DNA from: a virus | UHGV virus genome: UHGV-1818811 | DNA length: 23,133 nt | Reading direction: 5' to 3' (one strand) | Part shown: piece by piece, positions 1-23,133 of the stretch | Layout: each line of letters starts with the position of its first letter | Numbering within the stretch: the stretch's first letter is position 1 | Position numbers and translations under genes: made by a program | Notes under the pieces: generated by a model | Databases searched by the model: none | Told to the model about the DNA's origin: nothing | What the model saw: the letters and a program-made list of their open reading frames with translations, nothing else

Positions 1-126
1 ATAGCTGCACCTGCACTGCCTGATGTCAGAACAGTATTTTGATGAATTGCCAAGGTTACAATGGCACAAATGCGGCACAGGAGGAAACGTGGTGTATTTA
101 AATATGGGGTAACTCTTTGATTTTAA

Positions 127-171
127 TGGTGCGATAATAGGAGTCGAACCTACGACCTTCGCATTACGAAT
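127..171 (-). other. 3' fragment (about 45 nt) of a tRNA-Thr gene; prophage attachment-site repeat marking the left boundary of the element
   Basis: Minus-strand reading gives ATTCGTAATGCGAAGGTCGTAGGTTCGACTCCTATTATCGCACCA: anticodon loop with CGT, variable loop, T-arm GGTTCGACTCC, acceptor 3' strand and CCA. Sequence at 172-205 does not supply a D-arm or 5' acceptor strand, so only the 3' half is present. Identification as thrW-like is from memory of the E. coli tRNA-Thr(CGU) sequence. Confidence 0.7.
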
Positions 172-533
172 TATAAGAATCCGCTTCTAATTCAAAGCAT
201 TACCCCATCAACACTGCGCTCACACGTCCCACCACATCAAAACATGTAAAGCCTTGCAAGCCATTGTGAGGCCTTATGTGTCTCAGTTTTGTCCCACCTT
301 GTATTATGACTTGCATAGCCAATGAAGATAAACGTGACGACAAACAGCGCAGCAGTTTTCTTTTCTTTCACGACTTTCCCACCTCAACATGCATACCTTT
401 CTGCCATAACTGTAGTGAATGTCTGCTATGACGAACAGCGGACGTTGGACTTTCCAACCTTACAAGGTAATCTAGTTTGCAAAGTTAGCGACCTCGCGCA
501 GACGCACTAATAAAAAGAATAGGAACGGTACAA

Positions 534-3287
534 ATGAACTGGATTGGTTCTCGGTGGTGGAAATTCGACTTCCATAATCACACTCCGGCATCGGACGATT
601 ATGGAAAAGGCCCTAATCAGGCCCAGTATATGCAGATCACTCATAAAGATTGGCTGCTCAACTACATGCGACAAGGCATCGATTGTGTCGCTGTCACGGA
701 CCATAATTCAGGCGCTTGGATTGATCCGCTCAAGCAGGCACTCAAGGAACTGGCATCTGAGAGTCATGAAGATTATCGACCACTCTACTTATTCCCAGGT
801 GTTGAGCTTACTGTTCAGGGGAATATCCATATTCTGGCCATTTTCGGCGAAGACAAGACAACCTCTGATATCGACTCACTGCTTGGTGCGGTCAGGTATC
901 GCGGCACCAAAGGAAAGAGCGACGGCTGCTCTGAATGCTCAGCAGTTGAGGTGATCGACGAAATTGCTAGGTCAGGAGGACTTGCAATACCTGCTCATGT
1001 AGATCAGGCTAGCGGACTTTTTACGGTCTGTACGGGCAACACACTAGAGCAGGTGCTTGACAACAAATGTGTTTTTGCTATGGAAGTAACGGACCTTGCT
1101 AAAGCAAAACCGCAGCTCTATATTGGCAAGAATTTGAATTGGGCAGCGATTCTTGGAACCGATTCCCATCATCCGTCCGGTACCGGAAATCAACGCTACC
1201 CGGGTAGCCATTTCACTTGGGTAAAAATGTCGGAGCCATCTTATGACGGATTACGGCTGGCGCTCGTTGATGGGGCTCTTTCACTGAAGCGGTCGGACAA
1301 CTTCACTGGTGACCCAAATATCCATGGACAACTTGCCATCGAAAGTATCGTGGTTGATGATGCGAAGTACTTAGGACGAGGGCAATCTTTAACTTGTCAA
1401 CTGAACCCCTGGCTCAACACTATCATTGGTGGACGAGGCACTGGGAAATCGACTTCGTTGGAATTCCTGCGGATTGCTCTTAAACGAAAGGGAGAAATCC
1501 CCAAGAGCCTTGAAAAGGAATTTACCAAATACAGTCAAACTTCGAAAGACCGCCAAGATGAAGGGCTGTTAAAAGATTCCACGAAAATAACTGTAGGCTT
1601 TCGAAAAGACGGTGGCCGTTTCCGAATCACCTGGTCTAATACCGACGACATATACAGCATCGAGGAAGAGACCGCTCCCGGAGTCTGGTGTGCTTCCGAG
1701 GGAGACATAGCACAACGATTTCCTGTCAGGATTTACAGCCAGAAACAGATATTCGAATTGGCAAAGCATCCCCAAGCACTCTTGCAGGTTGTCGATGATG
1801 CCCCGGAGGTCAATCATCGTGATTGGCAGCTTAAGTGGGATGAACTGGTTTCCAAATATCTCTCGCTTCGCGCCCAAGAGCGTGAAGTTCAGGCTGGGCT
1901 TCAGGAAGAATCGGTAACCAAAGGTCAGCTTGAAGACGTCAAACGCAAACTCGATGTTTTTGAAAAGGCGGGCCACGCGGATGTCCTTAAGGCTTACCAA
2001 CTCAGACAGAACCAGAGTAAAGCTATGGACTACTGGGTAACGACTTGGGAGGATTCCGCCGAACAGGTCCGAGATATTTCTGGAAGCCTACTGCCAGCAG
2101 AATTGGATTTACAATATTTCGACATTGGGAATGCGGATGACAAAGAACTCTTCGATACCATCAAGGACATCCGTGCGACGTTTGAGAAGCTTCAGACAGA
2201 GATGAACTCGATCGCGCAGCGGATTGATGATGTGAAGAACTCATGGAATCAAACTCGATCAGACTTGGGAATATCGAAAAGAATTACAGCGGCGAGCCAT
2301 GAATACAACGCCCTCCTCGGTCAACTCAGCGCAGCAGACGCAGGTGATCCATCTGCATATGGTGTTCTGGTTAAGCAGCGACAAGATTTCGAAGATAAGC
2401 TCAAGGGATTCGACAAAAAGAGAGAAACTCTTGCGCAGCATCAGAAGAGCGCGGAAGAATACTTGGTCAAACTCCATGAGCATCGAGCATTGATAACCAA
2501 ACTTCGTGAGGACTTTCTCAAGGATACTCTCGTCGGCAATTCATATGTACAGATCAATGTCATTCCGTTTGGAAACAAGATTACGGTTGAGGAAGAATTC
2601 CGTAACCTGATCGGCCGCAGTGGTGGCGGATTTGACCGCGACATTGGAGTTGTTGACGGGGATGAGGGCTTGCTGGCTTATTTAACGCAAGACCAATCCA
2701 ATACTATGGATGATAAAATTGAGAAAATAAAATCATCGCTACTTGCAATCCATGAAAACGATACTATGGCGGTGGAATCCTGCAAAGATCGACGTTTTGT
2801 ATCCCTCATTCAGGGGCTAACTCCGGAACAGATAGATCGAATTCAGTGCTGGTTTCCAGGCGATTCTCTGGATATCAGATATAGCCTCAAGAACGGCGAG
2901 AGTTTCAAACCCGTAGAGCAAGGATCTCCGGGGCAAAAAACGGCGGCTCTCCTTGCATTTATCCTTTCATATGGCAATGAGCCTCTTATACTTGATCAGC
3001 CTGAGGATGATCTTGATAACCACTTAATCTATGATCTTATCGTGACGCAATTGCGTGAGATCAAACAAAAACGGCAGGTTTTAGTAGTCACGCACAACGC
3101 TAACATCGTCGTGAATGGTGACGCGGAAAACGTCATTGCCCTTGATATTCGGTCTGGTCAAACCAGAATTGTGGCGCAAGGGGGTCTTCAAGAACCTTCC
3201 ATACGCGATGAGATATGCCGAGTGATGGAAGGTGGCAAAGAGGCCTTTACCCAAAGATATAAACGAATCAATGCAGCAATCAAATAG
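534..3287 (+). CDS. 917-aa fusion of an N-terminal PHP-family phosphoesterase domain with an SMC/Rad50-like ABC ATPase (Walker A, long coiled-coil insert, signature-like motif, Walker B, H-loop); candidate single-gene anti-phage protein with Ppl-like architecture
   Basis: PHP metal-binding motifs in the first ~210 aa: FHNHT, VTDHN, GVEL, HILA, PAHVD, TDSHH. Walker A IIGGRGTGKST (~aa 300). About 450 aa of predicted coiled coil. C-terminal SPGQKTAALLA (signature-like), LILDQPEDDLD (Walker B/D-loop), VVTHNANI (H-loop). No adjacent SbcD-like partner. GC visibly lower than the phage structural genes. Confidence 0.9.
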   Translation: MNWIGSRWWKFDFHNHTPASDDYGKGPNQAQYMQITHKDWLLNYMRQGIDCVAVTDHNSGAWIDPLKQALKELASESHEDYRPLYLFPGVELTVQGNIHILAIFGEDKTTSDIDSLLGAVRYRGTKGKSDGCSECSAVEVIDEIARSGGLAIPAHVDQASGLFTVCTGNTLEQVLDNKCVFAMEVTDLAKAKPQLYIGKNLNWAAILGTDSHHPSGTGNQRYPGSHFTWVKMSEPSYDGLRLALVDGALSLKRSDNFTGDPNIHGQLAIESIVVDDAKYLGRGQSLTCQLNPWLNTIIGGRGTGKSTSLEFLRIALKRKGEIPKSLEKEFTKYSQTSKDRQDEGLLKDSTKITVGFRKDGGRFRITWSNTDDIYSIEEETAPGVWCASEGDIAQRFPVRIYSQKQIFELAKHPQALLQVVDDAPEVNHRDWQLKWDELVSKYLSLRAQEREVQAGLQEESVTKGQLEDVKRKLDVFEKAGHADVLKAYQLRQNQSKAMDYWVTTWEDSAEQVRDISGSLLPAELDLQYFDIGNADDKELFDTIKDIRATFEKLQTEMNSIAQRIDDVKNSWNQTRSDLGISKRITAASHEYNALLGQLSAADAGDPSAYGVLVKQRQDFEDKLKGFDKKRETLAQHQKSAEEYLVKLHEHRALITKLREDFLKDTLVGNSYVQINVIPFGNKITVEEEFRNLIGRSGGGFDRDIGVVDGDEGLLAYLTQDQSNTMDDKIEKIKSSLLAIHENDTMAVESCKDRRFVSLIQGLTPEQIDRIQCWFPGDSLDIRYSLKNGESFKPVEQGSPGQKTAALLAFILSYGNEPLILDQPEDDLDNHLIYDLIVTQLREIKQKRQVLVVTHNANIVVNGDAENVIALDIRSGQTRIVAQGGLQEPSIRDEICRVMEGGKEAFTQRYKRINAAIK

Positions 3288-3305
3288 AACGGAGTTGCAC
3301 TTGAA

Positions 3306-3388
3306 CGGCAATTGCGCTGAGCTCAATTGCCGCCAATGCTTGGTCGTTAACGTCTGCTCCTGGCACAGGGCTGCTGTTGCAGCCCTGA
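3306..3388. other. Two perfect 9-bp-stem hairpins between convergent reading frames; possible transcript-end structures, not canonical intrinsic terminators
   Basis: CGGCAATTG-(9 nt loop)-CAATTGCCG at 3306-3332 and CAGGGCTGC-TGTT-GCAGCCCTG at 3367-3388. Neither is followed by a U-run on either strand. Confidence 0.3.
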
Positions 3389-3393
3389 CAACC

Positions 3394-3540
3394 TTAGACT
3401 TCAATCGATTCAGAGATCTCTAACGCATCATCGACTTCAATGCCCAGATAACGGAATGTGCTTTCCAGTTTCTTATGACCCAACAGAAGTTGAATCACCC
3501 GAAGATTCTTGGTCAGCGGACAATAGGTGCAACGCCATAT
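3394..3540 (-). pseudogene. Remnant of a tyrosine recombinase/integrase C-terminus (degraded, no intact upstream catalytic region)
   Basis: Minus-strand translation ends ...NLRVIQLLLGHKKLESTFRYLGIEVDDALEISESIEV*, matching the conserved LLGH....T.RY tail of tyrosine recombinases (RY = candidate catalytic Tyr). Upstream sequence in the same frame does not continue as a recognisable recombinase and no long ORF exists. Confidence 0.3.
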
Positions 3541-3847
3541 TGAACCCTTAAGACTAAAGTGGACCGATATAGTAAGCGTTACACTGACCCGTTGCCAGCA
3601 TCGAAATGCCTAAGCTACGAAAACTCTTTGACGGACATAATGTTCCTCATGTTTGCCACATGTCTCCGATTGAGCACAACTATAGTCTGCTGATGAGACT
3701 AATTATGGCACTGAGCAGACCTGCTCGCTAGGCGAGATCCGCTGTGAGCGAATTGCAGAGGTCTCGAATATGCTTGATAATAATGCTTGAAGATATAATT
3801 GGTATGAGCCTGAAAATTTATTTTTAAAGAATTATTAAATACTGCCG

Positions 3848-4384
3848 ATGTTAATAATTATACTAAAAAAAAGGAACATGGAATTTATGTTAAATTTAGA
3901 CGAAATGTGCAGCGCATTAAGAAAACAATACTCTATAACGGCTGGTCAAGATGGTGAGAAATATGCTAGTAGATGGCTGGAAAAATCCAAGTGGAAATTT
4001 GAACATGTTGAGCAAGGAATAAATACCTTATCTGCAAACTTGAAATCATATGGGGGGAAACGCCCCGATTTCATTATTGACGCTGACGAATCCTCTTATA
4101 TTCTTTTAGATGCGAAGTATCACTCAACAGATGGGTGTACCTCCTTTACACTTACTGATTGTGAAATAGGAAAGTATAGAGCACTTCAGCAATTCTTAAA
4201 AAATGTGTATAGTGATTGTACTTTCGAAGTAGTCTTTATGGTGTTTCCGAAAGAAAAAAATGGTGACGAATTTACATTTGTGAGTCTAGATGAGTTTGAT
4301 AAAGGAGAGTGTACGACTCTAGCATCAAAAGATGCAACGAAAATTAGTCTACTCTATCGAGATGACTTATGGTTTAAAAGTTGA
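3848..4384 (+). CDS. Small PD-(D/E)xK-fold nuclease-like protein (NERD / restriction-endonuclease-like core) in an AT-rich islet; family unassigned
   Basis: Motifs AGQDGE (GxxGE), GKRPDFIID (PD) and ILLDAKY (DxK) in canonical order and spacing. Islet ~3780-4520 is strongly AT-rich relative to flanking phage DNA. Start uncertain: ATG at 3848, 3878 or 3887; AAGGAA at 3871-3876 best serves the 3887 ATG. Confidence 0.8.
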   Translation: MLIIILKKRNMEFMLNLDEMCSALRKQYSITAGQDGEKYASRWLEKSKWKFEHVEQGINTLSANLKSYGGKRPDFIIDADESSYILLDAKYHSTDGCTSFTLTDCEIGKYRALQQFLKNVYSDCTFEVVFMVFPKEKNGDEFTFVSLDEFDKGECTTLASKDATKISLLYRDDLWFKS

Positions 4385-4691
4385 TTAATAAAAAACAATT
4401 GGCTTTCACCATTTTTAATTACTTTTCCCAGCATGCCGAAAATGTCTCATTTATTTGAATGATTGTATCTTTAATAGATATATCGCGACTATTCCTAAAC
4501 TTATTTCTAGTTGTTAACAAAACTGTGTGCTATGAATGTCTGCTGTTGGCACATAGCAGTTCTAGAGACAGTGGCGTAAAGTCATGGAGAATCGGTGGAA
4601 GGAGGTGCAAACCCTCTCATACAAAAATGCGTAAAATCAGTAACGGCTGGAAATCATTCAATACTCGCACTATCAAAAGTTCACCAGCCAA

Positions 4692-4730
4692 CCGCGACAC
4701 CTCCTGCATACGACATGTCTGCGGTTTTAT
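4692..4730 (+). terminator. Putative intrinsic terminator for plus-strand transcription, overlapping the stop codon of the convergent invertase gene
   Basis: CCGCGACA (4692-4699) pairs with TGTCTGCGG (4716-4724) with a 1-nt bulge, followed by TTTTATAT. The loop is large (16 nt), so confidence is low. Confidence 0.35.
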
Positions 4731-5281
4731 ATAACCCTGGCTGGAAACCTCTTATACAAAGTTGACACACCAACATCATAGATAATAGCCACCTTCTGGC
4801 GAGGAACGCCTGATGCAATTAATCGCCCGGCCTGCGCCCATTGTTCTGGTGTAAGTTTGGGACGACGTCCACCAATTCGTCCCTGTGCGCGAGCAGCTTC
4901 CAGTCCAGCTTTTGTTCGTTCAACAATCAGTTCTCGTTCCATTTCAGCCAGGGCACCCATCACATGAAAGAAAAAACGCCCCATCGGTGTGCTGGGATCA
5001 ATAGCATCCGTCAGGCTGCGAAAATTAACGCCACGTTCGCGCAACTCCTCAACCAGAATGACCAGATGCCGCATACTACGCCCCAGCCGATCCAGCTTCC
5101 AGACAACCAGAGTGTCACCTGTCGATAATGTCCTGAGCAGTTTTTTCAGTCCCGGCCTTTCGGACTTTGTACCGCTTACCTTGTCTTCAAAAATCAGCTC
5201 GCATCCTGCACAGTTCAGCGCATTACGTTGTAGATCTGTGTTCTGGTCATTTGTTGATACGCGTACATAGCCAATAAGCAT
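4727..5281 (-). CDS. pin: Serine DNA invertase of the Gin/Pin/Cin/Hin family (184 aa from the internal Met of the 196-aa ORF)
   Basis: MLIGYVRVSTNDQNTDLQRNAL... with catalytic Ser in YVRVST, ...LVVWKLDRLGRSM..., GRFFFHVMGALAEMERELI, C-terminal helix-turn-helix GRIGGRRPKL...; near-identical in pattern to Gin/Pin as I recall them. Sits next to an invertible tail-fibre segment. The symbol is generic for the family. Confidence 0.95.
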   Translation of the reverse strand: MLIGYVRVSTNDQNTDLQRNALNCAGCELIFEDKVSGTKSERPGLKKLLRTLSTGDTLVVWKLDRLGRSMRHLVILVEELRERGVNFRSLTDAIDPSTPMGRFFFHVMGALAEMERELIVERTKAGLEAARAQGRIGGRRPKLTPEQWAQAGRLIASGVPRQKVAIIYDVGVSTLYKRFPARVI

Positions 5282-5335
5282 GGTAGATCCCCCTGACAAA
5301 AGCAGGAATGATGCCATTTGCTCGTTATTTCTGCA

Positions 5336-5361
5336 TTTTCATAAACGTTGGTTTGAGAGAA
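5336..5361. repeat. Inversion crossover site (gix/pix-like), left boundary of the invertible segment
   Basis: TTTTCATAAACG TT GGTTTGAGAGAA has the AAAC..GGTTT dyad typical of Gin-family sites. It is an inverted copy of 7181-7206 (19/26 identical; segment-proximal arm 13/14). Confidence 0.6.
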
Positions 5362-5982
5362 GGTTCATTTGGGTTCAGAAATCTGGTTACCTTCACAACG
5401 GCTGGAGTAACAAGCTGGACTGTTCCTGAAGAGTTGCGCAAAGGAAGAAAATGTTACGTCAAAGTTATTGGTGGCGGTGCGTCAGGAGGGATAGGTTCAA
5501 CAACCGCTTCAGCCGTTACATGTGGCGGAGGGGGTGGTGGGGGCGGAGTTGCTGAGGGACTGGTAGATTTAACTGGTATAAACAGTGTTTCGATTACGGT
5601 TGGTGCCGGTGGTGCGCCTGTGTCTGGTATTTCTGTAAACGGTAAAAATGGTGGCTCGAGCAGTTTCGGGACTTACATGTCAGCTTCCGGAGGCTATAGC
5701 GGAGGCCAGCCTTCCGGAGGGTTAGGCGCAGTTGGTGTCGGGGGAACAATTAATACATCGCTTGGGCCAGGTTCTCCAGGTTCCATTGCTTCTGCCGCAT
5801 CGGGGGCTGGTAATGGTGGTTCTGGTGGTGGCCCCGGAGGAGCAGGTTCATTCAGAGATACAGCTAACGGAAAAGCGGTATCAGCAGTTGGGCCTGGAGG
5901 TGGCGGTGCTGGATTATGTCCTAATTCATCAACGGGTCAGTCGGGTGCCGGAGCAGATGGCGCAGTTTATATTTACTGGTGA
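5350..5982 (+). CDS. Silent alternative tail-fibre C-terminal cassette (Sv'-like, glycine-rich receptor-binding domain); no start codon of its own, expressed only after inversion
   Basis: The frame is open from the crossover site and begins GLREGS..., in phase with GLGEGS... at the equivalent point of the active tail-fibre gene. Sequence is Gly-rich (GGGASGGIGS...CGGGGGGGGV...). Opposite orientation to the tail operon. Confidence 0.65.
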   Translation, partial: GLREGSFGFRNLVTFTTAGVTSWTVPEELRKGRKCYVKVIGGGASGGIGSTTASAVTCGGGGGGGGVAEGLVDLTGINSVSITVGAGGAPVSGISVNGKNGGSSSFGTYMSASGGYSGGQPSGGLGAVGVGGTINTSLGPGSPGSIASAASGAGNGGSGGGPGGAGSFRDTANGKAVSAVGPGGGGAGLCPNSSTGQSGAGADGAVYIYW

Positions 5983-5989
5983 GGTTCAT

Positions 5990-6160
5990 ATGTGGGCAAG
6001 AATTGAAGAAAATAAAGTAGAAGAGATAACGGAAATTAATCCTGAAGGAAGATTCCATCCATCATTAATATGGAAAGAATGCCCTGCTGACACACAGCAG
6101 GGGGATTTATATATTGATGGTGAGTTTATTGCGCAGTCTCCGGCAGTTCAGGCCAGATAA
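5990..6160 (+). CDS. Small tail-fibre-assembly-like protein paired with the silent cassette (tfa'-like, 56 aa)
   Basis: ATG 5 nt after GAGG; starts 8 nt after the cassette stop. MWARIEENKVEEITEINPEGRFHPSLIWKECPADTQQGDLYIDGEF resembles the N-terminal region of Tfa/TAC proteins. Converges on and overlaps the 3' end of the active tfa. Short, so uncertain. Confidence 0.5.
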   Translation: MWARIEENKVEEITEINPEGRFHPSLIWKECPADTQQGDLYIDGEFIAQSPAVQAR

Positions 6161-6734
6161 CATCCGGCGCGGTGCTGGTATCTGTTGCCGTCACCGCGTC
6201 AATGTAATCCAGCACGGCGTTAAGTCGGGTTGTTTCTGCCTGCGTCAACTTCCGTCCGGCCTGTAATTTCAGCTGAATCAGACTAATGGAAGCCATTGCT
6301 GCATCAATCAGTGACTGGCGCTGTGCTTCTGCCGCGTCTACTGCGGCACTATGCTGTGCCTCAGTATCCGTCACCCATTTCTCACCATCCCATTTATCAT
6401 ATGGCGTTAACGGGGCGATAGTGGTTGTATTTTCAGGGTAATCACCCGGAGCTGTGATTTCTTTCGATTCTCCTGTTTCGGTGCTATAGATGATTTCACC
6501 GCGATGGTCTGGCACATATTCCCATGAGTTAAAATCTGCAGAACGGCAGATTGCATAACCAGCTTTATGTGTAACTGGTGCATCTAAACAAGAACATGCC
6601 GGGATACCGACGCCAACCGCAAGATATTCAGTTGATGTGGAAATATATTCCCGCGTTTCACCATCATAATTATAAATGGTAATGTCTCCCGCTTTTATGG
6701 CAATGAGTTCGTTATTTAATACGGCTTTATTCAT
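6126..6734 (-). CDS. Tail fibre assembly protein (Tfa)
   Basis: N-terminus [30 protein letters not shown]... and C-terminal ...TDTSTAPDVIWPELP are typical of Tfa chaperones. Start overlaps the stop of the upstream tail-fibre gene (ATGA). Confidence 0.85.
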   Translation of the reverse strand: MNKAVLNNELIAIKAGDITIYNYDGETREYISTSTEYLAVGVGIPACSCLDAPVTHKAGYAICRSADFNSWEYVPDHRGEIIYSTETGESKEITAPGDYPENTTTIAPLTPYDKWDGEKWVTDTEAQHSAAVDAAEAQRQSLIDAAMASISLIQLKLQAGRKLTQAETTRLNAVLDYIDAVTATDTSTAPDVIWPELPETAQ

Positions 6735-7411
6735 CAGGCAGCTCTCACGATATAATTAAAGGCAATGTTACGAGGTCGGTTTTCGTTTGCAGTTGGAACA
6801 ACTCTGGAAGCATCGAATGTTACTCGCTTTGCATAACCACCTTTAATTGAATCAGATGAAGCATCTCCGATGACGCTGGTTGTAAAAACGCCAGAATCAG
6901 AAGGGTAGATATTAAACCTGACATCCACTAATGCACCAATTATATTTCGAATGGCATCTCCCTGTGACGAAAGCAAGCTACGGTTAGTATCTATTCCTCT
7001 TCCGTCATCCCAGCCACGAATGAACTCACCACGTAAATCAGGCAATTTATTTGTCGGGTAAGCCTTTGCCAGTTCCGGGTATTCTTCAGCAGAAAAAGCC
7101 GCACCGTTGCATTTCAGCCAGCCTGTTGGCGGAGTGGCTGAAGGCCACGGAACAGGCACACCAACCGGTAATGCAGAGCCTTCTCCCAAACCACGGTTTT
7201 CGAGAGCCGTTTTCACCGTGCCATCCGATTTGATATCACCAAACGGATTCTTGCGGCTTAACAGCAGAGCACGAAGCGCGGTAAGCAACTGGTCGTTTCG
7301 CCCCTTCTCCAGGCTGGCACCGGATGCCTCCACCACGCTGCAGAGTTCTTCCTGCAACATATCAAAGTAGTCATCATCCAGTGGCAGGTGTGCCAGTCTG
7401 GGGGTTACCAC
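6734..7411 (-). CDS. Tail fibre protein (short constant N-terminus of ~73 aa fused to the currently expressed variable C-terminal collar-type domain)
   Basis: Contains [34 protein letters not shown]...[18 protein letters not shown]..., a phage tail-collar / receptor-binding motif. Inversion site lies inside the ORF at codons ~69-77. Confidence 0.85.
7181..7206. repeat. Inversion crossover site inside the tail-fibre gene, right boundary of the invertible segment
   Basis: Minus-strand reading CTCTCGAAAACC GT GGTTTGGGAGAA; inverted repeat of 5336-5361. The central dinucleotide appears to differ between the two sites (GT vs TT). Confidence 0.6.
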
Positions 7412-7481
7412 GGGTAAAACCGTTCTTACCCGCGCCGAACTTATCCTTCTGCGCGGTTTTCGTGTCTATACGATGCATGGA

Positions 7482-8066
7482 TTACTCCGGATATTTAAAA
7501 ATTACGTAGGTATGCGACGGGCAGAGTTTGTTAAGCACACACTCGACAACGGTGTCGCCCCAGATACGCAGTGCGGAATCACAGGGATCGCCACATGTCA
7601 TCCAGGTGGTGTTGGTGGCGGCTGGCATGTTGACCTGCCAGTAATACCGCCATTCCGGCGCATTCACAGCGTCAGTGCAGGCTGATGAGCAGGTGAACGT
7701 GCTTTTGTCGTATCGCGTGATGGTAGCGTCTGGTCTGCCCAGGGCAGCAAGCTGTGCAAGGTAAAAATCCTCATTGATGCCGCCCGCCAGGTTAACCTTC
7801 GCATCCAGTCGTTGCTGACGCTGGCGAAGGGTCTGTGTCCCTGCGGGAATACATTCATCCGGCAGGCCGCACAGACGCTCCCAGCGGTTTATCAGTTCGG
7901 TGGTGGTGCGCGGATCCAGCTCCCGCATCAGGGCATCCGCACGCTGATGAACGCGGGTTAATGACGGTGCCGCACCGGCAATCGCCGGATCGCTGGCTGA
8001 CCACGCCGGACCGGGGGGCAACAGTGCAGACAACAGACGGATGTAATCATCGTTTGTCACGTCCAT
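7482..8066 (-). CDS. YmfQ-like (Mu gp48-like) tail/baseplate protein
   Basis: [22 protein letters not shown]... matches my recollection of the e14 YmfQ / Mu gp48 family. Position immediately upstream of the tail fibre and downstream of the J-like baseplate gene. Confidence 0.8.
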
Positions 8067-9115
8067 GAAATCGTCCCCAGAACCGCCAGTTCATTTTTTG
8101 CAATGGAGATATTGTCTGCCGGTGCAAGCAACTGATGGCTGTATTCCCCGTTCGCACCGGAAATCGCCTCACTGATACGCGACACCTTCAGTTCTCCCTG
8201 CGGATAACCATCACGCAGCAGGAACGAACGCAACTCCGCGGTGATGGCAGCCCGTATTTCCGGTGTATCCGGCGTCACGCGGATATGAAAATCCACCGTA
8301 TGTGCCACCGGCCTGAACACATACAAGTCAGAGCCTGCCACCGGGGCCAGTGGCCCGATATGTTGTCTTGCCGCCGTTTCCGTTGATTCTTCCGGAATGG
8401 GATTAATCAGGTCACTGCTGGCAATCATCACACCGACAGTTCCCGTTCCCATCCAGTGACGGTATGTCCATGCGCGGGTAATGCCGGGCACTTCTTTAGC
8501 CCAGACGACATAGTCCCCGTCAGCCCCGCCCTGCGGCGTCCAGTAATACCGCTCAATGACGCGGGCGCGCCACGTTTCCAGATCTTCAGTATCGAATCCG
8601 CCAGTCAGGGTATCTGCAACACCGGAAGACGGCAGACCATTCACCGGCGTGACCAGGATTAATGCCGTACCGTCGTCAGTGTTACCGACCGCGCCTGTAG
8701 TTGAGCAAGTGATCGGCACACGCAGGACACCACCGGAGCTGGTTGCATCGGCAGTTGCCGTGTACTGAACCAGGTCATCGCGCTGAATCACGCTCCCGGC
8801 AGTCACCTTCAGGCCATCGCTGACACCTTCCCAGCGCATATACCCGCTGGCAGCCGTGGCCCCCTTGCGCGGACACCGTTTCATCGCAGCATGTCGCGCC
8901 AGCCAGGACTCATCGCACAGGTCAGGCAGCATATTCATTGCCAGATAATCGATGTACCCGTAGACCGTATGCAGCGCCGCCGCATACACCTTTGCCCGCA
9001 CGTCTTCATCCATGCGCCGGAGCGTGTCGCTGACGTCCAGCCTGGCGAATAAATCGTTACGGAGCATACTGATATTTTCTGCCAGCGTCGGGCGCTGAAA
9101 TTCACTGTCCGCCAT
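8057..9115 (-). CDS. Baseplate J-like protein (Mu gp47-like)
   Basis: 352 aa; position between the gp46-like and YmfQ-like genes; overlapping start/stop codons typical of a baseplate operon. Confidence 0.85.
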
Positions 9116-9530
9116 GCGTTATCGCACTCCACAGATCATCAAAAGAAATCATTACCGGTCCGTCACGACGCCAGAGAGTGATACTGTTACCCAGTTCATT
9201 AATCCCGGTACGGCGGATATCCAGATCAATACGGAACACCACGCCGTCATCAATCATCCATTGCAGGCATTCGCGGATATACCCCCTTACCGTCTGCACC
9301 AGTTGATTGGTCAGTTTGCTGCGCTGAAGCAGCCACAGTCGGGAGCCGTAACGGTCATTCTGTACCGCAGGCCAGGTATCCCCCCACCATCCCATCGGGA
9401 CATCGGCGTTGTCATCAGGCTCCGCCCGCCGCCAGGTAAACAGGGAAATCACCACGGCGCGGGTCAGCGGATCCAGCTGTGCGCTGGCGCAGGTGCGTTT
9501 ACCGTTCACCGTCAGCCACAGTTCCATCAT
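9102..9530 (-). CDS. Baseplate protein, Mu gp46 / P2 W-like
   Basis: 142 aa, translationally coupled between spike and J-like genes; synteny-based. Confidence 0.75.
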   Translation of the reverse strand: MMELWLTVNGKRTCASAQLDPLTRAVVISLFTWRRAEPDDNADVPMGWWGDTWPAVQNDRYGSRLWLLQRSKLTNQLVQTVRGYIRECLQWMIDDGVVFRIDLDIRRTGINELGNSITLWRRDGPVMISFDDLWSAITHGGQ

Positions 9531-10075
9531 GCCTCCATCGCTTTATCAGGTTTGTCGGTGTTACTGCCCTGACCGTTCTCTCTGTGACGATGCCCGTTAT
9601 AGGCAAGCCGCATCGCTGACATGGTGGTACCGCCGGAGTCGCACAGGTCTTTCACCTGTCCGGTCACTTCCAGGTCCATTTCAAAACGTGCTCTGGGCGC
9701 ATTGCGAAACGTGATCGTTTTACCTGCACCGTCCACCACGATCCCCTCCCGGGTCAGCGTCACAGACTGCCCCTGATCGTCATAGACAGCCACCTCACCC
9801 GTCTGCAGCCCTTTCAGGCGGTAGCGCCGGTCCGACACCGTAACAACCACCGCATGAGAACGGTCGCCATCCGGAAACAACACCACCGCTTCCGCACCGC
9901 TGTTTGCCCTTGCGGTAAAACCGTAGGGTTCAAGATGTTCAACCCCGGCTTTGGGTTCACCGGCAATCAGGGACACATCCACAGTCTGACATTTCGTGGC
10001 GGCACTGATGCTTTTCACCACTGCCCGCCCAATCAGGCCGAGAAGTTGTCGCTGCATGGCTTCAATCGTCCTCAT
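9527..10075 (-). CDS. Baseplate assembly/spike protein V (Mu gp45-like)
   Basis: 182 aa; position and size match the Mu-type baseplate spike. Confidence 0.8.
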   Translation of the reverse strand: MRTIEAMQRQLLGLIGRAVVKSISAATKCQTVDVSLIAGEPKAGVEHLEPYGFTARANSGAEAVVLFPDGDRSHAVVVTVSDRRYRLKGLQTGEVAVYDDQGQSVTLTREGIVVDGAGKTITFRNAPRARFEMDLEVTGQVKDLCDSGGTTMSAMRLAYNGHRHRENGQGSNTDKPDKAMEA

Positions 10076-11154
10076 CAGAACGGGTCCTCCTGTACTCTGG
10101 CTTTTTTCTTTTTCCGCGCGCCGGGGGCTTCGGGTTCAGGCAGATAAGCATCAGGTGGGCCGACACGGATTTCCGTCAGGGTGCCGTTCTGGTCCTGAGT
10201 AAACGTGACTTCCGAGACAAGCAGTTCGGTATTGTCGAAACCACAGACCGGATCGAAGACAATCACCCGCTGGTTGGGCTGCCACAGCGTACCGTTACCC
10301 TGTCGCCAGCCCTGCACCACATAGGTGGTTTCATCCGTCCGCGCCGCCCGTTGTCGGGCTTCAAAGTCAGCACGCGCAATACAACCTGCCCCCGTGGCCT
10401 GCCCTGTCTGCCGGATATACATCGGACGGTAACGGGCAATAAATGCATCCTCTGTGCGGGCCCGCAGCGCGGTGGTGGTGGCCTCACCGAAATCATCGTC
10501 GTTTCCGGCACGCTGCCCCGCCACCTGGTAAACAGAAAACCGCTCCCGGATACTCTTCTCCGTATCACAGGAAAGGATGTTTTCCCCAAGTACCAGCGCG
10601 GTATGTGCCCGCGTTGAGCCAATACCGCCAATCACCAGCCTGCCGTGCGGGTCGTCGTAAGCCAGCGCCTGCTGCTGACCGAGTATTTTGTTGATTACCT
10701 CAATCACCGTTTCACCGTGATCAGGCTGAACATCAGGAATAACACCCGATGGCGCACCGCTGTTCACCACCTCAATGCCGAAAGGCGCAGCAAGCGCCTG
10801 CGCAATCTGCACCAGCGAGCGTCCGTTAAACTGTGTCGGTTCGGCTGCACAGTCAATCAGGTCAGCCGTCAGACTACGTCCGGCAATACCGGTGCTGACC
10901 GAACGGGCATCGTAACGAACGGGAGTCGCCTCCACCCAGCCGGTGATCACCAGCTCATCACCAATCAGCACTTCCACTTTTGAACCGTTTTTAATGCGCG
11001 GCTGAAGCGTGGTGATACCCTCATCTCCCGGCCACTGGCGAGTGATCTCCACACTGAAATCCCGCGCCAGCCGTTCAATACCGGCACCGATGCGCACCGA
11101 TGTCCAGCCATTCCACTCCCGGCCATTTACCCGTAGCGTGACATTGTCGTTCAT
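10075..11154 (-). CDS. Baseplate hub / late control D-like tail protein (Mu gp44/P-like)
   Basis: 359 aa; synteny directly downstream of the DNA-circulation gene; basic C-terminal tail ARKKKKARV. Confidence 0.8.
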   Translation of the reverse strand: MNDNVTLRVNGREWNGWTSVRIGAGIERLARDFSVEITRQWPGDEGITTLQPRIKNGSKVEVLIGDELVITGWVEATPVRYDARSVSTGIAGRSLTADLIDCAAEPTQFNGRSLVQIAQALAAPFGIEVVNSGAPSGVIPDVQPDHGETVIEVINKILGQQQALAYDDPHGRLVIGGIGSTRAHTALVLGENILSCDTEKSIRERFSVYQVAGQRAGNDDDFGEATTTALRARTEDAFIARYRPMYIRQTGQATGAGCIARADFEARQRAARTDETTYVVQGWRQGNGTLWQPNQRVIVFDPVCGFDNTELLVSEVTFTQDQNGTLTEIRVGPPDAYLPEPEAPGARKKKKARVQEDPF

Positions 11155-12527
11155 TGCACTGGCACCTTCAGAGGGATCACCGGCACAAAGCCGGGATGCG
11201 TAATGGCATTACGCCGGATAATGTCCGCGTCACGCGCCGCGTTATCAAACCAGGTCGCCGCCAGCACCAGCGCGGGTAAAACCTCATCCGGTGTGCGCTG
11301 AATGATCCGTGCAGACTGTTCAAGGCGCGTGTTGATATCCGCATTCAGATCTGCTTTCACCCGGCGCAGCGCCAGAAACAGCGCATCACTGGTTGTACGG
11401 GACAACTCCTTATCAATTGCCGTATTCAGTGTGTCGCGAATGTCAGTCAGTTCTTCCCACGTCGGCAGGTCAACCGTGTTTTTCACCGCCGGTGCATTGT
11501 TCAGTGCCGGATGCGTGACGGAAGGCCAGCCAGTGCTCTGCGCGGGTGTTGTTGCCTGCCCCACTGCGGAATTCTGCATCACCGCGGAAGTTGTTGGCGC
11601 AGGCAATCGGGTGACGGCATACGCCGCTTCGCTGATTGCGGTCGTACGAAGGGTGCTGGCAACCACGTTACGCTGCTGCGTCGCCGTGGCGGTGGTTTTA
11701 CTGTCCGTTTTCCAGACGCCGCGCGGTTGCAGATCGCTGCCGAGGCTGACACCGGAAAGCGTTTTGATCATGGTGACCAGGTCGCTGGCGTTACCATAAA
11801 GGCGTTTCCCGGTACGCCACATTTTCTGCACCTGCTCAACGAAATTTTTGCCTGAGGATGGCGGCGGCAGAAGTACCGAGATATCCCCCTGCAACAGCCT
11901 GGCGGCATCCGATACGGCAGAATCCACCACTTTCATCGCATCAGAAACATACCCAAGCATTGTGCTGGCATTACCGATAACGTCGTTCTGCACGAAATCC
12001 GCCACACCATCGATACTGAAACCGCTGAAGCTGTCACTGATGCAGTCATCCAGTGCAGAACAGGATGACATCAGCGTCTGCGCCGTCGCCGCACCTGATG
12101 TGGGGTAAGAGAGTTCTCCTGCTTCGACAAACTTCAGGTCAAAGCGGACAATACGCCCTTCACTTTTCGATGTGCTGACCCGAACTTCCCCGTCAACACA
12201 GACTTTCAGCTCACCATATGTCGGGTGGACAAGCGTGCCGGGACCGGGTTTATTCAGCGCTTCAATCAGGCGATCGCGCTGGTCAAAGCAGTCATCTCCC
12301 ACCACATAAGCTGTGATGGACGGGCGGAAAGTGACTTTTCCCAGATCTTCGGTATAGGGCTTGTCGCGGTTCGGGTATTCATGTGTTTCCACACGGCGAC
12401 CGGTTCCCGCACTTTCTTCTTCAACCTTAAACGGCACGCTGCGAAATGACGCATCCTGAAGCCTGTCTTTCCACGTCATATAAGTCCCATATTTATTATC
12501 AGTAGTAATATTTACTGGTAATGCCAT
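11151..12527 (-). CDS. DNA circulation protein (Mu gp43/N-like)
   Basis: 458 aa; N-terminal region MALPVNITTDNKYGTYMTWKDRLQDASFRSVPFKVEEES...HEYP is typical of Mu-like DNA-circulation proteins; follows the tape-measure gene. Confidence 0.8.
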   Translation of the reverse strand: MALPVNITTDNKYGTYMTWKDRLQDASFRSVPFKVEEESAGTGRRVETHEYPNRDKPYTEDLGKVTFRPSITAYVVGDDCFDQRDRLIEALNKPGPGTLVHPTYGELKVCVDGEVRVSTSKSEGRIVRFDLKFVEAGELSYPTSGAATAQTLMSSCSALDDCISDSFSGFSIDGVADFVQNDVIGNASTMLGYVSDAMKVVDSAVSDAARLLQGDISVLLPPPSSGKNFVEQVQKMWRTGKRLYGNASDLVTMIKTLSGVSLGSDLQPRGVWKTDSKTTATATQQRNVVASTLRTTAISEAAYAVTRLPAPTTSAVMQNSAVGQATTPAQSTGWPSVTHPALNNAPAVKNTVDLPTWEELTDIRDTLNTAIDKELSRTTSDALFLALRRVKADLNADINTRLEQSARIIQRTPDEVLPALVLAATWFDNAARDADIIRRNAITHPGFVPVIPLKVPVQ

Positions 12528-12589
12528 AATTTGTAGTGGTAGCCATTACCATTTGTAACCATATAAATTATTAGCATTAAGGTGATAAC

Positions 12590-13036
12590 ATGAAGAAATT
12601 ATTAAAATGGATTTTATATATTTTCATCGGGTTGGTGATTATTGGATATTTTGCAGGCAATAACGATAAAGGCTCTAATTCTTCATACTCATCCGATACG
12701 GAAGCTGCGGCACCGCAAAAAGAAATCTACAACACTACTGCTCGACAGCTGTTTAAAGAGTATGAAGAAAATGAAGTCGCTACCGATGAACAGTTAAAAG
12801 GTAAATTAATCGCCGTTAGAGGTATCGTACAATCCATTGATAAGGACTTTACTGACTCTATAATTATTAAATTCAGAACTGAAAATGAATTCATGCCAGC
12901 AAGAATGGAGATGCAAGACTCTGAAAAATCAACAGCTGCTGCTCTTAAAAAAGGAGAACAAGTAACTGTTATTTGCGAAAAAATGTCCAGAATTGTCGGC
13001 TCCCCATCAGGCCGAAATTGCGTGTTCGCACAGTAA
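12590..13036 (+). CDS. Moron: 148-aa membrane-anchored protein (N-terminal TM/signal-anchor, ~115-aa extracytoplasmic domain, possibly an OB-fold / tRNA_anti-like family member); function unknown
   Basis: MKKLLKWILYIFIGLVIIGYFAG = hydrophobic N-terminal helix. AAGGTGA Shine-Dalgarno before the ATG. AT-rich, opposite strand to the flanking tail genes, own terminator immediately downstream. Confidence 0.8.
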   Translation: MKKLLKWILYIFIGLVIIGYFAGNNDKGSNSSYSSDTEAAAPQKEIYNTTARQLFKEYEENEVATDEQLKGKLIAVRGIVQSIDKDFTDSIIIKFRTENEFMPARMEMQDSEKSTAAALKKGEQVTVICEKMSRIVGSPSGRNCVFAQ

Positions 13037-13039
13037 GTT

Positions 13040-13070
13040 CAGGGAGGGACGGCCCTCCCTGTTCGTCTTT
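13040..13070 (+). terminator. Rho-independent terminator of the moron gene
   Basis: CAGGGAGGG-ACGG-CCCTCCCTG (perfect 9-bp GC-rich stem) followed by TTCGTCTTT, 4 nt after the moron stop codon. Confidence 0.6.
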
Positions 13071-14901
13071 ACCTAAATCTGGTGTACCCAACATCGTGAT
13101 TAATATCAATGCCACTGGAACGTGTTTCCGTAACCCGCATACCTGGTGGCATATTCATAAATGAAACCTTGATCTCGCCATCAACTTTTGGCGCAATAGC
13201 TTTGTTAATCATGAAGGGATTCGGGCCTGTGGCATCGGAGGCGTTGTTTGACTGAGCCGGATCCACCGCCGGATAAGGTGTGTATCCCCGCGTCGGTATT
13301 CCCGTCCCATAAGCATCATAAGCACCCGCGCCCCACTGCGCAGAGTTAATGGCATCGACCGTGTCACCGGAACTGTCGGTAAACCACTCAATAATTGGCT
13401 TCAGCTTGTCCCACATATCCTGAAACCACTTAACAACCTGCCCCCAGTTATTGATCACCATCCCCAGCGGCGACCAGGCAAAAACTTTCTTAAGGAGTTC
13501 CCAGCCAGCCTCAAAATAAGGACCAATGGTTTCCCAGAGTTTCTTAAAATAAGGTCCGACAACATCCCAGTTAGTGATAATTAATCCCGCAGCCAGGGCT
13601 ATCGCCGTCGCAATCATGCCAATCGGCGTCATCGACATGATCCTGCTGACAATACTGATGGCACCGCCAACGCCCATCAATCCCAGTTTCAGAATCGCAA
13701 GACCGGCAGCAAGCCCGACGACGCCGCGAATAACCCGGGGATTTTCATCCGCAAACTTCGTGAATTTTTCCCCCAACTCCCCCAGCCATTGCGTGATATT
13801 TTTAGCGTCACCAGAAAATGCGCCGCCAATAGCTGCAAGACCGTTAGTTGCGGTCCCCGTCATTGCCTCCCACAGGTTGGACAGCGTACCAAGCTGAGCC
13901 TGAACACGTTTATTCAGGCTGGCCTGTTTATTCATCTTCTGCTGGATCTGATCGTAGCCATCCTTTCCTTTATCGATCAGGGCATTGACCACCTGAAGGG
14001 TTTCGGCATCATCACCAAATATTGCCTTAAGTACGCCTGTTCGCTTAACGTCGGTCAGTTTTCGCAACTTTGCCAGTTGCCTGAACATGTTATCAAGACC
14101 GCCAAAACTTCCTTTGCCGTCAGTAAAATCGAGCTGTACCCCGAGTTTCTGGCGGGCCATGATTTTATTGACGTCCCTGATTTTCTTAACGCTTAATCCG
14201 GACTGGATAACTTTTCGCAGGGCGTTACCTGCCGACTCCCCGTTCATCCCCATCTGATCCATCATGACGCTGATGGGGGCAAGGCTCTGTGCAGCCTGAA
14301 GACCGTCCTTGTTCACCATCTTCAGAACAGAGCTGGTTTTAGTGAAGAAGGACAACATGTTGGTATCGTCAACGCCCAGATAAAACGCCTTCTGGATAGT
14401 GTCGAACAGCCCCATCATGTCTTCTGACGCCGTTCCGGTAGCATCCTGCATCTTTGCGGCAAACTCGGCAGCCGCTTCCGGTGTTTTTTTCAGTTGTACC
14501 GCAAGATAAGCTGTCGCTTTACCCACACCGCCAAGAATGTTTTCTGCCGGGATCCCCTGACGCACCAGCATCTGCATCATGTTCTGGAAATCAGCCGTTG
14601 TACCGGGTAGCTGATTACCCAGGCCAATAGCCAGTTTATTGATGTCCTGAAAGCTCTTTCCAACCTCGCCGTTCGCATCCATCATGGCGACTTTCAGCCC
14701 GGTGGCGGCGTTTTCCTGATCGGCATAAGATTTCAGGGAAAGCGTCAGACCCGCTGCCAGTCCGCCACCAAGCGCCAGCCCACCCTGTGACGCTTCTTCC
14801 GCCTGGCGTTTAAATCCCCGGATTTTCTTTTGCATTTTCGACAGCGCGGGAGAAAGCCTGTCGACACCGGTGATCAACGCCTTAAGCTCAAATTCCGCCA
14901 T
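13069..14901 (-). CDS. Tail tape measure protein
   Basis: 610 aa, Ala/Gly/Leu-rich with predicted long helices and C-terminal hydrophobic segments; lies directly after the frameshifted chaperone pair. Confidence 0.85.
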   Translation of the reverse strand: MAEFELKALITGVDRLSPALSKMQKKIRGFKRQAEEASQGGLALGGGLAAGLTLSLKSYADQENAATGLKVAMMDANGEVGKSFQDINKLAIGLGNQLPGTTADFQNMMQMLVRQGIPAENILGGVGKATAYLAVQLKKTPEAAAEFAAKMQDATGTASEDMMGLFDTIQKAFYLGVDDTNMLSFFTKTSSVLKMVNKDGLQAAQSLAPISVMMDQMGMNGESAGNALRKVIQSGLSVKKIRDVNKIMARQKLGVQLDFTDGKGSFGGLDNMFRQLAKLRKLTDVKRTGVLKAIFGDDAETLQVVNALIDKGKDGYDQIQQKMNKQASLNKRVQAQLGTLSNLWEAMTGTATNGLAAIGGAFSGDAKNITQWLGELGEKFTKFADENPRVIRGVVGLAAGLAILKLGLMGVGGAISIVSRIMSMTPIGMIATAIALAAGLIITNWDVVGPYFKKLWETIGPYFEAGWELLKKVFAWSPLGMVINNWGQVVKWFQDMWDKLKPIIEWFTDSSGDTVDAINSAQWGAGAYDAYGTGIPTRGYTPYPAVDPAQSNNASDATGPNPFMINKAIAPKVDGEIKVSFMNMPPGMRVTETRSSGIDINHDVGYTRFR

Positions 14902-15061
14902 GTGTGCGTTTCTCCTGCTCTATCCTGTTTGCCTGACTGACCAGCAAGGGAATTTCACTGATCGGCATATTCAGCAATTCGAAGGGATTAATGCGCCAGT
15001 AGCTGGCGCAGTCAAAGAAGCGATCAGTGAGGTATTCAGCCGTCAGGCCTGGAGGAAAAAA
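14888..15061 (-). CDS. -1 frame extension of the tail assembly chaperone (frameshift product, G/GT-like pair)
   Basis: The overlap with the upstream chaperone ORF contains the slippery heptamer T_TTT_TTC (minus strand, 15061-15055). The -1 frame continues ...WFFPPGL... to a stop just inside the tape-measure start. Confidence 0.6.
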   Translation of the reverse strand, partial: FFPPGLTAEYLTDRFFDCASYWRINPFELLNMPISEIPLLVSQANRIEQEKRTHGGI

Positions 15062-15312
15062 CCAGCCACAAGCCACGCCGCTGCATTCAGGTCTGCCGGA
15101 GACATCTGGTCGACAGAGCTTTGCGGCACTTTCGCCAGCCGCACAATGTATTTCGATACCACATGTGCCAGAAGTCTGACGGACTCATCCTGATTCATCT
15201 GGTAGGGATACCCCAGCTCGCGGACATCTTTCCCGGTGGGCTCATCAAACTCCAGTACGGAGAGTGTCTCGCCATGAGCGGTAATCGGTTTCTTTAACTC
15301 AAGCTCTTTCAT
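15043..15312 (-). CDS. Tail assembly chaperone (0-frame product)
   Basis: 89 aa, between tube and tape-measure genes; ends in the slippery site. Confidence 0.8.
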   Translation of the reverse strand: MKELELKKPITAHGETLSVLEFDEPTGKDVRELGYPYQMNQDESVRLLAHVVSKYIVRLAKVPQSSVDQMSPADLNAAAWLVAGFFLQA

Positions 15313-15668
15313 TACTGGTAATCCCCTTCTTCACCGTGGAACTCAAGATCAACCGTGCCTTCTTCGGCATTATGGTTCGCTTCGCCGTGCAGCCAGGCTG
15401 ACGACAATACATAGACCTGACCGTTCGCCAGCTCAGCAGTGATGGTCATCTCATCAGACGAGGTGATTTTGCTCACCGGAAAATTCTTCGGCACCTTGAA
15501 GGTCCCTTTGACATAAGGCGCACGGTGAGTTTCCTTGCGGTCCACTGAACCGTCCAGGCCGATGATGTCATCATTGACCGTCCTGTTCATGGGCACCTCA
15601 ATGCCGCCGGTCAGCGATAGCTGCTGACCGTCAATTTTGAAATAACAGGTTCCCCCGATACGGGCCAT
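15312..15668 (-). CDS. Tail tube protein
   Basis: 118 aa, immediately downstream of the sheath gene with ATGA-type coupling; size and position typical. Confidence 0.85.
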   Translation of the reverse strand: MARIGGTCYFKIDGQQLSLTGGIEVPMNRTVNDDIIGLDGSVDRKETHRAPYVKGTFKVPKNFPVSKITSSDEMTITAELANGQVYVLSSAWLHGEANHNAEEGTVDLEFHGEEGDYQ

Positions 15669-17164
15669 TATGCAGACTCCTCTGAATACTGAAGACGGAA
15701 CTGGTTAACCACGGCAAAAACACGCAACTGGTTAACATAGTCAGGCGGGAACAGCGTGTTCAGGCGGTTCGGATCGCTGGCATCACGCTCCACAACCAGG
15801 TACTGCTTGAACAGTTCGTAGTTTTCCACGATCCCCGCACGCTCGAGCTGACGGTAGGTTGCCAGCAGTTCCCCTTTGATCACCGCCGGGGTGACAATCG
15901 CCTGACCGGGACCAAAGCGGGTACCGTCACTGGCAAGCTTGTGACGCCCGTACTTACTGGTAATGACGGATTTCAGTTTGCGCAGTACATACGCACTGGT
16001 ATGCAGCGTCTCGCTGTCGAGGTAGCTGTTATCCGCAACCCCGTAAGCATTTTTCCTGTACGTGGTGACATCACGCTGAATGCGCAGCACCCCGCTTTCG
16101 ACATACGCCGTTGCCACGCCATGAGACAGCAGGGTCTGTTGTTCGGTCATCGTGAACCGTTTCCCCTTCGGCGCAGGCAGCATACCCACCAGCTCACCGG
16201 TCTGCGTGGGACGTGCCGGATCGTTGCGAATAAACACCGCTGCGCGGGCGGTACGGCTTGCCGCCAGCTCGTCGGCAGGCGTCTGGGTCTCTTTTTCGTA
16301 CCCCGCCAGGGTAATGTGCTGCTGGTTAAACTGGTCACCTGCGGTCACCAGTTCTGACAGCGTGCCGATCTTTGCCGTATACACATGACCATACAGCTGA
16401 CGCGCATAGCTCCAGCGACCGCTGGTATCGTTCATCTCGGTCACCAGCGTGTTAACGGAGGCCGTGTCGTTGAACGGCAGACCGATATAATCAAACGGCT
16501 CATCCGCCATTGCAGCCACCGCGCCGGTGAGAACAGGAGCCCCCGTTCCGGCGGTCCCCGCCGCCACGGCAATCTGTACGCCCGCAGGCAGCACTTCGCC
16601 CCCACCGAAGCCGTAGTAATTGAGGCTGACAGGAATTTCATTCCCGCAAAGCCCCTTATGACGCGTGGTCAGTGTGACCACGCCAGCCGAAGATGAGGCC
16701 GTAAACGGCAGGGCCGGAACGGCATTGATGGCATCCTGGATACTGCCGGCAATCGTCGCGACGTTATCGCCGTTGGTCACCGGTGCCTGCACGCGGGTAC
16801 GTCCCACATAAACATTCACCGTGCCGGTTTCGGTTGCCGCCCCGGTCACCGTCAGCGTAACCGTTGCCGCCGCGCCTGTGGCTTCCGGAACGGCAATCAC
16901 ATACAGCTCGCCAAACGGGTCAGTCTGGCGATAAGCCTCGACCATACGCGCCAGCTGACTTCCCGCACCACAAATCTGGCGTGCATAGTCTGCCGACGGC
17001 ATCAGTACCAGACTGTTGGCAACAATCTCTGCACCGTTATTGGCATGACCAATCAGCAGCGATGCTCCGCTGTCCTGTGCAGTATTCGCCGCCTGGTTAT
17101 CCATTTCCGCATAAAACAACGGAACCAGCGTATTCGACGGAATGGTGTTAAAGCTTGTCGTCAT
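15668..17164 (-). CDS. Contractile tail sheath protein
   Basis: 498 aa; position upstream of tube; sequence character typical of Mu/P2-type sheath proteins. Confidence 0.9.
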   Translation of the reverse strand: MTTSFNTIPSNTLVPLFYAEMDNQAANTAQDSGASLLIGHANNGAEIVANSLVLMPSADYARQICGAGSQLARMVEAYRQTDPFGELYVIAVPEATGAAATVTLTVTGAATETGTVNVYVGRTRVQAPVTNGDNVATIAGSIQDAINAVPALPFTASSSAGVVTLTTRHKGLCGNEIPVSLNYYGFGGGEVLPAGVQIAVAAGTAGTGAPVLTGAVAAMADEPFDYIGLPFNDTASVNTLVTEMNDTSGRWSYARQLYGHVYTAKIGTLSELVTAGDQFNQQHITLAGYEKETQTPADELAASRTARAAVFIRNDPARPTQTGELVGMLPAPKGKRFTMTEQQTLLSHGVATAYVESGVLRIQRDVTTYRKNAYGVADNSYLDSETLHTSAYVLRKLKSVITSKYGRHKLASDGTRFGPGQAIVTPAVIKGELLATYRQLERAGIVENYELFKQYLVVERDASDPNRLNTLFPPDYVNQLRVFAVVNQFRLQYSEESA

Positions 17165-17318
17165 CGGTATTCACCTTTTTATTCACGCGCCGGATATCAC
17201 CCGCTGCTTCACGGCGCAGCCAGTAGTTGTTCTCGTCAACATTTCGCCCTTCGGCGGGCAAAAGGTCGCCGCGGGCAGGGTCAGGAACTGACCGCCCTTT
17301 AACAGGTTTGACAAACAT
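17148..17318 (-). CDS. Small Mu-like phage protein (DUF2635-like, 56 aa), absent from the ORF track because it is under 60 aa
   Basis: Minus-strand ORF MFVKPVKGRSVPDPARGDLLPAEGRNVDENNYWLRREAAGDIRRVNKKVNTDDDKL overlaps the sheath start. Resembles small proteins that precede sheath genes in Mu-like tails (recollection). Confidence 0.55.
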   Translation of the reverse strand: MFVKPVKGRSVPDPARGDLLPAEGRNVDENNYWLRREAAGDIRRVNKKVNTDDDKL

Positions 17319-17326
17319 GAGGATCC

Positions 17327-17887
17327 TCAGGAAGGAAGGGTTATTTCGGTGTGATGTTCGATATCGCCGTCAGGCCCGTTACCGGGCTCGAGATAATCAA
17401 CATCAATCGCCAGCGTTTGCAGTTCATCCAGACTGTTCAGATCATCCTGCTGGCGGGTATCGTCTTCAGTCAGCTCGCTGATGACCGAAAAATCGAACTG
17501 ATAAATCAGCTCATGACGATTCAGATCCAGCAGCGTGCCGCCGTCATAGGTAATCGGGTTACCGCACGCCTCCGGGTTCCAGCCCAGCAGAGCCTTAAAG
17601 AGCATCTGCCGGACATCGTCCACCACATCATACGAGGCAAACTGACCGCGCTCATCACGCCCGTTACTCAGTATGACAACCACGGAGAAACCCTCTTTCA
17701 GCTCCTGCCAGTAGTCGGTCTGGCTTTTGTTTTCTCCCGGAGAATCATCACCCGGTACAACATATGCCGCCGGGAGTTTCAGCTTTCCGACCTCCGGCAG
17801 ATTTTTGAACTGGGCCGCGCCTGCAACCCGGTTTTCAAAATACGGACAGCGGGCACGCAGTGCAGCAATAACAGGCGTCAGTTTCAT
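17327..17887 (-). CDS. Mu gp37-like tail completion / neck protein
   Basis: 186 aa; synteny between the gp10-like gene and the sheath. Confidence 0.7.
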   Translation of the reverse strand: MKLTPVIAALRARCPYFENRVAGAAQFKNLPEVGKLKLPAAYVVPGDDSPGENKSQTDYWQELKEGFSVVVILSNGRDERGQFASYDVVDDVRQMLFKALLGWNPEACGNPITYDGGTLLDLNRHELIYQFDFSVISELTEDDTRQQDDLNSLDELQTLAIDVDYLEPGNGPDGDIEHHTEITLPS

Positions 17888-18390
17888 CTGTATCGTCGCT
17901 CCGGCTTCAGTGATTTACGCAATTCCCGCGCCAGAAAATAGCGTGTCCAGCTGCGGTTCTTTTCAAGCGTTTCCACCATAAAGTTATTACGTGGAGCCAG
18001 TCGCCAGCCGCTGCCACCGGATGCACCACGATGATGGCTGCGACGACGCTTTGCTCCTCCCCGGACACCAAAAAACAGAAACGCCGGATAGAAGTCACCA
18101 GAGATCATCCGGTTCCCCTTCCCGTTGCGCTGGTTAGGGGCAATGCGTGTCATAAAACCGGCTCGCTTTTTACTGGCTCTCGGCACCATGTAACCAATCG
18201 AACAAGCCAGGCGTCCGGTCTGATAACCGGGGTTTTCACCCGGTGCCGACCGCGCACGGCGCATCACCAGCCGACGGGCATCACGCATATGACGCTGCCC
18301 AATCGTGACAAACGCCCGCCGGACACGGGCACGGTTAAAGCGCATCTCCGCGGGCTGCTGAACATCAACGTGAAAAAAGGGAGTCGCCAT
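17884..18390 (-). CDS. HK97 gp10-like virion morphogenesis / tail-attachment protein
   Basis: 168 aa, strongly basic (Arg-rich); position after the head-closure gene. Confidence 0.7.
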   Translation of the reverse strand: MATPFFHVDVQQPAEMRFNRARVRRAFVTIGQRHMRDARRLVMRRARSAPGENPGYQTGRLACSIGYMVPRASKKRAGFMTRIAPNQRNGKGNRMISGDFYPAFLFFGVRGGAKRRRSHHRGASGGSGWRLAPRNNFMVETLEKNRSWTRYFLARELRKSLKPERRYR

Positions 18391-18775
18391 TGCTGCCTCC
18401 GTGACTCTGCCTACATTCGCCCAGTTCCGTACACTCCAGCAGCAGAAAGCGCCGCGCCCCGTTCAGATCGCGCTGACGTTTCACCCGGTACACACTGTCA
18501 CCGCAGACCACCTCATAATCAGCGGTGATCCCCCGGCGGTAGCGAATGGTGATGTAATGGGTGATGGCGTCCCCGGTCTGCGCGGTTTCCTGCCAGGTGG
18601 TGGCACTGGTCTGGATAACCTTCGCCCATGTCCGGAACGTAACCGGGTATTGAGGCTCCACGCCAAAGTTATCCGCGGGCATATCCACCCGCTGGCGGAT
18701 CAGGACGCGTTTATTCAGTTCACCGGGGTCCGGCAGAATGTAGGTTGCGCTGGTCTGCGCCTGACGAATTTTCAT
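18365..18775 (-). CDS. Head closure / head-tail adaptor protein
   Basis: 136 aa; position directly after the gp6-like connector gene. Confidence 0.7.
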   Translation of the reverse strand: MKIRQAQTSATYILPDPGELNKRVLIRQRVDMPADNFGVEPQYPVTFRTWAKVIQTSATTWQETAQTGDAITHYITIRYRRGITADYEVVCGDSVYRVKRQRDLNGARRFLLLECTELGECRQSHGGSNGDSLFSR

Positions 18776-19095
18776 TGCGGAAAGTACCTGTACGGGCCGA
18801 CAAGCCAGCCAAAACTCTGCGGCATGTCGAGTTTCTCCACTTCCGTAACCGACGAGCGGTTTTCGTAAAAATGGCTGATAAGCATCAGCATCCCCAGACG
18901 AATATCATCCGACAGGTGCAGCCCGTCCGGATCGCTGTCCGGAATGGTTTCATCCGGTGCATAGAGCTTCCGGTTCAGATACGTTTCCGTCCGCTTTTGT
19001 GCCGCACAGGCCAGCAGTTGCAGATGGCGGTCATCAGCATCGTAATCCTCATCCAGCCGGAGTTGGGCTTTAATCTCTTCCATTGTCAGAAGCAT
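18772..19095 (-). CDS. Head-tail connector (gp6-like) protein
   Basis: 107 aa; MLLTMEEIKAQLRLDEDYDADD... is typical of gp6-like connector / DNA-packaging proteins; first gene after the capsid. Confidence 0.75.
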   Translation of the reverse strand: MLLTMEEIKAQLRLDEDYDADDRHLQLLACAAQKRTETYLNRKLYAPDETIPDSDPDGLHLSDDIRLGMLMLISHFYENRSSVTEVEKLDMPQSFGWLVGPYRYFPQ

Positions 19096-19320
19096 ACTCA
19101 GACCTCTTTACTGGTCGTGGCTTTTTTCTCTTTTGCCGCTTTACTGCTTTTTGCACTGGTTCCGCGCTCTGCTAACCCGGCCTGAAGTGCAATCTCCTAC
19201 ACCCGGGCAGGAAGCGCCCCGTCGTCATACTCACCGGCCCGAATGACCTCAACACGCATACCGTCCGGTGACCATTTCAGATCTTGTTTCAGGATCATGA
19301 TTCTTCACCCGTCAGAACAG

Positions 19321-19340
19321 GGGGCGCGGTTCCGCGCCCC
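19321..19340 (-). terminator. GC-rich hairpin immediately downstream of the major capsid gene (possible attenuator or partial terminator)
   Basis: GGGGCGCGG-TT-CCGCGCCCC palindrome 8 nt after the capsid stop; no clear U-run, so at most a partial terminator or RNA-stability element. Confidence 0.35.
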
Positions 19341-19347
19341 TGAGTGA

Positions 19348-20553
19348 TTACGCCGCTGCAATCTTCAGCAGTTTGATGGCCTGCGAATCGACCAGCATCC
19401 CGCCGGTGCGCTTGGTGGTATAAAAACCGACAAACGGTTTATTGGTGTACGGGTCACGCAGAATGCGGGTGCCGATACGGTCAACGATGGTGTAACCCCG
19501 TTTGAAGTTACCAAATGCAATGGCTTTCGCATCAGCGGCGATATCCGGCATCTGTTCGTTTTCAGCGATACCGTAACCCGCCAGAGAGGACGGCTGCCCC
19601 AGTTCCAGCCCAGGACGCCACAGATAGTTACCCTCGGTGTCTTTCAGCAGACGGATGGCAAACAGGCTGTTGTTGTTCATCATGAACTTCGCGCCAGTGC
19701 GGTGTGCCTTACGCAGCGTGTAAATCAGTTTGATAATGGCGTCTGCGGTCACCGCGGTCGCTTCGCCGGATACAATATGCTGAAGTTTGCCGAACGCCCG
19801 GACCTTGTCGGTTTCATCAGTGGATTCATACGCCAGGAACCCTTTCGGCTTCTTGGTGCCATCGCCTGAGGTAAAGGCAATTTCTTCCTGTTCGGCAAAT
19901 TCGGTTGCCAGCTCGCTGTTGATCCATGCTTCCACGTTGAAAAAGGCATCATCCAGCATTTTCTGGGTGGCCTGCGGGTTACCGTAGATTTCCCCCATGA
20001 AAGGTTCAATCAGACCCAGTTTTGAGGTGGCAGTCTGGGAGCGCGCGTCAGTCTCGCCAACCCATCCGGAAGCCGTGCCGCCCAGATTCACCAGTTTTTT
20101 GTAGTCGGAACCACCAATGGTGATCACCGTGGCTTCCTGGCGCATCACCACTTCATCTTTCAGCAGGGTGAGAATGTTGCGATCCAGTGCTTCCGGCACG
20201 GCATAGCCGCCGTCTTCATCGGTGCCCACCTGCAATGCCTTGCGCTCCAGATCGCGCAGACCATCTTCACGGCCTTTACGCAGGAAGCCCACAAACGCTT
20301 CTTTATGCTCGGTGGTCAGTTTATTTTGCGCACCACCTGCCGGACGTTTCAGCTCAAGCAGCTCTTTTTCAAGATCGCTTTTGAGGTTTTCCAGCTCGCT
20401 GAGTTTTCCGTTCAGGGTTTCCACCTGCCCGGCAAGCTTGCCTTTTTCCTGCTCAATCGCATCCACGCGCTTGTCGTTCTTTGCTTTGAAGTCGTCAAAC
20501 TTCTGCTGCAGCTCCTGCGCGACCTGTTCGACATCTTTAATATCAACCGCCAT
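19348..20553 (-). CDS. Major capsid protein, HK97 family, with N-terminal coiled-coil delta/scaffold domain
   Basis: 401 aa; first ~100 aa helical and charged (delta-domain-like); C-terminal region typical of HK97-fold capsid proteins; follows the prohead protease. Confidence 0.9.
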   Translation of the reverse strand: MAVDIKDVEQVAQELQQKFDDFKAKNDKRVDAIEQEKGKLAGQVETLNGKLSELENLKSDLEKELLELKRPAGGAQNKLTTEHKEAFVGFLRKGREDGLRDLERKALQVGTDEDGGYAVPEALDRNILTLLKDEVVMRQEATVITIGGSDYKKLVNLGGTASGWVGETDARSQTATSKLGLIEPFMGEIYGNPQATQKMLDDAFFNVEAWINSELATEFAEQEEIAFTSGDGTKKPKGFLAYESTDETDKVRAFGKLQHIVSGEATAVTADAIIKLIYTLRKAHRTGAKFMMNNNSLFAIRLLKDTEGNYLWRPGLELGQPSSLAGYGIAENEQMPDIAADAKAIAFGNFKRGYTIVDRIGTRILRDPYTNKPFVGFYTTKRTGGMLVDSQAIKLLKIAAA

Positions 20554-20567
20554 CGTATTTCTCCTGA

Positions 20568-21254
20568 TTAGAAGTTCAGATTTTTCAGTGCATTCAGTGC
20601 AGAGCCCACATCCTCAGCGTCGCGCAGAGACAGTGCGCCATAGCCCCCGGCCATGAATGCTTTGGCCTGGGTACGGGAGAGTCCGACATCACGCAGGACT
20701 CTTTCGATTTTTTTCTGTTCGGGGATTTCCCCGCGGGCCAGCGCGTTCTTGACGTCGCTGATCCGCGCCTCGTCGTTAGACGGAAACGTCACCAGACTGA
20801 CTTCCCAGAGGTCGATTTCTTTCAGCAGAAAGGCTTCTTTGCTCCGGTCGTATTCCCAGTCTTTCAGGACGTACCCAATAGAAAGGCCGGTTAACGAACC
20901 GGCCTTCATATGTGCATGTGCGCGTTTTGCCAGGGGATCATCATCAATAAGCAACCGACCCCTGACGTAAAGCCCGACATCGTCTTCCTTCATTTCGGTG
21001 TAAACACCGATGGGCTCATCCATGCGGTGCTGCCAGAGCAGCGCAGGTAACGCTTTTCTGTCACTCCACGCCCGCAGGGAAGCAGCAAATGCCCCGGACA
21101 TCACCACATCATCGTGGCTGTCCTTTACACCAAAGACGGAGCCATACCCTTCAAACTCACCGGAGTCACTGACAGATTTCAGACTCAGCGGTACATCAAG
21201 ACGTTGTTTCGTCTGCATTGGCGTTATCCTTCTGCTTACCGGCTTTACTGCCAT
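20568..21254 (-). CDS. Prohead maturation protease (HK97 family)
   Basis: GEFEGYGSVFGVKDSHDDVVMSGAF motif typical of HK97-type prohead proteases. Start may be the internal Met at 21218, which reduces the overlap with the portal gene. Confidence 0.9.
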   Translation of the reverse strand: MAVKPVSRRITPMQTKQRLDVPLSLKSVSDSGEFEGYGSVFGVKDSHDDVVMSGAFAASLRAWSDRKALPALLWQHRMDEPIGVYTEMKEDDVGLYVRGRLLIDDDPLAKRAHAHMKAGSLTGLSIGYVLKDWEYDRSKEAFLLKEIDLWEVSLVTFPSNDEARISDVKNALARGEIPEQKKIERVLRDVGLSRTQAKAFMAGGYGALSLRDAEDVGSALNALKNLNF

Positions 21255-22437
21255 CGGAGGGTTTCGTGGTCATGTTCATCGGGGTGAGATAGACATCACC
21301 ACCGGGACGCGGATTCATATCTTCCAGGTCGCGGCAGTCATTAGGAGAGTAAATTCCCCAGTTAATCCCGGTGGCGTAGGCTTCAAAACGGGACTTCATA
21401 TCCCCGCGCAGTAACGCCCCGGCGTTAAATTTGGCGTAATAAACGCCCTGCTTACTTTTTCGTACCAGTCCGGTGTTGATCCGCTGCTCAATGCGGGTCA
21501 GATACGGCACCAGTGAATAGTTGATAAATCCCAGCCCCAGCTCTTCGATATTGTTGAAGGTGGCGCGATCGGTGTTCTGCACCATGTGCAATGGCACCCG
21601 GAACAGACGACAGATTTCTTCAAGCTGAAACTTGCGGGTTTCCAGGAACTGGCTGTCCTCGGCGTTCAGCGCCATCGACTTCCAGTCCAGCCCCATCTCA
21701 AGGATCATCGGGCGGTGAGCATTGCCAAGCCCGGTGTGACGCTCCTCAAAATCTTTCTTCAGGCGCTCATAAGCCTGATCCGACAGCGTCTGCTCTGTAC
21801 GCAACACACCGGACGTCACCGCACCATTGCTGAACAGTCTGGCCCCGTGCTCTTCGGTCGCAGCTGCCAGCGATATTGCCTCGCGGGCATAGGCGATGGG
21901 ATTCAGCCCCACCAGTCCGTCCAGCGTCAGCGTGCGCACATGCCAGATATCTTCCTGGCTCAGTACATCCGTGGAGCCGTCCGGGAATGTGACCTGATAG
22001 ACCGGCTCCCAGCTACTGTTAAGCTTCGGTACCACACAACCGGGATCGACGGGCAGCAGTTCAGCCACTTCGCCAAATGCTTTCACTTTGTAGGCGTAAA
22101 AGTTGCCCCGCAGGCACAGACAGGTGACCACCAGCTCCCAGAACTCCTGCGGCGTCATATAGCCATTGGGATGCGTGGAGATCAGCTTATGCAGACGTTC
22201 GCCGGTGGCTCTCTGTTTCAGGCTGCCGTTCAGGTGATACAGATTGCAGGGCAACATCCCGACCGACTCTGCCAGCACCCTGACGCAGGAAAAAACCGCC
22301 GTCAGTCGCATGGCCCGCTGGCTGCTGATCTGCTTTCCGGTATAGGTGTCATACGACAACCCGATGGCATCCGCCAGCTCTGCTGGCGTGGTCACCGGTG
22401 CGTCACTTTTTCGTTGAAATAATCCCGAAAAGAACAC
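21196..22437 (-). CDS. Portal protein (HK97 family)
   Basis: 413 aa; position between terminase and protease; sequence character consistent with HK97-type portals. Confidence 0.9.
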   Translation of the reverse strand: MFFSGLFQRKSDAPVTTPAELADAIGLSYDTYTGKQISSQRAMRLTAVFSCVRVLAESVGMLPCNLYHLNGSLKQRATGERLHKLISTHPNGYMTPQEFWELVVTCLCLRGNFYAYKVKAFGEVAELLPVDPGCVVPKLNSSWEPVYQVTFPDGSTDVLSQEDIWHVRTLTLDGLVGLNPIAYAREAISLAAATEEHGARLFSNGAVTSGVLRTEQTLSDQAYERLKKDFEERHTGLGNAHRPMILEMGLDWKSMALNAEDSQFLETRKFQLEEICRLFRVPLHMVQNTDRATFNNIEELGLGFINYSLVPYLTRIEQRINTGLVRKSKQGVYYAKFNAGALLRGDMKSRFEAYATGINWGIYSPNDCRDLEDMNPRPGGDVYLTPMNMTTKPSDGSKAGKQKDNANADETTS

Positions 22438-22619
22438 TATTTACCTCCACCAACAGACAGCTGTGTACGGTCGAGATATCGCGCCACCAGCCACGACCAG
22501 AACAGGCACAACGCCCCGGCAACAACAAACCCCGCCGGGGGATAAATCAGCCAGGCACCATACGCCAGCAAAAGCGCCCCCAGCACGCCTACCAGAGGCG
22601 CGAGAATCAGCATGATCAT
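22437..22619 (-). CDS. Small two-helix membrane protein between terminase and portal
   Basis: 60 aa, two hydrophobic segments ([26 protein letters not shown]..., ...[17 protein letters not shown]); end abuts the portal start. Confidence 0.55.
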
Positions 22620-22630
22620 AATTACCTCAG

Positions 22631-23133
22631 TTAAAGCGAGCGGATCCCGTAGGACTCAATGTGGTCAGACAGCGTGTCTTCTTTCTCGTACAGCATGGCT
22701 CTGCCAACCGCCATAATCAGCGCAACTGCACCATCGATTTTGTTTTCCGCCTGCTCTTTGACGGGCTTCACCACATCATCGTTACCCGGAATGGTTTTGC
22801 CGACCACGTTGCCGATACACCAGGTCATGATGGGATTGCCATCATGATGAAAGCGCCCCGATTCAATTGCCGCTTCCAGCTCTTTCATCGGGTCGGACAT
22901 GTTGGTGTAGTTCTGAATGATAGTGATGGGGTTCAGGTCTTCATCAGCAAGGTCATGTGAGAGCCCGGTCGCTCCGAAAGGGTCGATGGGTGACTCACTG
23001 ACCGGGCTGATTTTGTTCGCCGCTTTGGCCTCTTCGAGGATGTAGCGATAATCCACCTCTGCACCATCGGTAACGGTCAGAACGCCCATTTCCACCCATT
23101 TCTGAAAGCGTTCGGCTGTCCGTCGATCTTCAT
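22631..23133 (-). CDS. Terminase large subunit, C-terminal (nuclease) part; gene continues beyond the window edge
   Basis: Frame is open to position 23133. C-terminal sequence ...[15 protein letters not shown]... is typical of TerL nuclease domains. The ORF-track start at 23095 is a GTG inside the real gene. Confidence 0.85.

What the first reader, a model, noticed from the sequence alone, without database searches (positions are those of the whole stretch)
172..4726. Cargo hotspot between the invertase gene and the att repeat at the prophage end
Everything between the tRNA-derived att fragment and pin is non-structural. It is compositionally heterogeneous: two plus-strand cargo genes with different GC content, separated by a recombinase remnant and hairpins. 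Both cargo genes oppose the phage late operon and each ends at a hairpin. The arrangement parallels the mcrA-bearing end of e14 and suggests repeated, independent acquisition of defence cassettes at this site. Relatives of this phage are therefore likely to carry different systems at the same position.
Basis: inference. Interest (0 to 1): 0.6.

Follow-up and report, generated by a model that had tools for sequence, protein, structure and literature searches.

The report
Prophage-end defence hotspot with repeat-bounded cassettes
The stretch between the invertase gene and the end of this E. coli prophage is a real swap site where related phages carry different anti-phage genes, and each gene cassette is bracketed by a 30-base palindrome of the family that also flanks the exchangeable fun(Z) gene of phage P2.

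Summary
The window is the right end of an SfV/SfI-like myovirus prophage integrated at thrW. Between the att fragment and pin lie two plus-strand cargo genes of different composition (47.5% and 34.6% GC, against 55% for the late genes).

In 33 related loci it holds 25 different gene sets, including Avs2, SIR2, a retron, Septu, R-M and PD-T4-3. Only 13 of 5,426 E. coli genomes carry this pair.

- **Cargo 1** is a TrlF-family, Ppl-like PHP+ABC ATPase.
- **Cargo 2** is an unannotated Hjc-like PD-(D/E)XK nuclease.
- **The "recombinase remnant"** is the last 39 codons of a conserved 200-aa tyrosine recombinase.

Every cassette is bracketed by a ~30-bp palindrome, AAYGTCYGCT-N10-AGCRGACRTT, in opposite orientations. 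The TrlF cassette recurs on plasmids cut at these sites.

The same repeats flank fun(Z) in P2 and cassettes in a P2-like hotspot, which matches inverted repeats attributed to Nilsson et al. 2004. Exchange at these sites is the likely mechanism. Whether it is site-specific or homology-driven is inferred, not shown.

This is a known kind of feature and a new instance of it.

The parts
1..116 (.). Host chromosome flank, just downstream of the yagP-like LysR pseudogene and paoD
   Evidence: Related genomes annotate paoC, paoD and the LysR pseudogene immediately left of the match. Homology runs from window position 1 or 5.
117..173 (-). att repeat: displaced 3' part of tRNA-Thr(CGU) thrW (nt 31-76, one base deleted) plus 11 nt downstream
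   Evidence: Alignment to K-12 thrW. The 31-mer is unique in the window and none is expected by chance. No intact tRNA is found.
176..417 (.). Conserved prophage arm next to att (left anchor of the hotspot)
   Evidence: 92-95% identical in most of the E. coli loci compared. Present at 80% coverage or more in 1,019 of 5,426 E. coli genomes.
418..446 (.). Junction palindrome, B orientation: AATGTCTGCT-ATGACGAAC-AGCGGACGTT. Left border of cassette 1.
   Evidence: No mismatch to the arm consensus. Homology to other hotspot alleles stops at about 431-452, mostly 446. Plasmid TrlF copies begin at 418 and 432.
534..3287 (+). Cargo 1: 917-aa TrlF-family, Ppl-like protein. An N-terminal PHP phosphoesterase is fused to an ABC/SMC-type ATPase with a coiled-coil insert.
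   Evidence: NCBIfam NF045780 scores 649 bits against a cut-off of 350. NF042955 (Ppl) scores 630 bits against a cut-off of 1,000. PADLOC Ppl gives 6.5e-157 over the full length. Pfam finds AAA_21, SMC_N and AAA_23. The HxH, Walker A (GGRGTGKST), signature (SPGQK) and Walker B (LILDQPEDD) motifs can be read in the translation.
3306..3333 (+). Hairpin downstream of cargo 1 (GGCAATTGCGCTGAGCTCAATTGCC)
   Evidence: Fold of 3285-3400: -47.2 kcal/mol, z = -3.73. It is part of the stretch shared with the plasmid copies.
3349..3388 (.). Junction site in A orientation, recombinase-proximal variant (AACGTCTGCTCCTGGCAC), plus the hairpin CAGGGCTGCTGTTGCAGCCCTG. Right border of cassette 1.
   Evidence: The plasmid homology ends at 3367. 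The same site-plus-hairpin follows the recombinase gene in E. coli, Phytobacter, Providencia, Idiomarina and marine contigs.
3394..3513 (-). Remnant (last 39 codons plus stop) of a conserved 200-aa tyrosine recombinase that consists of the catalytic domain only
   Evidence: Translation. tblastn gives 95% identity to residues 162-200 of the L004 protein. Pfam finds PF00589 only. The family has 7,997 proteins with E-value at most 1e-10. The best 120 listed are 73-94% identical and span many Gammaproteobacteria.
3735..3764 (.). Degenerate junction palindrome in B orientation (GAGATCCGCT-GTGAGCGAAT-TGCAGAGGTCT). Left border of cassette 2.
   Evidence: Fuzzy motif scan, read on both strands. This is the weakest of the four copies.
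3848..4384 (+). Cargo 2: small PD-(D/E)XK nuclease-fold protein. It is 178 aa from the first ATG. RefSeq starts it at 3887, giving 165 aa.
4535..4564 (.). Junction palindrome in A orientation: AATGTCTGCT-GTTGGCACAT-AGCAGTTCTA. Right border of cassette 2 and of the hotspot.
   Evidence: Homology to other alleles resumes at 4535-4547.
4535..4726 (.). Conserved segment downstream of pin (right anchor). It folds strongly on the minus strand.
   Evidence: Fold of 4640-4730 on the minus strand gives z = -4.21. In PD-T4-3 loci this segment lies upstream of the inserted GIY-YIG gene.
4727..5281 (-). pin: serine DNA invertase, the conserved gene on the phage side of the hotspot
   Evidence: Pfam Resolvase 6.5e-51 and HTH_7 1.6e-13. 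RefSeq annotates it as pinE.
5336..5361 (-). Single Pin-type crossover-like site, TTCTCTCAAACCAACGTTTATGAAAA. It is unrelated to the junction palindromes.
   Evidence: No inverted partner was found in 5250-7500. Its identity as a pix/gix-type site rests on my memory of the consensus.

Best explanation
**What it is.** Window 447-4534 is the cargo (moron) hotspot at the att-distal end of an SfV/SfI-like thrW prophage. It holds two independently acquired cassettes, each probably an anti-phage defence.

- **Cassette 1** is a single-gene TrlF/Ppl-like system. It fuses a PHP phosphoesterase to an ABC/SMC-type ATPase. I infer that it senses infection through the ATPase and degrades nucleic acid through the PHP domain.
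- **Cassette 2** is a small Hjc/RecU-like PD-(D/E)XK nuclease. I infer that it cuts phage DNA or branched replication intermediates.

**How the content turns over.** The hotspot is organised by a ~30-bp palindromic repeat (10-nt inverted arms, 10-nt asymmetric spacer). Each cassette has a B-oriented copy on one side and an A-oriented copy on the other. Between the two cassettes lies the decayed gene of a small tyrosine recombinase with its own A-type site. Content changes by recombination at these repeats, which swaps whole cassettes between phages, plasmids and chromosomal islands.

**Shown**
- The variability, and the defence identity of many alleles.
- The exact coincidence of homology breakpoints with the repeats.
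- The same cassette on other replicons, cut at the repeats.

**Inferred**
- That the small tyrosine recombinase, supplied in trans here, catalyses the exchange.
- That the two cargo genes protect against phages.

**Confidence by layer.** About 0.95 for the hotspot, 0.7 for exchange at the repeats, and 0.3 for the tyrosine recombinase as the enzyme.
For: **Phage identity**
- Late genes are 97% identical to SfI, SfII, SfIV and SfV.

**Hotspot**
- 25 gene sets in 33 loci.
- PADLOC hits include Avs2, ThsA-like SIR2, retron RT-Toprim, NucC/PD_DExK-like, PtuA plus PDC-S15, type II R-M, PD-T7-1-like, OLD/AriA-like and PD-T4-3.
- 13 of 5,426 genomes carry this pair, against 1,019 that carry the conserved arm.

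**Repeats**
- 51 sites in 108 kb of hotspot DNA, against 1 in 249 kb of flanking phage DNA. Shuffled hotspot sequence gives 1.35.
- Breakpoints fall at 446 and 4535 in nearly all alleles.
- Internal copies lie between ORFs in the window and in L017, L021, L053, L061, L067 and L069.

**Cassette mobility**
- Window 418-3367 is 97.9% identical to plasmid pKPC2_Vir_090515B1. There it is bounded by near-perfect palindromes.
- The same stretch is 91.6% identical to plasmid pPE131_1.

**Same repeats elsewhere**
- They bracket cassettes in a P2-like hotspot.
- They bracket fun(Z) in P2 itself.
[quoted passage not shown] 2004.

**Recombinase link**
- A ~690-bp recombinase module is 93-95% identical in three unrelated contexts.
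- Its A-type site is co-conserved with the gene across genera.

**Cargo identity**
-.
- The cargo 2 homologue lies in another prophage hotspot beside an AAA_15/21 ATPase.
Against: - No experiment shows recombination at these sites, and none shows defence by either gene.
- The recombinase is only a remnant here, so any exchange now needs a copy elsewhere in the cell.
- The enzyme lacks an N-terminal core-binding domain.
- The arm-spacer-arm geometry (10-10-10) is unusual for tyrosine recombinases. That judgement is from my own knowledge.
- Homology breaks 2-3 nt inside the spacer rather than at its centre.
- In Alphaproteobacteria the same palindrome sits beside ordinary metabolic genes. In most GTDB loci no recombinase lies within 8 kb. 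So the repeat may be a generic dispersed element.
- The 3735-3764 copy is degenerate.
- The cargo 1 score is below NCBI's Ppl equivalog cut-off.
- The E. coli loci tabulated were picked by me for differing annotations, so their diversity overstates the population figure.
Confidence: 0.7

Rival explanations
1. The palindromes are passive dispersed repeats of the REP/REPIN or MITE kind, or bidirectional insulators that travel with accessory genes. Cassettes are swapped by ordinary homologous recombination (RecA or phage Red/RecT-like). The 30-bp repeats, or the longer conserved flanks, would serve as portable homology. No dedicated site-specific enzyme is involved.
For: - The repeat is abundant across alpha-, beta- and gamma-proteobacteria, with at least 120 loci against about 9 expected by my own calculation.
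- It lies next to ordinary metabolic genes.
- Copies come in inverted pairs 40-42 nt apart, as REPINs do.
- The composite occurs in 986 of 5,426 E. coli genomes at many positions.
- Most GTDB loci have no recombinase within 8 kb.
- The conserved flanks, 270 bp and about 750 bp, would suffice for double crossovers.
Against: - Flank-mediated exchange would not explain the plasmid-phage TrlF junctions. There the flanks are unrelated and homology ends inside the palindromes.
- The strictly opposite orientation of the two loop variants around every cassette is not expected of passive repeats.
- Nor is the co-conservation of a site with the recombinase gene across genera.
- The arms do not covary, which argues against selection for a hairpin.
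- I did not see the GTAG head typical of REPs, and I did not look for a RAYT gene.
Confidence: 0.3
2. Pin, the small serine recombinase next to the hotspot, mobilises or inverts the defence cassettes. This is what the reported association of such recombinases with defence loci suggests.
For: - pin borders the hotspot in all 33 loci.
- Small serine recombinases are published markers of defence loci. Mobilisation was postulated there, not shown (PMC13552941).
- The plasmid TrlF array lies between two small serine recombinase genes.
- The palindrome arms contain TGTCYG. From memory, this resembles the resolvase half-site TGTCYNNTA.
Against: - The Pin-type crossover-like site at 5336-5361 is unrelated in sequence to the palindromes.
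- The same repeat-bounded cassettes occur in P2 and in a P2-like hotspot between tail genes, with no serine recombinase annotated in the stretches fetched.
- The plasmid recombinases are only 35% and 25% identical to Pin.
- e14 has pin and mcrA but no palindromes.
Confidence: 0.05
3. Cargo 1 plus the recombinase remnant is the wreck of a separate integrative island or satellite. It would have integrated in tandem at the thrW att site, rather than being cargo of the phage.
For: - A recombinase remnant lies between the two cargo genes and points towards att.
- thrW is a shared integration site. K-12 has CP4-6 there.
Against: - There is no second att copy in the window.
- The 270-bp arm next to att is conserved whatever the cargo.
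- The recombinase is a 200-aa catalytic-domain-only protein. It is found inside a lambdoid prophage and a chromosomal island, between junction repeats and not at an att site.
- Many alleles have no recombinase trace at all.
Confidence: 0.04
4. The two genes form a fixed functional module of this phage lineage and not variable cargo.
For: Thirteen genomes carry both genes together at 99.4-99.8% identity.
Against: - 24 other gene sets occupy the same position.
- TrlF occurs alone on plasmids.
- The cargo 2 homologue occurs without TrlF.
- The two genes differ by 13 GC points.
Confidence: 0.01

Closest known systems
[quoted passage not shown] 2022, PMC9122126; Vassallo et al. 2022, bioRxiv 10.1101/2022.05.12.491691)
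   Same: - Conserved phage genes frame a short interval whose content differs between close relatives and is rich in anti-phage systems.
- One to three systems fit per slot.
- The junction repeats of the present hotspot are also found in the P2 tail-fibre/sheath (Z/fun) hotspot.
   Different: - The phage family differs (SfV-like myovirus with a Mu-like tail).
- The position differs (between pin and attR).
- Rousset et al. mention no palindromes or recombinases and suggest cos-end recombination.
Inverted-repeat-flanked exchange of fun(Z) between P2-like phages and enterobacteria (Nilsson, Karlsson & Haggard-Ljungquist 2004, PMID 12949155; known here only through PMC8987985)
   Same: Genes at a phage non-essential locus are flanked by inverted repeats that are also present in bacterial genomes. 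P2 fun(Z) carries the same two repeat variants, in opposite orientation, as the cassettes here.
   Different: - I could not read the paper. I do not know whether it defines the 30-bp consensus, the A/B polarity, the 72-nt composite junction or the 200-aa recombinase.
- The SfV-like hotspot and the plasmid and island contexts may be additions.
e14 pin-mcrA end and the SfV gtrABV locus
   Same: The genome position is the same. It lies between the tail-fibre/invertase genes and the att site, and it carries host-benefit cargo transcribed independently of the late operon.
   Different: Neither region contains the junction palindromes. e14 integrates at icd. SfV has no pin, and its cargo modifies O-antigen.
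Integron gene cassettes (IntI, attI, attC)
   Same: - Arrays of promiscuous cassettes are separated by imperfect palindromic sites.
- A tyrosine recombinase gene sits next to a variant site.
- The same cassette appears in different replicons.
   Different: - The sites are 30 bp (72 bp as pairs) and do not fit RYYYAAC/GTTRRRY.
- Each cassette has a site at both ends, in inverted orientation.
- Genes lie in either orientation and several can share a cassette.
- The recombinase is 200 aa, not about 320 aa.
- The arms do not covary.
pdif modules of Acinetobacter plasmids, and engineered recombinase-mediated cassette exchange with heterospecific lox/FRT sites (both recalled from my own knowledge)
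   Same: Discrete modules are bracketed by oppositely oriented recombination sites of two kinds. This allows whole-module swaps by double crossover.
   Different: The sequences are unrelated to XerC/D sites (11-6-11). No enzyme has been shown to act here.
Ppl (Gao et al. 2020, recalled; PMC11482910) and the NCBI TrlF family
   Same: Cargo 1 has the same single-gene PHP + ATPase architecture over its full length.
   Different: It scores below NCBI's Ppl equivalog cut-off. The mechanism of Ppl is itself uncharacterised.

Membership tests
Prophage defence/cargo hotspot | The same conserved flanking sequences occur in related phages | tested here: met
   Window 1-446 and 4535-5362 align at 80-95% in most of the 11 other E. 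coli loci compared. IMG/VR loci share the arm and pin.
Prophage defence/cargo hotspot | Gene content between the flanks differs among relatives | tested here: met
   25 gene sets and 57 protein clusters in 33 loci. 13 of 5,426 genomes have this pair.
Prophage defence/cargo hotspot | The content is enriched for known anti-phage systems | tested here: met
   PADLOC matches to Avs2, PD-T4-3, retron I-C, PtuA, R-M type II, SIR2, PD-T7-1-like, OLD/AriA-like and NucC-like. No formal enrichment statistic was computed.
TrlF family AAA-like ATPase (NCBIfam NF045780) | Whole-protein score above the curated cut-off | tested here: met
   649.3 bits against a cut-off of 350, covering residues 5-912.
Ppl anti-phage protein (NCBIfam NF042955 equivalog; PADLOC Ppl) | Score above the NCBI equivalog cut-off | tested here: not met
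   630.2 bits against a cut-off of 1,000.
Ppl anti-phage protein (NCBIfam NF042955 equivalog; PADLOC Ppl) | Full-length PHP + ATPase architecture matching the Ppl profile | tested here: met
   PADLOC PDLC02208 gives 6.5e-157, residues 4-912 on profile positions 3-892 of 894.
Ppl anti-phage protein (NCBIfam NF042955 equivalog; PADLOC Ppl) | Confers phage resistance | not testable with these tools
   Needs plaque assays.
PD-(D/E)XK nuclease superfamily (cargo 2) | Catalytic motif E...PD...(D/E)xK is conserved | tested here: met
   E24, P60-D61 and D75-A-K77 are invariant in 22 homologues.
PD-(D/E)XK nuclease superfamily (cargo 2) | Restriction-endonuclease-like alpha/beta fold | tested here: met
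PD-(D/E)XK nuclease superfamily (cargo 2) | Nuclease activity | not testable with these tools
   Needs biochemistry.
P2 Z/fun-type inverted-repeat-flanked exchangeable cassette | The cassette is flanked by inverted copies of the repeat | tested here: met
   In the window, 418-446 (B) pairs with 3349-3378 (A), and 3735-3764 (B, degenerate) pairs with 4535-4564 (A).
P2 Z/fun-type inverted-repeat-flanked exchangeable cassette | The same repeat family flanks fun(Z) in P2 and cassettes in P2-like prophages | tested here: met
   P2 sites lie at L223 833 (minus) and 2930 (plus). The L221 hotspot reads B[DUF3800]A-B[hyp]A.
P2 Z/fun-type inverted-repeat-flanked exchangeable cassette | The same cassette occurs in other replicons, delimited by the repeats | tested here: met
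   TrlF on two plasmids, with homology 418/432-3367.
P2 Z/fun-type inverted-repeat-flanked exchangeable cassette | Site-specific recombination at the repeats | not testable with these tools
   Known only from a review's statement. The primary paper is not held.
Integron | attC sites with RYYYAAC / GTTRRRY core sites, one per cassette, in direct orientation | tested here: not met
   Inspection of the junctions found a fit only in the window's left site, not in the other alleles. Sites flank both ends in inverted orientation.
Integron | IntI-type integrase (about 320 aa) with attI and Pc | tested here: not met
   The recombinase is 200 aa with PF00589 only. It is only a remnant in the window.
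Pin/Gin/Hin DNA inversion system | Serine invertase gene | tested here: met
   Resolvase and HTH_7 domains.
Pin/Gin/Hin DNA inversion system | Two inverted crossover sites bracketing a tail-fibre segment | tested here: not met
   One site at 5336-5361. No inverted partner of 16 nt or more in 5250-7500. A more diverged partner is not excluded.
REP/REPIN elements | Inverted doublets of a short palindrome in intergenic DNA, in many copies per genome | tested here: met
   Pairs lie 40-42 nt apart. There are up to 7 places per E. coli genome, and the repeat is abundant in Alphaproteobacteria.
REP/REPIN elements | An associated RAYT (TnpA_REP) gene and a GTAG head | not tested
   No RAYT search was made. 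No GTAG head is visible in the consensus.

The most novel reading that the evidence does not exclude
The 30-bp palindromes come in two heterospecific variants, with loops GGCAC and CGCTC, always in opposite orientation around a cassette. Together with the highly conserved 200-aa catalytic-domain-only tyrosine recombinase, they could form a natural recombinase-mediated cassette-exchange system. It would be distinct from integrons. It would shuttle defence and other accessory cassettes among unrelated phage hotspots (SfV-like pin-att, P2 Z/fun, lambdoid), plasmids and chromosomal islands across Gammaproteobacteria. That would supply the missing mechanism for defence-hotspot turnover.
Probability: 0.25. 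Interest if true: 0.85.

Novelty: new member of a known kind. Interest (0 to 1): 0.55.

Why it matters
Prophage defence hotspots are well documented. How their content is exchanged so cleanly is not.
- Rousset et al. 2022 speculated about cos ends.
- Andersen et al. 2026 postulated a role for small serine recombinases.

This locus shows that, in at least two unrelated coliphage families and on plasmids, cassettes are delimited to the nucleotide by one repeat family. It also points to a candidate enzyme. The question becomes directly testable with two plasmids and one 200-aa protein.

In practice the repeats could serve as a search handle for uncharacterised defence genes. Cargo 2 is one example: it belongs to a family of about 31 protein clusters with no annotation. 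The repeats could also explain how a Ppl-like gene moves between a KPC/virulence hybrid plasmid and a prophage.

The hotspot itself is ordinary and expected.

Tried and rejected
- **Rfam.** No family matches the window 1-5400 or six repeat-bearing loci, apart from one tRNA.
- **Integron attC.** The core sites do not fit, and orientation and size are wrong.
- **Sigma-54 promoter reading of TGGCAC.** By direct reading, the GG-GC spacing is off by one and the B variant lacks GG.
- **Hairpin under structural selection.** The arms do not covary. At Y4/R21 the counts are CG 69, CA 43, TG 20 and TA 5, and the outer positions are near random.
- **Pin sites.** The pix-like site is unrelated in sequence.
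- **An empty hotspot that would reveal the ancestral site.** The only candidate among 5,426 genomes (EC31) is a microhomology deletion that removed both repeats.
- **The same repeats in e14 and SfV cargo regions.** Absent.
- **Literal sequence search of the literature.** No hits.
- **TrlF in the literature.** Nothing relevant.
- **Shared type II R-M cassette between L052 and the plasmid.** No nucleotide match.
- **A gene family common to the repeat's neighbours in the GTDB loci.** None. Neighbours are diverse, and in Alphaproteobacteria metabolic.
- **Intrinsic terminators after the cargo genes.** None by the consensus scan.
- **Reading Nilsson et al. 2004.** Not held.

Full report
**1. What is in the sequence**

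The window is the right end of an E. coli prophage.
- Its late genes (about 7,000-23,133, minus strand) are 97% identical to the Shigella serotype-converting myoviruses SfI, SfII, SfIV and SfV.
- To the left, related genomes show paoC, paoD and a truncated LysR gene.
- Window 117-173 (minus strand) is nt 31-76 of thrW (tRNA-Thr CGU), with one base missing, plus 11 nt of downstream sequence. It occurs once in the window, and ARAGORN finds no whole tRNA.

This is the displaced tRNA 3' fragment expected at the far end of a thrW-integrated element.

**2. The observation**

Two plus-strand ORFs, 534-3287 and 3848-4384, lie between att and pin (4727-5281, minus strand). They oppose the late operon.

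| Region | GC |
|---|---|
| Cargo 1 | 47.5% |
| Cargo 2 | 34.6% |
| pin | 49.7% |
| Late region | 55.1% |

Both cargo genes are codon-usage outliers relative to the late genes.

The "recombinase remnant" is real. Window 3394-3513 (minus strand) encodes ...TKNLRVIQLLLGHKKLESTFRYLGIEVDDALEISESIEV*, the C-terminus of a tyrosine recombinase.

The hairpin claim is half right. Two strong hairpins follow cargo 1 (z = -3.7), and nothing above chance follows cargo 2. The consensus scan finds no T-tract terminator after either gene.

**3. The hotspot claim**

A megablast of 1-5400 against 5,426 complete E. coli genomes found the whole region in only 13. Other genomes share the two ends but have different annotated genes between them.

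I fetched eleven such loci. In nearly all of them homology stops at window ~446 and resumes at ~4535. The variable interval is therefore 447-4534.

- The 176-446 arm next to att is conserved. It is present in 1,019 of 5,426 genomes.
- The 4535-4726 segment below pin is also conserved.

A Pin-based search of IMG/VR added 20 loci that carry both the arm and pin. Over all 33 loci there are 25 different gene sets and 57 protein clusters. The 20 IMG/VR loci, which came from a search that took no account of cargo, gave 15 sets.

The E. coli loci were picked by me because their annotations differed, so their diversity is an upper view.

PADLOC identifies these systems among the alleles:
- Avs2
- A ThsA-like SIR2 protein
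- A retron-type RT-Toprim
- A NucC/PD_DExK-like protein
- Septu PtuA next to PDC-S15
- A type II R-M pair
- A PD-T7-1-like protein
- An OLD/AriA-like ATPase
- PD-T4-3

PD-T4-3 is present in 15 of 33 loci. It is always inserted between the 4535-4726 segment and pin, which makes a third slot.

The e14 comparison is right in position. K-12 e14 and an intact e14-like phage have mcrA directly after pin. SfV carries gtrA, gtrB and gtrV in the equivalent slot.

**4. The two cargo genes**

*Cargo 1 (917 aa)*
- It passes NCBI's TrlF-family model (649 bits, cut-off 350).
- It aligns over its full length to the Ppl models. It stays below NCBI's Ppl equivalog cut-off (630 bits against 1,000).
- The translation shows PHP motifs (FHNHT, TDHN, TDSHH). 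It also shows a split ABC ATPase: Walker A GGRGTGKST, signature SPGQK, Walker B LILDQPEDD and H-loop THN. A coiled-coil insert separates the two halves.
- Ppl is a single-gene anti-phage system of unknown mechanism.

*Cargo 2*
- It has no hit in Pfam, NCBIfam or PADLOC.
- It has only 31 homologous clusters, all hypothetical.
- E24, GGKRPD61 and D75-A-K77 are invariant.
- It is a PD-(D/E)XK nuclease-fold protein.
- A 69%-identical homologue sits without TrlF at the int-icd end of e14-like prophages. There it lies beside a 279-aa protein and an AAA_15/AAA_21 ATPase.

The defence role of both genes is inferred from family and context. It is not shown.

**5. Cassette borders carry a repeat**

Both hotspot borders carry a ~30-bp palindrome in opposite orientation:
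- 418-446, AATGTCTGCT-ATGACGAAC-AGCGGACGTT
- 4535-4564, AATGTCTGCT-GTTGGCACAT-AGCAGTTCTA

Two further copies lie between the cargo genes:
- 3349-3378
- 3735-3764, which is degenerate

The consensus is AAYGTCYGCT-YYTSGCWCAK-AGCRGACRTT.

Allowing at most 4 arm mismatches, there are 51 sites in 108 kb of hotspot DNA and 1 in 249 kb of adjacent phage DNA. Shuffled hotspot sequence gives 1.35. Many of the 51 are homologous border copies. Independent internal copies lie between ORFs in L017, L021, L053, L061, L067 and L069.

The asymmetric spacer has two variants, GGCAC (A) and CGCTC (read on the other strand, B). On the plus strand every cassette reads B-genes-A, whatever the gene orientation.

**6. 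The repeats mark real exchange junctions**

The TrlF cassette recurs on two plasmids:
- pKPC2_Vir_090515B1, at 97.9% identity
- pPE131_1, at 91.6% identity

Homology runs from window 418 or 432 to 3367. That is from the left palindrome to inside the next one, and the flanks are unrelated. On the first plasmid both sites are near-perfect palindromes.

**7. The repeat is widespread and probably already reported**

An exact-pattern scan of one genome per species returned at least 120 loci. By my calculation about 9 would be expected by chance. The loci come from many Enterobacterales, from Nitrosomonadaceae and from many Alphaproteobacteria.

In Enterobacterales the copies form pairs. An A copy is followed 40-42 nt later by a B copy, giving a 72-nt composite that separates cassettes of 0.6-5.7 kb in arrays. 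The cargo is diverse: an autotransporter, MFS, RelA/SpoT-like, OLD-like and DUF4145 proteins.

The composite occurs in 986 of 5,426 E. coli genomes. The median is 2 places per genome and the maximum is 7. 84 places are on plasmids, and nearly all the places listed carry no annotated feature.

- One place is the tail-fibre/sheath hotspot of a P2-like prophage, which reads B[DUF3800]A-B[hyp]A.
- In P2 itself, fun(Z) is flanked by one copy of each variant.

[quoted passage not shown] I could not read that paper. The repeats I found are very probably those repeats. So this layer is an extension of known work and not a discovery.

Rousset et al. 2022 do not mention them. e14 and SfV lack them.

**8. 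A candidate enzyme**

The remnant at 3394-3513 belongs to a 200-aa tyrosine recombinase with the catalytic domain only.
- Intact copies lie between an A-type and a B-type site in another allele of this hotspot (L004), in a lambdoid prophage (L219) and in a chromosomal island (L220). The ~690-bp module is 93-95% identical among the three.
- The family has 7,997 proteins with E-value at most 1e-10. The best 120 listed are 73-94% identical across Escherichia, Proteus, Providencia, Pantoea, Idiomarina and Pseudoalteromonas.
- In Idiomarina, Providencia and marine contigs the gene is again followed by the same half-site plus GC hairpin within 15-25 nt.

This co-conservation is the main argument that the enzyme uses the sites. 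It is circumstantial.

Arguments against:
- The enzyme has no core-binding domain.
- The site geometry is unusual.
- The arms do not covary, which fits a duplex binding site but proves nothing about the enzyme.
- Homology breaks 2-3 nt inside the spacer and not at its centre.
- Most repeat-bearing GTDB loci have no recombinase nearby.
- In Alphaproteobacteria the neighbours are metabolic genes.

**9. Verdict**

The finding is real and correctly interpreted, with narrower bounds. As a defence hotspot it is a new instance of a well-known kind.

The repeat-bounded, two-orientation cassette architecture is shared with P2, plasmids and islands, and it comes with a candidate recombinase. This is the part worth following. 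It turns "how do hotspots exchange content?" into a simple experiment.

My leading mechanism is exchange at the repeats.
- Site-specific exchange by the small tyrosine recombinase: about 0.25-0.35.
- Short-homology exchange at passive repeats: about 0.3.
- Pin-driven mobilisation is unlikely. Its site at 5336-5361 is unrelated, and the P2 hotspot stretches fetched show no such gene.

Noticed in passing
window 5308-5982 and 5336-5361: Only one Pin-type crossover-like site is present, and no inverted partner lies within 5250-7500. Homology to the otherwise identical genomes stops at 5362. A glycine-rich ORF (PF21722) replaces their gp53-like tail-fibre tip. Pin may have lost its invertible substrate here, or the segment has been replaced.
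   Followed up: partly
L003, L004, L005, L011, L012 and others, between the window 4535-4726 equivalent and pin: PD-T4-3 (a GIY-YIG protein of 257 aa) is present in 15 of 33 related loci. It is always inserted directly next to pin and after the conserved segment, forming a third, separate slot that is empty in this window.
   Followed up: partly
L224-L227 (e14-like prophages at icd), 4001-7156: A 69%-identical homologue of cargo 2 lies at the opposite (int-icd) end of e14-like prophages, next to a 279-aa protein and an AAA_15/AAA_21 ATPase. That end looks like a second cargo hotspot of this phage group. Only weak repeat-like sites were seen there.
   Followed up: partly
L095 (plasmid pKPC2_Vir_090515B1) 2129-9573: A carbapenemase/virulence hybrid plasmid carries a DNA cytosine methyltransferase, a type II restriction enzyme and the TrlF cassette in a row, between two small serine recombinase genes. 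The TrlF cassette has near-perfect junction palindromes at 6001-6030 and 8933-8962.
   Followed up: partly
L100, L108, L127, L135, L176 and about 80 other GTDB loci: In Alphaproteobacteria (Pseudolabrys, Hyphomicrobiales, Xanthobacteraceae), Nitrosomonadaceae and a gammaproteobacterial MAG, the palindrome AATGTCCGCTATTGGCACAAAGCGGACATT is abundant. Copies are often in direct orientation about 0.9 kb apart and lie beside ABC-transporter, LysR and reductase genes. No Rfam family covers it.
   Followed up: partly
L229, L230, L233, L234 at about 5600-5660: The 200-aa tyrosine recombinase gene is followed 15-25 nt after its stop by a GC hairpin (CAGGGCTG-N4-CAGCCCTG) fused to one half-site of the palindrome. 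This holds in Idiomarina, Providencia and marine metagenome contigs, next to arsenic/copper-resistance or two-component genes.
   Followed up: partly
window 4640-4730, minus strand: The conserved stretch just downstream of pin folds far better than shuffles (-34.5 kcal/mol, z = -4.2). PGAP annotates part of it in some genomes as a capsid-protein pseudogene. Its role is unknown.
   Followed up: no
L217 (E. coli EC31): This is the only genome of 5,426 with the two hotspot anchors adjacent. It is a deletion across a CATA(C/G)C microhomology that removed both junction repeats. It lies in a degraded prophage at a different chromosomal site.
   Followed up: yes
one search hits H13 and H15: TrlF is annotated as split (a separate PHP-domain protein) in UPEC_U013 and is interrupted by an IS3-family element in an O103:H2 strain. 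This suggests the cargo decays in some lineages.
   Followed up: no

Follow-up and report, generated by a model that had tools for sequence, protein, structure and literature searches.

At the left end of the window (the whole 23,133-nucleotide stretch of virus genome UHGV-1818811 analysed here) lies a partial copy of tRNA-Thr (thrW). This att duplication marks one end of a Mu-like-tailed Escherichia coli prophage (Table 1). The match is to the tRNA-Thr annotated near 262 kb of the K-12 genome, and ARAGORN found no complete tRNA at the remnant. Sequence to the left of the duplication is chromosomal (the paoD/LysR pseudogene side), a flank seen in locus L001. The first gene inside the prophage adjoins the att remnant and encodes a protein resembling the anti-phage protein Ppl. 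It occupies a variable cargo position that is bounded by the thrW att site on one side and the Pin invertase on the other; in other E. coli strains this slot holds a type II restriction–modification (R-M) pair together with a GIY-YIG nuclease. No inverted repeats of 18 nt or longer were found around the Pin segment. The open reading frames at 322–510, 3848–4384 and 4459–4734 returned nothing informative from Pfam, PADLOC and PHROGs except phrog_28481, of unknown function, and are not counted in the defence system; neighbouring frames in the window likewise yielded no matches to defence models.

Table 1 Features at the prophage end carrying the Ppl-like gene (positions are those of the window).
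Feature	Coordinates	Strand	Remarks
3′ 54 nt copy of tRNA-Thr (thrW), att duplication marking prophage end	118–171	−	98% tRNA-Thr match
Conserved 5′ leader	421–533	+	Weak candidate sigma-70 promoter, AGGAA ribosome-binding site
Ppl-like / TrlF-family gene	534–3287	+	917 aa plus stop, reading frame intact
PHP phosphoesterase (nuclease) domain	534–1298	+	aa 1–255
ABC ATPase N-lobe	1299–1814	+	aa 256–427; Walker A 299–307, Q-loop Q403
Helical (coiled-coil type) insertion	1815–2528	+	aa 428–665; helices in structure model
Middle alpha/beta-plus-helical subdomain	2529–2858	+	aa 666–775; 18% identity to Ppl
ABC ATPase C-lobe	2859–3284	+	aa 776–917; Pfam AAA_21 match, Rad50/Smc matches
Conserved 3′ trailer of cassette	3288–3366	+	Kept in six other genera, unrelated farther out
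Tyrosine-recombinase C-terminus remnant	3394–3498	−	Adjoins cassette; not part of defence gene

The Ppl-like gene forms a self-contained cassette that includes a leader and a trailer of its own. Approximately 100 nt upstream of the gene are conserved in orthologues of Klebsiella, Edaphovirga, Hafnia, Dickeya, Saezia and Pectobacterium, with unrelated sequence farther out. Within the leader we infer a weak promoter candidate at 445–473 (TTGGAC, 17 nt spacer, TAATCT), which was not flagged by the promoter scan. This promoter and terminator scan of positions 1–5400 gave 10 versus 8.7 and 9 versus 4.7 in shuffled sequences, not clearly above the expectation, and yielded no convincing promoter upstream of the gene. 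The trailer contains a perfect 9-bp hairpin (3306–3314/3324–3332) without a U-tract, whose fold z-score of −0.96 is not significant alone, and an Rfam scan of positions 1–4800 gave no match. The recombinase remnant, annotated in RefSeq as a 35-aa hypothetical protein, has its homologue in a Pectobacterium locus (L017) within a 201-aa Phage_integrase reading frame (PF00589, 1.6e-17). An integron-cassette reading of the conserved flanks was dropped, as the recombinase remnant beside the cassette lies downstream of it in convergent orientation and the cassette borders do not resemble the core sites of attC.

The product of the gene is confirmed to be an intact protein in which a metal-dependent PHP nuclease is fused to an SMC/Rad50-type ATPase. 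Its amino-terminal domain carries the complete set of ten PHP metal ligands (D12, H14, H16, D56, H57, E91, H99, H155, D210 and H212), and the Pfam PHP model gave no match to the protein at E ≤ 1. The ATPase adopts an Smc/Rad50-type fold, with Rad50/SbcC/RecN-like structure matches. Its C-lobe passes the gathering threshold of Pfam AAA_21 and bears the signature S798PGQ, the Walker B residues D821/E824, the D-loop and the H-loop H854. The ATPase residues K305, Q403, S798, D821/E824 and H854 are all invariant. The active sites are intact and invariant throughout, and the gene is under purifying selection. Both the full PHP motif set and the placement of Walker A near residue 300, with the signature, Walker B and H-loop close to the carboxy terminus, agree with the original prediction. 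The coiled coil of about 450 residues proposed there was too long: in the structure model the helical insertion spans about 240 residues, with helices at 428–456, 458–505, 508–518, 534–575, 579–600 and 607–665. This insertion is the least conserved part of the protein (16% identity to Ppl in a domain-wise comparison) and lacks a CxxC zinc hook, no cysteine pair being found within residues 428–665. We regard the middle subdomain as a candidate specificity region. A sequence search of the PDB revealed no close solved relative, only weak matches to PoxtA and the Rad50 C-lobe; the copy searched apparently contained no Ppl structure. RNase AM, a 5′–3′ exoribonuclease and PHP relative, was among the HMM and structure matches.

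The assignment to the Ppl family rests on full-length similarity. The PADLOC Ppl HMM (PDLC02208) aligned over residues 4–912 with positions 3–892 of the 894-position profile (E 6.5e-157, 522 bits), and in BLASTP a plasmid-borne protein with the annotation 'anti-phage protein Ppl' aligned at 30% identity (E 3e-125), collinear across 99% of both proteins. The NCBIfam model NF045780, 'TrlF family AAA-like ATPase', scored 649.3 bits (residues 5–912; profile 2–943 of 944) against a curated cutoff of 350 bits, and RefSeq gives exactly this gene that name. For the strict Ppl equivalog model NF042955 the score was 630.2 bits, below the curated cutoff of 1000 bits, which the named plasmid Ppl passes with 1330.4 bits. 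As the latter also clears NF045780 (477 bits), TrlF is an umbrella family. NF045781 (Spaf_1101 family AAA-like ATPase) reached 280.6 bits in three stretches, short of its cutoff of 475. Being collinear with the named Ppl at 30% identity and failing the strict model, the protein is Ppl-like and not Ppl itself; on sequence it classifies as Ppl in the broad sense of PDLC02208, not as an equivalog of the tested Ppl. The original assignment to Ppl stands at the family level but not at that of the strict equivalog. Standard tools (PADLOC and the NCBI PGAP annotation pipeline) already flag the gene, and its identification as a Ppl-like defence gene is correct and fairly ordinary. The TrlF family name itself comes without a described function; a literature search for 'TrlF' returned unrelated results only, mostly on time-resolved laser fluorescence spectroscopy, and no defining paper.

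Ppl was reportedly defined by Gao et al. (Science, 2020) as a single-gene anti-phage protein of E. coli, and its mechanism was published by Xu et al. (Mol Cell, 2026). With definition and mechanism now in the literature (PMC13223576, PMC12904381), the PHP–ATPase architecture is no longer uncharacterised. A review that summarises the work of Xu et al. describes Ppl as an NTP-inhibited 3′–5′ ssDNA exonuclease activated by 3′-OH ends (PMC12904381). Both proteins share the same end-to-end order of PHP domain, ABC N-lobe, helical insertion, middle domain and ABC C-lobe, all catalytic residues, a similar length (917 versus 891 aa) and an occurrence as a single gene on mobile DNA. Identity amounts to 38% in the PHP domain and 44% in the C-lobe, whereas it is 16–18% in the helical and middle regions and 30% overall. 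Ppl branches off deeply and separately, with about 30% identity to each of the 150 representatives, and the named Ppl resides on an IncF plasmid, the protein described here in a prophage.

The gene is present in 17 of 5,426 complete E. coli genomes, and copies at least 81% identical were found in many phyla; the clade moves between phyla and is rare and patchy in E. coli. The family as a whole comprises 1,301 clusters at 50% identity (E ≤ 1e-30). Near-identical solo copies in prophages, ICEs, plasmids and IS-flanked islands are intact and under purifying selection, and no conserved neighbour was detected across these contexts. Relatives are often nested within BREX or R-M operons: R-M or BREX genes surround the gene in at least 22 of the 47 family loci, and the reading frames there commonly overlap or lie close together. 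Examples are hsdM-hsdM-[gene]-hsdS-hsdR (Type I), BrxC-PglX-[gene]-...-PglZ and PglZ-BrxL-[gene] (BREX), and SNF2-AIPR-Mod-[gene]-Res; Desulfobulbus and Dethiosulfovibrio are among the hosts of orthologues nested in BREX or Type I operons. The description as a single-gene system is true of the prophage locus, although close orthologues are often nested in this way. The predicted setting in prophage cargo is borne out by the position at the prophage end beside the thrW att remnant, as is the lack of repair-gene partners by the locus and the contexts of the relatives. A conserved chromosomal context, which the original prediction had set against a defence role, was looked for across genomes and not found.

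We favour, with a probability of roughly 0.7, the reading of the gene product as an anti-phage nuclease on a single polypeptide, Ppl-like and of the TrlF family, which is encoded in a self-contained prophage cassette and most likely protects the lysogen from other phages. Fold, active sites, homology to Ppl, mobile and defence context and purifying selection were computed here for this protein, and the exonuclease and NTP-gating steps are transferred by homology from the published work on Ppl. By analogy, the PHP domain would act as a 3′–5′ exonuclease on DNA with free 3′-OH ends. In a healthy cell, nucleotides bound at the ATPase and PHP sites would keep the enzyme off, and infection would release it by lowering NTP pools while phage nucleases make 3′-OH ends. 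The helical and middle regions probably set the phages or signals recognised, and as these have diverged, the protein may act against a different set of phages than Ppl does. Given the low identity of these regions and the score below the equivalog cutoff, trigger and substrate could differ as well. The lack of a Pfam PHP match and of a convincing promoter likewise speaks against the favoured reading. Since some PHP enzymes are RNases, as the RNase AM matches illustrate, DNA is only the presumed substrate.

The nesting described above could also mean that the protein is an accessory or backup effector of R-M or BREX systems that uses their nicks or ends, the solo prophage copy being an orphan with a reduced or different function. 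The sensing of 3′-OH ends reported for Ppl (PMC12904381) would suit such a role, as would the proposal from a BREX survey that nicks made by PglZ could serve as a signal for auxiliary effectors (PMC12839542). We nevertheless consider it unlikely, as the near-identical solo copies are maintained intact under purifying selection, the cassette carries its own leader and the tested Ppl protects as a single gene (PMC11482910); moreover, independent defence genes nested in other systems are a known general pattern (bioRxiv 10.1101/2024.01.29.577857). An abortive-infection toxin that targets RNA, or host nucleic acid without discrimination, instead of acting as an end-directed exonuclease on phage DNA, appears quite improbable to us, with the exoribonuclease RNase AM among the PHP relatives pointing in its direction. 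Bas63 gp130, the one phage protein known to counter Ppl, is similar to the RNA-binding protein Ro60, and Ppl has been proposed to degrade phage as well as host DNA (PMC11482910), each of which would also fit such a toxin. We think it very unlikely that the protein is an SbcCD or PolX-PHP analogue working in DNA repair or recombination for prophage or host. The Rad50/SbcC/RecN-like fold, a weak PHROG match to SbcC-like proteins and proofreading by PHP domains in PolX and PolC (bioRxiv 10.1101/2025.09.30.679545) would suggest this role, but it is opposed by the missing chromosomal context and repair partners, the rare and patchy distribution crossing phyla, the location in defence hotspots and within R-M and BREX operons, and the homology, over the full length, to a defence protein that has been validated by experiment.

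Comparison with related enzymes delineates the protein further. SbcCD/Mre11–Rad50 uses a calcineurin-like Mre11/SbcD nuclease, a zinc hook on long coiled coils and a conserved repair locus, whereas here the nuclease is a PHP domain on the same chain, the helical arm measures about 240 residues in total and lacks CxxC, and the context is mobile and of defence type; a calcineurin-like phosphoesterase of the Mre11/SbcD kind was found neither as a domain nor as a neighbouring gene. EndoQ, the PHP exonuclease of PolX/PolC and RNase AM have no ABC ATPase and work in repair or RNA processing, either on their own or linked to a polymerase. In Wadjet (JetC), Lamassu (LmuB), OLD/Gabija (GajA), PARIS (AriA) and Septu (PtuA) an ABC ATPase likewise senses for or regulates a nuclease effector, and Ppl has been listed alongside SMC-like/ABC-ATPase defence systems (bioRxiv 10.1101/2024.01.29.577857). 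Weak HMM matches were obtained to LmuB (partial only; E 2e-8, residues 434–675), AriA, PtuA and GajA, and structural matches to JetC, OLD, PtuA and GajA. The window contains no Lamassu or Wadjet partner genes (LmuA/LmuC, JetA/B/D), and the protein belongs to neither system.

By itself the gene is a further entry in the list of defence genes carried as cargo by E. coli prophages. Of this large family, studies have covered just the distant branch of Ppl, so that the present clade could show whether NTP-gated end-sensing holds family-wide. Its recent spread across many bacterial phyla, with at least 81% identity retained, suggests a host-independent function and a possible tool or model. That the gene so often sits between the modification genes and the restriction genes of R-M and BREX operons suggests functional layering, of which we found no mention for PHP–ABC proteins in the literature accessible to our search. 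In a rather improbable reading, the very conserved clade would represent a portable 'plug-in' end-sensing exonuclease, which alone would act against phages that make 3′-OH ends and, when nested in BREX, Type I or Type III-like R-M operons, would serve as a second-line effector exploiting PglZ, HsdR or Res nicks or breaks, its diverged domains conferring a trigger unlike that of Ppl. If this were true, PHP–ABC proteins would make up a class of auxiliary nuclease for BREX and R-M systems that has gone unrecognised.

The reading frame of the Ppl-like gene is present as originally predicted, and its product contains the complete set of PHP motifs (FDFH14NH16T, TD56H57NS, GVE91LT, H99, PAH155VD and GTD210SH212H) as well as the anticipated ABC motifs, namely Walker A (GGRGTGK305ST), the signature-like S798PGQK, Walker B (LILD821QPE824, followed by DDLD) and H854, along with Q403. 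Aligned with 110 homologues, each 29–96% identical to the window protein, all of these catalytic residues form invariant columns, an invariance that cannot be due to chance; R313, R658, D777, Q848, C895, E899–G901 and R908 are likewise invariant. The AlphaFold2 model, calculated from 109 sequences, was rated confident (mean pLDDT 91.4, pTM 0.77), with a PHP domain at the N-terminus and C-terminal lobes that are those of an ABC ATPase. The coiled coil, originally put at about 450 aa, was overestimated, since the model confines the helical insertion to residues 428–665 (about 240 aa); in all other respects the observation was confirmed. Comparison of the family profile with PDB sequences yielded PHP phosphoesterases (9etk, 6.6e-10; 7ug9 RNase AM, 5.2e-9; EndoQ over residues 15–242) and SMC/Rad50 heads. 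The Pfam PHP model did not match the window protein, and no solved structure of a close relative was found in the PDB copy searched.

Features of the Ppl-like locus and domains of its product (nt, window positions; aa, residues of the protein)
Feature	Position	Strand	Remarks
tRNA-Thr thrW 3' part, 54-nt copy	118-171	-	98% match; att duplication
Conserved leader, about 100 nt	421-533	+	common to six other genera; unrelated beyond
Ppl-like ORF	534-3287	+	ATG start; 917 aa
Conserved trailer, about 80 nt	3288-3366	+	common to six other genera; unrelated beyond
Perfect 9-bp hairpin	3306-3332		in trailer
Tyrosine-recombinase C-terminus remnant	3394-3498	-	directly after cassette; sequence shared with Pectobacterium locus L017
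Low-GC ORF, 178 aa	3848-4384	+	phrog_28481 (unknown function), 2.8e-76
Low-GC ORF, 91 aa	4459-4734	+	between cassette and pin
Pin-type DNA invertase, 196 aa	4727-5317	-	phrog_125, 1.1e-95
Low-GC ORF within tail-gene block	12590-13036	+ (opposite to block)	superinfection-exclusion (Sie-like) PHROG, 1.5e-49
PHP alpha/beta domain	aa 1 to about 255		AlphaFold2 model
ABC N-lobe	aa about 256-427		AlphaFold2 model
Helical insertion	aa 428-665		AlphaFold2 model
Alpha/beta-plus-helical subdomain	aa 666-775		AlphaFold2 model
ABC C-lobe	aa 776-917		AlphaFold2 model

The original assignment to the Ppl family was borne out by the PADLOC Ppl model, which matches the protein end to end (E 6.5e-157), and by 30% identity (E 3e-125, over 99% of both lengths) to WP_015059139.1, which is plasmid-borne and carries the annotation "anti-phage protein Ppl". 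Identity to this Ppl varies from 38% in the PHP domain and 30% in the N-lobe to 16% in the helical and 18% in the middle region, rising to 44% in the C-lobe. The window protein passed the NCBIfam TrlF_fam_ATP model (649 bits vs cutoff 350) and failed Ppl_antiphage (630 bits vs cutoff 1000), whereas WP_015059139.1 scores 1330 on the Ppl and 477 on the TrlF model; the identical gene in RefSeq is named "TrlF family AAA-like ATPase". The family is very large, with 7,775 clusters at 50% identity at E<=1e-3 and 1,301 at E<=1e-30, and Ppl branches off deeply by itself, sharing about 30% identity with each of the top representatives. Because of the failed cutoff and this deep separation, the protein is classified by sequence as a Ppl-like TrlF-family member and no equivalog of the tested Ppl, that is, a new, divergent TrlF/Ppl-family member already recognised by standard annotation.

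The window derives from an E. coli chromosome, and the thrW copy marks where prophage and chromosome meet at the CP4-6 site of K-12, with paoABCD and a LysR pseudogene directly outside. Within the prophage, the Ppl-like gene comes first. It lies in an att-to-pin slot (about 172-4726), which we compared with the loci L068 (3001-7734) and L069 (3001-6202). This slot is a variable cargo hotspot. Where other strains harbour this prophage at the same site, the Ppl-like gene is replaced by a type II REase together with a Dcm methyltransferase and a LEM-3-like GIY-YIG protein, or by AraC plus GIY-YIG. The recombinase remnant extends in Pectobacterium into a 201-aa Phage_integrase ORF adjoining IS66. 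The two ORFs ahead of pin (GC 37–41%) had no Pfam or PADLOC matches, and counterparts were not found beside orthologues elsewhere. Tail-fibre and assembly genes follow Pin, then a Mu-like baseplate, tail and HK97-type head module. In the stretch 4727-7411, pin adjoins tail-fibre C-terminal and tail-fibre-assembly genes that run in the opposite direction, an arrangement resembling an invertible segment for host range; a search around it detected no inverted repeats of 18 nt or longer. The ORF within the tail-gene block also matches the Pfam tRNA_anti-like OB fold (2.9e-19) and is probably a second defence/exclusion cargo gene of the prophage.

Among 5,426 complete E. coli genomes only 17 have the gene, 13 on the chromosome and 4 on plasmids. 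One copy is interrupted by IS3 (PV16-126) and one is split into a "PHP domain-containing protein" plus TrlF (UPEC_U013; E. coli gene hits H79/H83 for both). Identical copies occur on four IMG/VR viral contigs, and GenBank phages hold weak relatives only. Copies 81–96% identical in amino acids (loci L004, L010-L025, L051, L055) span Proteobacteria, Desulfobacterota, Spirochaetota, Verrucomicrobiota, Chlorobiota and Synergistota, with copies in Klebsiella, Salmonella, Citrobacter, Hafnia, Proteus, Pectobacterium, Dickeya, Saezia (Burkholderiales), Desulfobulbus, Oleidesulfovibrio, Spirochaetales, Sphaerochaeta, Verrucomicrobia, Kiritimatiellae, Chlorobiaceae, Accumulibacter, Aliidiomarina, Acidithiobacillus and Dethiosulfovibrio. 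At codon positions 1+2, 88–93% of bases agree with the window gene; at third positions 56–72% agree in cross-phylum copies, compared with 27–32% in truly old paralogues. This pattern indicates relatively recent horizontal spread across phyla under strong purifying selection. Leader and trailer travel with the gene in Enterobacterales and Saezia, and in more distant hosts conservation reaches only some 35 nt upstream of the ATG. Since both are conserved while the flanks beyond are unrelated, the gene behaves as a discrete mobile cassette; no conserved non-mobile chromosomal context was found.

The neighbourhoods of close orthologues are diverse: solo in a Klebsiella lambdoid prophage, in ICE-like regions beside T4CP and ArdC or beside a TraI_2 relaxase, flanked by IS110 or IS66, or in a plasmid-like region. 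Others are nested, as hsdM-hsdM-[gene]-hsdS-hsdR, or within BREX as BrxC-PglX-[gene]-(Schlafen)-SNF2-PglZ and PglZ-BrxL-[gene]. More distant clades show SNF2-AIPR-Mod-[gene]-Res, SNF2-[gene]-Mod-RhuM-Res and HsdS-[gene]-HsdM, the SNF2/AIPR-linked Mod/Res systems being Type III-like. On IncF plasmids a 38%-identical paralogue (L003 5986-8841) lies downstream of genes for a DEAD-box helicase and an N6 methylase, all three being co-oriented. Overall, as judged with a limited reference set, R-M or BREX genes surround the gene in at least 22 of 47 loci (nested family loci: L004 8001-10772; L005/L006 8001-10763; L014-L016, L018, L021, L024; L027; L038-L067). A large 2026 BREX survey names HNH, HKD, PD-(D/E)XK, TOPRIM/OLD, HEPN, PIN and Schlafen auxiliary nucleases, with PHP absent (PMC12839542). 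Independent defence genes embedded in other systems are a known general pattern, described in a paper that also lists Ppl among ABC-ATPase defences (bioRxiv 10.1101/2024.01.29.577857). That the protein serves as a backup effector dependent on an R-M or BREX partner is less well supported; nested loci speak for it and solo ones against it.

With its fold, motifs, homology, context and selection established, the gene is best explained as prophage cargo coding for a Ppl-like anti-phage nuclease in a single polypeptide, in support of the original interpretation as a defence gene. PMC13223576 counts ppl as one of the Gao et al. 2020 systems and cites Xu et al., Mol Cell 2026, as the primary source on its mechanism. 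In October 2024 Ppl was still called uncharacterised; it restricted T7 and Bas63 without gene 130, whose Ro60-like product gp130 counteracts it (PMC11482910). As outlined in a 2026 review, inhibition of Ppl is lifted by phage-induced nucleotide depletion, and activation also requires 3'-OH ends from phage homing endonucleases (PMC12904381). By homology, we infer the activity, trigger and phenotype of the window protein: it would be an exonuclease directed to DNA ends and gated by NTPs. Given the divergence of the helical and middle regions, its phage specificity may not be that of Ppl. A toxin causing abortive infection, whether RNA-directed or indiscriminate, is less well supported than this DNA-end-directed defence nuclease, as is a repair enzyme. 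What makes the Ppl-like gene worth pursuing is a cassette that is nearly unchanged across phyla and often sits inside BREX and R-M operons.

Follow-up and report, generated by a model that had tools for sequence, protein, structure and literature searches.

The window, by which we mean the whole 23,133-nt stretch that was analyzed, matches the E. coli chromosome in 13 of 5426 complete genomes, APEC O78 among them. It takes in one end of a prophage whose baseplate and tail are of the Mu type and whose ymfQ/tail-fiber/pinE module is e14-like, and this end borders a LysR-gene remnant that adjoins paoABCD. The stretch from the chromosomal border to pinE holds, in this order, a TrlF/Ppl ATPase gene, a tyrosine-recombinase remnant and a small nuclease gene. 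The features used in our analysis are as follows.

534-3287, plus strand: 917-aa protein with PHP and ABC-type ATPase, TrlF/Ppl anti-phage family (PADLOC, NCBIfam)
about 3397-3525, minus strand: C-terminal remnant of a tyrosine recombinase (integrase)
3737-3886, plus strand: co-travelling 5' non-coding flank of about 150 nt (eight-locus alignment)
3770-3795, plus strand: tandem ATGCTTGA repeat in the 5' flank
3794-3799, plus strand: conserved -10-like TATAAT, the TATA being invariant in the eight-locus alignment
3848-3886, plus strand: in-frame extension from the first ATG, which the homologs lack
3887-4384, plus strand: coding sequence of the 165-aa PD-(D/E)xK nuclease, WP_015364431.1 ("hypothetical protein" in RefSeq)
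3956-3958, 4067-4069, 4109-4111 and 4115-4117, plus strand: codons of the predicted catalytic residues E24, D61, D75 and K77
4385-4550, plus strand: co-travelling 3' non-coding flank of about 165 nt (cross-locus alignment)
4727-5317, minus strand: pinE, with resolvase and HTH_7 domains (Pfam)

The 917-aa ATPase matched the PADLOC Ppl model with an E value of 6.5e-157 and passed the NCBIfam cut-off for the TrlF family (649 bits versus 350), and it scored below the cut-off for the Ppl equivalog (630 versus 1000). A preliminary description of this DNA had stated that no ATPase partner is adjacent on the strand of the nuclease gene. In that wording the statement is wrong: the TrlF/Ppl gene, which lies 600 nt from the nuclease gene past the integrase remnant, had been overlooked. 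It is, however, no conserved partner. On the other side, the nuclease gene converges on pinE, the invertase gene, as had been noted. A 160-nt sequence at 4532-4695 is common to approximately 2900 E. coli genomes, and in the two loci inspected it lies directly beyond a tail-fiber-assembly gene remnant with differing cargo past it. Since this sequence recurs with varied cargo beyond it, the position represents a general cargo boundary. The analogy drawn earlier is correct, as mcrA does occupy the site past pinE in e14 of K-12. The insertion site is a variable cargo slot beyond pinE in a prophage of the e14/Mu-tail type, beside the TrlF/Ppl gene.

An open frame in the islet (3848-4384, plus strand) encodes 178 aa counted from its first ATG, and the ORF of about 170 aa initially reported corresponds to a real gene for a protein of 165 aa at 3887-4384. 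The start was taken to be 3887 because homologs are nearly always 164-168 aa long and begin at the equivalent site, and because conservation does not extend to the ATG at 3878, which loci L002 and L004 lack. A Shine-Dalgarno sequence, AAGGAA, is present at 3871-3876. As judged from the homologs, 3848-3886 is probably a 5' untranslated leader and not coding sequence. The GC content, calculated in 300-nt windows, is 0.31-0.38 across 3601-4650 compared with 0.45-0.55 on either side (0.36 for the nuclease gene and 0.52 for the window as a whole), which bears out the AT-rich islet previously seen by eye. In pairs of homologs the identity is 0.78-0.96 at codon positions 1 and 2 and 0.55-0.91 at position 3, and the far greater conservation of the first two positions indicates purifying selection on the protein.

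The nuclease motifs are GQDGE (E24), GGKRPDFII (D61) and ILLDAKYH (D75 and K77). All four of these residues are invariant in an alignment of 26 sequences that extends down to 34% identity; the invariant residues also include G23, G56-G57-K58-R59-P60, E93, Y97 and P121. In a set of 57 remote relatives retrieved with the family profile the E, RPD and DxK elements are conserved in at least 90%. AlphaFold gave a confident model (pLDDT 89.5, pTM 0.84) whose topology, alpha-beta-beta-beta-alpha-beta, is that of the canonical PD-(D/E)xK core; helix 16-34 carries E24, strand 70-79 carries D75 and K77, and D61 lies at strand 62-67. With both the modeled fold and the placement of the catalytic residues in agreement, the protein is by prediction a member of the PD-(D/E)xK superfamily, and the catalytic core first recognized from its motifs stands. 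Added to this core are an extra N-terminal helix and a beta-rich C-terminal extension of about 45 aa (residues 122-165). The extension had been put at about 70 aa, which is too long because that estimate included the second half of the core (residues 86-121, the second helix and fourth strand).

The nuclease carries a complete predicted catalytic set, yet it is a member of no named family, in line with the preliminary description. The sole Pfam match, to RmuC, was sub-threshold (15.4 bits versus a cut-off of 26, E value 0.01) and covered the motif region alone, and the Hjc, RecU and RusA models were all unmatched in the Pfam scan. NERD (PF08378) was likewise unmatched at E <= 1 and only 4 of the 57 remote relatives match it weakly (best E value 2.7e-5), so the earlier designation "NERD-like" does not amount to family membership. 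Two of the 57 match the PADLOC "NERD+UvrD" model, and no informative domain fusions were found among these relatives. NCBIfam returned nothing for the nuclease. The preliminary description had also proposed searching defense-system models and comparing structures: none of the 5027 models in PADLOC-DB 2.0 matched at E <= 1, and the structure search with the AlphaFold model returned Hjc resolvases as the nearest solved folds, at 9-14% identity. In a viral structure library the named entries among the best matches were Hjc- and RecU-type resolvases, and chains of the SPARDA complex were also among the Foldseek matches. A profile search against PDB sequences gave McrC alone (E value 0.54). The only full-length match was PHROG 28481, of unknown function, with an E value of 2.1e-76 over residues 1-163 of 165. 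Public databases label the protein hypothetical, with one UniRef entry reading "PD-(D/E)XK endonuclease-like domain-containing", and no mention of WP_015364431.1 was found in the searchable full-text literature. The family is unnamed and uncharacterized; the kind of object that it represents is already familiar from PD-(D/E)XK defense genes.

The family is small, with 31 clusters among 5.8 billion proteins, and a profile search among 1.84 billion yielded 225 representative clusters at E <= 1e-3, of which 85 also pass E <= 1e-10. The gene is rare in E. coli (16 of 5426 genomes). Thirteen E. coli genomes match the full 1201-nt query 3500-4700 and hold the exact cassette; L001, the one of these loci that was inspected, likewise has the TrlF gene. 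The gene was found in one plasmid record and in none of the sequenced phage records.

Non-coding DNA on both sides travels with the gene. Both flanks could be aligned between the window, L032, L002, L028 and L005, whereas in L004 the 3' flank aligned partly and in L017 only the upstream flank did so. The wider surroundings of these loci are unrelated, and the identity of 0.55-0.88 within the flanks gives way further out to 0.31-0.50, which is random. In Enterobacteriaceae the cassette keeps a GC content of 33-39% regardless of a host locus at 37-55%. Our alignments thus point to 3737-4550 as what is, on this comparative evidence, a self-contained and horizontally mobile one-gene cassette of about 0.8 kb that includes 5' and 3' non-coding DNA. 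Flank identity is close to that of third codon positions; the flanks diverge at approximately the synonymous rate, so common descent suffices to account for their similarity and no extra constraint is needed. Selection on the flanks was set aside as unnecessary on the same grounds, the identity being about that of third codon positions.

Several further elements were considered for the flanks, in both of which a TGCCGA(T/A) motif is present. An RNA antitoxin or regulatory RNA was rejected, the RNAalifold consensus energies being just -0.6 and -1.1 kcal/mol for the two strands, and Rfam gave no match at E <= 1 over 3300-4800. A hidden small ORF was rejected since six-frame translation of 8 loci revealed stops in all seemingly conserved frames, and the search for terminal repeats produced only short matches at chance level. 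A LexA box was sought because umuDC, SRAP and DinI genes recur near homologs. CTG-N10-CAG was absent within 400 nt upstream of the gene in the window and in 13 of 15 other loci, and the matches found, in L039 and L022 only, agree with 12-13 of 20 consensus positions; SOS regulation was accordingly discarded. As no conserved flank RNA, ORF, LexA box or terminal repeats were found, the moving unit comes down to one gene in about 0.8 kb. A promoter scan found no canonical sigma-70 promoter and no canonical -35 element upstream of the nuclease gene, the TATAAT at 3794-3799 being separated from the nearest TTGATA by a spacer of just 14 nt, and expression in the lysogen is for this reason an assumption. 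No terminator-like site was found in the 3' flank.

To compare neighbors, all proteins encoded within 6 kb of the gene in 16 representative loci were searched against each other using BLAST. Besides the nuclease, no protein was common to different contexts among these 16 loci. Approximately 17 independent contexts can be told apart, in which the neighbors differ and are mostly defense genes or the genes of prophage and satellite cargo sites. The main contexts are listed with the identity of the nuclease copy.

L032, 92%: retron RT-Toprim type I-C directly upstream
L002, 82%: between gpV and gpS of a P2-like prophage
L005-L008 and L042, 69%: intE-icd junction of e14-type prophages, with Septu-like PtuA/PtuB adjoining
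L010, 60%: ogr end of a P2 remnant
L043, 58%: P4-like satellite
L038, 55%: ApeA HEPN gene adjoining
L046, 53%: island with two integrases, HipA and BrxR
L041, L039 and L022, 39%: Type III mod-res upstream on the same strand, then one or two small genes

L041 additionally has a NucS-like DUF7662 gene, and L028 and L045 have in common, at 97.6% identity, a 2.2-kb block that holds the nuclease gene and a DUF3800 gene. Other contexts do not resemble defense loci. The umuDC genes lie no more than one or two genes away in L004, L012 and L017, an SRAP gene is found downstream in L004 and L016, and a DinI gene is nearby in L004 and L017. In L044 the context is plain chromosome. A TrlF/Ppl gene adjoins the nuclease gene in the locus type of the window alone, and none of the 15 further loci that were compared has it; proteins of 917-918 aa upstream in L022, L039 and L041 were considered as TrlF and identified as Type III Res. 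With neighbors that are not conserved and a cassette in which no ORF or RNA is conserved, the nuclease is, as predicted from these comparisons, a stand-alone enzyme, which was also the view taken at the outset.

Taken computationally, the gene is real and selected, keeps an intact predicted active site, moves as a cassette, has no partner and is found in the company of defense genes and in cargo slots. Most likely the cassette provides a lysogen with a stand-alone anti-phage nuclease, a role that we assign with moderate confidence from the gene neighborhood. The lysogen would make the nuclease from the cassette's own promoter, and the enzyme would need no partner; as with other minimal enzymes of the fold, it would probably form a homodimer. 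Cleavage of phosphodiester bonds would be metal-dependent and would employ E24, D61, D75 and K77, and the target would be the DNA of a superinfecting phage. The overall interpretation given in the preliminary description is thereby partly supported.

Since neither a methyltransferase nor an antitoxin accompanies the nuclease, discrimination would have to rest on the target DNA itself or on a trigger provided by the infection. For a Type IV-like enzyme dependent on modified bases, we consider the case tentative and on balance doubtful; it receives its share as the simplest rule for a lone nuclease, by analogy with the mcrA slot and because of the size precedent of NhoI-type enzymes. A latent nuclease that is triggered by infection, acting in abortive infection, is unlikely. 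An enzyme selective for branches or junctions, which would cut replication or recombination intermediates of the phage, is weighed on account of the Hjc-like fold and seems distinctly unlikely. Slightly less still do we expect a closely related reading, a partner-less, Hjc-like minimal nuclease whose immunity would consist in cutting branched phage intermediates or another structural feature of invading DNA rather than recognizing a sequence or a modification.

Several points count against a role in defense. The argument from the neighborhood is indirect, several of the contexts are not defense contexts, and the best structural matches are resolvases, not restriction enzymes. The rarity of the gene, the lack of a phage record, the lack of a recognizable reader domain and the lack of a canonical promoter were counted in the same way.

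The modeled likeness to Hjc opens an alternative that the preliminary description did not contain, in which a prophage carries the protein as a Holliday-junction resolvase or an accessory of DNA repair, with a role like that of Hjc, RecU, RusA or Rap, and in which it would serve the element or the host in recombination or in tolerating damage, not in immunity. We regard this as rather unlikely, though it is the chief competitor of the defense reading. In its favor, Hjc- and RecU-type resolvases are the named entries among the best matches in the viral structure library, and umuDC (three independent contexts, L004, L012 and L017), SRAP (L004, L016) and DinI (L004, L017) are found near homologs. 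However, Hjc is the minimal PD-(D/E)xK core and tends to top the list for any small member of the fold, so its rank, at 9-14% identity, is weak evidence for junction specificity; the Pfam models of Hjc, RecU and RusA were unmatched. Phage resolvases are generally located in modules for replication or of the nin type, whereas the slots that hold this nuclease are AT-rich cargo sites, where its gene has flanks of its own and often adjoins defense systems. The umuDC, DinI and SRAP genes are themselves common cargo of mobile elements, and the upstream LexA box is absent. The neighborhood raises another alternative, that the nuclease is an accessory or effector subunit of an adjacent system, TrlF/Ppl here and Type III restriction-modification in other loci. 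The TrlF/Ppl gene is on the same strand with the nuclease gene 600 nt downstream, the 13 exact-cassette genomes match 3500-4700 in its entirety and L001 has TrlF, and the 39%-identical homologs of L041, L039 and L022 follow mod-res and small genes on the same strand. Nevertheless, such a dependence appears very unlikely, since the partners vary from locus to locus, TrlF/Ppl is absent from all other contexts compared, an integrase remnant on the opposite strand lies between the two genes and the cassette has its own conserved 5' region. Ppl, moreover, presumably needs no second gene, although the description "single gene", which PADLOC attaches to RT-Toprim models, is not given there for Ppl.

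Two further alternatives were weighed. A single AT-rich gene with flanks between conserved phage genes, as at P2 gpV/gpS in L002, would suit a selfish, free-standing homing-type endonuclease that cuts cassette-free alleles and brings host and prophage no gain. Yet the insertion contexts are unrelated, and identity past the cassette ends is random (0.31-0.50), which argues that there is no common target site. These contexts are hotspots for cargo that hold many unrelated genes, and purifying selection on the protein is clear from one genus to another, so that homing has little probability. We think equally little of a toxin whose unrecognized antitoxin, a small RNA or micro-ORF, would make the cassette an addiction or stabilization element instead of a phage defense. 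A small nuclease without a partner would be expected to need restraint, about 315 nt of non-coding DNA co-travels in the cassette and the TGCCGA(T/A) motif is present in both flanks. On the other hand, neither strand has a conserved RNA structure (-0.6 and -1.1 kcal/mol), Rfam has no match, no ORF is conserved in the flanks, which diverge at about the synonymous rate with no extra constraint, and in the 16 loci no conserved antitoxin gene is adjacent.

If the anti-phage reading is correct and the cassette protects against phage, the gene would be among the smallest autonomous defense genes known and would offer a handy minimal model of how a lone nuclease distinguishes foreign DNA from its own. 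Were the structure-selective form true, this would be a one-gene defense system of 165 aa in which DNA architecture is the rule for self and non-self, spread as a 0.8-kb cassette among hotspots of prophages, satellites and defense islands. Should there be no protection, the gene is simply another uncharacterized PD-(D/E)xK cargo gene of a prophage, which is a common thing. The cassette also illustrates how cargo moves, a 0.8-kb unit with its flanks being found at the pinE-distal slot, the intE-icd junction and the P2 gpV-gpS site, with more distant homologs in a P4-like satellite and beside Type III restriction-modification loci.

Among known proteins, the nuclease resembles the archaeal Hjc and Hje enzymes (PDB 2wcw, 1gef, 1ob8) in fold, at an identity of only 9-14%, and differs from them in having the extra N-terminal helix and the 45-aa beta-rich C-terminal extension. 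It is also bacterial, and is the cargo of mobile elements. NERD (PF08378) and RmuC (PF02646) have the same order of motifs, GxxGE ... PD ... (D/E)xK, but the nuclease falls below the thresholds of both families and is therefore a non-member. PHROG 28481 is its own family and gives it a name and no function. No significant sequence relationship exists to McrA, McrC or the BisI-family enzyme NhoI (PDB 8q5n). McrA is an HNH enzyme and McrC requires the McrB GTPase, in contrast to this lone PD-(D/E)xK protein, in which a separate domain that would read modified bases is not recognizable. The small NhoI-type enzymes of the BisI family do provide a precedent in size for a lone modification-dependent nuclease.

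No homology link to a validated defense protein was found in PADLOC at E <= 1. Literature searches returned nothing relevant on Hjc or NERD in defense and, among the matches listed, nothing relevant on TrlF. The closest parallel in kind comes from DefensePredictor, where PD-(D/E)XK is reported as the most frequent domain in the newly validated defense systems of E. coli, accounting for 13 systems among 31 of those validated (PMC13092281). Six accessions and four peptides of the nuclease family did not occur in the searched text parts of the supplements to that study. Single-gene PD-(D/E)xK defense genes from E. coli prophage hotspots and from DefensePredictor are objects of the same kind as the nuclease described here, a PD-(D/E)xK protein in a variable prophage locus.

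The nuclease cassette (window 3737-4550) shares the prophage edge with a second cargo gene, and the features on either side of the nuclease gene are as follows:

Window 534-3287, + strand: TrlF/Ppl gene for a 917-aa protein with a PHP domain and an ABC/SMC-type ATPase, matched in PADLOC and NCBIfam
Window about 3397-3525, - strand: C-terminal remnant of a tyrosine recombinase ending in LTKNLRVIQLLLGHKKLESTFRYLGIEVDDALEISESIEV and a stop, between the TrlF gene and the cassette
Window 3842-3852 (5' flank) and 4431-4441 (3' flank): TGCCGA(T/A) motif
Window 4532-4695: non-coding sequence of 160 nt, common to about 2900 E. coli genomes

The ATPase matched PADLOC Ppl at 6.5e-157 and the NCBIfam TrlF family at 649 bits (cut-off 350), while its score of 630 bits against the NCBIfam Ppl equivalog fell below the cut-off of 1000. 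It is a candidate single-gene defence of known type. The preliminary description had not connected this gene with the nuclease. Since the recombinase remnant, where RefSeq has only a 34-aa hypothetical protein, sits between the TrlF gene and the cassette, the arrangement suggests that the two arrived separately as cargo.

Downstream, the 160-nt sequence is 88-97% identical to its copies in E. coli, and its final 70 nt were also found in 121 phage records, mostly of Stx-converting phages, close to the record ends. At the two loci inspected it lies directly beyond tail-fibre-assembly/pin remnants, with different cargo farther out, and it appears to be a conserved cargo-hotspot boundary. The TGCCGA(T/A) motif recurs at homologous positions in five other loci with nuclease homologues (L032, L002, L004, L028 and L005), and in several loci it is present in the cassette flanks both 5' and 3' of the gene.

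The neighbours of the homologues at other loci were also mapped:

L004 9523-11183, L012 10075-11732 and L017 9679-11429: umuD/umuC pair, at most one to two genes from the homologue
L004 8859-9530 and L016 9080-9793: SRAP (YedK-like) gene, just downstream of the homologue
L028 6842-9025 and L045 5843-8026: 2.2-kb block of homologue and DUF3800 gene (367-383 aa)
L032 4868-6709: retron-type RT-Toprim (PADLOC RT-Toprim_I-C, 6.7e-221)
L041 4943-6843 and L039 6210-6836: additional small genes between a Type III mod-res and a distant homologue
L002 6844-7833, + strand: 329-aa protein, just upstream of the homologue

The umuD/umuC pairs occur in three unrelated contexts and DinI lies close to a homologue in two; the recurrence of umuD/umuC, SRAP and DinI exceeds chance, and either reflects cargo shared among mobile elements or hints at a link to DNA damage. 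A viral contig and a Rouxiella chromosome (L028/L045) carry the 2.2-kb block at 97.6% identity in unlike surroundings, and the mobile unit in this lineage is two genes. On the metagenome contig L032, a 92% identical cassette copy lies immediately downstream of the RT-Toprim gene. The small genes of L041/L039 may belong to a larger unrecognised module around the Type III R-M; one encodes a DUF7662 and NucS_C protein with weak PADLOC PDC-S02/S11 matches, and no family was found for the 383-aa and 208-aa proteins. The 329-aa protein had no match in Pfam, PHROG or PADLOC; in a Rahnella prophage, its gene and the homologue occupy the P2 gpV-gpS insertion site.

Next to the convergent invertase gene pinE (window 4727-5317, - strand), a segment of about 1.85 kb is flanked by two inverted sites:

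Window 5343-5354: Pin crossover-like site AAACGTTGGTTTGAGAGAAGG
Window 7188-7199: Pin crossover-like site AAACCGTGGTTTGGGAGAAGG, inverted relative to the former
Window 5308-5982, + strand: glycine-rich ORF of 224 aa (Pfam Gly_rich_2, 2.3e-11), located within the segment; RefSeq has a shorter protein here, with a 'gp53-like domain'

The segment holds alternative genes for the tail-fibre C-terminus and for fibre assembly and is an invertible host-range switch, similar to the P segment of e14.

Follow-up and report, generated by a model that had tools for sequence, protein, structure and literature searches.

The window analysed here, a 23,133-nucleotide stretch of DNA from the virus genome UHGV-1818811, holds a prophage whose head is HK97-like and whose contractile tail is Mu-like. 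One region of it carries an intact pin, a serine DNA invertase gene, next to a segment bounded by two 26-bp crossover sites, in which two tail-fibre C-termini, each with a downstream gene, lie on opposite strands (Table 1). The constant N-terminal part of the fibre lies beyond the distal site, adjoined by a baseplate gene that belongs to the context of the locus and sits outside the switch. The original prediction, made from the sequence alone, had described this arrangement as a host-range switch with an adjacent invertase, a fibre C-terminus plus tfa on one strand and an in-phase alternative C-terminus on the other. This architecture is borne out: the Resolvase and HTH_7 domains identify the invertase beside the segment, Pfam and PHROGs matches identify the minus-strand fibre C-terminus and its assembly gene, and a Gly_rich_2 domain marks the alternative C-terminus, which is in frame across its site.

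Table 1. Features of the Pin/pix tail-fibre region in window coordinates.
Feature	Coordinates	Strand	Evidence and remarks
pin, serine DNA invertase, 184 aa	4727..5281	-	Pfam Resolvase 5.3e-51, HTH_7 1.5e-13
Putative Fis-dependent recombinational enhancer	5192..5263	-	nt 19-90 of pin
Pin-side crossover site (pixL type)	5336..5361	.	TTTTCATAAACG TT GGTTTGAGAGAA; core 5348-5349 TT (other strand AA)
Alternative glycine-rich fibre C-terminus, non-fibre slot	5362..5982	+	Pfam Gly_rich_2 2.3e-11; phrog_863
Small 56-aa ORF 3' of glycine-rich module	5990..6160	+	GAGG 5 nt before ATG
tfa, tail-fibre assembly protein for Collar-type C-terminus, 202 aa	6126..6734	-	Caudo_TAP 1.7e-32; phrog_105 1.9e-99
Collar-type variable fibre C-terminus	6734..7192	-	Pfam Collar 1.2e-15; phrog_523; now joined to constant part
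Fibre-side crossover site (pixR type)	7181..7206	.	TTCTCCCAAACC AC GGTTTTCGAGAG; core 7193-7194
Constant N-terminal fibre part (StfP-like)	7195..7478	-	alignment with 7 relatives; private 5-bp deletion ~7380/7381
YmfQ / Mu gp48-like baseplate gene	7482..8066	-	Pfam Phage_Mu_Gp48 9.4e-27; directly upstream of fibre gene

The Pin protein aligns end to end with K-12 PinE, Gin and Cin, is about 95% identical to PinE, and has Gin as its best PDB match (E 5.8e-93). Its N-terminus, MLIGYVRVS(9)T, contains the catalytic Ser9. A small serine recombinase and a pair of inverted 26-bp sites, both features of the Din family, are thus found together at this locus. One Pin residue, T96P (window position 4996), is a private substitution; Thr96 is kept in Gin and is equivalent to T99 of gamma-delta resolvase. 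The exact window protein occurs in two contigs only. The 72 nt of pin listed as a putative enhancer occupy the position at which the P1 cin enhancer is annotated, are 100% identical to their K-12 pinE equivalent and resemble cin, and they may act as a Fis-dependent enhancer here as well. The defence gene Ppl also lies next to pin.

The exact Tfa protein is present in 50 blocks from e14-like and P2-like prophages, in both orientations. On the opposite strand, the glycine-rich C-terminus is in phase across its site, GGT TTG codons line up in both sites, and the reading frame is kept across both crossover points. The constant N-terminus can be fused in frame to either C-terminus, as is characteristic of a tail-fibre switch. 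In its present position, the glycine-rich part also has an in-frame upstream ATG at 5308/5311, which gives an ORF of 223-224 aa. A promoter scan for independent expression of this pin-proximal ORF returned nothing that exceeds shuffle expectation at the relevant place. The small gene behind the glycine-rich module had been proposed to be an alternative assembly gene, tfa'. The ORF does exist, and its counterpart in relatives is called as a gene of 56 or 67 aa, but no family match is obtained in Pfam or PHROGs and the tfa' label is unproven; it is possible that the ORF encodes a cognate assembly factor.

A palindromic half-site scan of the 23-kb window finds exactly two Gin/Pin-type 26-bp sites. 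An IUPAC search that allows up to three mismatches (≤3) again recovers exactly two, against a chance expectation of 0.01 for the 23-kb window, and none of 100 shuffled sequences yields two or more matches under the same conditions. The sites are inverted relative to each other with a core-to-core distance of 1845 bp, and as inverted repeats they agree at 19/26 positions overall and at 11/12 positions of the inner arms. The predicted pair of inverted sites about 1.85 kb apart, with nearly identical inner arms, is therefore recovered in every particular. The pin-side site is the same as in relatives L001-L003 and L021-L030, and its inner-arm T/C variant is a common polymorphism.

The central dinucleotides of the two sites are TT and GT in the inverted-repeat reading, exactly as had been claimed, which corresponds to AA and AC on the other strand. 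It had also been suggested that this discrepancy might come from site boundaries misplaced by one base. To fix the register, we anchored it on the annotated Mu gix, P1 cix and K-12 e14 sites, which share one alignment with the pair described here; positions 13/14 of this 26-bp register coincide with the annotated P1 crossover points and with the Mu G-segment boundaries. An off-by-one register is ruled out, as the same 26-bp frame fits the P1 and Mu annotations and gives AA/AA cores in all relatives. Extra or cryptic partners for the AC core, such as a Min-like multiple inversion system would have, were also considered and rejected: the best other candidates, such as positions 10193-10218 with a GT core, reach 13/20, which is chance level.

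The mismatch is confined to a single lineage. About 30 relatives for which both sites are available have matched cores without exception. A 40-mer that carries the AC core is found in 0/5426 complete E. coli genomes, whereas its AA version is found in 1378. All eight GTDB matches and every genome_contigs match to the site have an AA core, and the AC 26-mer was not found in the viral (IMG/VR) or JGI metagenome collections. The AC-core site was found in two ENA assemblies only, which were reached by exact-protein look-ups. The change is A7194C on the fibre side, and it converts a fibre codon from CTT to CGT (Leu to Arg). As judged from these alignments, the core mismatch is a genuine, derived and private A-to-C change and no error of boundary placement. 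Partner sites of the Din family are expected to have identical central dinucleotides, and this pair has AA at 5348-5349 (other strand) and AC at 7193-7194. Because this departure comes from a derived private point mutation, the family ancestry of the switch is secure and its current function is doubtful.

A second private change affects the fibre itself. The 5-bp deletion in the constant N-terminal part, which is the sole indel in the 8.6-17 kb that were compared with sister prophages, reduces the start of the gene to a 34-aa stub (7374-7478), behind which a 208-aa ORF without the N-terminus starts at 7360. The stub peptide is present in two ENA contigs only. The original prediction had taken the Collar-type fibre to be expressed and had missed this frameshift; the intact fibre gene that a host-range switch includes is not present. 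Because the deletion frameshifts the constant N-terminus, a full-length fibre is impossible in either orientation, and because the lesion lies upstream of the switch, the switch of this prophage no longer controls a functional fibre.

Together with T96P, the core change and the deletion bring the private changes of the lineage in the switch system to three. A fourth candidate, G at 5401, was ruled out, as the exact 223-aa ORF is widespread. Overall, roughly 3-4 of about 9-10 private changes fall in the switch region, which makes up 14% of the compared sequence. The corresponding binomial P value is approximately 0.04 when four changes are counted (including 5401) and weaker with three, and the comparison is post hoc. 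We therefore rejected the idea that private mutations cluster significantly in the switch, the enrichment being only marginal, and chance is sufficient to account for it.

Sister prophages that carry the same cargo are 99.7-99.9% identical to the window and have AA/AA cores and intact fibres. One of them (L026) has the orientation of the window and another (L023) is flipped, and their inner half-sites are swapped exactly as a crossover at the core predicts. These sisters encode intact fusion proteins of 249 aa and 307 aa, the latter in the flipped L023, in which the glycine-rich part is joined to the constant N-terminus. The same cassette occurs in both orientations among P2-like prophages. 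Across complete E. coli genomes, the Collar-type junction is found in 574, including switches with a partner module that is not glycine-rich, and the glycine-rich junction in 27. Sisters diverged by less than 0.3% have AA/AA cores, intact fibres and both orientations, so the switch must have remained active up to the very recent past. The AC lineage is known in one orientation only from its two assemblies, both of which are consensus assemblies; the second agrees in its orientation and has both the core change and the deletion.

In the Hin, Gin and Cin systems, invertase dimers bound to two inverted 26-bp sites assemble with a Fis-bound enhancer into an invertasome. This complex cuts both sites at the central dinucleotide to leave 2-nt 3' overhangs, which are religated after a 180-degree rotation. 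Productive 180-degree strand exchange needs the same central dinucleotide in both partner sites. Normal inversion by Pin would thus supply the constant N-terminus with either the Collar-type C-terminus and Tfa or the glycine-rich C-terminus and the 56-aa ORF. With the fibre-side core changed from AA to AC, each recombinant joint would hold one mismatch (T:C or A:G), so that ligation in the inverted arrangement would be strongly disfavoured and the complex would have to go back to the parental one. Inversion would then effectively cease, or at least become much slower, with the Collar-type orientation retained, and T96P, at a conserved position of the invertase, may be an additional lesion with a putative effect.

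This expectation agrees with published work on Hin, in which altering a single core base pair of one hix site keeps the ends from being ligated in the inverted orientation (PMC4817059). The e14 P segment inverts in vivo, also in trans (PMC12529663, PMC4272514), and in the prophage switches of EC958 the two 26-bp crossover sites of a pair have matching central dinucleotides (PMC4134206). A locked switch, which the original prediction had raised as a possibility, is the reading best supported by the sequence comparisons, namely the private derived mismatch and the matched sisters in both orientations, together with the published Hin result (PMC4817059). That inversion is blocked is an inference, and so are the effects of the mutations and the sequence in which they arose. 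The locus is a P-segment-type Pin/pix tail-fibre switch in an e14-family E. coli prophage, and the switch has probably been inactivated recently and is decaying.

The core mismatch might instead only lower the inversion rate, with Pin or its paralogues from other prophages still inverting the segment occasionally and the mismatch being resolved afterwards by replication or mismatch repair ('localized conversion'). Such leakiness is plausible to the extent that the mismatch affects just one of the two core positions, and Cin is said to use quasi-sites with different cores at low frequency. Iida and Hiestand-Nauer (1986/87) reportedly found low-frequency recombination by Cin in vivo between sites whose cores are not identical, so that 'locked' may stand for a strong reduction in inversion and not for its complete absence. 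Invertases that act in trans are also known for the e14 P segment (PMC12529663) and for EC958 Phi4 (PMC4134206). However, strand bookkeeping suggests that inversion followed by replication would produce daughters with AA/AA or AC/AC sites, and the survival of AA/AC therefore speaks against any productive inversion after the mutation. Moreover, Hin fails to ligate over a one-base core mismatch in vitro (PMC4817059), and the orientation is the same in both assemblies. We regard a leaky switch as unlikely. We consider it very improbable that errors of sequencing or assembly gave rise to the core change and the 5-bp deletion and conceal an active element with AA/AA cores and an intact fibre, even though the source contig (ERZ773216 NODE_1548) has a k-mer coverage of only about 2.9 and the variants occur in none of the 5426 complete genomes, nor in the other collections searched. 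An assembly made by a different pipeline (a scaffold with an N-run, SAMEA2737764) is identical at all of these positions, although it could stem from the same reads or sample and its independence is uncertain. In addition, a 5-bp deletion in non-repetitive sequence is untypical of short-read error, and the same contig carries other private substitutions over 19 kb, as would be expected of a real diverged lineage.

Selection rather than decay might also have fixed the orientation, if the host gains from constitutive production of a fibre-derived fragment. The candidates would be the 208-aa Collar ORF or the 223-aa ORF of leader plus glycine-rich part, and the freezing mutations would then have been selected. 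There is precedent for a benefit to the host, since P-segment products defend the host in a cryptic prophage: in K-12 e14, StfE2, which is generated by inversion, blocks T2 adsorption (PMC12529663). Three private changes affect the switch system, and the Ppl defence gene lies beside pin, both of which would fit domestication. Nevertheless, the promoter scan found no convincing promoter upstream of the 208-aa or the 223-aa ORF, the clustering of mutations exceeds chance only marginally, and the remaining structural genes appear undamaged, in keeping with random decay of recent date. Fixation of the orientation by selection consequently appears extremely implausible. We also think it quite doubtful that this is a natural serine-invertase switch frozen by the one-nucleotide core change in which T96P and the frameshift may reflect selection for a silenced or fixed switch during domestication rather than drift.

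Among known systems, the switch is closest to the K-12 e14 P segment (pinE, pixL/pixR, stfP/tfaP versus stfE/tfaE). Both have, in the same order, ymfQ, a fibre N-terminus, a site, two opposed modules of C-terminus plus tfa, a second site and pin; their two 26-bp sites have the same outer arms, and their segments differ little in length (1845 bp in the window versus 1797 bp in K-12 e14; PMC12529663). They differ at the fibre-side core (AC versus AA in K-12 e14), in their cassettes (Collar-type and glycine-rich in the window, StfP and StfE types in K-12) and in the cargo beside pin (Ppl versus McrA). Unlike K-12 e14, the window prophage keeps its full structural module, and it has a frameshift in the fibre N-terminus.

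The Mu G segment (Gin/gix) and the P1 C segment (Cin/cix) belong to the same mechanism class, with the same 26-bp architecture and crossover at positions 13/14. All three loci share an adjoining invertase, an enhancer in its 5' end (putative in the window) and fibre and assembly genes of the S/U type. The cores are GA in Mu and AA in P1, each pair being matched, whereas the window pair is mismatched. The Mu (3 kb) and P1 (4.2 kb) segments are longer than that of the window, P1 has long inverted repeats beyond its sites, and inspection of the alignment indicates that Gin and Cin share a smaller proportion of identical residues with the window Pin than PinE does. The nearest experimental counterpart is the engineered hix-wt × hix-AT substrate of Hin (pRJ862), in which the second core position is changed from AA to AT, as it is from AA to AC in the window. 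With this pairing, the inverted orientation was reportedly not ligated and the outcome was limited to 360-degree events and knots (PMC4817059). The two cases differ in that pRJ862 is an engineered plasmid studied in vitro with Hin, whereas the window holds a natural chromosomal Pin allele known from sequence.

This rearrangement class is known and well studied, and the locus adds nothing new on its mechanism; what it offers is a minor, probably locking, natural mutation. In this allele, nature provides an equivalent of the engineered core-mismatch substrates on which the subunit-rotation model was established, and with a strain that carries it one could ask in vivo how strictly a one-base mismatch prevents inversion. 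If the switch is indeed frozen, the lasting AA/AC mismatch records that no productive inversion has taken place since the mutation, and the lineage has been caught soon after the event, with sisters at about 0.1-0.3% divergence still in both orientations. Such near-identical sisters show how fast switches vanish once prophage decay begins. Annotators should treat the 'expressed' fibre as a pseudogene, and should not take the orientation that the assembly shows for one state of a live host-range switch.

The 23-kb window carries exactly two Gin/Pin-type 26-bp crossover sites, as determined by a half-site scan and by an IUPAC search permitting up to three mismatches, for which 0.01 sites are expected by chance and two matches arose in 0 of 100 shuffles. 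These scans return the same coordinates as the original prediction and its 19/26 agreeing positions when the sites are aligned as inverted repeats. Within the segment, the arms match at 11/12 positions, and the cores (central dinucleotides) are 1845 bp apart.

Features of the invertible segment and its surroundings in the window
Feature	Coordinates	Strand	Details
Invertase adjoining segment	4727-5281	minus	184 aa, full length
Pin-side site	5336-5361		TTTTCATAAACG TT GGTTTGAGAGAA
Gly_rich_2 fibre C-terminus	5362-5982	plus	
ORF after Gly_rich_2 C-terminus	5990-6160	plus	56 aa, no family match
Caudo_TAP assembly gene (tfa), after Collar C-terminus	6126-6734	minus	
Collar-domain fibre C-terminus	6734-7192	minus	
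Fibre-side site	7181-7206		TTCTCCCAAACC AC GGTTTTCGAGAG
ymfQ (Mu gp48-like), complete Mu-like baseplate and tail, HK97-like head module			upstream of fibre gene

The proposal that this region is a tail-fibre switch is borne out by the sites, the adjoining invertase and the two in-frame fibre modules. Both sites have their GGT TTG codons in line, so reading frame is kept across them, and sister elements encode intact fusion proteins (Collar type, 249 aa; glycine-rich type, 307 aa). The invertase has the catalytic Ser9 and is roughly 95% identical to K-12 PinE, and 72 nt equivalent to the annotated P1 cin enhancer, a putative enhancer here, are identical to K-12 pinE. The system belongs to the Pin/pix P-segment family on four counts: gene order, identity of the invertase, sequence of the sites and conservation of the enhancer. 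The baseplate, tail and head modules upstream of the fibre gene are complete, which makes the element a full-length relative of e14, a cryptic prophage. An in-frame ATG (5308/5311) in the pin-site spacer also extends the glycine-rich C-terminus to a 223-224-aa ORF (5308-5982, plus strand), which is called as a gene in many genomes and is analogous to K-12 stfE. The pin-proximal ‘silent’ slot may not be fully silent.

The original prediction also held that the two cores apparently differ, with the reservation that the site boundaries might be off by a base. We anchored the register on annotated reference loci, namely the G segment of phage Mu (Gin/gix), phage P1 (Cin/cix) and the P segment of K-12 e14 (Pin/pix). 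The annotated P1 crossover points (between CCT and TGG, and between CCA and AGG) and the Mu G-segment boundaries place the crossover at positions 13/14 of one common 26-bp register, which the window sites share, and this refutes the concern about boundaries. Cores are matched within each reference pair (Mu GA/GA, P1 AA/AA and e14 AA/AA); in the same register, the pin-side site of the window has AA and its fibre-side site AC.

Matched cores are likewise found without exception among relatives with both sites, around 30 loci from P2-like and e14-like prophages that include both orientations. We searched 5426 complete E. coli genomes with a 40-mer that has the AC core at its centre, so that no megablast seed can avoid the core; none matched, and the AA version matched 1378. 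Furthermore, the AC 26-mer has no match in IMG/VR or JGI metagenomes, and GTDB matches to the N-N version of the site carry AA in 8/8 cases. Given the reference register, the matched cores of relatives and these searches, the predicted mismatch is real and, on comparative grounds, derived: A changed to C at window position 7194, which also replaces Leu with Arg in the fibre (codon CTT to CGT).

Look-ups of exact proteins found two matching assemblies. ENA contig ERZ773216 NODE_1548, with k-mer coverage of only 2.9, is identical to the window, and so is ERZ28659508 ZHAN15-1_SAMEA2737764 scaffold_2295 apart from an N-run in the scaffold. Both assemblies, which are possibly non-independent, have the AC core, the window's orientation and a 5-bp deletion in the fibre gene. 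Two sister prophages with the same cargo gene beside pin are 99.7-99.9% identical to the window, and both have AA/AA cores and an intact fibre. One (GCA_027555525.1) has the window's orientation, and the other (Logan ERR3905385) is flipped, with its polymorphic inner half-sites swapped as exchange at the core predicts. The opposite orientations and swapped half-sites of these near-identical AA/AA sisters therefore date a flip of the ancestral switch to the last 0.1-0.3% of sequence divergence. P2-like prophages also harbour this cassette, at 99.4% identity and with both orientations represented. A count over complete E. coli genomes gives 574 with the e14-type constant region fused to the Collar type (including switches with a non-glycine-rich partner) and 27 with it fused to the glycine-rich type. 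In E. coli LD22-1 (NZ_CP047876.1, 4790-5442), the Collar C-terminus and tfa N-terminus in the expressed slot are replaced by a second, diverged glycine-rich module (82.8% identical) and small ORF, such that both alternative modules are glycine-rich; the flanking genes are pseudogenes in the PGAP annotation. LD26-1, a sister strain, has the normal arrangement.

Hin, Gin and Cin cut both sites at the core to leave 2-nt 3′ overhangs, after which half of the tetramer rotates by 180 degrees and the strands are religated. Joining TT/AA to GT/AC cores would leave T:C and A:G mismatches in the recombinant joints, each of which would have one strand with a mismatched 3′-terminal base. An engineered hix substrate with AA changed to AT at one site, which is directly comparable with the window's AA/AC pair, is reported to prevent ligation in the inverted orientation, with only 360-degree events, giving knots, being recovered (PMC4817059). 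Given this effect of a one-site change, the best reading is that inversion in the window is blocked or strongly reduced. The earlier suggestion of a locked switch thus gains support from the derived, private AC core and the hix precedent. If a mismatched inversion did succeed, strand bookkeeping predicts that replication would yield daughters with matched cores, either AA/AA or AC/AC. Such daughters correspond to the ‘localized conversion’ reportedly described for Cin by Iida and Hiestand-Nauer. By the same bookkeeping, persistence of the AA/AC state speaks against any productive inversion after the AC mutation arose, and implies that the mutation arose in the present Collar-type orientation.

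Beyond what had been predicted, the fibre gene itself is broken. The 5-bp deletion lies in the gene's constant N-terminal part, at about 7380/7381; it is absent from both sisters and from more distant relatives and is the sole indel in 17 kb of alignment. As a result, the fibre is reduced to 34 aa, and a 208-aa ORF without the N-terminus comes after this stub. The stub peptide is found only in the two ENA contigs described above. The invertase carries a private T96P substitution (window 4996, pin codon 96), and the exact T96P Pin is present in the same two contigs only. This Thr is conserved in PinE, Gin and Cin, and its equivalent in gamma-delta resolvase is T99, immediately ahead of helix E; the altered invertase may be impaired. 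A G at 5401 was rejected as a fourth private switch change because it is a widespread polymorphism. Matched cores and an intact output gene, two functional properties, are lacking in the window. Since both failures stem from derived private mutations, ancestry in the Pin/pix family is not in doubt, and it is current function that is doubtful. Overall, the window holds a familiar kind of system that carries a minor natural mutation.

The e14 P segment inverts in culture (PMC4272514) and is inverted in trans by PinQ, PinR and PinE, and the inversion-derived StfE2 chimera, which has an anti-phage effect, is reported to be expressed and to block T2 adsorption (PMC12529663). That work leaves room for the speculative reading that selection fixed one orientation in a domesticated prophage, for which the sole support here would be the co-occurring lesions. 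There are about 9-10 private changes in roughly 19 kb, with 3-4 in the 2.75-kb pin-switch-fibre region, and a post hoc binomial estimate gives P of about 0.04 for clustering if four are counted, weakening with three. Random decay is sufficient to explain the private changes in the switch region. This count leaves out the portal/terminase region (21283-23081), where about 40 closely packed substitutions separate the window from its otherwise near-identical sisters, a pattern that indicates recent recombination (mosaicism) and not drift by point mutation.

Between the tape-measure and DNA-circularisation genes, a 148-aa ORF (12590-13036, plus) on the opposite strand has a Pfam tRNA_anti-like OB fold by precomputed annotation and no PADLOC match. 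It is common to both sisters, an unrelated 176-aa gene occupies the same spot in other relatives, and the position looks like a moron slot. Adjoining pin, a 917-aa protein (534-3287, plus) is a full-length PADLOC match to the anti-phage defence protein Ppl (E 6.5e-157), followed by a 178-aa protein (3848-4384, plus; phrog_28481). K-12 e14 carries McrA in this slot, whereas relatives carry Avs2, DUF262, an R-M system with a LEM-3-like GIY-YIG protein, RnlAB or a KAP NTPase. This slot, located where e14-family prophages end, behaves as a hotspot for defence genes.

Follow-up and report, generated by a model that had tools for sequence, protein, structure and literature searches.

What is an AT-rich gene doing in the middle of a phage tail operon, on the strand opposite to that operon? 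The question is raised by the 23,133-nucleotide UHGV virus genome UHGV-1818811 (the window, meaning the whole stretch of DNA that was analyzed), in which an open reading frame of 37.1% GC (GC3, 0.34) coding for 148 amino acids lies between the genes for the tail tape measure and for DNA circulation, with GC3 values of 0.57 and 0.61, respectively. A sequence-only reading had described this gene as an AT-rich, plus-strand moron with a membrane-anchored product and its own terminator, inserted between two minus-strand genes, and the composition of the ORF and the strand of both neighbors, a PF10145 tape measure and a PF07157 (DNA_circ_N) protein, are confirmed (Table 1). The insert as a whole is 584 bp long and 37.2% GC, compared with 52% for the window and 52 to 58% for the flanks. 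Alignment defines its edges, with homology to SfII, SfV, and SKA5 lost just past CACGTCATATAA and regained at the tape-measure stop. The left edge proposed earlier, position 12528, is an artefact of the longest gene N ORF, which extends 48 nt further, into the insert; as annotated in relatives, N is 443 aa long with a translation beginning MTWKDRLQ, and its conserved start sets the limits of the foreign DNA to those given in Table 1.

Table 1. Features of the antisense cassette and of the tail genes on either side, in window coordinates
Feature	Coordinates	Strand	Remarks
Gene N, DNA circulation/baseplate hub	11151..12479	-	PF07157 (DNA_circ_N), phrog_184
AT-rich cassette (moron)	12485..13068	+	Between gene N conserved start (12479) and tape-measure stop (13069-13071)
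Candidate sigma-70 promoter	12503..12530	+	Weak -35 TAGTAA 12503-12508, 16-nt spacer, extended -10 TGcCATAAT 12522-12530
Shine-Dalgarno AAGGTGA	12579..12585	+	4 nt ahead of ATG, read from sequence
CDS, 148 aa, ATG start	12590..13036	+	PF12869 (tRNA_anti-like) OB-fold protein, phrog_8545 "superinfection exclusion Sie-like"
N-terminal signal-anchor, residues 2-23 (predicted)	12593..12658	+	K2, K3, K6, then hydrophobic helix
Ser/Thr-rich disordered linker, residues 24-44	12659..12721	+	pLDDT <50 at residues 25-39
OB-fold domain, residues 45-148	12722..13033	+	Acidic, pI 5.1-5.2; invariant Cys pair C129/C144
Intrinsic-terminator-like hairpin and interrupted T-tract TTCGTCTTT	13040..13070	+	Hairpin itself 13040-13061
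Tail tape measure gene	13069..14901	-	PF10145

The empty site that the sequence-only reading suggested looking for exists. In SfV, SfI, SfII, and SfIV, the tape-measure gene and N are only 18 to 45 bp apart. Of a 60-row sample from the 1,104 E. coli records that carry the tail module, about 45% likewise show an empty site, and the junction spans 1,275 bp in many E. coli prophages, versus 1,801 bp. Other prophages have unrelated AT-rich cassettes at the same junction; there are at least six of these alternatives, in roughly one-fifth of E. coli genomes, and three of the four that were checked, out of six seen in all, encode exported or anchored proteins. Products of the alternative cassettes include bPH_1 (125 aa), an anchored protein of 176 aa, a lipoprotein of 225 aa, a secreted protein of 170 aa, and a 164-aa protein. 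The 148-aa gene itself is present in 74 to 79 genomes, and ∼1.5% of the complete genomes of E. coli have it. The best whole-window matches (93% coverage, ∼98% identity) have a different cassette at their junction. Compared with the window at a fixed offset, E. coli S19-651 has 5,706 mismatches, and agreement is confined to the tail region. Within the tape measure, the last ∼35 codons diverge from those of SfV and SfII and the remainder is nearly identical (21/26 in the last block versus 35 to 40/40 elsewhere); these C-terminal variants track the cassette, but a recombination boundary explains this equally well, and the tracking is thus uninformative on functional pairing.

The insert is flanked neither by direct repeats nor by a target-site duplication, the only repeats around it being short and due to chance; nothing therefore points to transposition, and recombination is the likelier route. 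An Rfam scan of the whole window at gathering thresholds gave no match. In E. coli 042-type prophages, a deletion of ∼142 bp takes out the promoter, start codon, and anchor, indicating that the gene is dispensable and sometimes lost. The same prophage also carries the Ppl defense gene. We note that the insert agrees with the definition of a moron (Juhala/Hendrix; PMC3594210) in being extra DNA of deviant composition with its own putative terminator, and the proposed moron layout is borne out by these properties together with the empty sites and a promoter-like element. The best explanation is that the cassette recombined in antisense orientation into the tape-measure/N junction of an SfV-like E. 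coli prophage with a Mu-type tail.

A consensus promoter scan upstream of the ORF returned no promoter, and the candidate in Table 1 comes from a custom scan; a counterpart, TGc[T/G]ATAAA, lies 59 to 62 nt 5′ of the ATG in two alleles that occupy this site and have reached saturated divergence, I3 and Buttiauxella, such that the position of the extended -10 is kept in three divergent alleles. The Shine-Dalgarno sequence noted earlier is confirmed, and AGGTGATAACATG is unchanged in the I3 allele, which is itself 74% identical. The hairpin downstream, CAGGGAGGG-ACGG-CCCTCCCTG, has a 9-bp GC stem starting 4 nt past the stop codon and folds at -19.5 kcal/mol (z = -3.2; none of 200 shuffles folds as well). 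Both the I3 and the Buttiauxella allele retain the stem GGGAGGG/CCCTCCC although their loops differ, and a GC hairpin is found 3′ of every homolog examined. The description of the proposed terminator as a "textbook" GC-stem/U-run is overstated because the T-run is broken (TTCGTCTTT). In the direction of the tail genes, what comes after the hairpin is AACTTACTG, without a U-tract, and the hairpin should thus not halt transcription of the tail operon. We infer that the gene is expressed in the lysogen.

The gene product is named "OB-fold protein" by NCBI (WP_000734912.1). The N-terminal membrane anchor noted earlier is predicted both by hydropathy, with a 19-residue maximum at residues 4 to 22 (mean Kyte-Doolittle value, 2.16) and MKKLLK just before, and by AlphaFold, which gives a helix at residues 2 to 22. 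There is an anchor-type segment in 76 of 83 homologs and a lipobox in its place in 4, and some homologs have an N-terminal Cys4 zinc ribbon ahead of the helix. The anchor of the 148-aa protein contains no Cys and hence no lipobox, and with its first Cys at residue 129 the protein does not have the lipobox of lipoproteins of the Cor/Llp type, which block receptors at the outer membrane. The linker is its fastest-evolving part (pN, 0.40 to 0.60) and is of variable length among homologs. The OB domain, compared across alleles, has a pN of 0.11 to 0.21 and a saturated pS of 0.76 to 0.89 (0.11 and ∼0.8 for alleles that share the site), and this low pN relative to a high pS points to purifying selection; the Cys pair is at fixed spacing in 79 of the 83 homologs. 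Positive charges are confined to the N side of the helix, predicting an N-in, C-out orientation. The protein is best explained as a type II inner-membrane protein in which a single TM helix follows a brief MKKLLK segment in the cytoplasm, and the OB domain is likely periplasmic, given the charge distribution, the Cys pair, the homologs with lipoboxes, its acidity, and the external topology of TcdC (see below).

The earlier guess of an OB-like, tRNA_anti-like fold proved sound. The protein matches PF12869 with 69.5 bits against a cutoff of 23.5 (E = 2.9e-19; residues 2 to 130 on positions 5 to 131 of the 146-position model), it shows OB-fold likeness to the solved representative of the family, and PF12869 is assigned to all 89 homologs having a precomputed Pfam entry. 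The match to phrog_8545 covers residues 1 to 146 (E = 1.5e-49). Sie2009, the product of orf2 of Lactococcus phage Tuc2009, matches the same two profiles (PF12869, E = 3.5e-11; phrog_8545, E = 1.7e-79). When the family alignment was compared with Sie2009 by hhalign, 131 columns aligned at 97.7% (E = 2.5e-12), from the anchor through the linker and into the OB domain, with the motif Y-x-x-N-x-x-A-x-D-x-x-x-KGK inside the aligned region. Identity over these columns is ∼27% and the homology is remote. The protein has no meaningful match in PADLOC or NCBIfam, a PDB sequence search returned noise only, and the literature on WP_000734912.1 or on PF12869 in phage defense yielded nothing beyond the TcdC paper, the accession being unmentioned. 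The profile comparisons thus suggest that the 148-aa protein is a new, remote member of the already-known Sie2009-type family.

Relatives are found in diverse prophage contexts. A tblastn search of 50,697 sequenced phages returned two distant relatives only, with the allele itself in no isolated phage, and 103 viral contigs in IMG/VR encode a relative. The Buttiauxella relative is antisense at the same tape-measure/N junction, a P2-like prophage has one antisense between gpU and gpD, and Klebsiella phage ST405-OXA48phi1.2 has one antisense among its tail/baseplate genes; in Burkholderia phage Carl1 and ∼11 P2-like IMG/VR contigs, the relative ends the immunity-repressor operon. These viral sites are classic lysogenic-conversion positions. 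Close homologs (55 to 65% identical) also occur in chromosomal islets of Pantoea and Pectobacterium with no phage genes nearby, adjoining copCD-yebY, WapI, and IraP in the former and after rplS in the latter. We note that these islet homologs would also fit a host envelope function.

As to function, exclusion is the likeliest because of the homology to Sie2009, which PMC7693887 (citing McGrath 2002 and Mahony 2008) describes as membrane associated and stopping DNA injection by heterologous phages. The sequence-only reading had named the protein a candidate superinfection-exclusion factor, and its apparent homology to a characterized DNA-injection blocker supports that suggestion. Its other suggestion, masking of an outer membrane receptor, is unlikely because a linker of ∼20 residues ties the protein to the inner membrane. 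On balance, we lean toward the view that the moron encodes an inner-membrane-tethered, periplasmic OB protein that excludes other phages by blocking DNA entry. The cassette would be a self-contained unit of promoter-like element, ribosome-binding site, one gene, and terminator, from which the protein would be made in the repressed prophage; a flexible, Ser-rich tether of ∼20 residues would then hold a disulfide-stabilized, acidic OB domain in the periplasm. Other phages would adsorb normally, but their genomes would be held up on the way through the periplasm and the inner membrane. The OB domain could bind the conduit itself as it comes in, whether tail tip or tape measure; alternatively, its ligand could be a host factor, in the inner membrane or the periplasm, on which that conduit depends. 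We note that OB folds switch ligands readily, which weakens the transfer of function from Sie2009.

A different role in the envelope is the alternative that survives best, and we regard it as unlikely, if still a serious possibility. The protein would then be an envelope fitness or lysogenic-conversion factor whose OB domain binds a porin, peptidoglycan, or an oligosaccharide, unrelated to exclusion and with altered stress, antimicrobial-peptide, or colicin resistance as its outcome. The lambda proteins Bor and Lom are envelope and lysogenic-conversion parallels, and YdeI/OmdA is a periplasmic OB-fold protein that binds a porin and protects against antimicrobial peptides. OB folds as a class bind oligosaccharides, proteins, and nucleic acids, and the absence of the family from PADLOC and the Pantoea and Pectobacterium islets devoid of phage genes also fit this role. 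However, the sole family member with a demonstrated phenotype excludes phages (PMC7693887), relatives on the 103 viral contigs occupy lysogenic-conversion positions, and HK97 gp15 excludes phages even though its homologs (YebO) are mostly chromosomal (PMC3594210).

Abortive infection of the AbiP/PdpSau type, in which a cytoplasmic OB domain binds phage nucleic acid after entry and halts replication or kills the cell, is very improbable. AbiP of Lactococcus and PdpSau of a Staphylococcus aureus prophage are likewise membrane-anchored OB-fold antiphage proteins (PMC10127798), but their OB domain is described as cytoplasmic, basic, and nucleic acid binding and they act in postentry abortive infection, whereas that of the 148-aa protein is acidic (pI 5.1 to 5.2, versus the positively charged PdpSau domain; PMC10127798) and predicted to be exported. 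The charges predicting N-in, C-out, the lipobox variants, the variants with a zinc ribbon and then a TM segment, and the invariant Cys pair all indicate export, and the OB domain of TcdC is extracellular by experiment (bioRxiv 10.1101/872283). The export indicators and the acidic domain led us to reject a cytoplasmic, AbiP-like model.

Least credible is that the protein serves not the lysogen but the phage itself, as an accessory for tail assembly, injection, or lysis: the gene does lie mid tail operon, adjoining a tape-measure gene whose last ∼35 codons are unlike those of empty-site phages, but it is on the strand opposite to the operon, is absent from SfV, SfI, SfII, and SfIV, all of them isolated as phages (PMC3636060, PMC3851460), is missing from most related prophages, swapped for unrelated cassettes in others, and deleted in the 042 type, and occurs also in P2-like repressor operons and chromosomal islets, with the tape-measure divergence being readily explained as a recombination boundary. 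The ORF is thus not a conserved structural component, and a structural model was rejected on the grounds of the opposite strand and of its absence or replacement in related phages.

If exclusion of other phages is real, then the Sie2009 family, whose mechanism has, to our knowledge, been unexplained since 2002, gains a member in E. coli that is amenable to genetics. A defined periplasmic domain would also be at hand for probing how DNA of contractile-tail and other phages passes the periplasm and the inner membrane. With the gene present in ∼1.5% of complete E. coli genomes, it could affect host ranges in phage therapy, and the other junction cassettes are ready candidates for envelope-level phage resistance. 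More tentatively, and with doubt outweighing belief when both parts are taken jointly, tethered OB proteins of PF12869 could be one ancient, cross-phyla exclusion family and, separately, the tape-measure/N junction could be an unrecognized swap site. The family may span Sie2009 of Lactococcus, the enterobacterial and Burkholderia prophage proteins, and TcdC as a domesticated relic, and its members may jam the trans-envelope DNA conduit via the emerging tape-measure or tail-tip complex. The role of TcdC in C. difficile is disputed, and the link provides a testable idea for it. At the junction in SfV-like myophages, near-identical tail modules may swap cassettes that are unrelated to one another, number six or more, and are for the most part directed at the envelope, making it perhaps the tail-operon counterpart of the P2/P4 defense hotspots; the junction hotspot is not described in the paper on Tai tail assembly interference (PMC11364771).

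Several known systems resemble this one in part. HK97 gp15 (YebO family), the original moron, is likewise AT rich and located in the tail operon beside the tape-measure gene, and codes for a prophage-expressed inner-membrane protein that confers a tail-dependent block of genome entry, with mostly chromosomal homologs (PMC3594210). However, gp15 is a small protein that lacks an OB domain and is not related to the 148-aa protein, its gene is upstream of the tape-measure gene, and the likeness is in mode only. P22 SieA has the same mode of action as that proposed for the 148-aa protein: expressed from the prophage and located in the inner membrane, it prevents the trans-envelope DNA conduit from assembling or functioning (PMC10883804). 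The two have no sequence relation in the searches run, however, and SieA acts specifically on ejection proteins from podophages of the P22 type. The Klebsiella pneumoniae structural-genomics entry 3F1Z, a "putative nucleic acid-binding lipoprotein," is 16% identical. C. difficile TcdC and its homologs in Lactobacillus and Leuconostoc phages, encoded between cI and int, combine an anchor with a C-terminal OB domain and are likened to the 148-aa protein through the published PF12869 profile match of TcdC (PMC3575817). TcdC differs in having a coiled-coil dimerization helix and a proposed role in regulating toxin expression, with no exclusion phenotype on record.

The closest comparison is with Sie2009 and its lactococcal relatives (such as SieLC3), although there are clear differences. 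The host of Sie2009 is Gram positive and that of the 148-aa protein is Gram negative, with a periplasm; since Sie2009 works in a Gram-positive envelope and against siphophages, the two proteins must differ in the molecule they target. [quoted passage not shown] What these proteins share is membership of both PF12869 and phrog_8545, carriage on a single-gene prophage cassette, and an architecture of N-terminal anchor, Ser/Thr-rich linker, and C-terminal OB domain of ∼100 residues.

The window represents the late region of an SfV-like prophage of E. coli, in which HK97-type head genes are combined with a Mu-type contractile tail. As the sequence-only reading had proposed, a plus-strand gene lies between the minus-strand tape-measure gene and N, the DNA-circulation gene, and the ORF list and the PF10145 and PF07157 matches bear this out. 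Also in agreement with that reading, the gene has a Shine-Dalgarno sequence (AAGGTGA, 4 nt upstream of the ATG), is AT-rich (37% GC, with a GC3 of 0.34 versus 0.57 and 0.61 in two neighbors), and codes for an N-terminal membrane anchor (mean hydropathy 2.16 over residues 4 to 22, preceded by MKKLLK). The terminator falls short of textbook: the 9-bp hairpin, with seven G-C pairs and beginning 4 nt past the stop codon, is stable (-19.5 kcal/mol, z = -3.2; 0 of 200 shuffles fold equally well), but the T-tract that follows, TTCGTCTTT, is interrupted. A consensus promoter scan upstream of the ORF found no promoter. The left edge of the gap, previously placed at 12528, is an artifact of taking the longest ORF for N. 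Both homology to related phages and the annotation of relatives in RefSeq place the start of N at 12479 (MTWKDRLQ), and the foreign DNA therefore spans 12485 to 13068. We note that the longest N ORF begins at 12527 on the minus strand, within the foreign insert, adding 16 residues (MALPVNITTDNKYGTY) beyond the conserved start, and that N genes in the SfII and SfIV records are annotated with a similar extension.

Features of the window, with positions in window coordinates
Feature	Position	Strand	Evidence or remark
917-aa ATPase	534-3287	+	Full-length match to PADLOC 'Ppl' anti-phage defense protein, E 6.5e-157
178-aa ORF	3848-4384	+	Second AT-rich islet (35-37% GC), between Ppl gene and invertase
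Pin-type serine invertase	4727-5317	-	Resolvase and HTH_7
Tail-fiber C-terminus and tail-fiber-assembly genes, opposed	5308-5982, 5732-6160, 6126-6734	+, +, -	
N, Mu gpN-like baseplate hub	End at 11151	-	PF07157 DNA_circ_N; phrog_184
148-aa ORF, ATG start	12590-13036	+	ORF list
Hairpin following the 148-aa ORF	13040-13061		
Tail tape measure, 610 aa	13069-14901	-	PF10145; phrog_28

The earlier guess of an OB-like fold named exactly the right family, as the 148-aa protein matches PF12869 (tRNA_anti-like; 69.5 bits, E 2.9e-19). An AlphaFold2 model built with a 56-sequence alignment (mean pLDDT 86.7) has a helix at residues 2 to 22, disorder at 25 to 39, and an alpha-capped beta-barrel at 45 to 148 with pLDDT values of 94 to 98. 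PHROGs assigns the protein, over its full length, to the 'superinfection exclusion Sie-like' family phrog_8545 (E 1.5e-49). The label traces to the record of Lactococcus phage Tuc2009, where precisely this name is given to orf2, which lies between integrase and repressor and codes for the characterized exclusion protein Sie2009. According to PMC7693887, citing McGrath 2002 and Mahony 2008, Sie2009 is associated with the membrane and keeps heterologous phages from injecting their DNA, and SieLC3, an identical copy, has a broader range than first thought. Sie2009 itself matches PF12869 (43.3 bits, E 3.5e-11) and phrog_8545 (E 1.7e-79), and hhalign of the enterobacterial alignment against it (97.7% probability, E 2.5e-12, 131 columns) extends from the anchor across the Ser/Thr linker into most of the OB domain and takes in a Y-x-x-N-x-x-A-x-D-x-x-x-KGK signature. 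From these family and profile matches we infer that the window protein is a remote homologue of Sie2009, which supports its earlier nomination as a superinfection-exclusion candidate. Separately, the BFVD match A0A8S5U313, a 352-aa gut siphophage protein, aligns structurally across the whole query and is named 'Host cell surface-exposed lipoprotein'; this name is that of the Ltp family, to which the exclusion protein of Streptococcus thermophilus phage TP-J34 belongs, and A0A8S5U313 may join two domains that are each associated with exclusion.

In SfV-like prophages, the junction between the tape-measure gene and N is a site at which cassettes are swapped. In a megablast search of sequenced phages, both flanks match SfV, SfI, SfII, and vB_EcoM-689R6, in which the ~526 bp between them are absent; the two genes are 18 to 45 bp apart in SfII and SfV, and SfIV, with a different tape-measure allele, has no gene there either. 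The flanking tail module is present in 1,096 of 5,426 complete E. coli genomes, only 74 to 79 of which have the OB-fold gene, and the empty 1,275-bp span accounts for about 45% of an evenly spaced sample of 60 E. coli hits, such that the empty site sought by the sequence-only reading is found in phages and genomes alike. Alternative, unrelated cassettes (records L001, L013-L016, and L018) code for a 125-aa bPH_1 protein, a 176-aa N-terminally anchored protein, a 225-aa lipoprotein with an LLGGC lipobox, a 170-aa signal-peptide protein (phage SKA5), and, in the closest whole-window relative, a 164-aa protein. With a 225-aa variant in L016 the alternatives number six; the first four named were analyzed further and have 31 to 41% GC, and three of these four are envelope targeted; PADLOC gave no match for the 164-aa protein or any other junction cassette tested. 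All six alternative cassettes are oriented with the tail strand, which leaves the OB-fold gene as the sole antisense case. A search for repeats on either side of its cassette came up empty. Over its final ~35 codons the tape-measure gene diverges from SfV, and elsewhere it is nearly identical, with the divergence extending to about 100 codons beside the allele of E. coli I3; we read these as recombination boundaries and not as a sign of functional pairing.

The I3 allele and a third in Buttiauxella occupy the same junction, with 70 to 73% protein identity among them. Synonymous sites are saturated (pS 0.67 to 0.81), nonsynonymous divergence in the OB domain is merely 0.11 to 0.12, and the linker varies freely (pN about 0.43). 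Alleles that diverged long ago therefore sit in nearly identical tail modules, which indicates that cassettes were exchanged and that the OB domain is under purifying selection. The window and I3 alleles do not differ in the ribosome-binding site or in the first 12 codons, and all three alleles retain the terminator stem GGGAGGG/CCCTCCC, with different loops, and a putative extended -10 element, TGc[C/T/G]ATAA[T/A], 59 to 62 nt upstream of the ATG within differing sequence. A ~142-bp deletion (equivalent to window 12519-12660) in E. coli 042 (L006, 3001-3441) and about 16 other genomes takes out this putative element together with the ribosome-binding site, the start codon, and the membrane anchor; the phage can thus do without the gene, which decays in some cases. 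RefSeq annotates a 128-aa 'OB-fold protein' at these deleted cassettes, which is probably a pseudogene.

We also note that the empty junctions of SfII (L002, 2190-2228) and SfV (L003) contain a tail-strand hairpin with a T6 run behind it, which the SfII record annotates as a rho-independent terminator; a similar one is retained beside the Buttiauxella cassette (L021, upstream of 6001) and lost in the window. An intrinsic terminator placed midway through a tail operon merits attention.

Relatives of the OB-fold gene are encoded on 103 IMG/VR viral contigs, and among the 80 loci retrieved the antisense arrangement between tape measure and N recurs in 26. A different layout is seen in about 11, from P2-like phages: the gene is downstream of an ORF on its own strand and converges on gpD. 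In Burkholderia phage Carl1 this second layout is annotated in the order immunity repressor, hypothetical protein, OB-fold relative, and terminator. Another P2-like prophage has a lipoprotein variant in antisense orientation between gpU and gpD, a zinc-ribbon variant is antisense among the tail/baseplate genes of Klebsiella phage ST405-OXA48phi1.2, and a Serratia copy is at a prophage end after tail-fiber genes and an acyltransferase. A GC hairpin ends every copy examined. These positions are typical for lysogenic conversion, aside from the small chromosomal islets that hold the Pantoea and Pectobacterium copies. The chromosomal copies leave room for a role in envelope fitness that has nothing to do with phages, a reading that we regard as rather unlikely. 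A conserved ~40-nt block, TTTGAATG…GTAAC[CT]CCTCT.GGGG, is common to the homologues of Pantoea, Serratia, and Pectobacterium, about 40 to 60 nt before the start (L007, about 5890-5960; L010, about 5900-5960; L024, about 6080-6150); in Pectobacterium it is annotated inside an N-terminally extended ORF, and it may have a regulatory role or be left over from an upstream gene.

The 917-aa ATPase, whose relatives RefSeq names 'TrlF family AAA-like ATPase', is at the prophage end and adjoins chromosomal paoD/LysR genes in relatives; given its match to Ppl, the same prophage carries a second, recognized defense cargo. The 178-aa ORF has no match in Pfam or PADLOC and is probably another cargo gene, and the region at 4727-6734 resembles an invertible segment that switches host range, of the Mu Gin/e14 Pin type.

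Five independent lines predict that the OB domain is outside the cytoplasm. All helix-flanking charge is on the N side (K2, K3, and K6), with a net neutral C-side flank. A hydrophobic segment at the N terminus is present in 76 of 83 homologues of 120 aa or longer, and four have a lipobox in its place (…ISGC, …LAAC, …LTAC); a Cys4 zinc ribbon ahead of the helix in several fits an N-in orientation. Two cysteines are invariant across the alignment, with a fixed 15-residue spacing in 79 of the 83, as expected of a periplasmic disulfide, and the OB domain is acidic (pI 5.1 to 5.2), unlike nucleic-acid-binding OB folds. The Clostridioides difficile TcdC profile matches PF12869 (PMC3575817), and the C-terminal OB domain of TcdC is extracellular by cysteine accessibility and HiBiT (bioRxiv 10.1101/872283). 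This topology evidence contradicts a cytoplasmic abortive-infection protein like AbiP/PdpSau (PMC10127798), which is very unlikely.

The family (Pfam and PHROG) and the concept (moron and Sie) are known, and databases already group the protein with Sie2009. Our literature searches found no experimental work on any Gram-negative member and no description of the gene's recurring antisense placement in tail operons, of cassette swapping at the junction, or of the Sie2009-TcdC-enterobacterial connection.

We lean toward envelope-level phage exclusion as the role of the window protein. The sequence-only reading is confirmed in its observation and supported in its interpretation. A part in the phage's own assembly or lysis is highly improbable. 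The analysis shows how the cassette is built, the fold and family of its protein, the selection acting on it, and where it occurs. In the lysogen, the gene would be transcribed from its own weak candidate promoter. Late tail-operon transcription crosses it antisense and should pass the cassette hairpin, since this has no U-tract when read on the tail strand. The protein would insert in the inner membrane, N-in and C-out, with a flexible tether holding the OB domain a few nanometers into the periplasm, where it could interfere as the incoming tape-measure/tail-tip complex builds a DNA channel over the periplasm and inner membrane. The receptor masking suggested earlier is unlikely at the outer membrane, because the tether is short and a lipobox is absent. 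This step is also where other inner-membrane proteins of exclusion or defense act: P22 SieA, for which escape mutations are in ejection proteins (PMC10883804); HK97 gp15, the original moron, which has tail-dependent specificity and, like the window gene, is encoded beside a tape-measure gene (PMC3594210); and SNIPE, which associates with tape-measure proteins (PMC13190303). Sie2009 has the same architecture as the window protein, which differs in its Gram-negative host and genomic position.
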